Shown: piece after piece, positions 1 to 64,000 of the stretch
Layout of the letters: every line of letters starts with the position of its first letter
Numbering within the stretch: the stretch's first letter is position 1
Assembly: GCA_014905635.1 (NCBI GenBank)
Contig: JABVCE010000018.1
Coordinates: forward strand, 62,001-126,000
Source: Scenedesmus sp. PABB004
Lineage: Eukaryota
Direction: 5' to 3'
Length of the DNA: 64,000 nucleotides
The notes under the pieces: generated by a model
The model's database searches: none
What the model saw: only the letters and a program-made list of their open reading frames with translations
What the model was told of the DNA's origin: nothing
Position numbers and translations under genes: made by a program

Positions 1-3000
1 GCGTCGCTGCTCAGCGACGCGCTGGGCGCGTTTGACGAGTCGTTCCAGCTGCACCTGCGCGGCGGCGGGCCGCCGGTCGCGCTGACCATCCGTGGCCATG
101 TGGTGGGGCCGCAGTTCTCCCTGGACGCCGCGGGGCTCGACTTTGGCGTCATGGCGTTTGGCTTCAGGCGCGGCGCGGCGCGCACGCCTCGGGGCAGCCG
201 CGCGCCGCCTGCCGGGTGTCGCGCGCCGCCCCCGCCGCGCGCCCCCGGCGCGCCGAGCGCCCTGGCGGGCGCCGCCGCCTCGCGCGGCACCGCAGGTACT
301 GCCGCGAGCTCGTGCTGACCAACACAGGCGCCATCCCGCTCGCGTTTGCGTGGCGCCTCGGCGACGAGGCCGGCCCCGGCGCGCGCGGCGACGTCGCCGT
401 GCTGCCGCCGCGCGGCACGGTGCTGCCGCACGCGTTGCAGGCCGTGCGCGTCGAGTTCACGCCGTCGTGCGTGCAGCGCTACGCGCTCGTGCTGGCCATG
501 GACATCCCTGGTGTCGGCGCGGGGGCGGCGGTGCTGCCGCTCACGGGCGAGTGCGCGGTGCCGCTCATCTGCCTGCCGCCCAGCGGGGAGCTGCTGGAGT
601 ATGGGCAGGTCTACGTGCGCCACCGTTACGAGCGCACGTTCACGCTGGTCAACGACAGCAAGCTGCCAGCCAAGTTTGAGGTGCTGCCGCAGGTGAGCCC
701 CCGAGCAGCGCGCCCGGCCGCTCCCACGCGCGCCTGTGCGCGCACGCGCTCGGCCTCGGCCGCGGGCGCGGGCGCCGCCGCACGCACACCCCGCCGCCGC
801 GCCGCCGTGTGCCGCCGCGCCGCGCAGGACCAGCAGAGCCAGGCGCTGGCTGTGTACACGGCGGCCCCCGCGGCGGCGACCATCCCCGCCAAGGGCAGCG
901 TGGCGGTGACGCTGGCGCTGGAGGCGGAGCGGCTGGGCCGGCTGCAGCTGCCCGTGTACGTGCGCGTCGCGGGCAGCCGCAACAAGCCGCTGCAGCTGGT
1001 CGCGGACGCCAGGGCGGTGGGGCCGTCGCTGGAGTTTGCGCTGCCGCCGCCTGCCGCAGCCGCGCCGCAGCAGCAGCAGGAGCAGCCCGACGCGTCGCTG
1101 GCGGGCGCGACCGCGGCGGCCGCGCCGGCGGCGGCGGCGGCGCCCGGCGACGGCTGCACCAGCGGCAGCGTCAGCGCAGGTGAGCCGACGGCGGCGGCAG
1201 CAGGCGCGGCGGATGCCAGCGGCAACGGCGCGGCGCCGCCGGCAGCGGCGGAGAGCGCTGTTGCCTCGGCCGGCAGCGGTGGGCCCGACGGCACGGCCGC
1301 GCTGCTGGCAGAGGAGAGCACCATCAGCCACGCTGCCAGCGTGGCCAGCACCAGCAGCAGAGCCAGGGGCGCTGGCAGGCGCGGGGGCCGGCCCAAGGCC
1401 AGCCGCGCGGGAGGCAAGCCGCCGGGGCCGCCGCCGCTCGAGTGGGCGGCGGGCGCGGCGATCGCGTGGGGCAAGGTCGAGGTGCTGCAGCCGCACGCGC
1501 GCGAGCTGCGGCTGCGCAACCCCACACCCGTCGATGCGCTGGTCAAGCTCTTTGTGGAGGGTCGCGACTCGGTGTTCGAGGTGCGGCCAGCGGACGAGGC
1601 GGCACGTTGTGGCGGGGCGGCGGCGCCGGTGCAGCCGCGCCAGCTCATGCCGCGCGCTGCCGGCGCAGGTGGAGCCGCGCGAGGTGGTGGTGCCGGCGAG
1701 CGGCGAGGCGTCTGTGGTCGTCAGCGTGCTGCTGGACGACACGGCCACGTTCCGGGACGTGCTGCACGCGCTGGTGGCGGAGGGCGCGGACGTCAACATC
1801 CCGCTGGAGGCGACAGGCGAGCGCCGGCGCGCACCGCTGCGGGCAGGGCTCACCAGCAGCGGCAGCTGCGCGGCGCGCTGAGCCCTGGGCTCGGCGTGCT
1901 GCCCGCCGCCGCCGCAGGGATCGGCAGCACGCTGGTGTCGGAGGTGCTGTCCCGCCCCGCGTTGGACTTTGGCGCGCAGTTTGTGGGCCGCCCGTGGCAG
2001 CTCCAGGTGGAGGTGGCCAACCGCGGCCGCAAGGCCGCGGCGCTCACGTGGAGCAACGCCAAGCTTGCGGAGCTGGCCAAGGCGTTCGGCAAGACCGCCA
2101 AGGCGTCGGGTGAGCGCCAGCGGCACACGCGCGCACCGCCGCATCTGGGCCCGCCGCCGTTGACGTCTGGAGCCGAGCAGTCGCGCCCGCCACGCCGCGC
2201 GTGCAGGCAAGAAGGTTGACGTCGCCGAGCTGCCGCCAGAGCAGCAGCCGGTGTTCACTATCACGCCCGACAAGCTGCTGCTGGGGCCAAAGGAGGCGGC
2301 CGCGTTTGTCATCGCCGGCCTCAGCCACAGGCCAGGTGCGGGGCCGTCAGGGGCGCGGCGTGGCGTGGCTGCAGTGGCAGCTGCGGCAGCACCAGCGAGC
2401 GTCGTGCGGCAAACAGTGCGCCTCACCAGCTGGCCGTCGCTGTCATTACGCTGCGCTCACTCCCAGGTGTCATCAGCGAGCAGCTGCAGTGCCAGCACGC
2501 CGCGAGCGGCGCGGCGCCAGCCGGCGCCAGCGCCAAGCCACGGCCCGTGTTCGACGTCGCGCTCAGCGCGGACGTCGCGACGCCGCTGCTGGAGCTGTCG
2601 CAGCGCTCGGTGGAGTTCACGTACGTCCACGCACGGGGCGTGACGCCGCAGCCCATGTCCGAGGCGCTGCAAGCGCGGTGAGCCGCGGCGCGGCGCGCCC
2701 AGCAGGCCGCTCGCTGCCCGCTGCCCGCGGCGCGCATCGCCCCCACGCCCCGCCTGCGCCTCGCAGCAACGTGTCCAAGCTGCCGCTCTCGTTCACGCTC
2801 AAGGCGGCGAGACCGTTCAGCGTCGAGCCAGCAGCGCTGTGCCTCGCGCCGGGCGAGGCCGCGGCGCTGGTCGTGGGCTTTGACCCCGACTTTCGGCGCG
2901 ACCACGCCAGCGCGACGCTGCGGCAGCGCGTCGCGATCGCGTACGCAGACAGCCCGCAGAAGGACTGGCTCGAGGTGTCGGGCGTCATTGAGTTCCCCAA

Positions 3001-6000
3001 CCTCGTGTTTGAGGCCACCGCCGTCGACTTTGGCTGCGTGCTGCTCGACAGCATGCGCCGCGTGAGCGTCGCGGTGTCCAACCCCGGCCGCGTGCCCGCG
3101 GAGTTTTCCTGGAGCTGGGCCTCCAGCGACGCGGGCGCCAGCGGCGCCAGCGGGGGCAGCGGCGGCGGCGCCGAGGGCGACGCGCCCCGCCGGCGCCGCG
3201 CGCGCCGACCGCGCGCAGCCCGCGGCAGCCGGCGCCGAGCCAGCTCTTTGACATCCTGCCCATCGCGGGCGTGCTCGGCCCGGGGCAGCGCGAGGCGTTT
3301 GAGTTTTCGTTCCACGCCTTCCCCGGCGCCAAGGCCAGCGCGGTCGCGGTGTGCGCGGTCGTGGACGGCCCCACGTACCAGGTCCAGCTGTGCGGCGAGT
3401 CCAACAGCATCAAGTTTGACGTCTCGCCGCAGTTCTTCGACTGCGGCCTGCAGCCCTACGACCGCGCCGCCGAGCGCGACCTCACGGTGGTCAACGCCGG
3501 CAAGGTGCCGTTTGACTTTTCGATCGACCTCACCCGCCTCAGCCGCCCCGGCGTGGTGGAGGCGAGCCCGCCCGCGGGCCGCGTGGCGGCGGGCGAGAGG
3601 GCGCGCGTCAAGCTCAAGGTGGGCCGATGGACGGCCGCCGCGCCGCGCGCAGCGGGCGGCGGCCGGCCTGTGCCGGCGCCGCGCTCACGCGTGCGCACGC
3701 GCGTGCCTCCCCCCGTCGCCCGCCGCCGCAGGTCAAGGCGGGCGTGCCGGCGCGGCTGATGGAGCTGGTGCTGGTGTCGGTTGCGCACTTTGAGCCGGTG
3801 CAGGTGCAGGTGGTGGTCGAGGGCACCTACCCAGCGCTCGCCCTCAATCTGCCGCGCATCAAGGACGCCGCCTTTGCCGCGGCGCTCGAGGAGGCGGCGG
3901 CAGGGTGCGGCGCGGCGCGGGGCCGGGGCCGGCGCGGCGCGGGGCCGGGGCTGGCGCGGCCGCGCCCACCGCCTGCCTGGCTGCGCGGGGCTGATGGCAG
4001 GGGGCGTTGACCCCCCTCCCCGCACCCCCGCCGCCGCGGCGCAGCGCGGAGGACCAGGGCCTGGCGGCCACGCTCGCCATCACGCTGGAGCCGGCCACCT
4101 GCGGCCCCGCGCTGGCGGAAGCGGGCAGCTTCCGGGGCGCAAGCCGCCTGGGCAGCGCGGCCGCCGGCGGGCGCGCCAGCCTGGTGGGCGTCCCGCGCGG
4201 CGCCGCCGGGCCGGGCAGTGTCGCGGGGCAGAGCATTGCGAGCGCCGCGCTCACGGTGGGCGGGCGGCCAGGCAGCGGCGCCAAGAGCCACATCAGCGCT
4301 GCCTCGGGCGCCACGGGCAGGAGCCGGGCGAGCGCCGCGACCGCGGCGTCCATGGGGGCGATGCTGGCCAAGGACAAGCTCGCCCAGGTGGGCCGCGGAC
4401 GGCACGCGGGCCAGGCGCTGGACATTGGGCGCAGCGCGCGCCCCGTCGCTGACCGCGCGCGCCGGCCGCCCTGTCGCAGCTTCAAGCCTCGCTGCCGCGC
4501 GAGAAGCAGCTGGAGAATGAGGCCGAGCGCCTGCGCCTGGTGCACCAGCTCCTCGCGCGCGGCGCCGCCGACGCCGCAGCGCCGCTCGGCGCCGCGCCTC
4601 GCCGCGCGAGCGGCCGCAGCAGCGCGTCCAGCGCGCGCGCGTCGCTCGCCGCCCAGGCCCCGCCCGCTGCGACGGCCGAGGGCGAGGCGGTGGCCGCCGC
4701 CGCTGAAGCCGGCGGGAGCGGCGCGGCGGCTGTGGCGGCCGCGGCCTCGGGCGGCGTCCCGCGCCGCGCACCGGTGGCGCCCAAGCTGCCGGCCCTGGTG
4801 TCGGGGCACTACCTGCTCGACTTTGGCAGCGTGGCCAAGGGCGTGAACAAGAGCAGGAAGGTCAAGCTCACCAACATGAGCCCGCAGCTGGTGCGCCGCG
4901 CGCGTAGGGGCACGCGCGCAACGCCGGGACGCGCTGCCCGCGCCCGTGCCGGCCGCACCGGCGGCCCCTCACCGCGCCCCGCCCCGCTCGAATCTAGGTG
5001 TCGCTGGTGGTGGACAAGCAGACGCTGGAGGCGTGGGGCTTTGGCATGGTGCCAGAGGCCGCCGTCAAGCTCGCGGGCGCGCCGGACTGCCAGTCCTGCG
5101 AGGTCACGTTCACAGTGATGGCGGCCAAGGCCTGGGTGCCGGCGGGGCCGCTCGAGCTCACGCTGCCGCTCGCGCCCAAGGGCGGGCCCGCGGTGCTGCT
5201 CACGCTGCGCGCGCTGGTGGTGGTGCCCGAGGTCGTGCCCAGCGAGGCGGAGCTCAGCTTTGGCACGGTCGGCACGGGCCACTGCATGGTGTGCGCGGTG
5301 CTGCAAGTCCGCGCGCCCCGCGTGCCGCCGCCCGCCCGCCGTCCGCCCAGCTCGCCCGCTCCGCCGCCGGCGCCGCGCAGGTGTACACGGTGCAGCTGCA
5401 CAACCCCTGCGAGGTGCCGGCCGAGTGGTGCGTCAAGCGGCCCGCCGTGGACAGCCCCAAGCTGCGCGACTGGGAGTTCTTTGCCGTGGAGCCCGCCGAG
5501 GGCGTGCTGGCGCCGGGCGGGCGCGCCAACGTGCGCGTCACCTTCACGCCCGCGCCGGGTCGGGACACGGCATACGCGCTCGAGCTGCCCGTCCGCGTGG
5601 CCAACAACCCGCGCGCCGTCGAGCTCGCCTGCGCGGGGCGGGGCGCCGCGCCGCGCGTGGAGTTTGCGCCGCGCGCCGTCGACTGCGGGCCCGTGCTGCC
5701 GCGCTTCCCGGGGCAGCGCCCAGCCGAGGCGCTCGTGACGCTCACCAACGTCGGCGAGCGCGCGGTGGAGGTGGTCTGCCTCGACCTGGACCCCCGCCAC
5801 CTGGCGGAGGAGGAGGCGCTGCGCTCGCTCGACATGTGCGTACGCGCGCGCGTGCCGGGCGGGCGCGGGCTTGGGCGGCTGAGCCGCGCGCGCTCACCCC
5901 GCGCCGCCGCTGCCGTGCCGCGCAGCTACAACGAGGCCGGGGTCGCGCTGCTGCGCCCGCTGGCGCCCGGAGAGCCGACCTGGCCGGAGCTGCTGGAGCA

Positions 6001-9000
6001 GGCGGCGCAGCGCAAGCGGGTGGAGGACGACGCGGCATCCGTGGCGCAGGCGGCAATTGCGGCGGCGCAGCAGGTGCGACGCTGCGGCAGGCCCCTGATA
6101 ACATCAGCGCGCGTGGCTCCCGGGATGGGGGTGCTGAGTCTGTCGCCGCTGCGCGCAGGCCCTGGCCGCCGCACAGGCTGGAGTGGCGCGCGCCGCGCAG
6201 CCTGACGGCGTCCGGGGCCCCGAGCCAGCAGCGGCAGCAGCTGCAGGAGCAGCCGCAGCGACGCAGCAGGAGGAGGGCGTGGGCGAGCTGGTGGTCGATG
6301 CCGGCGCCACGGCAGCGGGCGCGGCGGAGCTGCCGCCGCGACGCTTTGTGGCGCTCCTGCACGGCGCGCCGCTAGCGGACACCACGGCCCAGGCGGCGCT
6401 GCTCTGCAGCCGGTACAACGTGCCCTGCGCGACGCTGGACGGCCTGCTGCAGGTGGTTGGCCCTGCAGCGGCGGCGCGGCGCCACCCGCCGGACGCACCT
6501 GGCTTGCTCACGCGGCGCGCGCGCTGCCCCGCATCTGCAGGAGGCCGCCGCGCTGGCGGCGGCAGACCATGCCACGGTCGGCGGCGACGGCGCCAGCCCT
6601 GCAGCGTCGCCAGCGGACGAGGAGCTGCAGGATCATCTGGACAGGCTGCTGGCGGGGGAGACGCAGCTGGCCGCGGCGGCCAAGGCGGGCGTCGCGGGCA
6701 TGGCGCAGAGGCCGGCAGGTCTGCTCTCCGTGGCCGAGGCACACGGTGTGGCTGTGAAGGCGCTCAAGCTCGCGCTCGCGCAGCAGCAGTATGAGGGGGG
6801 CCTGGTGCTGGAGGGCCTCGCCAGCCGGCACCTGCCGCACGCGGCCCTGGCTGCGCGGTGCCTGCTGCAGGCGCTGGGCCTGCGCAACAGGGGGCTGGAG
6901 CCCCCGCCGGAGCCGGCGGCCGACGCGCCCGCGCCCAGCGCGCGCGCCTCGGCCGGTGGCGCGGCGCCAGGCGGCAGGGCGGCCAGGCCGCCCGGCACGC
7001 CGCCAGGGCACAAGGGCTCCTCCCGGCCCGGCACCGCCAGCCGTGGCGCCAAGGCGCTGGCGCCCGTGCCAGAGATGCCGCCGCCCGTGCTGGACCTGAG
7101 CAAGCCGGACGTCTGGGAGGGCGCGCAGCAGGTGGGCCGCCCGCGGCGGCACGCGGCGCGCTGCCCGCTGTGCGCGCGCGGCACGCACGACGCGTCCCTG
7201 CGTGCGCGCGCGCGCTGCGCCCGCCCCTGCAGGTGTTTGCAGTGGAGCTGCGGCTGGGCAAGGACGAGGCGGCGCGGCGCTGGGCGGCCGGCGTGGCCGC
7301 GAGTGCGGCCGGGCTCGAGGCGCCCGGCATCATCGACCGAGCGGGCTCACAGCAGGTGGTGGAGGCCAGCTCCCTGGACGACGAGCAGCAGCAGGCACTG
7401 GAGCAGGTGCCGGCTGCACCAGCCGCGCGGCTGGAAGACGCCGGCTTTGAATCGAGCTGGGCGGCGTTTGAGCAGGCGGCCGCCGCGCTGGGCTTGGTGC
7501 TCGGACGGCTGCCCGCTGGCAAGCCCATCAGCCACAGAGCGGTGAGCGGCAGGCCAAGAGTTTCTGGCGCAACCCTCGGTCGCCTGCCAGGAGCGCGGCC
7601 GCGCCTGGCCACACGTCCCTCACCACCGCCCGCCGGCCGGCCGGCGCGCCCGCAGGTTGCGGCCAAGTCAGCAGACCAGGAGCAGCTCGCACGGCAGGTG
7701 GTGGGCATCAGCTTTGAGTGCGGCGCCGTGGCGAGCGTGCTGCCGGCGGTGCCCGCGGACGCGCTGCTGGTGCCGCCGCCGTACGAGCTGCGGCTGCTGT
7801 CGCAGCCGCCGCGGCCCGCCAGGCGGCCGCCGCTGACCCACTTCAAGGTCTGGACGCTGCCGCTGCCCGAGGCGACCCCGCCCGACGGCGGTGCCGCTGC
7901 CACGCCGCCGCCCGCCGAGTCGCCGGCGGCGGGGCAGGAGGCGGCCGGCAGCCGGCCCCTCTCGTCGGCGTCGGGCCAGGGCAAGGCGGTGCCCGCCGAC
8001 GCGGGCGCCACCAGCCCGCGCGTCGGTAAGCCCGCCCCGCGCGGCAAGGCGGCCGCAGCGGTGGCACCGCCGCCGCCCCCGACCGTGGAGGAGGAGGCCG
8101 CCAAGTGAGGCCGGCGCTGCGCTCCCGGCGGCCGCGAGCAGCCGCGCCGCCGCCGCGCGCTGACGGCCAGCCGCGCCGCCGCCGCGCGCTGACGGCCAGC
8201 CGCGCCGCCGCCGCCGCCGGCGCCGCTGTCGCGCAGGCGCGGCCTGCTCGAGGGCGGGCGCTGGGTCATCCCGCCCCGCGGCGTCGTCACGCTGCTGGTG
8301 CAGTTTGCCAGCGACGCGGTGGGGCGGTTCAGCGAGGTCCTGACCTTTGACGTGCTCTGCGGCGAGCGCCACCACAAGGTCGCGCTCACGGGCGCCTGCG
8401 ACTACCCGCGCATCGCCACCAACGCCAGGTGCGGGCCGCCTAACCCCTGGCCCCCAGGGCGGCAGGGTTTGCAGAGATGGGGCGGGCCCGGGCGGCGGCG
8501 CGCGCGCGTGGAGCATGCTGCGCCGCAGCCGCGCCGCTTGGCCTGAGCCCGCCGCCGCCGCCGCGCGCCCGCCCCGGCGCGGCAGGAACATGTACTACAA
8601 GCTCGCCAAGGCGCGGCCGGCGACGCCGTCTGTGCGGCAGCAGTTCGTGGTGCCGAGCGGCACGTTTGAGTTCGGACCCGTGCTCGCGGGGCGCAACCGC
8701 GCCGTCGGCGGAGCCGCCGCGCACGTCGGCGGGCACGCCGAGCACACGGCGCGCTTCCGCATCACCAACAGCGGCCTCTTCCCGCTGCACGCCGACTTCT
8801 GGCTCAAGTCGGAGGGCCCAGGCGCCGACCCGGCCGCGGGGGCGGGCCTCGCTGGCGGGGAGGCGAGGAAGCGCGCCCCGGGTGCGCGCGCGGCGCGCAC
8901 CGCGCCGCCGGCCGTCAGGACCCTCGCGCGCGACTGCGCGCCGGCCCCGCCAACCGTTGCTTGCGCCCTGCGCGCGCCCCGCAGCCGCCGCGCCCGGGGA

Positions 9001-12000
9001 CAAGCGGCCCGGGGGCCGGGCCGGCGGCGCGCCGACGTTCCTGCTGCAGCCGCCGTGCATGGACCTGGGCATCGACGAGACCCAGGACCTCACCGTGTAC
9101 GCCTTCCCGGGTGCCGAGGGCACGTTTGAGGACGCCGTTATGTGCAGGTGCGCGGCATTGTTGGGCCTGCGGGACGGCGTCCTGGTCAGCGCACCCCAGC
9201 TGCGCGAGCGCGTGCGCCGCTCGTCGACCCCCGAGCGGCCCGCCGCCCGGCCGCGTCGCGCCACCAGGCTGCGCGACAACCCCACGCCGCTGGAGTTCCC
9301 CATCAGCGTCATCGGCGCGCGGCCGGCGGTGGTGGTCAAGCTCGACGCGCCGCCCGCCGCGGCGCCGGCCGGCGCCGACAAGCAGCGCCGCGTCTCGGAC
9401 GCGGGCGCGGCCAAGGGCGGCGCCGGCACCCGGACGAGCCTCAAGGCCGGCGGCAAGGCGGCGCCGGAGCTGACGATCCAGTTTGACCGCCTCCTGCTGC
9501 GCAAGCGCGATGCGCAGTGCTTCACGCTCGGCAACACGAGCGTGCTGCCGCTCAAGTGGCGGCTCGCGGGCGTGGACACGCTGCCGCCCGAGTTCACCGT
9601 CACGCCCCACGCCGGCGAGCTGCCCGCGCGCAGCGACGTGCGCGTGTGCGTGGCGTTCGCCGCCATCAAGAAGGCCGACCTCTCGGAGCTCGTCACGCTC
9701 GAGGTGCGGGCTGGCCGGTGCGAGCACACGGAGGGAGCAGGGGGCTGGCTGCCAGGGCCCTGGCGAGAGCCGGCCGCCGCAGCACGCGGGGCGGCGCCGT
9801 GTCCATGGCCGCCCGCGCCGCGCAGGTGCTGGACGTGGGCGAGGCGCTGGGCGTGCTGCGCGCGCTGCCGATCGCCATCCGCGGCGAGGCGCACGACCTG
9901 CACGTCGACGTGCGCTTCCCCGGCGAGGCGGGGCTCGCGGGCGTGGACTTTGGCACGCTGCGCGTGCGCGACGCCGCAACGCGCACGCTTGTGCTGCGCA
10001 ACACCGAAAAGTACGAGGCGCGGTTCGAGTTTGCGGTGCGCAGCGAGCGCGTCGCGCAGCTGGTGGCCATCGCGCCGACCGCGGGCGTGCTGCCGCCGGG
10101 CAAGGACGTGCCCGTCACGGTGAGCCGTGCGGCGGCGATGGGGCGGCGGCGGGCCGGCAGGCTCTGCACGCGCACACGCCCGCGCACGCGCCCGCGCCGG
10201 CGCCGCGCGCCCGGGCTCTGCTCACGCCCCCGCCTCGCCTAACCGCCGCCGCCGCCACCGCCGCAGCTGAGCTGGAACAAGGACCTCACGCTGCGCAGCG
10301 AGGTCTCCTTTGCGGGCAACACCGACATCGTGCTCTCACTCATCGAGCCCAGCACCGACGCGCGCGAGCAGAGCGTGGCGCTCAAGCTCAGCGCGGCCGC
10401 GCAGTTCAGCCGCTACTCGGTCACGCCCGCGCGCGGCCTGCACTTTGGGCCCGCGACCTGCGGCACACTCGCCAAGCCGCGCGTCTTTGAGGTGGTCAAC
10501 CACGGCGCCTTCCCCTTCAGCCTGCGCCTCTTTGACATGGCCTCCGGAGGCGCGGACAGGGCCGTCGCCGCGGACGACGCTGCGGCCAGGGCGGCAGCGG
10601 CCGCGGGCGCCGGCAAAGCAGGTGCGGCGCGGCGCGGCGCGGGGGCTGGCTGCGCGGCGCGGCGCACCCGCAGCAGCGCGCCCCGGCGGCAGACCCCGCC
10701 GCCGCGCGCCCGCAGGGCGCAAGCCCGCGCCGGCGCTGCCCGCGCCGCCGCCGGCGCCGCCGTCGGCGGCGCCGCCCAGCGCGCTGCAGCTCGGCCAGTT
10801 TGTGCTGGAGCCCGCGGAGGCGGTCGTCGCGCCCGGCTGCCAGCAGGAGGTCGCGGTGGTCTTCCGCGCCGAGGGCAACGCCGTGTGGAGCGCGGTCGCG
10901 GGGCTGGACATCAGCGACCGCGACGCCGCGGACCACCCGGGCGGCATTCCCTACGAGCTCGGCGGGGAGAGCTGCATCCCGGGTGCGCCCCCGCGCGTCA
11001 CGCGCGGCGCGCCGCGCGCGGTGGGCTGCGGTGCGCTCGCGCTCAGCCCCCTGCCCCCGCGCCGCGCGCGCCGCGCCCCAGGCATCGACGCGGCCAACGT
11101 GGGCTCGATCTTTGAGGAGCACACCGTCGTGGCGCAGCTGGACCCTTTCAAGCCCCTGGCCTGCAGCTTTGGCCTGCGCGAGCGCGTGTTCAACTTTGGC
11201 ACCGTCGTCGCGCAGCTTGCCGAGGCCGCGGACGCCGGCCAGGCGGCGAGCGGCGGCGGCGGCGGCGCCGCCGCCGCCAAGGCCGGCGCGGCGGCCGCCA
11301 AGGCGGGCGGCGCCCCCCGCGGCGCGGCGGCGCGCGTGAGCATCACCGCGGCGGCGCGCCCCGGGTCGGCGGGCGGCGCGGGCGCCCCGCCCGGCGGCGG
11401 CGGCGCGCTGCAGCCTCAGGGCAGCCTGCTGGACGAGCCCGGCGCGGTGCGGGCCAACCTGAAGTTCATCAACCCCTTCAAGGTCCCCTGCACCCTGGCC
11501 TTTAGCATCAAGCCGCGCGGCGGCGCCGCGCCGGGTGTGTGTGCGTGTGTTTGTGCGCGCCGCGCCGCTGACCGCGCAGGCCGCGCGCGCGCGCGCGCGC
11601 CGCCGCGCCGACGCCGCGCGCCGCGCGCCGCGCCGCGGCGCCGCCAGGCGTGCGGTTCCCCATGGAGGTGTCGCCCGCGAGCATCGTCATCCCGCCCCAC
11701 GAGTACCGCCACGTTGCGCTCGCGTTCTGCCCCCGCGCAATCCAGCAGTACAGCGCCACCTTTGAGGCCGCCGTCGCCGGCGGCACCGACCCCGCGACCG
11801 GGGCCTTCACCTGCGAGCTGCGCGGCGAGGGCACGCTGCCGAGCCTGAGCTTCCAGGAGCCCGCCGCCGTGGACGGCGCGGGCCGGCCGTGGCTCAAGTT
11901 TGGGCGCCTGCTGGCGGGGCGGTCGGCGCGCGCGCTGCTGAACGTGCGCAACAACGGCCACCTCCCGGCGTCGGCACGGCTGGAGATGGAGCCGCACCCT

Positions 12001-15000
12001 GCGTTCGCGCTGCTGGAGGGCACGCAGGCGCGGCGCCGGGCGCGGCGCGCGGCGCTAGCAACGACCGCTGTGACGCGCGCGCCGCAGCGCTCACAGCAGC
12101 GCGGCGCGGCGCGGCGTAAACCTCGGCCCTCGCCGCCACGCGCGCGCCTCGCCCGCCTGCTGCTCGCCGCACGCTGCAGGTGTTCTCGGTGGAGAGCAAG
12201 AAGGCGGCGAGTTTCACGGTCGAGTTTGCGCCGCCCGAGCTGGGCGCGTACGCGCACGAGCTCGCGCTGCGGGTCAAGGGCAACCCCTTTGAGCAGTACC
12301 GCGTGGCAATCACGGGTGCGCGGCGCGTGGCCGGCCCGCGGCGCGGCCGGCCCAGCTCGCGCGCGGCGGCATGGCGCGCAGCCACCGACCCGGCTCGCCC
12401 GCGGCCGCGCTTGTGCCGGGTTCAGGCGAGTGCTACCAGGAGGACGTGACCTTTGCGGGGCTGCCGGACGGCGCGCTCGCCACGCTCGCGCTGCCAGACG
12501 TGTGCCTGCCGCCCGCCGCGGCGCTCGCGCGCGCGGGCAGCACGCGGGCGGGCGGCACGCGGCCGTCCGTGAGCGGCGCCGCACAGCCGGACGGGGCGGC
12601 GGCCGCGGCGGCGCCGCCGCCGTGCACCAGCAGCTTCACCTTCGCCCTGGTCAACAACAGCGCGACGCGGCACTTCCGCTTCAAGTGGCCGGAGCACCCG
12701 CAGCTGCGCTTCACGCCGTGCGTGGGCCACCTCCACGCGGGCGCGTCCAAGGCCGTCACGGTGGTGTTTGCCGCGTCGGCGCCGGTGAAGCTGGACGGGC
12801 AGGACGTCAAGATGGCGGTCAGCCAGATCGCCTACAAGGCAGGCCTGCGCGCCGGCTGGCCCGCCGCGTCGCGCCGCCGCGCCGCGCGCGGCTGCCGCCG
12901 ACCCGCCCTCCCCGCCCGCCCGCCGCCAGGGCGACCCGGTGGACTGGGACGACGTGCTGGCCGTGGGCATGGCCGCCGCCGGCGCGCGCGTCTCGAGCGC
13001 GACGCGCGTCGCGCCTGGCCTGCCCGGCTTGGGGCCCAAGGTCGGCTCTGAGCCGCTCGTCGACCTGCTTCCCCGCACGCAGCGCGACATCATGCTCAAG
13101 GTGCGGCGCGCGGGGCCGCCGCCGCGCGCGCCGCGCCGCGGCAAGCACAGCACGCTGCCGACGTGCGCGGCTGCCGCCGCTGCTCCTGCACCCCGCGCGC
13201 GCGCCGCCAGGTGTTTGCGGCCGCCGACAGCCCGCGCTTTGAGTGCAGCGCGCCGTCGCCTGCGATCGTGTTCCGGCCGACGATGATGCTGCAGGCGCGC
13301 GCGTTTGGCTTCAGGCTCACCAACTCCGCGCTCACGGCGCTGGAGTTCGACTGGCGCGTGCTCGACCGCGACGGCGCCGAAGACGCGTCGGGTGCGCCGG
13401 GCGCGCGCGGCGCAGCGCGTGCGGGTGGCTCCGCGCGCGCAACCCTCCTGCCCCCTCCCCTCCCACACACACACACAGGGCTGTACGTTGTGGCCCCGGC
13501 GGCGGGCACGCTGGCGGGCGGGAGCGAGCAGACGTTCACGCTGCGCTTCAGCCCGACCGAGGTGGAGGACGTCACGCGCACGCTCGTCTGCCGCATGCCC
13601 CTGCTGGAGCGCCTCGCGGCGATGCCTGCGGCGCCCGGCGGCGCCGCGACGGAGGCGCTGCAGCCGCTCACGCGCGAAGTCACGGGCAAGGTGCGCGCGC
13701 GCTGGCGGCCTCTGCGCTGCGACGCCCGCTGGCCGCCGCCCTGCGCGCGACACTCTCACTCGGCGAGCCTGCACGCGGCGGGCGCCGCCGCCGCGCAGGT
13801 GCTGCGGCCGTGGTGCCACTTTGAGCTGCTGGAGAGCGACTACGTCGCCGGCGGGCGGCGCAACCCGGAGCAGCCGGGGCCGTCGGGCGTGGTGGAGCCG
13901 CTGGACCCGGCCACCAAGGTCCGCGCCCCGCGCCCCGCATGCCTCGCGCCCCGCGCCCCGCGCGCCCCCTGCCGCACGGCCCCGCCAGCCTGGCCAGGCC
14001 GCACCCGGCCGACGCGGCTGACGCCGCCGCGCCGCGCGGCGCCAGGTGCTGGAGTTTGACTCGCTCGGCGTCCGCGTGCGCAACGGCCGGGCGTTCCGCT
14101 TGCTCAACCCCACCAGCATCACCTACGACTTTGTGTGGGCGCCCGTGCTGCCGCCCGCCGTCGCGGCGCTGGGCGGGCCGCCGCCGCCGAGCCCGTTTGC
14201 CTGCGCCACGCGCAAAGGCACCATCGCTGGCGGCAGGTGGGCGCCGCGCGCGGCGCGGCCGCCACGCGGGGTCGCGCCGCCGCCGCGCCTCGCTCTGCCC
14301 CGCTCACCGCCCCGCCTGTGTCACGCGCGCCGCGTGCGCAGGCGGTACGAGATGGCGTTTGAGTTCACGCCCAGCAGCGACGCGCTGGTGGAGTCGTTCT
14401 GGACGTTCAGCATCCCCAGCCAGGGCGTGCGGCTGCCCTTCCTGCTGGTCGGCCGCGTCACGGAGCCGCGCGTCAGCCTCGACCGCCCCGCCATCAACTT
14501 TGGACAGGCGCGGCCCCGCCAGCCTCGCGGTCGCGCTGGCCTGCCGCGCCGGGCTGGGCTAGGCAGCGGGGCTTGCTCTGACACTGCGCGCTGCTGCGTG
14601 CCCCGGCCCCCCCAGGTCCAGCTGGGCGTGCGCGGCAAGATCTGCCTTTCGCTGGTGAACGACGAGCACCTTCCCTTTTCCTTCGCGCTGGACAAGGCCA
14701 GCTACGACGCCAGCGACGCGCTGCTCGCCGCGTCGGGCGGGCGGCCGTTGCTGGACATCCAGCCGGCCAGCGGCATCGTACCGCCCAACTCCAAGGTGCG
14801 GGCGGCGGCGACGCCGGCGACGTCGCGCCGCTGGCTATGAGCGCCAGACAGCCGGCGCCGGCGCGGCCCCGCCGCCTGCCTGAACTCACCGGCCCTCACC
14901 CCCCACCCCATCTACACAGGTGGAGCTGGTGGCGGTCTTTGCACCGCAGGCGGAGCGGGCGATCAACTACGGCGTGATCGTGCGCGTGCGCAACAAGCCC

Positions 15001-18000
15001 ACGCCGCTCGTGCTCAACGTCAAGGGCGAGGGCTACGCGCTGCAGCCGAGCCTCATGCTGGAGCTGCCCGACGACGGCGCGCTCGAGCTCTCGCCGGCGG
15101 GCGTCAACACGGTCGACTTTGGCCAGGCGCGGCCGCGGCGGCTTTGGCCACGGCGGCCACGCATGCGCGCGGCAGCCCACAGCTGCCGAGCGCCCGCCCG
15201 CCTCCGCGCCTGGCGTGCGCGCGCAGGTGGTGATCAACGACCGCGTCGTGCGCAGCCTGTCGCTGGTCAACGCCGGCGCCGTCAACTTTGACTTCACCTG
15301 GGACACGGGCGCCCACCCGTCCCTCTCCATCGCGCCGCGCGCGGGCAGCGTCCCCAAGGGCGAGCGCCGGCTGGTGGAGCTGTCGTTCGCGCCCACCAGC
15401 GCCGAGCGGCTCGCGGCCTGCCCCGTGACCTGCCAGGTTCGGCGCAGGCTGCTGGCGTTGCCGGGCGGGGCAGGCGCCGCGCCCGCCGGCGCGCAAGCGC
15501 TCACCCGCCGCCGCCGCGTCTGCCTCCCTCCCCCCTGCCGCCGCGGCCAGATCACCAACGGCCCGCGCTACCAGCTCGCGCTGAGCGGCTGCGGCTACAA
15601 GCCCAAGCTGGCCTTCAGCTTCCTGGCGCACGACTTTGGCCCCCGGCACGTGTGGCAGCAGGGCATGGCGCCGGCGCGCGCGGCGCTGAGCGTGACCAAC
15701 CAGGACGCGCAGGAGGTGGCGCTGGACGTGCTGTTTGACAGCACCGACAACTGGCAGGCGCGCGGCGCTGCGCAGCGCCGCGTGGTGCATCGCGGCGCGG
15801 TGGCGCTGGGGCGCGCGCCCCCCGCGCGCCGTCGCCGCCATCCCACGCCGCCTTGCCCCGCGCCGCGCCCAGGTCGTGGCGAGCCCCTGCGTGCTGGCGC
15901 CGGGGCGGAGCGTCGAGGTGCCCATCGCGTTCCGGCCGACCGCAGCGCAGCCCTACGCAGCGGTGGTGCCGCTGCGGGTCAACGGGCTGTATAACATCAA
16001 CATCAACCTCGCGGGTGTGTGGGCCAGGGTCTGGTGTGCGGGCGCACGCACGTGCTGCAGCCGGCGCGCCCGCCTCGCCCCGCCGCCGTGCCGCGCGCCG
16101 CCCAGCCCGCGCCGCCGCTCCGCCGCTGCAGGCGAGGGGGTGCCGCTGCGCGTCGAGCTCGCGCGCCCCGACCAGCTGCAGCGCGGCGTCGCGTTTGGCG
16201 CAGTGCCGTGCAGCGGCAGCTGCAGCCGCACGCTCTCGCTGGCCAACCACGGCCGTGCCGGCGCGTGCGTGAGCTTCGCCCCCAGCGCGGAGCTGTTTGA
16301 GCGCCTGGGCATCGAGGTGCTGCCAGCGGGCGGCCTGGCTCTGCGGCCCCGCGAGGTGGCGGACGTGGCGCTCTGGTACAGGTATGCCGATCCTGAGCCC
16401 CGGCTCCTGAGCCCCGGCCCAGCTCGGCTCATGAGCTGAGCTGGGCTGGGCTGAGTGCGGCCCTCGGGCCAGCGCGGCGCGGCTGCACCCCTCCCCCCTC
16501 TCTCTGACCAGCACTCCCGCCCGCGCACAGGCCCAAGCAGCGCGCGCGGCAGTTCAAGGAGCCGCTGCGCGTGCTGGTAGACGGCGTGCCCCAGGTCCTC
16601 ACGACCGTCAGCGGCGCGTGCACGGGGGCGTCGCTGCTGCTGGCCAGCGACAGCGTGCCGTTTGGGGTCGTGGTGCTGGGCAGCCGCACGACCAAGCGCC
16701 TGCAGCTGAGCAACGCGGGCGACCTGGGATGCAGGTTTGCGTGGGACGCCAAGCTGCTGGCCACGCACTTCAGCATCAGCCCAGCAGGTGGGTGTCGGTG
16801 CTGACGCTGCGCTGGCGCCGGCGGGGGCGGCAGCGCGGCGGCAGCGTGGCCGCGAGCGGCGCGCGGACGCGCTCCGTCCGCGCAGCGCGGCCCACCCGCC
16901 GCGCCGCCGCTGCAGAGGGCTTCCTTGCGCCGGGGCAGGACGTGAAGCTGGAGGTCAGCTTCCACCCGGCGAGCGTCGACCCGGACATCCGAGTGGAGCG
17001 GCTGCACTGCAAGCTCGCTACCTCAGCAGCCGCGCTGCCGGAGCCTGCCGCAGGCGGCGGCGCGCGCGTGGGGGCGGAGCTGACGCTGCCGATTGGCGGC
17101 GGCGCGGTGCCAGACCTGCTCCTCACGCTGACGGGCGCGTGCGTGCAGAGCGAGGCGGCGGGCGAGCCGGTGCAGTTCCGCTGCAACGTCCGCACCAGCG
17201 CGCGCGCTGTCATCACGCTGCGCAACCCCAGCAGCACGAGCTGGCAGCTGCGGCCGGTCATCACCAACGAGTTCTGGTCGGGCGCCGAGATCCTGCAGGT
17301 GCGGCCCCGGCGTCGACCCTGCCACGTGGCAGCCGGCCGTGACTGGCGCTGCGCTGCAAGCCGCCGCCGCCGCCGCTCCAACCGCCGCCGCCGAAACCTC
17401 TGCCCCCGCCGCCCGCCGCGTGCAGGTGCCGGCCGGCGGTGCGGCCGAGTACGAGCTGACGTACCGCCCGCTGACCATGACGCCGCGCGAGGGCCCGCCG
17501 CACGAGGGCAGCGTGTTCTTCCCCATACCCGACGGCACGGGCCTGCTGCACCTCCTGCACGGCCAGGTCGGGCCGCGGCGGGGAGCGCGCGCCGCAGCGC
17601 GTGCGGCGGCGCGGCGCGCCGCTGAGCGTGCTCCCGCCCTGCGCCGCGCGGCGCGACGCGCGCAGTCGGACCAGCCCGCGCCCGAGACGGTCCAGGAGGT
17701 GACGCTGCCGGCCAAGACGCAGCACTGCACCCAGCTGCGCGTCAACAACTGGCTGCACAAGCCGCAGCGCTTCAAGTGCGTCGGCCGCGTCCGCCGATGG
17801 GCGCCGCGCCCGGCCGCGCGCGCGCCCAACATGGCCTGGCCCCCGCCCGACCCGCGAGCGCCGCCGCTGCCGCCGCGCCGCGCCCTGTCCCCCGCGCCAG
17901 GGTGACCAAGGAGCTGCTCGCGGGCGAGCCCAGCACCCGGCTGGAGGGCCCCGCCGCCATCGACGTGCCCGCGCTCTCCGACCGCCAGTACCGCCTGGCC

Positions 18001-19400
18001 GTCTTCAGCTACTGCCAGGCACGCGCGCGCGCGCGCGGCCGGCAGCGGCTGGCTGGCTGCAGGCGGCGCGGCGCGGCACGGGAGGGGCCGCCGCGCCGCG
18101 CGCGCTGCTGCGTCCCGCGCCGCCGCCACGGCCGCTGCGGCCGCTGCGGCCGCGTGCCGAGCCGCGCCGTGCCGCGCGTGCGTGTCGCAGGGCGTGTCGC
18201 GCGTGCGGGTCACGTTCCGGAACGAGGTCAGCGGGGAGTACACGTTCCACGACCTTACCCTCACCAGCACGCCGCCCGAGCCGCGCGGGACGCTCGCGCT
18301 CGAGTGCCCCTGCTTCACGCAGACCAGCGCCAGCGTGTCCATCACCAACCTGCTCGCCGTGCCCGTCACGCTGAGGCTGAGCAGCGCCAGCAGCAAGCAG
18401 GTGCGCGCCCGCCGGGCGGCGGCGGCAGGCGCGGCCCCGCGCGCGGCCGCGCGCAGCACCTCGCTGAGCTCTGCACCGCGCTGCCGCTGCCGCCGCCGCG
18501 CGGCACAGGTGAGCGTGGTGCCCGAGGCGCCGGTGCTGGCACCAGGCAGCACCACGGCGCTCGAGGTGCGCTTCCGGCCGGTGCTGGTGGGCAGCAGCGA
18601 GGGCGCGCTGCGCCTGGAGTGCCCCGAGCTGGGCGTGTACGAGTGGCGCCTGCGGCTCACGGGCACACCGACCAACCCGGAGCGCAGCCTCGGGTTCAGC
18701 GTGCCGCTCGGGAGCCGCGACACCCAGGCGCGCGCGCGCGCGCGCGCACGCGTGCCCAAGCGCCGCGCGCCGGCAGCCGCCGCGCACGGCTGGCTGCCCG
18801 GGGGCCGACCGGCGCGCGGCCCGCGGCGCGCAGGTGCTGCGCTTCACGCACTGGCTGCCCGAGCGGGTCAACTACCGGGCCAGCTTCCGCAGCGGCGGCG
18901 ACAGCGCCTCGGGCGGCGTCGCGCTCAGCGGCAGCGGTTTTGACGCGCCCGCCACCGTGTCGGCGCCGCCGGCGGGCCCGCGCGGCGTCGAGGTGGAGGT
19001 GGTGGTGGGCTTTGAGCCGTCGGCGGTGGGCGAGGCCTTCCGGGACACCCTGGTGCTCAGCGCGCCGACGGCCGGGCCCTACGCGGTGCCGCTGATGGGC
19101 CAGTGCGTGCCGCCCAAGCCGCAGGGCCCCGTGGACGTCAGCAAGGCGCGGCGCGGCGCGCGCAGCGCGGCAGCGCAGCCACCGCCGCGGCCCACGCGCC
19201 CGCCGCCGCGCCTCGCTGACGTCGCGCCCCGCCGCCGCGCAGGGCTCCGCGTCGGTGCCCTTCCGCAACGTCTTTGCGGTGGAGGCTGAGTTTGCGTTTG
19301 CCGTGGACAACCCCGCCTTTGTGCTCGCCCGGCCCAGCGAGCGCCTCGCCGCCAAGCGCCCGCACGCGATCAGCGTGGCGTTCAAGCCCGAGCCCACCAA

Positions 19401-19432
<32 letters not shown>

Positions 19433-19512
19433 CGGCCAGCCGCACCGGCAAGCTCACGGTGACGTGCGCGAAGCACACCGCCGCGCAGTGGGTGTACTAC
19501 CTGCAGGCGTGA
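1..19512 (+). CDS. HYDIN: Hydin (hydrocephalus-inducing protein, axonemal central-pair component); 5'-truncated, ~50 exons in window
   Basis: Spliced reading gives many ASH/Ig-like repeats (LDFGxV, LxNxG, FxVxPxxGxL), a degenerate adenylate-kinase-like segment (LLHGAPLADTTAQAALLCSRYNVP) and the Hydin-type C-terminus (GSASVPFRNVF...WVYYLQA*, stop 19510-19512). About 49 introns traced by eye. One unresolved frame break near 3130-3245. Confidence 0.93.
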
Positions 19513-20634
19513 GCGCTCGTGGCGCTGGCCAGGCGCTGGCGGCGGCGGGTCTGGCCTGGCGCGGCGCGGCGGCCTGGCGGCTGCAGCGATCGAGCGTGAG
19601 GATGTGGGTTGATGGATTTAACCCCAGCACCTTCGCATGCCGGAGAGGCAGCCCGCAGCCCGCATAATGATACTGGGACGACCCGTTAGCAGACCGACAC
19701 ACACACTCGCACACCCGCTCGGCCCCCGACAGAGCAGCAAGAGAGAAGGAAGGAATGCCCTGCCAGTCCCCGGCGTCGCAGGGGCAAACGGCGCGGGGCG
19801 CCGTGGGGGGCGTGCGCAGCTGGGTTCAGTCAGCTGGCACGCCCCCTCCCTGCTCCCCCAGCTGCCAGCTGCTCAGAAGCTGCAAAAAAAGAAGGCATGA
19901 AGGCATGAATCAGACTGCCGTCGGTTCGCGACTGACCCCCTCTCCCTGGCAGTGTAGTGTACGTGGGCGGCTGGGCGCGTGCCCGGCCCCCACAAACCAG
20001 GTAAGACCAAAAACGGTGCACGCCGCAGCCGTGCGCGAGCCCCTGCACACGGGGCTGCAGCGCGGCGGCAGCGCGGCAGGCAGCGCGTGCGACCACGCGG
20101 CGCGATGACACACAACTCGGGGCACACGCACGGACGAGGTCTATTCGGGCGCGTCAAGTGCAAAGCCGGGCCGGCGAGCGAGGCGGCCCTGCTGGACCAC
20201 TGGTCCGGATGCTGCTCAGCGCTCCATTCTCACGATGCATAGTATGGCAAGTGCGTGTGCAGCGCCAGGTCAACGGTGCGCGGATGTGCAGCTCAGCTCA
20301 GGGTCCTGCAGGCGCAGTCCTGCTGTTGAAACGGATCAACGCACGCCGGCAGTCACAAGTGAGCGCGCCGCCCTGCCGCAGCCGCGGCGCGGCGGCCCGC
20401 CGAGCACGCAAGCCAGCAGCAGTGCTTTTGGCGCAGCAGCAAGCAGCTCGGTAAACTCGGCCCAGCCAGTGCTCAGCTTTTGCCCAACTGCTCGCCCCGC
20501 GTGCGCGGGGCGGCTGGGGCCAGACCAGCATTGCTGCGGTGGGGCTGGGCCCACCTTTCTTGGCTGACAACAATCGCCGCCATCGCGTAGCAGCCAGCAG
20601 TGACGGCCTTGGCAGCAGCAAGGGCACATGTACA

Positions 20635-20689
20635 TGCGCTGTGCCAAGGGATGCAATCCAGTGCGCTGTGCCAAGGGATGCAAATCAAG
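20635..20689. repeat. 27-bp tandem duplication (tgcgctgtgccaagggatgcaa.. x2)
   Basis: Two adjacent copies, starting at 20635 and 20662, in lower-GC intergenic/UTR DNA. Confidence 0.85.
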
Positions 20690-20959
20690 TGCCTGAGCAG
20701 TTCAGACCGATTCCGCGGCATGCCAGCTGCCCACGGCGGTCTGCTGCGCCCGCTCAGAAGGCGCTGCTGTGCGCGCGCAGCGGGCTGGACGAGGCCACCG
20801 CACACAGGCCGGAGAGAGGGGCGCCAAGTGGCGCCCCACCTGTCCAGCCTGCTGCCATGCATACACTTTCCGAGGCGACGCTCACACAATCCGAGGTTGA
20901 TGCCCGCTGCATACCCAATGAGGCCTCACCCGACTCCCCACGCAGGGTTTGTGTGCAGC

Positions 20960-22385
20960 TCACGCGTGGGCCGCGCCGCGCCGCGCGGCGTGCTTGAGCG
21001 GCGCGGGCTGCAGCTCCGCGCGCTTTTGCTGCGCCGCGCTGCGGCGGCGCTCGCGGCGCCGCGCCTGCTTGGCCAGGCGCGCCTGGATGAGGAGCTGCTG
21101 CGGCCCGGGGATGAAGCTCGGCCAGCGCGGCGCGGGCTCGGCCACGCCGCTGCTGCTGCTGCTCGTGCTGGCGCTGGGGCTCGGCCACGCCCCGGCCAGC
21201 TGCTTCTGGCTCTTGCCCGCTGCCGCCACCTCGGCGCGGGGGCGCTTGAGCCCTGCCGCCGGCGCCAGCGCCTGCTGCTGCGGCGGCCGGCCGCCGCTAG
21301 GCACGCTGGGCGCGCTGGCGAGGCTGGGCGTGCCGCCGCCGAGCGGCAGGGCCGGGGGCGTGGCGCCCTGCCAGCCCAGCCCCGCGGCGATGGAGAGCGC
21401 CGCGGCGACCGCGGCCGACCTGTGCCTGCTGAGGCGCCGCGCGTGCGCCGCCGCGCGCGCGCCCGGCGCCGCGGGGGCGCTGGCCCAGGGCGCCGGGACG
21501 GCTGCCGCGGCGGCAAAGGGCGTCACACCAGCCGCGGGCAAGCGGGGTGAGGCACGGTGCTGCGGCGCCGGCTGCGCCCAGGCGCCGGCCGCCGGCGAGG
21601 CGGCCGGGGAGCCGCAGGCCGCCGAGTAGCTGTCCGCGCCCGACGCGGGCGTGCCGTCCCGCAGCTGCCACGCGCGCCGCTCGTTGGAGTAGCAGGCGGC
21701 GGACACGGCGTCGGCGGTGACGCTGGGCTCGGGGCTGGCGCTGAGGCTGGGACCGCGCGTGAGCTCCGCCTCGAGCAGCACGTCCATGGCCTGGCGTGAC
21801 AGGGGAGGCGGGGGGGGGGGGGGGGGGCGTGAGCCGGGGGCGCCCGCGCGGGGCGCAGGCCGCCGGCCGCCTCCGGCGCGGCGCGGCGCGGCGCCGCACC
21901 TCGAACAGGTCGGCCGCGCTCTCCACCGAGCCGACCCCCTGCAGCAGCGGGTGCTCAAGGGCTTGCCAGCAGGCGTCGTCCTCGCCGTCGCCGCCGGCGC
22001 CGCTGGGCGCCGCGGACAGCTGCGCCGCCGGCGGCGCGCCCAGGTGCGGGAGGAGGCCGCCGAGGCTCGACAGCTCGCGCTCGATCGCGAGCTCCAGGTC
22101 CACGTCAGACAGGTCCAGCGGCAGCTCCAGGCCCTCCGCCAGCGCGTCGAGGTCGGCCGCGACCACCGGGTCCAGCCGTGCCGCCGCGGGGAAGGGGCCC
22201 AGACAGCCCCCTGCGCCGCCGCCCGCGCCGGCGCCGCCGCCAGCGCCGCATGCCCACGCGCCACGCGGCACGGCCGCCGCGGCGGCGGCGACGCCGGCGG
22301 CGGCCGCTGTCGCTGCGTCCGCGTAGGCCGTCGCGAAGGAGGCGCCGCAGGCCGACGCGAAGTCGTCCAGGTAGTGGCGCTCCAT
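20960..22385 (-). CDS. Hypothetical low-complexity protein, 2 exons (22385-21900, 21790-20960); alternative in-frame start at 22547
   Basis: In-frame GT-AG intron 21899-21791 joins ...SAADLFE|AMDVLLEAEL.... Acidic N-terminal half, Ala/Pro-rich middle, basic C-terminus (QARLAKQARRRERRR). No family recognised. Confidence 0.55.
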
Positions 22386-23133
22386 GCTGCGGTCGGCGAG
22401 GCGCGGGCGGGGCAGGATCGTGAGCGCCGATGCACCCAGCGCGTAGAACAGGTCGCCCTCAGCCTCCCCGCCGCGGGCGCGAGGCTGCGGTAGCGCCGCT
22501 CGCACGTGCCGGCGCGCCCCGGCGCGCTGTCCCCCGAGGGCCCACATGCGCCTGCCCGACGGCGGGGCGCGCGGCCCGCAAGGCTCGAGAGCCTATGCAA
22601 TGACCGTGGCGACCGTTGGGGCGGCGCGCGCAGCCTCCGGCGCGAGCGCGGCCGGCGCCAGAGTACTGGCCGCCCGCCTGGTCTGGCGCCCACCGCGCTG
22701 CGCGATCGGCGCGCTGCCCGCACCGCCCAGCGCTCTCGCAAGGCTCGCGTCTGGCCGGCTGGGGCGCACCTTGGCTGACGGCGTGGGGCAGCCCTATGAA
22801 GCTCGGGATGGCTCCGGTCCGGGCGCCGGGGCTGCCGCTGACGGCCTGCACGCGCGACGGGGTGCGTGCCAACGAGACGCTGAAGGGAGAGCGCGCGCCG
22901 CAGCTGGCTTGCCGGGCCGGCAGGCGTCGGTGGGAGCAGGGGCTGGTGAGGGCGGCCGCTAGCACGGGGGGCGGCCCGTGCGGGGGCGGTGTGTGCGCGC
23001 GGTGCGCCGGGGAATGGTGGGCGCGGCGTGGCGCGGCGGGGGAAGGCCTGGGCGCGTCCTGCTCCTGCCCTGGTGCGGAATTCCCTGGCCGCGAAGTGTC
23101 ACCCGAATATGCACCGCCCGCGCCCCGGCCCCC

Positions 23134-23724
23134 CAGGCGCGCGCCTGGGCGCCGCGATGCCGCAGATCGTAGACCGGCATCAGTTCTGACGTTTTAGGCC
23201 GAACGAAGGCGGCCGTGGACGGCTGCGCGCCCGCCGGGTGCGTCACACCCGATGCCCCCGGCCTTCGACCCAGCGCCGGGCACCCGGTCACGCGCGGCCC
23301 CTGCGCTGCGCGCGAGCGGTTCGTGGCGCACCACGACGGCCCTGCGACAGCCAAGAGCCCCTGAACGCAGCTGCGCGGCCCACGGCAGCACCGCCGCCGG
23401 CGGCGCGGCGCAGCGTGCGTCAACGCGGCCGGGGCGGCCCGCCGGCGCCTGCCGACCAGCCGCGGCAGCCCCACCACGCTCGCTGCGCTCGTAGTTCAGC
23501 GTGTCGAGCGGCCGGGCCGGCAGCGGTGTGTGGGCCGGGCGCAGCAGGGCGCCGCGCAGTACCTGGAGCCGCGCAGTACCGCACCTCCCGGCCGCCGCCG
23601 GCGGCCACCGGTGAGCAGCCGCCGCCCGCGCCGCCAGGGCGCGCGGGCGTAGCCAGGGGAGGGGCGTGCAGCCGCACACGCACACGCACACGCACATCTC
23701 GGGCCGCGGGGCTTGGGTGGCGGC
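23134..23724 (+). repeat. Inverted repeat, left copy (core); decayed homology extends out to ~22860 and in to ~23744
   Basis: Reverse complement of 30741-31328. Includes an identical run of ~90 nt (23338-23428). Confidence 0.95.
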
Positions 23725-24244
23725 CCGACCCGCCGTGCCCGTGACCCGGCCACGCCGTTTGGTTCCGCAGCCGCGCGGGCCAGCAACCTCCCACTCGCCG
23801 CAGCGCCCGTGACGCGAGCGCCGCAGCGGCGCGCAGGCCGCCGGTGCAGCGCCGCTGCGCTGCACCGCGGAGGTGCCTGCGCGGTGGCCCTGTTTCTCAT
23901 CGCCCCCGCCGGTGCCCTCGCCCTTCAGTGCCGGCCAGACCGTAGCATCAGTCGCCGCCGCGAGAGCCTCTGCCGCGCCTGCGGAGTCGGCCGCGCCGTT
24001 GCCGCCGCCGCGACTCTGCCGATTTAAATTTGCGGCGCCCCCGCTGCACGCCGCGGTCCTTCCGCCCGCCTGGACACGGGAGAGCCCGAGAACCACCCAC
24101 GCCACACGCGGCAGCCCGGGGCAGCCCGCGCCACGTGGGCAGGCGGCAGCAGCGGCGGCGGCATCACAAGCGGCTGCCGCCCCCCGCCGGCGCGCCCGCG
24201 CCCGCCAAGCGGCAGCGGAACCGCTCTCCCATCGCGCCGGCAGC

Positions 24245-27200
24245 ATGGAGGCGGAGCTGCGTCGCGCGCTGCAGGCGGCGGCGGGCGTGCGCTGCAGCGA
24301 CGCGGCGCAGCTGGCGCAGCTCGAGGCGGCCGCGTGCACGCACGGCCTCACCGCCAAGGAGCTGGCCAGCAGGCTGGGCGCCTACCTGCTCAACCAGTGC
24401 GCGCGCGCGCGCTGCCGCACGCCGCGCCAGCGGCGCTGGCCAGCCGCTGCGAGCGGTGCGCGCGGCCGCGTCGCCGACGCCCCCCCCCCCCCCCCCCGCG
24501 CGCCGCGCACGCGCTCGCCGCCGCCGCCGCGCAGGGGCGCCATGGGCGGCGGCGCCCTGGCGGAGTCGACCCTCGCCGCCTTCCTGGGCGCGCTGGCGCG
24601 GCAGAGCAACAAGGAGAACCACGGCGGCGCGCGGCGCGGCGCGACGCCGTCGCACAAGCAGCGCGCCGACGCGCCGCGCGAGCCCAACGGGTGCGCGGCG
24701 GCGGCGGGCGGCCGGCCGGGGAGGCCGACGGCAGCCCGGCCGGGCAGCCGCCGTCTCCGCCGCAGCGCGGGGGCACGCGCCGTGCAGCCGGCGCGGCAGC
24801 TGAGCCGCCCGCCCTCCTGCCCGCAGGCTCACCGACATCTTGACCCGGCCTGACCAGCAGGGCCCGCCGAGCACGCCCCTGGCGGGCAGGACGCCCGGCG
24901 CGCCCGCGGCGACGGGCGGCGGCACGCCGCCGTCCACGCCGCCGGGCACTGCATTCAAGGCCCGGGCCAACGTGAGCGCGCAGGGGACCCCGGCCGCGCT
25001 GCAGCCGGCCCTGGGGCCGCGCGCAAACCCCTCTGCTGCGCCCTGCCCCGCAGAAGGGCCAGGTCGTGTCCACGCTCAACCCTGGCGTGCCCCACGCGGC
25101 GGCGCACGAGGTGGGGCGGCGGCGCCGCGCCGCGCGGCGGCTGCAGCTGCTCGCCGCGCCGCCGCTGGGCTGCCCACCCCGCGGCTGCGCCGCCCGCGCG
25201 CGCCCGCGCCGTGCGCCGCTCCAGGGCCGCGTCGTGCACCCCGAGCTGCGCGGCGCGGCGCTGCCGGCGCGGCACCACTGCCTCATGGAGCGCCTGGAGG
25301 ACAAGGTGGCCGCGGTCAACGCGCGCATCGCGGCCTGGCGCGCCGCGCTCGGCGCCGCGCTCGGCGGCGCCGCGCCGCGCGACGGCGGGGCGCAGCCCGA
25401 GGTCGCGGCCGTGGGCGTGCCCGTGCAGGTGGGGCGCCGCGCACGCCGCGCGCGCCGCGCGCCCCGCGCCCAGCCGGCGCCGACTGACGCCGCGCCGACT
25501 CGACGCCGCGCCGCGCAGGAGGAGTCGCTGTTTGTGGGCCGCGTCGTGTGCGAGGTGGAGGGCGGCCGGCTCAACGACACGGCGATCCTGCTCGAGGGAG
25601 ACACGCCCGGCAGCGCCGGCGGGCGCGCCGCGCTCGACCTGTCTGCCCTGCCCGCCTATAGGCTCTTTCCTGGCCAGGTGAGCGGGCCGTCACGATGCAG
25701 CGCCGCCGCGCCGCCGGCTGCCCGCGCCCCCCGCGCCCAGGGCCTGCTGCACAGCCGCCGCGGCGGGCGCCGGGGCTGCGCTGACGCCCCCCTGCCCCTC
25801 CCTGCGCCGCGGGCCGCCGCCGCGCCGCGCGCCCCCGGCAGACGGTGGCGGTGCGGGGCGTCAACCCCAGCGGCTCCCGCATCCTCGCCAAGGCCCTGTG
25901 GAGCCACCTGCCGCCGCCGCCGCCGCCGCCGGCGCGCAGCGCGGGCGGCGGCGCGGCCGACGCGATGCAGCTGGACGGCGGCGCCGGCCCGCTGAGCGCG
26001 GTCGTCGCGGCGGGGCCGTTCTGCCTGGCGGGCGACACTGAGTACTCGCCACTCACCGAGATGCTGCGAGAGCTCAAGGCCTCGCCGCCCGACATGCTCG
26101 TGCGCCGGGGGCCGCGGGGGCCGCGCGCGCAAGACCCCGCGCGGGGCGGGGGCGGGGGCGGGCCGGCGCGCCCCGCCGCCGCGGGGCGGCGCTGCTGACG
26201 CCCGCCCGCGCCCGCCCGCGCCCGCCCGCGCCCGGCCGCCCGCCCAGGTGCTGCTGGGGCCGTTTGTTGACGTCGAGGCGCCGCTCATCGGTGGCGGCCT
26301 CGTGGACGTGACCTTCGAGCAGCTCTTCAGGGACAAGGTGACCTAAACCCTGCCTGCCCGCGCCGCTGCTGCTGCTGCCAGCGCACCGGCAGCCTGGCAT
26401 GGCAGCCCGGCAGCCGCCTCCTTGGTGGCGGGCTGGCAGCGCACCGGCAGCCCGGCAGCCGCCTCCTTGGCGGCGGGCCGGCGGGCAGGCGGGCCAGCGC
26501 GCGGGAGCGAGCCTTCCCGCGCGGCGGCGGCCGGCGCGGAGCCTCACGCGCCCGCGCCCGCGCCCGCGCAGGTCGTGGCGCAGCTGCAGGCCTGGCAGCA
26601 GTCGATCGCCGCGGTGTGCCGCGTGGTGCTGGTGCCGGCGGTGCGGGACGCGTTCCAAGCCCCCACCTTCCCACAGCCCGCCATCGCGCTGCCGGCCGAC
26701 CAGGTGCGCGGCGACGGGGCGCGGCGGCGCGCGGGGCCAGGCGCCCCCCCGCCACCGCCGCCGCCGCCGCCGCGGCGGCGCCCTCACCCGCCGCCCCGTC
26801 GCCGCGCGGGGGCGCGCGCAGCAACTGGTGAGCCTGCAGAACCCCTGCTCCTTTGACGCGGCCGGCGTGCGCCTCGCGGGCAGCACCACCGACGTGCTGC
26901 GGCACCTCAGCGCGGTCGAGCTCGCCAAGGCCACCCCGGGCGCGCCCGCGGACCGCCTCGCCGCGCTCGCGAGCCACGTGGTCGGGCAGCGCAGGTGCGG
27001 CCGCCCCCCGCCCCTCACTCCCTGTTGCCGCGCCCGCCCGCGCAGCGCGCCCGAAACCCCGCCGCCGTCCTAAACCCCGCCCGCGCCCCCGCCCATGCCG
27101 CCGCCGCCGCCCTAAACCCCTGCCCGCCAGGTTTTACCCGCTTTACCCCGCCCCACCCGGCACCTGCCTCGACCTCACCGGCGACGCGGCGCTCGCGCTC

Positions 27201-27559
27201 GAGTCGCTGCCCGACCTGCTGCTGCTGCCCTCCGACCTCGCGCCCTTTGCCAAGGCGCTGCCCGCGGCGCCGGCGCGCGCCGACGGCGGCGGCTACGCGC
27301 CGGCGGGCAGCCCAGGTGGGCGCGGCGGCGCGGCGCGCCGGGGGACTGGGGACCGCCCAGCGCCGCGCGGCTGGCCGAGGCGCTGCTGCCGCCCCGCCCG
27401 CGCGCGCGCGCAGGCGCGGAGGGCGCGCCGCAGGTGGTGGTGATCAACCCTGGGCGCCTCGCCAAGGGCAGCAGCGGCGGCACGTACGCCCGCGTGAGCG
27501 TCGCCGCGGGCGCCGGCCCGCTGGCGGAGCGGACGCGCGTCGACATCGTGCGCGTGTGA
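24245..27559 (+). CDS. POLA2: DNA polymerase alpha subunit B (multi-exon)
   Basis: Motifs VGRVVCEVEGGRLNDTAILLEG, YRLFPGQ, VAAGPF, LLGPFVD, VVLVPAVRD, FPQP, LQNPC, FYPLYP, PDLLLLPSDL, INPGRLAKGSSGGTYA, typical of the Pol alpha/delta/epsilon B subunit. Confidence 0.92.
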
Positions 27560-27708
27560 GCCGCCTGGCGAGCTCTCGGGACGGCGGCGACGGCGGCGAG
27601 GCCGGGTGCGGGAGGGAGAGGGAGAGGTGAGGGAGGGGCAACACGGGAGCGCACCGCGTGCGCTGAGTAACGCGACGGCACGCGGACCGACGACAATCAG
27701 CCAGGGGT

Positions 27709-27713
27709 TTACA
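27709..27713 (-). promoter_or_regulatory. Putative chlorophyte polyadenylation signal TGTAA for RPT1
   Basis: TTACA on + strand, ~300 nt downstream of the RPT1 stop. UGUAA is the known Chlamydomonas poly(A) signal. Confidence 0.4.
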
Positions 27714-28008
27714 GCGGACCCCCGAGCCCGCCTCGCTTTGCAGCGAGCGGCGGCGCCGCGCCAACGCAGGAAAACCTGTGGGGCGCCGTCGCGACCCCAA
27801 CCCGCCAGCCGTCGCCCCGCGCCCGCCGGCGCTGCGGCGGCCGCGCCGCGTGGCGCCCGGCGGCTGCCGCTGCAGCCGCCCGCGCGCGCGCGCGCACGCG
27901 CCGGGCCGGGCCGCGCCGCCCGCGCCGGCGCCCCGGGCGCGGCCGGCCGGCGTGGGCTGGGCACGCTCGCCCAACCGAGCTGGAGCTCAGCCGAGCTGGA
28001 GCTCCAGC

Positions 28009-30246
<2,238 letters not shown>

Positions 30247-30740
30247 GGCGCCTGCCGCGCCCGGGGGCGCCCGGGCCGCGCGGGGGGCCCGGGAGCGGGC
30301 GGGATGCGCGCGAGCTGCTGCTGCTGTTGGGGCGGGCGCGTGTGCGGAGGCTGGCGGTCTGGCGGCCTGTCCCACGCCACGAGTCAAGCGTCGCCGTCGT
30401 CGTCGCGCCACGGGTGTGGGGACCGGGAGCCGGGGCGCGGCGCACGGGGCGGGCTGTGGTATGAGGCGAGGCGAAACCTGGGCCCTCGGGAGACCTGGGC
30501 CCTGGCCGACCCCTCCCCCGTGCCGTGCTCGTCCCCCCTGGCCGCAGTCACGTGCTCGCAGGCGACGCGAGCCCGCGCGCACCGCGCGCGGCACGCGGCG
30601 GGGGTTGGGGCGGTTGCGCCGGCCGCCGCCGCGCGCGCCGCCGGCGGGACGGCGCGCGGCAGCTGGCCGCCGCCACCAGTCAGCACCGCAGCCGCCGCCG
30701 CCGCAGGAGCCAGCTGTGATCACGGGCTCTTACGCACCGT

Positions 30741-31328
30741 GCCGCCACCCAAGCCCCGTGGCCCGCGCGCCCGAGATGTGCGTGTGCGGCACGCCGCTCC
30801 CCTGGCTACGCCCGCGCGCCCTGGCGGCGCGGGCGGCGGCTGCTCACCGGCGGCCGCCAGCGGCGGCCGGGAGGTGCGGTACTCCAGCTGCAGGTACTGC
30901 GCGGCGCCCCGCTGCGCCCGGCCCCAGCCACACACTGCTGCCGGCCCGGCCGCTCGACACGCTGTACTACGAGCGCAGCGAGCGTGGCGGGGCTGCCGCG
31001 CCTGGTCGGCGGGCCGGGGGGGGGGGGGGCGCCCCGCGTTGACGCACGCTGCGCCGCGCCGCCGGCGGCGGTGCTGCCGTGGGCCGCGCAGCTGCGTTCA
31101 GGGGCTCTTGGCTGTCGCAGGGCCATCGTGGCGCGCCACGAACCGCTCGCGCGCAGCGCAGCGGCCGCGCGTGACCGGGTGCCCGGCGCTGGGTCAAAGG
31201 CCGGGGGCATCGGGTGCGACGCACCCGGCGGGCGCGCAGCGGTCCACGGCCGCCTTCGGTCGGCCGGAAACGTCGGCCCTGATGCCAGCCTACGATCTGC
31301 GGCACCGCGGCGCCCAGGCGCGCGCCTG
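30741..31328 (-). repeat. Inverted repeat, right copy (core); decayed homology extends to ~31390, resumes ~31592-31830
   Basis: Reverse complement of 23134-23724. Confidence 0.95.
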
Positions 31329-31485
31329 CGTGTGGTGTGCGAGGTCGGTGCGCGCCACTTTGCGCGCGGCCAGGGACTTCAGGAGCAGGCTGCGCGGCGC
31401 CAGCTCACGGCGGCGGGCTGGGCAGCGGGGCCCTGCCACAGCGCCGCCGGCGGCGGCTGAGCGACGGCTGGGCGGCGGCCGTGAT

Positions 31486-31540
31486 ACCGTACCGTACCGT
31501 ACCGTACCGTACCGTACCGTACCGTACCGTACCGTACCGT
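31486..31540. repeat. (ACCGT)11 pentanucleotide microsatellite
   Basis: 11 perfect units seen directly. Confidence 0.97.
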
Positions 31541-31941
31541 ATGCGTCACGCGACCCGCGCGCGTCTGCGCTGTGCGACGCCGCGCCGTGCCGCGCCGCGC
31601 GGCACGCCGCTGTCCACCACTCCCAGCCGCACCCGGTGCGCGTGCGCACCGCTCCCACATGCCACCACACGGGCCGAACAGCACGGCCGGCCTTGCTTGC
31701 TCAGGACGCCCGCACCCCACCAGCGCTGCCACGCGCGAGCAAAGCCCTGGACGCGCTCGCAAAAACCTGCTGCGCCGCGTGCGCAGGGAGCGGCGGCCGC
31801 CCGCGGTCCCCTCACTCGCTGGCACACACCCTGGGCCCCCCGCGACGCCACCCACTGGCCGACGCAGCAGCCGGGACACGCCGCACGCGCGCCGACTGCG
31901 CCGCCGCTGCTGCCGCCCGCGCCATTTCCGGTGGGGGGGGC

Positions 31942-33065
31942 ATGCAGTCGCAGGGCCTGGCCCAGCGGGGGGTGCAGCCTCTGGGGCGGCCGCTGCGTGG
32001 CCGGCGGCGGCCCGTGGTCGCCCCGGTGGCCGCGCCGGGCGGGGCATCCACGTCGGGGCGCCTGGACTACGCGCCCAGCCCGGAGCCGTCGCTGCTGCGC
32101 GCCGAGCTGCTAGCGCCCGGTGCTTCGGACGCGCCCTGGGTGCGGCCGGCGCCGCAGACCTACACGCGGCCCAGCGTCCGCGAGAGCGGCACGCTCCGGC
32201 CTGCCGCGGAGTGGTACCCCGCCTGGATGCGCTACCGGCGACGCGAGGACAACTACATGTTCTGGCAGGACAAGTTCAGCCGCTGCGCGCTCGACATACC
32301 CCGTGCGTCGCGCGCCGGCGCGCGTCGGCCGCCGCCGCCGCTGCTGCCGCCGCTGCCCGGGGCGGCGCCCCGCCGCGCGCGGCCCGGCGCGCACGCGGGG
32401 CCAGCGGCGCGCAGCAGCAAGCCCGAGGAGCAGCACAGCAGCGCCGGGGGCGGCAGGCGGGCCCTGCTGCGGCGCCGCCACGCGCCCACGCGCCCGCGCC
32501 GCCCCGCGCACCACCACGCCGCGCAGCGATCGAGAAGCGTTGGACGGTGTTCAGCAGCCTCTGGTACCTGGTGATGGAGCTCAAGTTCTTCGGCACGCCG
32601 CCGGCGCTGCGCTTCCTCGCCCACCTCGCCTGGCGCCGCGTGCTGGGCGCCGCGTACGCCGCGCACAAGGCGCTCGTGCTCTGGCGTGAGTTCCCCCGCG
32701 CGCCCGCGCGGCGCAGCACGGCCCCCTGCAAATGCAGTCGCAAACGCCGCCGCCTCGCAGAGGCCAAGGTCGACGCGGGGCTCGCGGCGCGCGCGACGGG
32801 CGGGCGCGTGTCGACGTTCAGCCGCGCGATGGCGCTGCGGCGGCTGCACTGGCGCAACAGCCTGCTGGGCGAGGCGCTGTACCTGGTCAACGTCGCAAAG
32901 GTGCGGGCGGCGCGGGGCGCGGGTGCGCGGGGGCGGCCTGCCCTGGCGCGCGAGCGCTCACGCGCGCCGCCGCCGCCGCCGCCGCCGCCGCAGACGGGGC
33001 GCGTGCACCTGCTGCCGCCGGAGAAGCGCCCGCCGCAGCGGCCGACGATGTTCTGGTTGTTCTGA
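31942..33065 (+). CDS. Hypothetical protein, probable plastid transit peptide, 4 exons
   Basis: MQSQGLAQRGVQP...; aromatic-rich core EWYPAWMRYRRREDNYMFWQDKF, KRWTVFSSLWYLVMELKFFG; ends RPTMFWLF*. GT-AG introns keep the frame. Confidence 0.75.
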
Positions 33066-33345
33066 ACGTGTTTTTTAATCGACGGCATTTGGACCGCATC
33101 GGTTTGATGCCGTCGAACTCGAATCGCGCTGCCCAACAAACGCAGCAGCTCTCACCCCCATCGCGCCTCACCCCGCGCCAGCACGAGCCAAGTTCCAGGC
33201 CGTGCTGCTGCCTCGCAAGCCCTCGCGCGCCCTCACCGCCCAGGCGCCCCCTGCGCCCGCTCCCGAGCAGCTCCGGGGGCAGGCGGGGCCGTCCCTGCGT
33301 CGAGCGTGGCGCCCAGGCGGTCATAGCCGCGCAGCAGCGCCCGCG

Positions 33346-35458
33346 ATGCAGCAGCAGCGCCTCGCGCGCTGCGGCGGGCCCAGCGCCCGGCCGGGCCTGG
33401 CCGCGCGACAACGCCGTCCCCTGGCGCCCGCGCCGTCGCCCGGCCCGCTGCGGGCGGGCGGCGGCGCCGGCGCGCGCGTCGCGGCGCCGGAGCGGCAGGC
33501 GCAGCCCGCGGCGGCGGGCCCCGGTTTCACGCCGAGCAAGGTCGCCATCTTCGTGGAGCCCAGCCCGTTCAGCCACATCAGCGGCATGAAGAACCGCTTC
33601 GAGAGCCTCATCAAGAACCTGCGCGAGGCGGGGGACGAGGTCATGGTCGTCACGCCCGACCGCACGCCGCCAAAGGAGTTTTGCGGCGCGCGCGTCGTCA
33701 ACGTGCTCGGCTTCAAGCTCCCCTTCTACAAGTCCGCCACGCTCCTGCTCTCGCTCGGCCTCTCCGCGCGCGTGCTCTTCTACCTGCTGCGCCAGCGGCC
33801 GCAGGTCATCCACGTGTCGACGCCGGGCGTGATGTGCTTTGCCGCCGTGCTCTACGCGCGCCTGCTCGCGGTGCCGCTCGTCATGAGCTACCACACACAC
33901 ATCCCCGAGTACATCCCGCGGTGAGGGCGCCGCGCGGGCACGGGGCTTTTTTGGGGGGGGGGGTGCGCGGGTGCGGGCGCGCGGGCGGGCGCGCGCACGG
34001 GTGCGGCCGCTCTGACCGCCGCGCTGACCGCCGCGCTGACTGCCGCGCCGACCGCGCGCGCGCAGCTACACGTGGCGCGGGCTGGTCGCGCCGATGTGGA
34101 GCATCATCCGCTGGTGCACGCGCCGCGCCGACCTCACGCTCGTCACGAGCAAAGCGATGAAGGCGCGCCGCCGCCGCGCAGCGCGCACGCGGCGCACGGC
34201 ACGCAGCACGGCACGCCGCGCGGCATCCGCCACCACGCGCAGTCCGTCGCATGGCACGCAGCGCGCCGCACGCCGCTCACCCCGCGCCGCCGCGCTGGCG
34301 CCGCCACCGCAGGACGAGCTTACGCGCAACAAGTGCCGCGCGCGGTCGATCGAGGTGTGGCAGCGCGGCGTGGACACGGACGTGTTCAACCCGCGGCACA
34401 AGTGCGCGGCGATGCGCGCGCGCATGACCGACGGCCACCCCGAGGCGCCGCTGCTCGTCTACGTCGGCCGCCTCGGCGCGGAGAAGAACACCGAGGCGCT
34501 CAAGGACATCCTGCTGCAGGCGCGCCGCACACGCGCTGCATGCGCGCGCGCCAGCCTCCCCGACCCGCGGCGCGCTGCGCTGGCGGCGCCGCCGGCGCCC
34601 AGCGCCAGCGCCGCGCTCGCGCGCCTGACGCGCCCGCCTGACGCGCCCGCCCGCGCACGCGCAGGTGCCCGGCGCGCGGCTCGCGCTCGTCGGCGACGGC
34701 CCGCAGCGCGCCGAGCTGGAGCGCATGTTCAAAGGCATGCCAGTCAAGTTCATGGTGCGCCCCCGCCCCCCCCCCCCCCCCCGCGCGCGCCTCGCTGCGC
34801 CGGCCCTGCCTGCCTCTTCCCCGCAGCCTGGCTGCACCCCTGCGCTGCGCCCACGCCCACGCGCCGCCGCCGCCTCTTCTCCTCCCCCTCTCGTCCTCTC
34901 CTTCCCTCCTCCCTCTCCCGCCGCCGCGTGCAGGGCATGATGTCGGGCGAGGCGCTGAGCCAGGCGTACGCGAGCGCCGACGTGTTTGTCATGCCGAGCG
35001 AGACCGAGACGCTCGGCTTTGTGGTGCTCGAGGCGATGGCCTCGGGCGTGCCCGTCGTCGCCGTCGCGGCGGGGGGCCTGACCGACATCCTCACCCAGCC
35101 CGGCACGACCGGCCTGCTCTACGCGCCCGGCGACTACGCGGCCGCGGCGGCGCACGTGCGCGCGCTGCTGGCCGACCCGGGCGCCGCGGCGCGCATCGCG
35201 GCCGCGGGGCGGCGCGAGGTCGAGCTCTTCGGCTGGTCCTCCGCGACGCGCGTGCTGCGCGAGAAGCAGTACGCGCGCGCGGTGCGGCTGAGCGTCGGCA
35301 AGCGGCGCTTCTGGGTGCTCGCGCTGCGCATCGGGCTCGCGCGGCTCGGGCGCGCGCTGCTGGGGCTCGTCGCGGCGGCGTGGCAGGCGGTCGTGGCGGC
35401 GCTCGACTACGCGCGGCCGTTCCGCCCGTCGCCGCCGCCGCCCGCCGCGGCGGTGTAG
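33346..35458 (+). CDS. SQD2: Sulfoquinovosyltransferase / sulfolipid synthase SQD2 (GT4)
   Basis: VAIFVEPSPFSHISGMKNRF, SYHTHIPEYIPRY, WQRGVDTDVFNP, YVGRLGAEKN, YASADVFVMPSETETLGFVVLEAMASG. Confidence 0.92.
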
Positions 35459-35797
35459 AGCGGCGGCGGTGGCCCTGCGCGGCACGCGGCGAGCGGCGAG
35501 CGCCGCTCGCCGCGCGCGCGTTTTTGGCGGCGCGCGGCGCGCGGCGATGTGATGGAAAAGCCCGATCCCGCGCTCCCGCACTAGCCCCGGGCTCACGACG
35601 CCAGCAGCGCGCACGCCGGCAGCGACCGCGCCACGAGCACGCCAAACTCGTGCTGTCGTCGCCGACAGCCGATCTCCGCGCATTGTAGCCTTGCCCGCGC
35701 GCGCTGCGAGCATGCTCGTCACGCAGAGGAGGTCCCGTGGCGCGCTGGTCCGCGCGGGCCGGGCCCAGGGCCCGCTGCGCGCGCCGGTGGCCCAGCC

Positions 35798-37551
35798 ATG
35801 CTCGCGACGCGGCACGGGTGCGCGCTGGCGCGGCGCTGGGCGCTTCGATCGCGGGGACAGCGCCGCAGCGGCAGCTCAGGAGCGGCGCAGCAGCCCGCGC
35901 GACCCGCGGCGCGGCGCAGCAGCGGCGGCAGCGGCGGCGGCCGCGCGACGGCGTCTCCGCGCGCCTCCGCCGCCGCAGTGGCCCGCGTCTCGCTGCGCCC
36001 GGGTGAGACGCCGGAGCAGGCGCAGGAGCGGCGCATGCGCGAGAGCGCGCGCGTGGAGGAGCGGGTCGTCAACGTGGCGACCGCCGCCGACTGGGACGCC
36101 GCGACGGCGGCGGCGGGCGACAAGCTGGTGGTGCTGGAGGTGCGCCGCCGGCGCTGCGGCGGCGGCGGCGGCGGAGCTGCGGCGCCGCTGCAGTGGCCGC
36201 GGCTGCGGGCCCCCGCGCCGGGGCGCGCCCCCTCAGCGAGGGCGCCTCTCACGCCGCGCGCCGCGGCGCAACCTGCGGCCGCAGGTTGAGAGCGAGCGGC
36301 TGTGCCAGACGGGGCTGGAGGAGGAGGCGGAGCTGCAGTGGAAGGCGGACCAGGCGGCGGCGATGGCGCCGTGCCAGGGCATCAAGCACACGTTTGCGCG
36401 CATCGCGCGCGAGTGCACCGACGTCACCTTTCTCTCACTCAACGTGAGGCGGCCCTCCTCCGCACTCTGCCGCCGCGGGCCTCGAGCGGGGGCCGCGCCG
36501 CCGCGCTCGCCCGCGCGCTCGCCCACGCGCGCGCGCGCCGCACGCGCAACCGCGCTGCGCAGGCGGACGACCCTGACGCCGCGGGCCTGCTGGACCAGCT
36601 GAGCATTGACGTCATCCCCAGCGTGCAGTTTTGGCGCGCCGGCAAGCTGCTGTGGGAGCACCGCGGCGTCAACCAGCTCGAGCGTGACCTCGGCGAGGGC
36701 GTGCTGTACTTTGGCGACAGGTGACCGATTGGTTTGATCGCCTGACCGCCGCGCCGCGCAGCGCCCGCGGCGCCGCCGCTCGAGGGCTCGCCCCGAGGGG
36801 CTGCCCCCGCACGCGCCGCGCGTGCGGATGGGTTCAGCGCCGCCGCCCCGCCGCCGCCGCCGCAGCGCCGCGGGCGGCGTGCACGCGAGCGAGCACGTGA
36901 CCGAGCTGCACAGCCAGGCCGACCTGGACGCGTTTGTGGGCGGCGCGGAGGAGCGCGTGCTGACGGTCGTCGACGTGAGCGTGTCGAGCGCGTCGCCCTG
37001 CATCCACATCTTCCCCGCGGTGCTCGCCCTCGCGCGCAGCTTCAAGGGCTACGCCACGTTTGGCCGGTGCGCGCCCGGCCGCCGCGCCCACACCGCGCCC
37101 GCCGCTGCGCCCGCCGCGCCCGCCGTTGCGCCCGCCGCGCCCGCCGCGCGTGCGCGCCGGCGCCGGGAGCCGACGCGACGTGCGGCCGACACCCCCGCGC
37201 GGCCGCAGGCTGATGGGCGACGGCGGCCCCGACGCGGCGGCGGTGGTCGCGCGGTACAACGTGGTGGAGGTGCCGACATTTCTGTTTTTCAAGGGCGGCC
37301 GCGAGGTCGCGCGCCACGTGGGCAGCAGCCGCGGCGACCTCATCGGACGCATCCTGCAGGTGAGAGCCGTGCGGCGCGCGGCGCGCGGCGCGCGGCGGGA
37401 GCCTGCGTGCAGCCTGCCGCCCGCGTGCGCGCGCTGACGCGCGAGCGCCGCCGCCGCCGCCGCCGCCGGCGCGCAGATTCAGTCGGAGTTTGGCGTCGCG
37501 CCGCCGCCGCCGCCCAAGCCCGCGGGCGCCGTGCCGCGCCGCAGGCGCTGA
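35798..37551 (+). CDS. CDSP32: CDSP32-like two-domain plastid thioredoxin
   Basis: Transit peptide, EERVVNV...GDKLVVLE, GVLYFGD linker, second TRX fold with YNVVEVPTFLFFKGGREVARHVGSSRGDLIGRILQ. Confidence 0.82.
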
Positions 37552-38176
37552 GCGGGCGCGGGGCGCGGCGCCACGCCCCGGCCGCGCGCGGCGTTGCCGT
37601 GCCCTCTGCGCTGGAGCGCAGCCGCGTGCGGCGGGGCGAGGCTCCCGAGGGGGGGGGGTCTGTGGCGGGATTTTCTCACCCCGCGCCGGCTGCAGCTGCT
37701 GGCGTCGTCGGGCTCGGGGCTCGGGGTGCTGTTGCGGTTGCCGGCACGTCACGCCGCACCGCCGCCGGCGCGGCGGGTCATCGCGGGGGCTGCGGCAGGC
37801 AGTTTGCGCCGCCGCGCGCACTGGAGACTTGAGGCTCCGCGGGCCGGCCGCGGCGCGCGTCTGCATTCACTACAGGGGCGGGGCTTGTGCGGGACGGGAC
37901 GGCCACCGACGGCTGGAGCAGCGTTCACACACGTGCCACGCGCGCTCCCCGCCGGGCAGCAGCTGCTGCCCGCGTGGGCGCGCCGTGCCGCCCAGGGCAA
38001 CGGGGACCGCCGCGGCCGCCCCGCCCTACGCTCGGCAGTGCAGCAGGGAAGCAGCACCAGCAGCCGCTCGCGGCGTCCGCCGCGCCGGCGCGCGCGCTGC
38101 CGCTGCAGCGCGCGTGCGCGGCCAGCCGGCAGCGCCGCGCCTCTCTCGCCCGGCCGCCCGCGCGGCCGCCCGCGCG

Positions 38177-38791
38177 TCACGGCGGCTGCGCCGCGTCGGC
38201 CGCGAGCTCGGCGGCGACCTTCCGCAGCAGCGCGTCCACGGGCTGGTGCGCGTTGGCGACCGCCTTCGCCACGCGCGTCCAGCGCTCGCCGTGGTGCGGG
38301 TCGGCCGCAACGGCCTTCGCCATGACCGCGGCCTGCGTCTCGGGCGTGCCGAACTGGCCCTCGAAGCGCCAGAGCAGCGCCCAGTGGTCGCCGATGTCGG
38401 GGTCGAGCGTGACCGCGCGCTGCAGCCAGTTGCGCGCCTTGTCGGTCTTGCGGTCCGCCCAAAACAGCTGCGCGACCGCCACAATCTGTGCGCGGGCCGC
38501 CGCGGGCGGTCCGTCGGGCGGGCGGCGCGCGCGGTCGGGCGGCGCTGCGCGGCACGGCGCTGCGCGCGCGGCAGCAGGGCGGCGGCGGCCGGCGCGGCGC
38601 GGCGGCGCGGTGCGCGCACCACGTAAGGGTCGTTGTCGCAGCGCTTCATCGCGTCGGCCGCCTTGGTGCGGCGCTGCGGGCGCGGTGCCATGCTGACCGC
38701 CTCGGCCCAGAGCAGGCCCGAGTTGGGGCAGTCCTGGCGCGCAGGGCGAGGAGGGAACGGCCGTGTGAGCGCGGGGGGCGAGCGGCAGCGC

Positions 38792-38831
<40 letters not shown>

Positions 38832-41800
38832 GAGGGGCCGCTGCCACCGCGCACCTGCAGGCCCTTGGCCAGCAGCGCCTCCGCAGCCTTGGTGCTGCCC
38901 GCGCGCTGCTCGGTGTGGATGGCCGCCAGCCAGAGCTCTGGCGTCTTGGGGTTGCGGTGCCGCGCCTGGCAGCAGCGGGGCGCGGGGCAGTGAGCAGCAG
39001 CGCCGCACGCGCGCGCGCCCGGCCCCGCCGCCGCCGCCGTGCGCGGTTGAGGGGCCGTGCCGCACCTGCTCCAGCAGCGCGCGCGCGCGGCCCACGGCGC
39101 CCTGCGCCTCCTCGAGCGCCGCCGCGCCGCGCCAGAGCGGCACGCAGTCGGCGCAGCGCTTGAGCCCCGCCGCGTACGCCGCGCGCGCGGGCTCGACGCG
39201 GCCCTCGCCCTGCTCCAGCTGCGCGAGCATGAGCCAGAGCTTCCAAAACCCTGGGAAGCGGCGCAGGCCCTCCTCCAGCAGCGCGCGCTGCGCGGCCGCG
39301 TTGCCCGCCTCGCGCTCCACGACCGCACTCTTCATCCACACGCGCGCCGTCGACGCGGTCGGGCTGTCGCGCGCCTGCGCGGTGTGTGTGGGTGTGGGTG
39401 GAGGGGTGTGTGGGGGGGGGGACGCGAGGGCGGCGCCGCGCGGCGGCGGGCGCGAGGCGGCGCAGCGGCGCGCGGCGCGGCGCGGAGCAGCGCGGCGGCG
39501 GCGGCGCGCCTTGGCGAGCAGCGCGCGCGCGCGCTCTGGCTCGTCGTTTTCAAACTCCAGCTTGAACGCGGCCAGCCACACGTCCTCGCTGTCGGGGTTG
39601 GCCGCAAACGCCTCGGCCAGGATCGCGCGTGCGCCGGGCACGTCGCCCGCGAGCCAGCGCTCCTTGGCCGCCATCAGCCACAGCACCTCCGCCTGGCGCG
39701 GCGCGGCGCGGCGCGGCAGCACGGGGCGGCCGTGGGCGCGCGGCCCTGGCCGCCGCGCGGCGCGCCGCGCGGAGGCCGCACAGCCGTGCGCGCCGCGCAC
39801 CTGGGGGCAGTAGCTGACCGCGCGCTTGAGCAGCGCGTCCAGCGCCTCGCGGCTGCCGTGCTGCTTCTCCAGCGCCGCCGCCGCGCGCCACACCGAGGGC
39901 TTGCTCGGGTAGGCTGCGGCGCGGCGTAGCGCGGCGCGGCGTGGCAGGCTCGGCGCGCGCGCGGCGAGGAAACGCGGCGCGGCGCGGCGCGGCGCGGCGG
40001 TGCTCACCTGCGAGCAGCGCGCCGTACACCGAGCGCGCCGTCTCGATGCTGCCGCGACGCGCCGCCTCCTCCGCGTCGCCCATCCACGTGCGCCGCCGGT
40101 CCTCCTCCTCCACGCCGATGCCAACCACCTCCGCCACGATGGCCCTGGCCGGACAGGGGCAGCAGGGGCGGGGCAGGGCATAGGCGTGAGCGAGGCGGGG
40201 GCGGGCCGGGCGGCGCCGCGGGACCCCCCGGCAGCCGCCGGCGTCGGTCGACGCAGGGCGGGGCGCGGCGCGGCGCGGCGCACTTGCAGGTGGCGATGCA
40301 CGCGGGCGTCGCGCGCTCGGCGGCCTCCGCCTCGCGCAGCCAGGCCTCGCGCGAGATGACGACGCCGTGGCCCTGCAGGCTCTTGAGCGCGCGCGCAATG
40401 ATCTTGGGCACCTGCGCGAGGCCGCGGTCATGTCAGGCAGGCGGGGCGTCAGGCGGGGCAGGCGAGGCAGCGGCAGCGGCGGCGGTGACCTGCCGCGCGC
40501 GCGCGAGCCGCGAGCGGCGCCAGCCGCCCAGCCCCCGGCGCTGCGCGCGCCGCGACGCGCACCATGTCCATATTGCCCTGCGCCTCCTCGAGCTTGGCTG
40601 CGGTGATCCAGATGCCTGGCTCCGTCGGCACCGCCTGGCGCGCCTTGTTCAGCACCTGCGGCCGGGCCGGCGGCGGCGGCGGCGCGGGTCGGCGCGCGAG
40701 CGAACGTACACGCACACGCGCAAGCGAGGGCGGGGGCGGGCCCGCAGAGCGCCGGCCCGCGGCCGCGGCCGCCGCCGCGCGGGCCCGCCGCGCCTTCTTG
40801 GCGTTGTCGTACGACTCCAGCTTGGCCAGCGCGAGCCAGAGCTCCACGTGCGTCGGGCAGCACTCGACGGCGCGGCTCAGCAGCACGCGCGCGTCCTCCT
40901 CGGTCGCCAGCTCCACCGCCGCCTTCCACAGCCTGCGCCGCGGCGACGCACATTCGCGCGTGAGGCTCGGCTCGCCCTGCCGGCCGGCCGGCAGACGCGG
41001 CCGGCCGGGCCACGCCCGACGAGCGCGCGCCGCCGCCGCCGCACCTGACCGAGCCGGGGATGCGCTCCAGCGCGCGGCGCAGCACGCGCTGCTTCGCGGC
41101 GTCGTCGGCCTCGAGCCGCGCGGCGGCCATCCAGAGCTTGTAGCTGGTGGGGATGTTGGCCACGCCGCGCGCGAGCACGGCCTTGGCCATGTCGGGCGGC
41201 TGCAGGCGCGCCGCCTCGAGCCACACGTCCTCGCTGCTCGCGCACTTCTCGCAGCCCTCCGCGATGATGCTGCGCGCGACCTGCGACCGCGCGCGGCGCG
41301 GCGCGGCGCGGCGCGGCGCGGCGCGGGGCCGCCGCGTCGCGACGCGCACGCGGGGCGGGCCGGGCTGGGCCGCCGACGCCGGCGCCCGGCGTGCGGCGGC
41401 CGCGGCCGCGGCCCCTGCTGCCCGGCCCGCGCGCGCACCTGCAGCTTGCCGGCCTTCTCCTCAAGGCGCGCGGCCGCGATCCAGCCGGGCCCGTGGTGGG
41501 GGTTGGTGGTGATGACGCTCTTCAGCAGCAGGCGCGCCTGCGGGCGCAGCCGCGGCGGCGCGGGGCGGGGCGCGCTCAGCCGCGTCCGCTGGCGACCCGC
41601 AGCCCAGGCCCGCATCGGGGGCGGAACGAGCGACGCGCGCGCGCCCCGAGCCCGAAGCAGATTTGCCCTGCAAGTCTGCGAATAAAGCAGGGCGTGCCTT
41701 TTTGATGTCGCTGATCTCTGTGCTGCTGTTGATGGCCATGGAGCTCAGGTCTGTGAGGTAGCCCTTGGGGTCGATGACCGTCTGCCCGCTCACGCTGTCG

Positions 41801-43601
41801 GCCATGGAGTCGAGCTTCAGCTTGATCACCGTGCGCTGACCCTCGCCTGCGCGGCGCCGCGGCGGCGGCGGCGGCGGCGCGGGCGGACGCGGGCGTGAGG
41901 CGCGCGGGGAGGGCGCGGCCCGCCGCGCGTGCGGCGTGTGGCGCCGGCGGCGCACGGCGCGCATGCGGCGCGCACCAATCGCGGTGAGGTCTGCGTTGGT
42001 GCTGCCGCCCGCGGGCGTCGCGAGGCCGTCGACGGCGATGCTGTTGTCGACCGCGCTCGCGCTCGCGGCCTTGGACAGCAGGCTGTCGGGCGCGGGCGCA
42101 AACGCGGCAAAGCGCGGCCGCTTCTTGATCGTGCGGTCGCCGACGTCGGGGATGCCCTCCCACTCCTCCGCCGACACCTGGCGCGGCGCGGCGCGGCGCG
42201 GCGCGGCGTCGCACGTGGCGCAGCGCTGCGGGCGGCGCGGGGCTGGCGGCGCCCCGGCGCGGCGTCCGCGCGGCGTCCGCGCGCGCGTCTGCGCACCGCC
42301 GCGAGGCCGCGCTTGAGGTCTGCAAACTGCTCCGTGATCTTTGGGTTGTCGGCCCGCATCTTCTCCAGCTGCTCCTTCATGAGCCGCTCGCGCCGCTCCT
42401 GCGGCGGCGACGAGGAGGCCGGCGGCGCGGCGCGGCGCGGCGGGTGCAGTGGGCGCGCACGCACGCGCGGCGGCGTGGGGAGGGCGCAGACAGACGCGAG
42501 CGCGCAGGGAGGCAGCGACGGCACGCCGAGACGCACGCACACACACCACAGCAGCACGTATGGCCCTCGGACTCGCCTTAAACTTCCGCATGCTGCGTTT
42601 TGCATTCGACCCCAGCGCAGCCTGGGCGCCGGCAGCGCGCTCGCGCGCTGCCGGCGGCCCACCCCTTGCTGGGGCGAGGCGAGGGGCCGGCCCCTGCCGG
42701 GCGCGGCGCGCGCGCGCCCCGCGCGCCCGCGGCCGCCGCGCGGCCGGCGCGCCGCTGCAGCCGTGCCTGGGCGCGGGGCCCGGCTGCGTGCAGCGCGCAC
42801 CGGCCGCGTCGGCCGGCGGCCCGGGCGCGGGGGCGGCGGCGCCGCGCCGCGCCGGCGCGCGGCCCCCTAGGATTACTAGTTCTATCTTCACCGGGCTCTG
42901 TGTGAACGCGCGCACGCGGCGGCGGCGCAGCCGCTGTGCCGCCGGCGGCACTCTCCCACTCAACCACACACGCAACAGCACGCCCCGACCGGAACACGCG
43001 CCACACACAGCTGCCGCTGCCGCTGCGCCTGCGCCTGCCGCTGCGCCTGCGCCTGCCGCCCCCGCTGCTGCTGCCGTCTCCCCCCCCCCCCCTCTGGGCC
43101 CTCACCCGGCGGCGCTCGTCCATGAAGGCGTCCACCTCCTCCCACACGCGGTCGGCCTCGCGGTCCTCCTCGTCGTACTGCCCGCCTGCAAACATGCCCG
43201 CGTCGCTGCCCATGAAGGCGTCAAACTTCACCTCCTCCTCACCGCCGCCCGCGCCGCCGCCCTCCTTGTCCTGCGCGGCGCGGCGCGTGGGCGGCGGCGG
43301 CGCACCGGCGCGTGGGGCGGCGCGGCCCCGCGCGCCCCTGCTGCCGCTGCTGCCGCCTGGCGCCGCTGCTGCCGCTGCTTCCAGCGCCACCGCCAGCGTC
43401 CGCTGCAGCGCCTGCCGCCGCGCTGCCGCCGCGCCGCCGCACCCCTCCGTCCGCGGCGGGCCCCGCGCGCGCGGGGCCGATGTCGGAGCGCGTCGTGAAG
43501 CCCGTGGCGCCGCGCCCCAGGCCGGGAACATAGTTTGCGGGCGCCCGGAGCGAGTTGTAGTCGATCTTGGTCCCCGGCGCGCCGGGCTGTGGGCGCATCA
43601 T
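38177..43601 (-). CDS. PRP6: Pre-mRNA processing factor 6 (PRP6/STA1; U5/tri-snRNP HAT-repeat protein)
   Basis: [74 protein letters not shown] repeats, [16 protein letters not shown]. Confidence 0.96.
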
Positions 43602-43919
43602 GGTGCCGCACCGCCGCGCCGCGACGGCGCGGGGGTGGCCGGCTCAGCGGCAGCGGCGGCAGGAGCAGCAGCAGCAGATGGCCACCGCCTGGCCCGCTCG
43701 CGCGGGGGCGCGCTGCCCTAGTGCCCTTGCGCGACGGGGGAGAGACTGGCCCGCGACCGGGCGGGACCGCCGGAGCCAGCGGCGGCGCGCCGGCGTCGCA
43801 AGGCGTCACTGCGGTCTGGAGAACAGCGCGCGGCCGGCCCCACGCCACCGCGCGCAGGGGGCCCCCGCCCGACCAGAGCCTGCCCCGCCGCCTCCTCCGC
43901 CACACGTAACCTCCGCGCC

Positions 43920-44846
43920 ATGGCCCTGTCCGCTCGCACCGCGCTCCGCCCCGTGTTCTCGCCAGCGCCCGCCCGCGCCGCGCCGCCGCGCCGCGCCGCG
44001 ACCAAGATCATGGCCGCGTCCTTCCACGACTTCAAGGCCAAGGACCTCAGCGGTGCGCGCGGGCGGGCGGCGGCAGCGCCGCGCGGGGCAGCAGCGGCGT
44101 GTGTGGCCAGCGCCGCGGCGCGTGCCTGGTCACCGCCGCTGCAGGCGCCGAGGTCTCGTTTGACCAGTACAAGGGCAAGGTGGTGCTGGTCACCAACGTG
44201 GCGTGCCAGTGCGGGCTGACTTCGAGCAACTACAAGGAGCTGGTCGCGCTGCACCAGCAGTACGCCGACCAGGGTCTCGTCATTCAGGCCTGGCCGTCCA
44301 ACCAGTTCGGTGCGCCGCGCCGGCGGCGGCGGCGCACGCGGCGCACGCTTCCCTCCTGCCCCCGGTGGCGCGGCACGGGGCGCAGCGGCGCCACCCGCGC
44401 GCGCCGCCCGCGCGCCGCGCGGCCCGCAGGCGCGCAGGAGCCGGGGACGCCGGAGGAGATTCGGACCTTTGTGAACACCAAGTTTGGGGGCGACGGCCTC
44501 ACGCTCATGGAGAAGGTCGACGTGAACGGCCCCCGCACGCACCCGGTGTGGCAGTTCCTCAAGGCCGAGGTGGGCGGGTGCTGTGCGAGCAGCGAGCTGC
44601 AGCAGCCGACGCGCAACGGCCTGGTAGGTGCCGCGCGCGCACGCGTGCTGCATGCGACGCCTCGCCCGCCGCCCGCCGCCCGCCGCCGCGCCCGGGCGCC
44701 GCGTCTGCCCGCAGACGGCGCCTGAAGAGGTTCGCTGGAACTTTGGCGCGAAGTTCCTGATCGCCAAGGACGGCACCGTCGTGGAGCGCAACGGCGACAA
44801 CCCGCGTGCGAGCGAGGCCAAGATCAAGGAGCTGCTCGCCGCGTGA
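43920..44846 (+). CDS. GPX: Glutathione peroxidase family protein (Cys-type, organelle transit peptide), 4 exons
   Basis: YKGKVVLVTNVACQCGLT, PSNQFGAQEPG, EKVDVNGPRTHPVWQFLK, RWNFGAKFLIAKDG. Confidence 0.93.
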
Positions 44847-44944
44847 GCAGCAGCAGCGTCCGGTGAGCGGCGAGTTTTTTGTGAGCGGCGTTCGGTGCGG
44901 ATCACACGATTGAAACGGCGTATCGTACGATCGACACGCTCGCA

Positions 44945-47900
44945 TCATGCGCTCCTCGCGCCGCCGCCGCCCGCAGCCGCCGCGCGCAGCGTGGCGAGCG
45001 CGCGCGCCGCCAGCAGCGTGAGCCGCACCGTGCCCGCGCTGCCGTTCGGGTAGGCGGCCGCGCGCTCCGCCGCGGGCAGCAGCTCGCACTCGGCGCCCGC
45101 CAGGTCGCCCGACGCGCCCTGCCAGACGTCAGAGAGGTCCACCTCGGTCGTCGCGACGCACTCGACGGCGCTGAAGTCGGCGACGCGCGGCGCCGCGCTG
45201 CCCGCGAGCAGCACCGGCAGCACCAGCCGCGGCGCGGCGCCCGCGTCGGCGGCCGCGAGGCAGGCGGCGAGCGCGGCGCCCGCGGGCGTCGGGGCGCGCG
45301 TGGTGGGGTCAACCAGCGCGTAGGCCACGGCGTACTCAAACGCCAGCGGCCCGGGCCTGGGGGCGGGTGGTGGCGGCGGCGCAGGGTGGGCGGCAGCGGG
45401 CGGGCAGGCGGCTGGCCGCGCGGCGGCGGCCGCCGCCGCGCACACCGCTTGGGCTGCGCGGGCGTGCACTGCTGCGCCGGGCTGGTGAAGTCTTCGAGGA
45501 CCATGTGCGCCACCAGCACGTGCGCGAGCGCGGGGTCGGCCAGGCCGTCGGCCGACAGCGTCACCCCCTCCACCTGCGCGCGGCGGCGGCGCGTACGCAC
45601 CGCGCCGCGGAGGTGCACACCACCACGCAGGGCGGCGCACACGCGCGCACGCACAGGCGACGCGCGGCGCGGCGCCGGCGCACCTTGAAGATCACGGTGG
45701 TGTCCAGGTCGACGCCGCCCCACGCGGCCGGGCTTGGATCGAGCGCCCGCATCACCGGCGGCGGCGCCGCAGCCACGGCCGGCGGGCCCGGCGCTGCCGC
45801 CTGGGCCGCCTGCACCGCCTGGGCCGCCTGGGCCGCCTGCGCCGCCTGCGCCGCCTGCGCCGCCTGGGCCGCCTTGGCAGCTTCGGCCGCCTGGGCCGCC
45901 TGCTCCGCGCCGCGCTGCACCGCCAGCGCCCTGGCGGCGGCGGCGGCGGCCGCGGCCGACACGCCCACCTCGAGCTGCCACGCGGGCGGCGGCTCGTCCA
46001 GCGGCTGCGCCAGCGGCCCCGCCCCGTAGCGCCGGTTGGCCGCCGCGGCCGGCTGCGGGCTGCGCAGCAGGAGCACGCTGCCGGGCGTCGCGCCGCCGCC
46101 AAACGCGGCCGCAGGGTCGCCGCGCGGCTCGCCGCCGCGCAGCAGCAGCAGCGGCGCCGCCTGCGGCTGCTGCGCCGCCCTGCTCATGGCCGCAGCCACG
46201 GCGGCGGCCGCCGCCGCGCTCGTGCAGGGCGGCGGGTCGGCCGGCGGCTCGAGCAGCGGCGCGCCGAGCAGCAGCGCCGGCTGCTGCTGCTCCCCCGCGG
46301 GCCAGCCGCCCAGCGGCGCCGGCGCGCCCGCCTCGCCCTCCTGCGCGCGCGCCGCGCTGGCGGCGGCCGCCGCGGGGTCCAGCACCGGCACGCGCGGCTT
46401 GATGGCCCTGCCGCCGGCCGCGGCGTCGGCGAGCGGGCTGTGCCAGGCCACGCTCACGCGCACGTGGCCCGCCGGCGCGGCGCTGCCGGGGCGCGCGAGC
46501 TCAAACCAGCCCTCCACGGGCACGCCCTCGGCCAGCGGCGCCAGCGGCACCGCCGCCACGCCCAGGAGCGCGGCGTCGGGGTCGGGCTGCGCGTCGTCAA
46601 ACGCCGCGACCTGCAGCGCGTGACCGCGCAGCGCGCGCTCCAGCGCCGGCCCACGCACGAGCGCCCAGCTCGCGGCGTCCTCAAACGTGGGCGCCGCGCC
46701 CGCGCCCACGCGTGTGTCGTGGCCCGCGCCCCGCCCCGGCGGGCTGTAGTGGAGGTACGGCCGCTGCACGGCGGCTGCCGCGTCGCCGCCGGGGCTGCGC
46801 GGGGCCGCCGCGGTGAGGCCCTCGCAGTCGTGGAGGGTGATCAGCAGGTGGGAGGCCCTGCCCGGCTCCGCATCGGCCTGACGGGGGGGGGGGGGGCAGG
46901 GGGAGGTGGGCCGGCGAGCGCGGGCGGGCGGCAGCCGGGCCGTGCCCGCGCGCGTGCGCGCCGCCGCCGCCAGCTGCCCAAGCGCGCCTGCTCCGCCGCC
47001 TCGCGGAGCGCGCGCGCCGTCGCCTCCTCCGCCGCGTCCACCGCAGCCTGCTCCGACGGCGGCGCCGCGCCCTGCGGCCCCGCCGCCGCCCCCTGCTGCG
47101 CGGCCTGCTGCGCCGGCGCCGCGCCGGCCGCTGCCGCGGCCTCGGCCTCCCTGTGCGCGGCGAGCAGCGCGTCCACAGGCTTGGCCACGCGGAGCCCCAC
47201 GCGCACCCGGCCCAGCGCCTGCCCGCGCGCGCCGACGACGTCGACGTGGTGCCACGCGCGGTTCACACCCAGGGCTGGCGGCGGGCGGCGGCGGCGGGTG
47301 AGCTCGTCGCCACGCGCGCCGGCCGCGGCGGCGGCGGGCGCGCGCCCGCGCGCCCGCTCACCCGCGCCGACCGCCAGGTCGGCGAGCAGCAGCCGCAGCG
47401 GCAGGTGGCCCACGCCCAGCGGCGCCGCGTCGGCGCCGCGCGCCGCGTACAGCTCCAGCGCCAGCGACTGCGCAGGGAGTGAAGGGGGGGGGGGGGAGGC
47501 GCCGCGTCGGCCGTGCACTCGCCCGCGTGCTACGCCGCGCCGCGCGCTGCCGCCGCGCCGCGCCGCGCGCCGCCGCGCCTGCGTGGTGAGATAGTCCAGC
47601 AGGCAGGCGTCCGCCTCGACCACGTACTGCACCGTCGTGTCGTACGCCGGCGCGTCGCCCGGCGCGAGCGGCGTGGCCTGGCTGTCGTGGAGGTAAAAGT
47701 CCCACGCGAAAAAGGTCGGCGCGTCGGGCGGCAGCTCGGACGTCTGCGCACGCGGGCGCGGGTGGGGGGCGGGGTCAGGGCACGGGTCGGCGTGGGCGTG
47801 GGCGCTGCCGCGCAGAGCCCTGCTCCAGCCGCCTCCTGCCGGCCCCTGCACCCGCGCGCCGCTGCCGCCGCCGCCGAGGCTGCGCGCCGCCGCTTCACTC

Positions 47901-49156
47901 ACCACCAGCGTCGCGTCCGCCACCACCAGCTCGATCACGTTCTCATGCGGCCCCAGCGCGCCGAGCAGCTCCTGCAGGCTCGCGCCCACGCCGCCCGCCT
48001 CCGCGCCCGCCAGCCCGAGCCGGCTCACGCGGACGCCGCCGGGCGCGGCGGGCGCGGCGAAACCTGCGCCGCCGCCGCCGCCGCCGCGCGCCGCCACGCG
48101 GGTGAGGCCGCCGTAGGCGCCGCGTAGCTGCGCCTCCAGGCGCCGGATGCGCTCGTCGCGGCCGTCCAGCTCGCGCCGCAGCCGCGCGAGCTGCTGCGCG
48201 GCCTCGGCGCGCGCCGCGGCGGCCGCGGCCTGCGCCTCCTCCAGCGCCGCCTTGGCCTCCAGGCTGATGGCCGCCTCGGTGTCCAGCAGCCGGCGCGCCT
48301 GGGGCGGCGGCGGCGGGCGGCGTGGTGGCACCGCGGTCGGCCGCAGCCGACCGCTGGGCGGCCGCGCGCGCGAGATCCCCTGCGGCCCGGGGCCCCGCGC
48401 CCCGCGCGCCGAGCCCCCCGCGCGCCTTGTCCAGCTCGCCCGCCTCCAGCGCCATCGCCTGCCGCAGCTGCGCCAGCTCCGCGCGCAGCTCGCCCTCGCT
48501 CTTGCCCTCGTCCGGCGCGAGGCTGCGCGCGACCGCGCCGCAGCCGCCGCCGAGCGCCGCGCCGCCGGGCCCGCCGCCCACGCCGCCGGCCGCCGCCGCG
48601 GCTGCATCGGCGCGGCGATACACCTCCAGCTTGTCCAGCGCCGCGCGCAGCTCGAGCTCGCCCGCGACGAGCTTGAGCCGCGCGTCGGCGAGCTCGCGCT
48701 CCAGGCGGCGGTGCTCCTCTGGCGACACGCCCGCGAGCTGCGGCGCGCGGCGCCGGGCTCGGCCCCGCGCAGCCGCGCGCGCCGCGTGCTGGCACTGCTA
48801 GCGGCGGCGCGGCGGCGGTGCGCGGCCGCGCGGCCCGCGCGCCCACCTGGCGCTTTATCGACGCGATCTCGCGCCGCAGCTCCGCCTCGCGCGCCTCGCC
48901 CACCGCGCGCTCGCGCCGCGCCGCCAGCAGCTCCTCGCGCAGCACACGCATCTGGGGCAGCGCGCGGTGCGGCGCGGTGGGCGCCGGGGCCCGCCCGGCC
49001 GGCGCCTGGGGCGCGCGCCGCGCGCCTGCGCCTGCGCCTGCGGCCGCCGCCGATGCTATGCGCACCTCTGCGAGCGCGCCACCCGGCGCGGCAAAGGCCT
49101 TGCCCTGAAGCTCCAGGTAGTCACGCTCAAGCTTCAGGCGCTCAGCGCTGAACGCA

Positions 49157-49193
<37 letters not shown>

Positions 49194-50013
49194 TGGGCAG
49201 AGAGAAGGCGGCCCCGCGCGCGCCGCGCCCTCTCTGCCCGCGCACCGCTCCGCCGCGACCGCCGCGGCGAGCTCCTTGGCGCGCCCCGCCTCCAGCGCCG
49301 CCGCCGCGGCGCCCTGCTCAAGCGCCATGCGGCGCGCCGCCTCGGCGTGCAGCGCGCGGTGCGTGTCGTCGAGCGCGGCCTGCATCTTGTCCGCGGTGGC
49401 CTTGATCGCGTCCAGCTCGAGCTTGTGCTCCACGTACCTGCGAGCAGCAGCACATGCGCGTGAGCGCGTGGTTGAGCCAAGGCCGCCCTCCCGAGCCCGG
49501 CAGGGCGAGCGGGCGGGCACGGCGCGCACGCGCGCGCGGCCCGAGCGCCGCCGCCCGCACCGCTTCTTGAACGCGGCGGCCGTGAACCAGGCCTTGCGCA
49601 TCTCGGCGTCATAGTCGCCCGCCTGCGGGCCGGCGGGGCCCGCAGCGCGGCGCGGCGCGTCTAGGCCGTGCTGCAGCCGCACCGCGCCGCTCGCTCGTCC
49701 TGCCCTGCCCCACACCTCGGTGTGCGCGACGACGTCGAGTGAGAGGAAGTCACTCTCCAGCTCCGCCAGGCGCGCCTGGTAGCGCGCGACCTCGCCGCGC
49801 AGCGCCTCCGCCTGCGCCAACACGGGCGGCCGAGCAGCTCAGCACAGCGCGCGCGCGCACCAATGAGCGCGGCGCGGGGCCGGCCGCGGGCACCAGCCCC
49901 CGGCCGCCGCACCTGCTGGCTGCTCGCGGCGCCGTGCCCGCCGCGCGCGGCCGCGAGCTCCGCCTCCAGCGCCGCCACGCGCTCACGCAGGAAGGCCTCC
50001 CTGAGGCTGCCGC

Positions 50014-50044
<31 letters not shown>

Positions 50045-52517
50045 CCCGCCGCCGCGGCCCGGCTCAGCGTCGGCCGCCGCCCCCGCGCCCGCGCCGCGCC
50101 GGCCGCCGCCCGGGGCCGCCTTGGCGCCGCGGCTGCCGGCGGCCCTGCCGCCGTCCGCGACGGGCGCCTGGCCGTTGGCGGCGCTCGACGTGGTGACGGC
50201 GGTGCTGGCGGTGCTCAGCCGCGAGTCGGGGCGCTCGGTTCCCCCTGCCTGGGCCGCGGCGAGGCTGCCCGGCGGCAGCACCACCAGCCGCGGCAGCTGC
50301 AGAGCCACGAGCAGGTCCGCCAGGGAGTGGCGGTTGGCGCACGCGACGTCCCACTCGTGCAGCAGCACGAGCAGCCACCGGCCCTCGCTCGGCGTCAGGT
50401 CTGCGGCGGCGGCGACGGCGGCAATTCAGTGCGCCGTGGCGTGGGGCCCCGCGCCGCCGCGCGCCGCCGCACGCCCACCTGGCAGCGCTGCACGCAGCGC
50501 CTCCAGCACCTGCAGCCCGCCCAGGGCCCCGCCTGGGCCGGCGGCCTCGTCAAACGCTGCCGCCGCCGCGGCGCGCGCGTCCCCGCGCAGCTCGCGCCGC
50601 GGCCGCAGCAGGGCTTCGTTAACCGCCAGGTCGCGGCCCTGGCGCACGGCCTCGTCTGTCACCGGCGGGCGGCGAGGAGGGGGGGGGGGTGGAAGGTGCG
50701 GCGCGACCCGAGCGGCCGCGCGCACACGCACGCTGCGCCCGCCCCGCCGCGCGCGCTGGCTCACATGCCGCAAGCAGGTCGCGCAGCGCCGCCTCCACCT
50801 GCTCCAGGGCCAGCCCGCCGCCCTGGCCGCCCTGCGGCTGCGCGAGGCCCAGCCACGCCGCGAGCTCCGCCGCCTCCTTGTGCGACGCGGCGGGCAGCGC
50901 GGTGGCCAGCAGCGCAGCCAGATCGCGCGGGTCGACCGTGCAGGCGCCCGCGCTGCTGCAGCCGCCGGCGACGCAGTCGCCGCGCGCGCCGAGCTGCTGC
51001 AGCGCCTCGGCGAGCCGCCCGCCGTCGCCGGGCGCGCGGCGGCCGGGCCGGGGGCTGCTGCGCCCGGCAGCGAAGGCCTCCGCGGCGGCGCGCAGCACGC
51101 CGTCGAGCCGCCCACGGCAGCCCAGCTGCAGCGCGGCGCTCGGCGACGGTTTGAGGCCTGCGGGCGCAGGGCGAGGCGTGAGCCGACTCAGCGGCGCGTC
51201 GGCGGCGCGGGCGCGCGCGCCACGGCCGTCGGGCCCGGGCGCCGCCGGCGTCGCGCCGCTCACCCACGGGGCGCGGCCACTGGCCCTGCGGCGGGTCGCT
51301 GAACACGCGCCCGCTGGGGCGCTCCCAGAGGAAGCAGGCGCCGCCGTCCGTGAGCGCCTCCAGCAGCCAGGTGCCGGCGCCGCCCTCGTCCTGGCCGCCT
51401 GCCGCGGCGCCGCCGCCGAGCGAGGCGCCGCTGGCGAGGCGGGTCTCGTAGAAGCGCACGAGCTGCTGCAGCTCCTTGATGCTGGACGCATAGTGAGCAG
51501 CCGTCTCGGCCGGCACCGCCGCGGCCAGCGCCGCCTGCAGGCGCGCGGTCTCCTCGCGCAGCCCCACCAGCTCCTCCTGCTGCGCCGCGAAGCGCCGGCC
51601 CGCCTCCTCGCTCCAAAACTCCTGCTCCGCGGCGGCCTTGCGCGCCGCGCTGCGCGCCGCGGCGCCGCCGCCGAGGCTGCGCTCCGCCTTGCCCAGCTTG
51701 CGCACGAGCGCGCGCTGCTCGCGCAGCGCCGCCTCGGCGCGGCGGCGGTGCTCCTCGGAGGCGGTGCGGAAGTCGGTGGCGCGCCGCCGCTCCCTGCGCG
51801 CGTGGCGGCGACGGCGTGTGGGCGTGCCGGGTGCGGCGGCGCGGCGGGGAGGACGCGCGCACAGCATGGCGGCCTGGGGTGCCGCGCTCGCTGCCCCACC
51901 TGGCCAGCTTGCTCGACAGACCGCTGTTCTCAGCCTCGAGCTGCTGGATGCGGCGCTGGGCGTCCAGGAGCTGTTGCGCGGTGCCGCCGCGCGCGCCCTG
52001 GTCGGAGCGCAGCAGCGCGCGCTTGGCCGCCTCCTCCGTGCGTGCCAGCTGCGCCGCGAGCCTGGCGGCGGCGGCGGCGGCGGAAGAGGCGGCGGCGGCG
52101 GCGGCGGCGGCGGCGGCAGCTGAGACCTGCAGCCGCGGCGGCGCGCGTGCGGGGCTGCGGCGCGCGCGCGCAGGCGGCGGTCGCTGCGTACTGCTTGATC
52201 TTCAGCTCATCGCGGCCCTCCTTTTCCTTGGCTGCCCGGTAGTCCGCGACCATGCGGTGGTAGGTGTCGTGGTCCACCTGCGTGCGCGGCGGGGTGCTTG
52301 GCGGCGGTGCGGGCGGGCTGCGGCGCGCGCCGACGGCGCTGCAGCGCGCGCCCGCAGCGTGCCGCACCGCCGGGTTGCCGCTCCAGACGTGCTTGAGCGT
52401 CGGGCGCTGGGGCACGGGCCCGCTGGCGAAGGAGGCGACGCTCTCGAGGTCGTCTTCGCCCGCGCCGGCCGCCGTCCGCGCCAGCCGGCCGGGCGCGCTG
52501 GCCAGCCGCCCCGCCAT
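44945..52517 (-). CDS. RPGRIP1L: RPGRIP1L/fantom (NPHP8/MKS5)-like ciliary transition-zone protein
   Basis: Long N-terminal coiled coils, then ENVIELVVADATL and FFAWDFYLHDSQATP...YDTTVQYVVEADACLLDYL (first C2 domain), second C2 (LQVAAFDD...LLGVAAVPLAPLAEG..VEGWFEL) and a C-terminal C2/RID-like domain. Confidence 0.8.
45798..45903. repeat. 9-bp coding tandem repeat encoding (QAA)n in the RPGRIP1L-like linker
   Basis: Repeated gcctgggcc/gcctgcgcc units. Confidence 0.85.
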
Positions 52518-52769
52518 GCTCGCTGTTCGCTGGGAGCTGTTGTGTCACACGGCGAGCCACATCGCGCAGAGGGGCCGCGTGCGCGCGCGGGGAGGGCCGG
52601 TCGAGACGGCTGACCGGCGCTGAACCGGCGATGCAGGCCCCAGCGCGCGCCCACGAGTCAGCAACGCACGTGGCGGCGCTACGGCACACGCCCACGCACG
52701 CGCTCCAGCGCCGGCGGGCCGGACCGCAAACCGCGCCGCGACCGCGCCGCGACCGGGCTCGCGCCGCGC

Positions 52770-54074
52770 TCACTCTGCCGGCCGCCGGAACAGGCCGTGC
52801 ACGAACGCGCGGCGCAGCGCCTGCCCGGTCCTGCGGTTGGCGTTGATCACCGTGACCGGCGCCGCCTCGACGACCTCCAGCCCCGCCGCGGTCGCGAGGC
52901 CGGCGAGCTCGGCCGGCGTGAAGAAGTACGCGAGCGTGCCGTCGCCGCGGCGGTACAGGTGCGCCCCGACCGCCTGCTCCGGCGGAATGCGCAGCTGCAC
53001 CATGTCGCCGCGCGCGTGGTCGCGCACGCACAGCAGGCCGCCCGGGCGCAGCGCGGCGCGCGCGTTGGCCAGCATCGCCAGCATGCCCGCCGGCGGCACC
53101 GCGGAGAGCGTGAACATGATGAGCGCCGCGTCGGCGCGGCAGCCCGCCAGGCGCGCCGCGAGCGCGGGGTCTGTGCCGTCCGCGACAAACGACGCGAGCC
53201 GCTCCCCGCCCACGCCCAGCAGCGCCGCCGCGGACGCGAGCTGCGCGAGGCACGTGCCGCTCACGTCGGTCGCGGTTGCGGCCGCGCCCGGCTGCGCCGC
53301 GAGGACGGGCAGGAGGCTGCTGCCGCAGCCCGCGCCAATCTCCACCACGTGCCGCAGCGCCGCCGGCGGCGCGAGGCAGGGGAACTCCAGCAGCAGGTAG
53401 CGGCGCTGCTTGTAGAAGCGGGCGGACGGGTGGGCGCGGTAAAAGGCCTCCCAGTCGGCGCCGCCCGGCGGCGCCGCCTGCGCCACCTGCTGCGTTCCCT
53501 GCTGCTGTTGTAGCTGCTGTTCTGGCTGCTGCTGTTGCGGCTGCTGCTGCTGTCGTTCTTGCGGCGGCAGTTGCGTGTGCAGCTGCTGCGCGCTGCGGGG
53601 TCCGGCGGCTCGCTCCGGCGCCTCGGCGCTGCAGCAGCAGCTGCTGCTGCTGCTGGCCGCTGCCGCCGCCTGCGCGTCGCCGCCGCTGCGCGTCGGCAGC
53701 GACGCCAGCAGCTCGGCGACCGCCGACAGGGGCTCGCCGTCTGGCGACAGCGCCGCCGCGCCGCGCACGGCGGCCGGCGCGGCCGCCCACTGCGCCGACA
53801 GCAGCGACGCCACGGCCGCCAGGTGGTCGTCGTAGTCAAAATCGCGGTCGTGGTACTCCCCCGCCAGCTGCACGGCGTCGCCGACGTACGCGGGGCGCGA
53901 GACCATCGCCCGCCGCTGCTGCGACGCCGGCCGCGCCGCGCTGGCGGCGACGCTGGCCTGGCGCCAGCGCGCCGACAGCACCACGCCTGTGGCGCCGCGC
54001 CAGCAGCCGGCGAGCGCGGCCGGGCGAGCAGCGGCGGCGGCTGCGCGCGGCGCCGGCGGCCGCAGCGGGCTCAT
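52770..54074 (-). CDS. METTL2/METTL6/Trm140-like tRNA m3C methyltransferase, intronless (alternative start 53906)
   Basis: WEAFYRAH...FYKQRRYLLLEFP, SAM motif VEIGAGCG, MFTLSAV, LRPGGLLCVRDHARGDMVQLR, YRRGDGTLAYFF. Confidence 0.88.
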   Translation of the reverse strand: MSPLRPPAPRAAAAAARPAALAGCWRGATGVVLSARWRQASVAASAARPASQQRRAMVSRPAYVGDAVQLAGEYHDRDFDYDDHLAAVASLLSAQWAAAPAAVRGAAALSPDGEPLSAVAELLASLPTRSGGDAQAAAAASSSSSCCCSAEAPERAAGPRSAQQLHTQLPPQERQQQQPQQQQPEQQLQQQQGTQQVAQAAPPGGADWEAFYRAHPSARFYKQRRYLLLEFPCLAPPAALRHVVEIGAGCGSSLLPVLAAQPGAAATATDVSGTCLAQLASAAALLGVGGERLASFVADGTDPALAARLAGCRADAALIMFTLSAVPPAGMLAMLANARAALRPGGLLCVRDHARGDMVQLRIPPEQAVGAHLYRRGDGTLAYFFTPAELAGLATAAGLEVVEAAPVTVINANRRTGQALRRAFVHGLFRRPAE

Positions 54075-54317
54075 CGGCCGGCGCGTGGCGCGGCGCGAGG
54101 GGCTGGCGGGGTGGCGGCGCGCGTGGGTCTGCAGCGAGCGACAAGGACGAGCACGGCCGCCCGTGGCGTCGTTTGACGGGGCGTCGTCGTCGTTCGAGCT
54201 GCCTGCCGGCTCCGCGCAGCGGCGGCAGGCCCCCCTCGCCACTCCTCCTCGCCCTGTACCTGGAGCAGCAACTGCAAGTGCGCAGAGATGGAGCGGCGGC
54301 GATCAGCCACGGCGTGA

Positions 54318-56579
54318 ATGCGGCGCGTCGCCGCTGCCAGCAGCGGCGGCGCGGACCCGCCGCGCGCCGGCAGTGGCGGCCCCCTCGCGGCGGCGTCCGG
54401 CAGGGCGCGGGGCGGGGCGCTGGCGCGCCTCCTGCGCGGCCCGCGGCGCGGCGCGCGGGTCGTCGCGGTGGTCGCGTGTTTGGCGACTCTCGGCGCGCTC
54501 GGCGCGGCGGCGGCGCTCGCCGCGGCCGGCGGCGCCGCGCCCGCCGGCGACGGCGACGGCCTGGCCCACCTGGCCGCCGCGTACCGGGGCCCCGTGGCGT
54601 CGGCGTACGGCGTGGAAGGCGGGTACTGGCGGCTGGACGTCAACTTCACCAGCCCGCGCGTGCCGCTGCTCGCGCGGCCGCGCTTCGCCGCGTCCAACGC
54701 GACCTGCTGGGAGCTCGCGGCGGCGACGCGGCAGCCGTTCACTGCCTTGTACCAGCCCACCGGCGCGCCGCCGGCGGTGCGAGGCCGCGTCGCCGCCGCC
54801 GGCGGGCCGCCGCCGCGGGGCCTCCGCCGCCGGGCCGCGCCCGCGGCGCCGCGCGCCGGGCGGGGCCGCCCACCCGCGCCCGCCCGCGGCGGCGCCCGCG
54901 CGCAGGACCTGCCCGGCGGCGTGCCGCGCGCGCTGTTCCGCTGGCGCGGGCGCATCAGCCGCCGGCTCTTCGACTCGGTGCCCTTCTTGCTGCGCGAGAG
55001 CCCGGCGGCGGGCGGCTGCCCGCACTGCACCTTTGTCCTTCGTTACAAGGTGCTCGGCGGGCAGCTCTACGCCGACAGGGCGCGCCGGTGCGGCGCCGCC
55101 CGCGCGCCGCGCGGCTGCCGCGCCGCGCCGCCGGCGCGCGCCGTGGCCGAGCGCCCGCGGCCGCCGCCGCCGCAGGCGCCGCGCGCTGGACGGGCAGGAG
55201 GCGGAGGTGGCCATGGTGGAGGAGCTGCTGCTGGCCGCGCTGCACATGCACGAGGTCCCGCGCCGCGCCGCCGGCCCCGCGCCGCCGGCGCCGTGTCCCG
55301 GCGGCCCACCGTCTGCGCCGCGCGGCGCCACCATCCCGTCCTGCGCCCCCCGCCGGCCGCAGGTGCCTGACGTTGACTTCCTGCTCCACATCGGCGACGG
55401 CGCCCCGGGCGGGCTGCCGCTGGTGCAGGCGAGCGTGAACCGCAGCGAGGCGCTCGGGGGCTTCACGCTGCCAAAGTACATGTGGCGCGACGCGCTCGGC
55501 CTGCACCAGTTCGCCGTGCTCGCGCAGTGCCTCGCGGTGCGCGCGCCGTGCCGCGGCGGCGGCGCCGCCGCCACCGCCGCCGCTGCCACCGACGACGACG
55601 ATGCCGCCGACGGCGCGCCGTGCCGCACGCGCAGGCGCGGCACCCGCCGCCGCCGGCGGGGCGCCGCGTCGGCCGCGCGGTGTGGCGCGGCAGCGCGACG
55701 GACCCGGCGCACGCGCTCGTGGACGAGGGCAACGCGCTGCGCGTGCTGCGCGCGCGGCTGCACCTCTTTGGCGTCTGGTACCCCTCGCTGTTTGACGCCC
55801 ACCTCACGGCATTCCCGCAGCAGGCGTTCGAGACGAGCTGCGTTGAGACGCTGCTGCCGCCGGGTGCGTGCCGCCGTTGCGGCACCGGCGCCGCGCGCGC
55901 CGCCTCTCGCCGCGGCCGCGGCCGCCGCCCCGGCGCGCCGCCGAGCGCCGGCCGCGCCCGGCGTGCAGGCCCGGCGCTGCCGCTGGAGGCCTTCAACGGC
56001 TATGCGCTGGTGCTTGACGCCGACGGCAACAGCTGGAGCGACCGCTATCGACTGCTCGCGCACGGCAACACGCCGGTGCTCAAGCAGGCCTCCAACCTGA
56101 GCGGCTTCTTCGAGCACCTGCTGCCGCCCGGCGTCGCGGCCGAGCACTGGGCGCCGGACGCGTCCGACCTGCCCGCGCGCGCGGCGGCGCTGCTCGGCGA
56201 GCTCGCCGCCTCGCCCAGGCGGCTCGTCGCGATGGCGGGTGCGCCGGGCGGCTTCCTGGGCGCGGCCGGCGCCGCGCGGCGGCGCGGGGGACGCGCGCTG
56301 GCCGACGCGTGCGCCCGCCCGCGCGGCTGGCCGCGCGGCGCCGCAGAGCGGCAGCAGGGCCTCGCGGCGCTCCTGCTGAACCAGGTTGCACTCGCGCACG
56401 CGGCCGCGTGGACGCTCGCCCGGGTCGCGGCGCTGAGCGACTGGCGCCCCGCGCGCGAGGAGGGCTACGACCTGGTGCCCTTTGCGCGCTGCTGCCCCTC
56501 TGCGGCCGCGCTGCCGCGCGAGTTTGTCGCCGCCGTGCGCGCGCGCGGCGAGGCGCTGGGGCAGGCCGCGCCGGCGTGA
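54318..56579 (+). CDS. Glycosyltransferase family 90 (CAP10-like), type II membrane protein
   Basis: N-terminal TM segment, VPDVDFLLHIGD, AVWRGSAT, YALVLDADGNSWSDRYRLL, PVLKQ, FFEHLL. Confidence 0.8.
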
Positions 56580-56902
56580 GCGGCGCGCGCGGCGGGCGGC
56601 TGCGGGGAACTGCTGGCTTGAACGCGGTCTGCCCCGATCGCAACGCCGGCGCGCCGGCGCCGGCACCGGCGCCGGCGCCGGCCCGACAGCGGCGGCGCTG
56701 CGGTGACGCCGTCAATTTTGTCAGTTGACGAGCGCCAGTGGTCGCCGCCCGCGCCTCAGCCGTCAGCCCGAGCAATCACAAAGGGGCAGCGCCACCACGC
56801 CGGGCCTGGGAGGCGCGGCCGAGAGCTGGCGAGGCCCGCACGGCGTCCTCTCGGGCAGCCTGTGCAGCTCGGCGCCCTCCCGGGCGCGGGGAGCGCGCCG
56901 CC

Positions 56903-58471
56903 ATGCCGTGTGAGTGCCGGGAGCCCGTGAGCCCGCGTTCCTGCTGCGTCTCGGCCTGGGCGTGGGCGTCACCCGCCGACCGCTGCTGCCGCCGCCGCTG
57001 CCGCACGCGTGCTGCCCCCCGCCGCCGCGTCCGCAGACAAGGTGCAGCCCGGCAAGGAGCTCGCGCGGATGGAGGCGGCGGTGGAGCGCAAGCTCAGGGA
57101 GCTGAGCGTGCTCGAGGCGGAGAACGAGCGCCTCGCGCTGGAGCACCAGCTGCTCTCGTCGGCGGCCGAGCTCCTCCACTGGCTGCGCCGCCAGCAACGC
57201 CGCGCGTCCGCGGCGCCCGGCGCGACCGACGGTGCCGAGCTCAGCATGGCGGCGGATGCGGAGCTCGTGCCACTGGCGGAGATGCAGCTGCTCGAGCAGC
57301 TGCAGGGCCTCCCGCTCAGCAGCAGCAGCGGCAGCGACCCGCGCTCGCCGTCTTCGTCGAGCGAGGCCTCCAGCGCCGCGCCGGGCGGCGGCGGCGACGG
57401 CGGCGGCGCTGCCGCGAGCGGGGGCGCCGCGAGCAGCGTCGGCGGCACCGGCGGCGGCGGCGGCGGCGGCGACCCCGCGTCGCGCACGCTCGCGCCCGAG
57501 GGCGACCCGCTCGCGCTGCTGCGCACCCTGTTGGGCCAGCCGCCGCACCCGCTGGCGCGCACCCTGAGCGTCGAGGCGCTGCGCGCCGACTACGGCGGCG
57601 TCATCCGGGAGCTCGCGCTGCAGCTCCAGCTGCTGGACAGCCCCTTTGCGGGCGAGCTTCATTCAGAGCATCCGCTTGCTACGATCACGAACGTGCTGTC
57701 GCGCCACCTGGCCATCATGACCTCCCTCGCGCTCCTCGGCCGGGATGAGCTCGCGTCGCAGTTCTCGCTGACCAACGCCGCGACGGGCGAGGCGGTGGAG
57801 GAGCAGCGCCCCGAGGTCTACGCGTGGGCGGTGCGCCGCCTCGGGCTGAGCGCCGCGCAGCAGCGCCGCATCGTCGCGTGCGTGCGCGTCTTCCGCCGCC
57901 TCGCCGAGCCCGTGATCGCCGCCAAGGGCGAGCTGCAGAAGCAGCTGCGCGGCGGCGCGGAGGCGGCGGCGGCCGACGACGCGCCGCCGCCGCCGGAGGT
58001 GCACGCGGCCGGCGTCGGCGCGGCGTTCGCGGACTGCCGGGCGGCGGTGGTGCAGCAGCAGGCGCGATTCATGCAGGCCCGGGAGCACCAGGCAGCGCAG
58101 CTGCGTTTGCTCAACGTTCTCTTGAAAAAGGAGGCGTTTTTGCGTCTTGCTGTCTCGGCGAGCGCGCACGGCTGCCTGACCTGGCCCCAGGCCGCCAAGC
58201 TGGTGAGGGCTGCGCGCTGCGGGGCAGCAGCGGCGCCGGCCCGCCGCCAAGCCCGCCCGCCCGCGGCCGTCCGCGCCGCGCCGCGCAGTCTGTCATCGTC
58301 TGGCCGTACGCCCTGCATTACACTGAGTTTGCGCGCGCCGTGGAGCTGCTGTACGAGGAGGCGCAGGCGGCGCAGCCCGGCGAGGCGGCGCCGCAGAGCG
58401 GCAAGGCCGCGCCCGGCGCGCGCGCTGCGTCGCCGGTGCAGCCGCGGGAATCGGAGGACGCCTCGGGATGA
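56903..58471 (+). CDS. Coiled-coil / bZIP-like chlorophyte protein, 3 exons (56903-56909, 57037-58202, 58289-58471)
   Basis: Zipper-like LRELSVLEAENERLALEHQLL; helical C-terminal region LGLSAAQQRRI...LTWPQAAKL|SVIVWPY. Canonical GT-AG junctions keep the frame. Confidence 0.65.
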
Positions 58472-58685
58472 GCGCCCTGGACTGCCGCGCGAGCACGTGA
58501 GCCTGGCCAGGCTCCGTCAGCACGTCAAACTGCTCTCACTGCAGCCTGTGGGACCTCCTCTGATACTCACAAGCGCAGGCAAGGCTGCACAGCACCTGGT
58601 GGGCACCGTTGTATCGACGGTGACGCGGGCACTGCCACTTCTTGACCACGCTTCCTGACCGCGCATGTCAACGGCGATCGGCTGA

Positions 58686-58746
58686 ACCGTGGTGCACAGT
58701 GTGCACAGTGTGCACCACGGTGTGCACACTGTGGTGCACAGTGTGC
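58686..58746. repeat. GTGCAC-based palindromic array with a 13-bp perfect stem
   Basis: 58686-58698 accgtggtgcaca pairs with 58709-58721 tgtgcaccacggt; five GTGCAC hexamers. Confidence 0.85.
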
Positions 58747-58868
58747 TGCTGCCGTTGCGTGCACGCGCCGCGCGGAGCGGCGTGGGAGCGAGCGCGCCTG
58801 ATGAACGCCGCACTGCGTCACACACATGGCCGTGCCCCGCGCGACGCGCGCCAGCCCGCACCCCTGGC

Positions 58869-61379
58869 TCACAGCGCGTCGCGCGCCAGCAGGCGCAGCC
58901 GCAGCGCGGCAGAGGGGTCTGCGGCCGCGGCGGCGCCACCGTCGCCACAGCAGGCAGCGGCGAGCGCGTCGCCGTCGACGCTGGCAAACGGCAGCGGCCC
59001 CCCGCCCTCGCCGCCGCCGTCCTCGCCCTCGCCGCCGTCCTCGCCCGCGCCCTCGGCGGCGGCCGCGGCCGCGGCGGCGCGCCGGTAGCCCCTGTAGCTG
59101 GCGCACGCCGGCAGGCGTGCGAGGCGGCGGAGCGAGCCGCCGCACGAAGCGGGCTGCAGCAGCTGCGCCGGCGGCGCCCCGCCCGCCTCCGGCTGCGCGC
59201 GGCGCTGGAGCTGCAGCAGCGCGTGTGCGGCGGCCGGTGGCAGCAGCTGCACCGCCGCCACGCCGCCGCTCGGGGAGAAGCACCACACCGGCGGCCCCAC
59301 CGCGCCGCCGCCGCCGCCGCCGCCGCCAGCGTCGCGGTCGAGCGGGCGCGCGTGCAGCCCCAGCTGCGCGGCGCACATCAGGGCCGTGCCCGGCGCGGGC
59401 GCGCACGCGGCCGAGATGTGCAGCCGGGGCGCCGTCGCGGCGCCCAGGTCCAGCAGCCCAGCCTCGCTGGCGGCGCCCGGTGCGGGCTCCAGGCCGCCGG
59501 CCGCGGTCGCCGCCGCGGCCAGCGCAGCGCGCGCGGCCGCGGCGTCGCCCCCGCCCCCCGCCGCGGCGCCCGGCGGCATCGCCGCGCCGCCGACCGCCGC
59601 AGCCCAGGGCGCGGCCTCGCCCTCGCCCAGCCACGGCTGCGCCGCCTCTGCCAGCAGCCGCTGCTGACGCAGCCGCGTCGCCCGCGCAGTGGGCGCGGTG
59701 TCGCGCACACCGGCCTCCCAGGCGGCCACGGCCGCGCGCGCCGCGAGCGCCTGGTGCTGCGCCTCGGCGCCCAGGTCGCGCTGCAGCAGCATCAGGCCCA
59801 CCGGGTGCGCCGCGACCAGCAGCGTGTGGTGCCCGGGCGCTGCCCCCGGCGGCGCGGGGGCCGGCGCCGGGGCGAGGTCGATCGCCATCACGCCGCTGCG
59901 GTCCACGCCCACCGGCAGCAGCGTCACGCGGCCCGAGGCCGTCGCCGCGACCTGCAGCACGGCCACCGACCCCAGCGCCTCCAGCGCCAGCAGCCGACTG
60001 CCGCACGCGCGCAGGCTGCCCACCACGCCGCCCGCGAGCGCGCGGGAGGTTGCCAGCTCCTCAACGCTCAGCGCGCCGCACTGGGGCGCTGCTGCAGGCG
60101 GCGTGCCGCCGTCGCCGTCGCCACCGCCGCCGACGTCGCCGGGGCTGCCGGCCCCAGGCACGGCAGCAGAGTCGTCGATGGCCATTGCCTGCGCCTGCGA
60201 GGCGGGCGAGCGTGCGCGGGCGCGCGTGGGCGCCCGCACGCGCGGACGCGGCGCGGCACGGCGTGCGCGGCGCAGCGCGGCGCCCTACCTCGGCCGCGGC
60301 CGCCAGCTGCCCCTCCACGCCGCGCCGGGCGGCCGCGGGGTCGACCACCAGGCGCATTACGCTCACGCCGGCCTCGCAGCCCACGGCCAGCAGCGGCAGG
60401 CCCGGCGGTGCGCGCGGCGGGCCACCGCCCGCGGCCGCGGCCGGCGCGCTGGGCGCTGCTGCGCGCTGCCGCGCCGCGCCCCCGGCCGCCGGCGCGGGGG
60501 GCTGCTCCGGCGGGGCGAGCACCTCCGGCACCACCGCGCACAGGCTGGCCGGCGTGACGCTGAGCGGGTGCATGCCATGCAGCACGAGCTCGTACCGCAG
60601 CGCCCCAGCCCCAGCCCCAGCGCCGCCCGCCGGGCTGGCGGCGGGCGGCGCCGCGGCCGGGCCCGCCTCCGCCAGGCTGGCCTGCAACTCAAACACGGAC
60701 AGCATCCCCACCGCCACGTCGACGCCCGCCACCTGCTCCTGCGCCTGGTGCTGCTGCGCCTGCTCCCGCTGCTCGGCGTCCGCCGCGGCGCGCGGCGGCG
60801 GCTCCGCGTCGGGGGGCAGGTCAACGCTGACCGTCGAGCCCAGCACGATGAAAGGCGCCGCGACCAGGGCCTCGCCGCCGCCGCCGCCGCCCGAGCCCGC
60901 CCGCCGCCCCGGCTGCGGCGCCTGCTGCGCCGCGCCGCCGGCGCGCGGCAGGTCCAGCACTGCCAGCGCCGTATAGCTGTGCCCCGGCGCCAGGACCAGG
61001 CTCAGCAGCGGCGCCAGGCTGCGCGCGTCCAGGAGCACCAGCTGCTGCTGCTGCGGCGGCGGCGCGGCCGACGCGTCCGGCCCCTCCGCGTCTGCCTGCA
61101 CCAGCAGCACGAGCGTGGAGGTGGCCGCGTGCAGCGCCATCGCCAGCGGCGTGCCCGGCAGGCCTCGGCTGCGCCAGCGCAGCTTGTGCGTCGCGTCGAG
61201 CGCGCCAAAGCAGAGTCGGCTGGCGGTCGACACCCACGCGAGGCTGTGCGGCATGTCTGGCGCGTGCACCGCCGCCGCGCCGAGGCACGCCTCGCTGCCG
61301 CAGACGCGGCTCACCAGCAGGCAGTCGGTGGCGGCCAGCTGCTGCAGCGGCTCGGACGCGCCCTCCCCCTCCTGCTGCG

Positions 61380-61429
<50 letters not shown>

Positions 61430-62382
61430 TGCTGCTGCCACGCGCGGCTCGCCAGCAGGGCCGGGGCGGTCCGGATCACCGCGCCGCCGCCGCCGCCGCC
61501 GCTGGCGTGCGCGTACACGCACGGCGCGTCGGGCGCGCCGCCGTCGCCGGGCTCGGCGGGCGGCAGCCACAGCGGCTGGAGGCTGATGCTGGTGGAGCTG
61601 ATGCGCACGGCCCTGCCATGCACCAGGCGCCAGCGGCTGCCGGCGGGCTGCTGCGAGGCCGCCGTGAGCTCCCAGAGCAGCACGCTGCCGCTGTTCGTGC
61701 CGACGAGCAGCACGTCGCAGCCGCAGCCGACTGGCAGCAGCGCGACGCTGCGCGGCTGCTGCTCCCCCAGCTGCAGCGTCGCGCCCGCGTGCAGCTGCGA
61801 GGGCTGCGCGACGCCGGCGGGCCAGGGCAGCAGCTGCAGGCTGTTCTCCACCCACAGCCCCGCCGCCACCACCAGCTCGCCGCCTGCGCGTGCAGCGGCG
61901 GCGTCAGGCAGCAGGGCGCGCGCAGCTAGCAGCGCGCCGCCGCGAGATGTGCGCCGCGCGCCGCCCCCGTCCCGGGCGCGAACCTGACAGCGTCAGCAGC
62001 GCGAGCGCCGACGCCTGCTGCGCGAGCTCGCAGCTGCCGAGCTCGCGCAGCTGGCCGTCGCAGCAGCCGACGGCAAAGCAGCGCAGCGTGCAGCCGCACG
62101 CCACCACCAGCGCGCTGCCTGCAACGGCCGCAAGGCTCACGCTGGCGCCGGTCGGCTGCCACTGCTGCGCCAGCTGGCGCTCGGGCGAGCGGTCCAGCAC
62201 CCACACCCCGTCGGGCGTGACCTGCAGCAGCCAGCCGCCGGGGAGGCCAGCGAGCAGCAGCGAGCCGCCGGCCTGGCGCAGGCCCGCGAGGTGGGCCTGC
62301 TTGAAGGTCGGGCCCGCCAGCGACAGCACCTCGCTCATGCCGGTCGAGGCAAAGCTAAACCCCAGCAGCGTGTGAGGCAGCG

Positions 62383-62438
<56 letters not shown>

Positions 62439-64000
62439 GGCTCCGCGTGGCAGCAGGGTGGGTGCTCTGTGATTGGGAAGAGCACGGCGTCGCCCTGCGG
62501 GCCGAGGCAGGCAAGCGGGTGAGTGCGCAAGCATGCGCAGCATGCTAGGAGGGGCGAGGTGGAGGGGGAGGGGGGAGGCACCGTTCTCACCGGCAGCGCG
62601 GGGCCGTCCAGCAGCAGCGGCGCCAGGCCGCTCCCCGAGCGCAGCACCGCGAGCTTGCCGCGCGGCGCGGCGCCGCACGCGACCAGCAGCTGCTGCTCCG
62701 GAAGGCTCCCTTCGGCGGCGCGGCGGCGAGCGCAGCGGTGAGGTATTGAGAAGGGGGGCGCGTGCAGGGGGCGGCCCACGTGACAGCAGCCCCAGGAGCG
62801 CCAGCCGCGCTCACCGGTGGGGTCCTGCAGGACGACCGCCGCCTGCGCGCCAGCCAGGCTGGGCATGACCGCGGACTGGAGCACGGGGCACGACAGCTCC
62901 AGCTGCTGCTGCTGCTGCTCCTCCTCCTCCGGCCCGGGCGCCGCCAGCGCGCAGCGCGGCAGGCCGACCACCTGGCTGCTGCTGCTGCGGCTGCCGAGCA
63001 GCAGCACGCCAGCCAGGGCCTGCTGCTCGCCCTGCGCCTCGTCGTCCCCGCACTGCATTGGCTCGGCGCCTCCCGTGCCGAAGGGCACAAACGTCAGCAC
63101 GTGCGGCACCGCCAGCGGGCTGCTGCCCGTGATGGGCCGCCAGAGGGCAGGCGCGCCAGCGCGCGGTTGCAGATGCACCAGGTGCAGCCCCGCCCGGTCA
63201 TCGCCGACCACAAAGCTGGCGTCCGACAGCGCGACGCAGCTGAGCGGCACGCCCGCCAGGCGCCACGCCAGCAGCTGCTGCGTGCGCACGCTGACCGCGG
63301 CCGCCTCCGCTGCAGTGCTGCTGCCTGCGCCGCCGCCGCCGCTGCCCGCGGCCTCGCCCGCGCTGCACAGCAGCACGCCCCGGCTGCTGATCAGCAGCGT
63401 GCCGGCGGGCAGCTGCCCCACGCCGGGAAAGGGCTGCAGCAGGTGCGTGGTGGGGTGCACGTTTCTGCGGCGCGCGGTGCACGCGCGTCTGAGGGCAGCC
63501 CCCGGCGCGGTGGCTTCTGGCGCAGACCCCCCGGCCGGCGCGGCGTGCGCGCCTGACGGACCACGGCCCCGGGCTGGCCTCGCCGGTCACCCAGTCCAGG
63601 GCGAGGCAGTCGCAGTGCACCACGGGCATCTGACCGTTTGCTGCGCGGCAGGCAGCACCGCGCGGCGAGGGTGAGCGCAGCTCGTGACGCCACCACGCGC
63701 ACGCCCGCGCCGCGCCGCGGGCGGCGCTCACGCGAAAACTCGTGGAGCACGGCCAGCAGCGAGCAGCCCCCGGGTCCAGCGCCTGCTCCCCCGGCGGCAG
63801 CCACGCCAGCGCCAGCACGCGCACGGACACGCGCACCGACGCCAGCGGCGCGTCGGCCGCGTCTGCGGCGGGCGCGCGCGTTGCGCGGTGAGCGCCGCGG
63901 CGCGGCCGCGCAGCGGCGCGCGCCCCCGCCGCCGCCCTGAGACCCACCTGGGACGCTGCAGCGCAGCAGCGCCTGCGTGCAGCGCACCGCGCGGGCCTGC
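58869..64000 (-). CDS. Divergent DDB1/CPSF160/SF3B3-family beta-propeller protein; 5' end at or beyond window edge
   Basis: QLLVACGAAPRGKLAVLRSGSGL, LLQVTPDGVWVL, LVVAAGLW, PRSVALL, LLVGTNSGSVLLWEL, LCFGALDATHKLRWRSRGLPGTPLAMALH occur in the same order as in DDB1. Confidence 0.72.
61381..61437. repeat. CAG repeat, polyQ19, in DDB1-like CDS
   Basis: (CTG)15 TTG (CTG)3 on + strand. Confidence 0.95.
62384..62437. repeat. CAG repeat, polyQ18, in DDB1-like CDS
   Basis: (CTG)18 on + strand. Confidence 0.95.

Follow-up and report, generated by a model that had tools for sequence, protein, structure and literature searches.

An unusually high use of introns that start with GC rather than GT was predicted for a stretch of DNA from the green alga Scenedesmus sp. 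PABB004, which raises the questions of whether these introns are real, whether their donors are truly GC, and why so many should occur together. The window (the whole 64-kb stretch analysed) contains 75–82% G+C per 2 kb throughout, and the reported G+C of the strain is 78.5% (PMC12571836). All 17 GC donor positions of the original prediction read AG/GC on the coding strand (the slash marks the exon–intron boundary), and the exact minus-strand donors, 39509, 40793, 41697, 47578 and 48425, lie within 1 nt of the approximate values given there. Spliced alignment to independent homologues confirmed 15 of the 17 as intron starts, comprising ten in Hydin, three in PRP6 and two in SQD2, each placed by 5–9 homologues except for two Hydin sites placed by 3/6 and 1/6. 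GC-AG introns constitute 15 of the 57 homology-resolved introns in the window (26%), the remaining 42 being GT, which bears out a share far above the usual 1–2%. As judged from DNA sequence, GC-AG introns are confirmed as a real feature of this window, at about one intron in every four to five.

Placement of the GC-AG introns by homology

Hydin provides most of the sites. Chains of tblastn matches across the locus cover homologue residues ~548–4775, and hundreds of low-complexity matches obtained with P0002 were discarded. Spliced alignment used six full-length homologues with both GT and GC donors permitted; four of the six resulting alignments stop at 19506–19509 and the remaining ones at 19662 and 19760, and a TGA directly follows 19509. 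The gene and its GC-AG introns are as follows.

1..19512, plus strand: 3' four fifths of Hydin, ~50 introns; the window start falls inside an exon
168..295, plus strand: Hydin GC-AG intron, 128 nt, phase 2, cag/GCGCGG; 6/6 homologues; donor matrix rank 1/17
1817..1917, plus strand: Hydin GC-AG intron, 101 nt, phase 1, cag/GCGAGC; 6/6 homologues
12028..12179, plus strand: Hydin GC-AG intron, moderately supported, 152 nt, phase 0, cag/GCGCGG; 3/6 homologues
12839..12929, plus strand: Hydin GC-AG intron, the weakest Hydin case, 91 nt, phase 0, aag/GCAGGC; 1/6 homologues
14508..14615, plus strand: Hydin GC-AG intron, 108 nt, phase 0, cag/GCGCGG; 6/6 homologues
15127..15226, plus strand: Hydin GC-AG intron, 100 nt, phase 0, cag/GCGCGG; 6/6 homologues, gapless
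15758..15872, plus strand: Hydin GC-AG intron, 115 nt, phase 0, cag/GCGCGC; 5/6 homologues
18019..18190, plus strand: Hydin GC-AG intron, 172 nt, phase 0, cag/GCACGC; 5/6 homologues
18728..18833, plus strand: Hydin GC-AG intron, 106 nt, phase 0, cag/GCGCGC; 6/6 homologues
19146..19242, plus strand: Hydin GC-AG intron, 97 nt, phase 0, aag/GCGCGG; 5/6 homologues

All ten positions named for Hydin were recovered, eight of them placed by 5–6 of the six homologues. At these eight, barring GC lowered the local score in 6/6 homologues by 11–74 BLOSUM62 points, and a GT-only alignment over all of Hydin cost ~500–700 points. The GT-only cost was 57–74 points at 14508, 18–49 at 15127, 20–30 at 15758 and 23–50 at 18728; the alternative GT donor at 156 scored 18–36 lower than 168, and that at 18001 cost 26–34 points relative to 18019. 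No in-phase GT is present within 12 codons of 1817, and read-through there hits a stop codon. The smallest margin of the eight is that of 19146, where the nearest GT (19137) deletes three residues and costs 11–24 points. Since nine of the ten Hydin GC introns are not multiples of three, some removal is required; the intron at 14508 is a multiple of three and stop-free, so that homology, and not the frame alone, forces it. The donor at 12028 has the closest homologue, P0005, among its supporters, and 12839 sits in a poorly conserved stretch where, in the alignment of its supporting homologue P0039, the GD.V.WDD motif runs on across the junction; both rank 1/17 in the donor matrix and appear in the ab initio parse. 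That parse gave 56 introns in total, including seven extra GC calls that are mostly doubtful: 2968, 4555, 6938, 7872 and 19507 are rated doubtful for lack of AG, for lack of a G at +5 or for lying past the stop, and 10550 and 11303 are possible introns. The parse puts GC-AG introns at roughly 10–12 among ~50, and the predicted total of ~49 Hydin introns is reasonable.

In PRP6 and SQD2 the further GC donors that had been predicted are placed by every homologue used.

41538..41697, minus strand: PRP6 GC-AG intron, 160 nt, phase 0, aag/GCACGC; 8/8 homologues and deposited model, gapless
40656..40793, minus strand: PRP6 GC-AG intron, 138 nt, phase 0, aag/GCGCGG; 8/8 homologues and deposited model, gapless
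39375..39509, minus strand: PRP6 GC-AG intron, 135 nt, phase 0, aag/GCGCGC; 8/8 homologues and deposited model, gapless
34163..34312, plus strand: SQD2 GC-AG intron, 150 nt, phase 0, aag/GCGCGC; 9/9 homologues and deposited model, gapless
34520..34664, plus strand: SQD2 GC-AG intron, 145 nt, phase 0, cag/GCGCGC; 9/9 homologues and deposited model, gapless

Identity across the PRP6 junctions reaches ~90%, and GT-only alignment costs 257–287 points over PRP6 and 206–261 over SQD2. Proteins that derive from transcripts of relatives run unbroken across the junctions, which is indirect evidence that the introns are removed from the mature mRNA. Two exon translations are 100% identical to deposited Scenedesmus sp. 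PABB004 proteins (P0162 and P0282), and these deposited models contain all five PRP6 and SQD2 GC-AG introns, contrary to the expectation that standard gene finders would mis-model such genes. P0282 separately appears to be wrongly fused to neighbouring genes, for a cause other than GC-AG introns.

The last two predicted sites lie in an RPGRIP1-like gene.

47468..47578, minus strand: RPGRIP1-like probable GC-AG intron, 111 nt, phase 0, cag/GCGCGG; Pfam profile split
48299..48425, minus strand: RPGRIP1-like candidate GC-AG intron, 127 nt, aag/GCGCGC; dinucleotide-blind ab initio scan, score 27.2

Positions 33–80 of the Pfam C2-C2_1 profile stop at the 47578 donor and positions 81–109 begin at the acceptor, which favours the first of these two; the exon that follows matches C2-C2_1 weakly on its own (E=0.17). 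This intron has a pyrimidine fraction of 0.88 ahead of its AG, and it is in frame and stop-free, and so compatible with retention. The evidence for 48425 is the ab initio scan.

The overall share is drawn from one 64-kb window and few genes, and is pulled down by genes without any GC intron, namely the thioredoxin-like gene (0/5), a proteasome subunit (0/5 in the scan) and glutathione peroxidase (0/3 by eye). We infer that the genome as a whole resembles the window, although the genome-wide share could be well below 26%.

Identity of the donor dinucleotide

Homology by itself cannot fix the dinucleotide, because control alignments with CG, GG or CC donors regain most of the score. Total alignment score was consequently dropped as a means of telling GC from other dinucleotides, and flank and phase tests were used in its place. 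Nor does the motif prove anything on its own, since AG/GC is common in the window (411 AGGC against 193 AGGT on the plus strand). The control donors fall at the same junctions, displaced by 1–6 codons, and follow AG in 0–1 of 5–7 cases, against 8/8 for the GC donors. A donor matrix trained on only the 23 homology-supported Hydin GT donors, and blind to positions +1 and +2, ranked 10/10 Hydin GC sites first among 17 in-phase candidates, all ten reading GC, and placed 19/23 GT sites at rank 1 in the same test. A dinucleotide-blind scan of both strands with a strict cut-off returned 29 GT, 15 GC and five other donors, and most of the latter proved on inspection to be GT sites shifted in phase by a few codons (+3 to +9 nt). 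Both the matrix and the scan were trained on introns of the window itself. Frame-shifted controls for the scan yielded no clean null, as real introns were found again with displaced donors. Shifting a junction while keeping the same mRNA would give introns with CA-GG or AC-GC ends.

These results bear on the reading that the GC donors are artefacts, whether junctions placed wrongly, coding insertions that stay unspliced, or errors in the assembly that turned T into C. In its favour, AG/GC occurs by chance twice as frequently as AG/GT, long open frames exist in all frames, and permitting GC produces a large number of spurious calls backed by one homologue (of 162 distinct GC calls, only 22 follow AG). 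However, 5–9 independent homologues reproduce, with gapless alignments, eight of the Hydin sites, three in PRP6 and two in SQD2; frame shifts force removal at 11 of the 17 GC introns, the blind matrix recovered every Hydin GC site, and errors would not favour positions after AG. We regard this reading as largely refuted and extremely unlikely.

Proposed compensation at strong donors and rival readings

The flanks of the GC donors are distinctive. As had been claimed, every GC donor follows an exonic AG: positions -2 and -1 read AG at 15/15 homology-resolved GC donors against 23/42 GT donors (Fisher p=0.001), and among the donors without exonic AG, 0/19 are GC. G at +5 is found in 56/57 donors overall and in 15/15 GC donors. 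Phase 0 accounts for 13/15 GC against 23/42 GT introns (p=0.03), and only 3/8 phase-1 donors keep the AG. The donor consensus is GTGCGC/GTGCGG in the GT class and GCGCGG/GCGCGC in the GC class, and the hexamers of the 15 GC donors are GCGCGG, GCGCGC, GCACGC, GCGAGC or GCAGGC. U12-type donors carry an RTATCCTT-like motif, of which there is none among these 15 hexamers. With a GC start, an AG end, a GT-like donor and reinforced flanks, the GC-AG introns here are, on their sequence features, assigned to the U2 type. Intron interiors have 85% G+C and a C/(C+T) of 0.84, whereas +2 is C in only 26%, so that T at +2 appears to be still under selection.

We propose that these are very probably ordinary U2-type introns with C at the second base, arising from GC drift that is tolerated at strong donors, and that their share of the introns in this window, from a chlorophycean alga of ~78% G+C, lies at about a fifth to a quarter. 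Under this model, strong drift towards G and C, by mutation bias or biased gene conversion, would keep converting T to C. A C at +2 would cost one base pair with the U1 snRNA 5' end, and this lost pair would make C tolerable only at full-strength donors, those with AG at the exon end (-2 and -1) plus G at +5; at donors short of full strength, selection would retain T at +2. The same drift would strip A from codon third positions, leaving phase-1 donors often without A at -2 and unable to afford C, which could explain the concentration of GC donors at phase 0, where they follow AG-ending codons for Gln or Lys. GC pressure at +2 with exonic compensation, as originally suggested, holds up as a plausible driver in view of the G+C of the interiors and the invariant exonic AG and +5 G.

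The direction of change, from T to C at +2, would be as drift predicts. It was compared in orthologues for the two SQD2 introns, using the Val or Ala codon read in read-through open reading frames. The orthologue of 34163 starts with Val (GTN) in six such frames and with Ala (GCN) in one, and that of 34520 with Val in one (the organism of P0292), in relatives that are not known to be lower in G+C. Lower-GC Scenedesmaceae include Tetradesmus obliquus, with assemblies of ~57% G+C (PMC12571836). A metagenome scan with P0162 returned only two distant loci (39–43% identity), which were useless for orthologous introns.

The U1-pairing logic by which we explain the tolerance is likewise inferred; it follows the established view of 5' splice-site recognition. 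The canonical U1 snRNA 5' end is ACUUACCUG. Since C at +4, present in 40/57 donors, mismatches this end, simple U1 pairing explains donor strength here less neatly than the model would have it. The poor fit of the GTGCGC/GTGCGG consensus to canonical U1 at +4 and +6, together with the high GC share, could instead point to a changed splicing machinery, in which GC is accepted as well as GT, owing for instance to an altered U1C or to a U1 snRNA variant able to pair with C at +2. Full acceptance should, however, have brought C at +2 close to the neutral 84%, and no dependence on AG would be expected, yet no donor without AG is GC. Moreover, such an AG-conditional pattern has been described for GC-AG introns under unmodified spliceosomes. 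We therefore consider a general change of machinery quite unlikely. A second U1 snRNA type or changed U1C, adapted to C at +2 and dedicated to GC donors, is in our estimation very unlikely; if it existed, the exonic AG requirement would reflect the pairing register of the variant. An Rfam scan of the 64-kb window matched no families.

It is also conceivable that selection maintains GC donors as weak sites, through which intron retention or alternative splicing can be regulated. Of the 17 GC introns, six keep the frame and contain no stop, which would hide their retention from the reading frame. In other organisms, alternatively spliced genes are richer in GC donors (PMC2490688), and in Emiliania huxleyi these donors go with high intron retention (PMC4028052), both according to the available parts of these papers. 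At 85% G+C, however, stop-free introns are expected anyway, GC introns occur in housekeeping genes (PRP6 and SQD2) as well as in Hydin, and GC and GT introns are alike in median length (128 vs 119.5 nt, p=0.6) and in composition. Selection for weak sites is accordingly quite unlikely, and drift tolerated at strong donors remains our preferred reading.

Comparison with known GC-AG-rich genomes

The genome of E. huxleyi has a G+C of ~65%, lower than here. The system resembles ours in that a GC-rich alga has GC-AG introns as a major class, with the acceptor still AG; among 241 curated junctions 56% have GC donors (about 60/40 overall), and the authors tie these donors to base composition and find that GT-tuned predictors mis-call junctions, as far as the available part of the paper shows (PMC4028052). 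GC donors are the majority there, whereas they reach ~20–26% here at 78% G+C. Emiliania is furthermore a haptophyte, unrelated to Chlorophyceae, and the strict exonic AG condition is found here. A closer share is reported, in the portion of the preprint available, for the pelagophytes Aureococcus anophagefferens (14–17%) and Pelagomonas calceolata (~14%), where GC-AG is ascribed to high genomic G+C, as we do here, and the low-GC relative Aureoumbra has 0.32% (bioRxiv 10.1101/2024.10.30.620910). However, these are stramenopiles with 0.1–0.9 introns per gene, compared with ~50 in four fifths of Hydin, and their figures are genome-wide and RNA-seq curated, whereas ours come from the DNA of a single window. 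Comparable or higher GC-AG shares are thus in print for other GC-rich algae, in the excerpts cited, and the novelty implied by the original prediction was overstated. Within the literature surveyed, which extended to partial main texts without supplements and may not include the genome paper of the strain, no published GC-AG share was found for PABB004 or another green alga.

The introns described here share with the U2-type GC-AG introns of plants, animals and fungi the GC start, the AG end, the strengthened donor and the major spliceosome; in those kingdoms GT-AG accounts for 97.9–98.7% of introns and the non-GT-AG classes together for ~1–2%, with a weak positive correlation between GC-AG and GC content, according to the part of the survey available (PMC7072748). 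By comparison with these figures, the GC-AG share here is more than ten times higher. The reported 78.5% is among the highest nuclear G+C contents, and abundant GC-AG introns in very GC-rich genomes, previously published for haptophytes and pelagophytes, would now extend to an intron-dense green alga. Gene models of such genomes need GC donors enabled, as the two deposited models checked here already have. The dependence on exonic AG and phase would offer a clean natural example of 5' splice-site compensation under directional base pressure and, with genome-wide junctions, could yield an estimate of the strength of selection on T at +2.

Genes and introns of the window

G+C content stays at 75-82% along the entire 64 kb window; the genome of Scenedesmus sp. 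PABB004 is reported as 39.8 Mb with 78.5% G+C, most relatives being at ~57% (PMC12571836). All intron results given here are based on homology and sequence statistics inside this 64-kb window. Most of a Hydin protein is encoded in the first 19.5 kb, where 25-29 tblastn segments chain onto residues ~548-4775 of full-length homologues, the nearest being those of Pedinophyceae sp. YPF-701 and Chlorokybus atmophyticus. Two window exon translations are 100% identical to STA1 (a PRP6 orthologue) and SQD2 of the same strain, which share one contig of 784,350 bases. Pfam matches confirm a C2 domain of the RPGRIP1 type at 47.5 kb; elsewhere they reveal a proteasome ATPase gene and a glutathione peroxidase gene. 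Homology resolved 57 introns, comprising 42 GT-AG and 15 GC-AG introns (26%).

Share of GC-AG introns among homology-resolved introns, by gene
Hydin, 1-19.5 kb (+): 10 of 33
PRP6: 3 of 15
SQD2: 2 of 4
Thioredoxin-like gene: 0 of 5

For Hydin, ab initio parsing regained all 33 confirmed introns, proposed 56 in all and made seven further GC calls, two of which we judged plausible. Our own estimate of 10-12 GC-AG introns among ~50 is thus close to the 10 of 49 originally predicted for this gene. Since some genes lack GC introns (none was found in the window's proteasome subunit and glutathione peroxidase genes), the overall share is lower, and the window-level figure is a fifth to a quarter of introns.

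Several other features were observed. A 707-nt PRP6 intron (42399-43105, -) has no match to an Rfam family; the median of the other 56 confirmed introns is ~120 nt. Within Hydin, an Ala/Gly/Ser-rich low-complexity stretch (1038-1442, +) matches nothing in the six homologues; ab initio parsing treats 1180-1311 of it as a GT intron and leaves the remainder coding. Two exons at 61225-62521 (-) carry long poly-glutamine runs of ~18-20 Q each; their gene matches the RSE1/DDB1/CPSF1 beta-propeller weakly. The deposited SQD2 model P0282 (1056 aa; 31942-37548, +) fuses SQD2 to upstream sequence and to the downstream thioredoxin-like gene. This fusion looks like an annotation artefact, because an in-frame stop lies at its 35453 donor (GTG TAG) and homologues of SQD2 stop at 35425-35452; the SQD2-thioredoxin join recurs in P0297, a predicted 720-aa model of a different species.

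Evidence for GC donors

AG|GC is present at all 17 sites for which a GC donor had been claimed. The motif by itself carries little weight, as AGGC occurs 411 times on the + strand (AGGT, 193) and open stretches of hundreds of codons occur in all frames. We therefore aligned six Hydin homologues to positions 1-19,800 with a purpose-written protein-to-DNA spliced aligner that treats GT and GC donors equally. Donors 168, 1817, 14508, 15127, 15758, 18019, 18728 and 19146 were each picked by five or six of the six homologues, 12028 by three and 12839 by one; 23 GT donors were backed by at least four. Alignments are gapless across the eight strong GC junctions, and disallowing GC donors lowers the local score by 11-74 points at all eight with all six homologues. 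Margins are smallest at 19146, where a GT 9 bases upstream would cost three residues. Intron length is not a multiple of three in nine of the ten Hydin GC-AG introns.

Eight independent homologues of PRP6, including transcript-derived proteins ~90% identical, and nine of SQD2 agree on the 15 and four introns of these genes, and each GC-AG intron was recovered with every homologue (8/8 and 9/9), its flanks aligning near-identically and without gaps. The deposited models P0162 (PRP6) and P0282 already contain these five introns, so the GC-AG data are public, even if undiscussed. In the RPGRIP1-like gene, the Pfam C2-C2_1 match ends at position 80 at donor 47578 and picks up again with 81 after 111 bases, at the acceptor; this probable intron keeps the frame and contains no stop, and the match beyond it is weak. 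Donor 48425 remains a candidate backed by a dinucleotide-blind scan alone.

Homology alone cannot discriminate GC from other common dinucleotides: control runs permitting GT plus CG, GG or CC regained most of the score lost by GT-only, at the same junctions displaced by one to six codons. Only 0-1 of 5-7 control donors follow AG, whereas all eight strong GC calls do. A donor matrix trained only on the 23 homology-supported Hydin GT donors, with +1 and +2 masked, ranked all ten Hydin sites first of 17 in-phase candidates, and all ten read GC; in leave-one-out runs, 19 of 23 GT sites ranked first. The dinucleotide-blind scan of both strands at a strict cut-off called 29 GT, 15 GC and five other donors, most of the last being, on inspection, GT donors shifted in phase by +3 to +9 nt, a few codons. 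GT and GC are the only donor classes in the window, and the very high GC-AG use originally predicted is confirmed.

Flanks, phase and relatives

Exonic AG precedes all 15 GC donors, compared with 23 of 42 GT donors (Fisher p=0.001), and none of the 19 donors without it is GC. GC donors are also more often in phase 0 (13/15 versus 23/42, p=0.03); phase-1 donors retain AG in three of eight cases, -2 being there a codon third position, where this genome disfavours A. GC-AG and GT-AG introns do not differ in length or composition. Position +5 is G in 56 of 57 donors. Confirmed donors share the consensus GTGCGC/GTGCGG, and 40 of the 57 have C at +4, which does not match the canonical U1 5' end; donor recognition may consequently rely more on +5 G and the exon than in model organisms.

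Relatives' introns are visible through database proteins that are open frames reading through introns in genomic contigs. At the orthologue of SQD2 intron 34163, seven read-through frames reach the exon end and continue with Val (GTN) in six and Ala (GCN) in one; at that of 34520, Val is next in one. These two SQD2 introns would fit GT as the older donor state. Relatives' SQD2 frames also carry an extra, intron-like insertion between ...EFCGAKV and VVNVLGF..., an intron that the compact genome appears to have lost, as the window exon (33544-33918, +) is continuous. A relative's PRP6 frame (P0242/P0260; 82% identical; on a contig of 81,592 bases; 39693-41044, -) runs unbroken over five intron positions, including the GC-AG one at 40793, and then enters an intron beginning with Val at the window's 39800 donor position, so intron presence differs among close relatives.

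Probable cause and comparison with other algae

C/(C+T) is 0.84 in intron interiors, but only 26% of donors have C at +2, which implies that T is still under selection there and yields only where the flanks are intact. Within the window, the proposal of GC pressure with flank compensation is well supported. An adapted U1, offered alongside it, is unlikely, because GC donors are conditional on their flanks.

In plants, animals and fungi, GT-AG is reported to account for 97.9-98.7% of introns, and genomic and splice-site G+C to correlate weakly (PMC7072748). GC donors are given as 56-60% in Emiliania huxleyi (PMC4028052), and GC-AG introns as 14-17% in Aureococcus and ~14% in Pelagomonas, against 0.32% in the lower-GC Aureoumbra, a contrast that the authors ascribe to G+C content (bioRxiv 10.1101/2024.10.30.620910). 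Among the papers listed by our literature search, there was no report of abundant GC-AG introns for a green alga. The window's GC-AG introns join an already known phenomenon of GC-rich algae.
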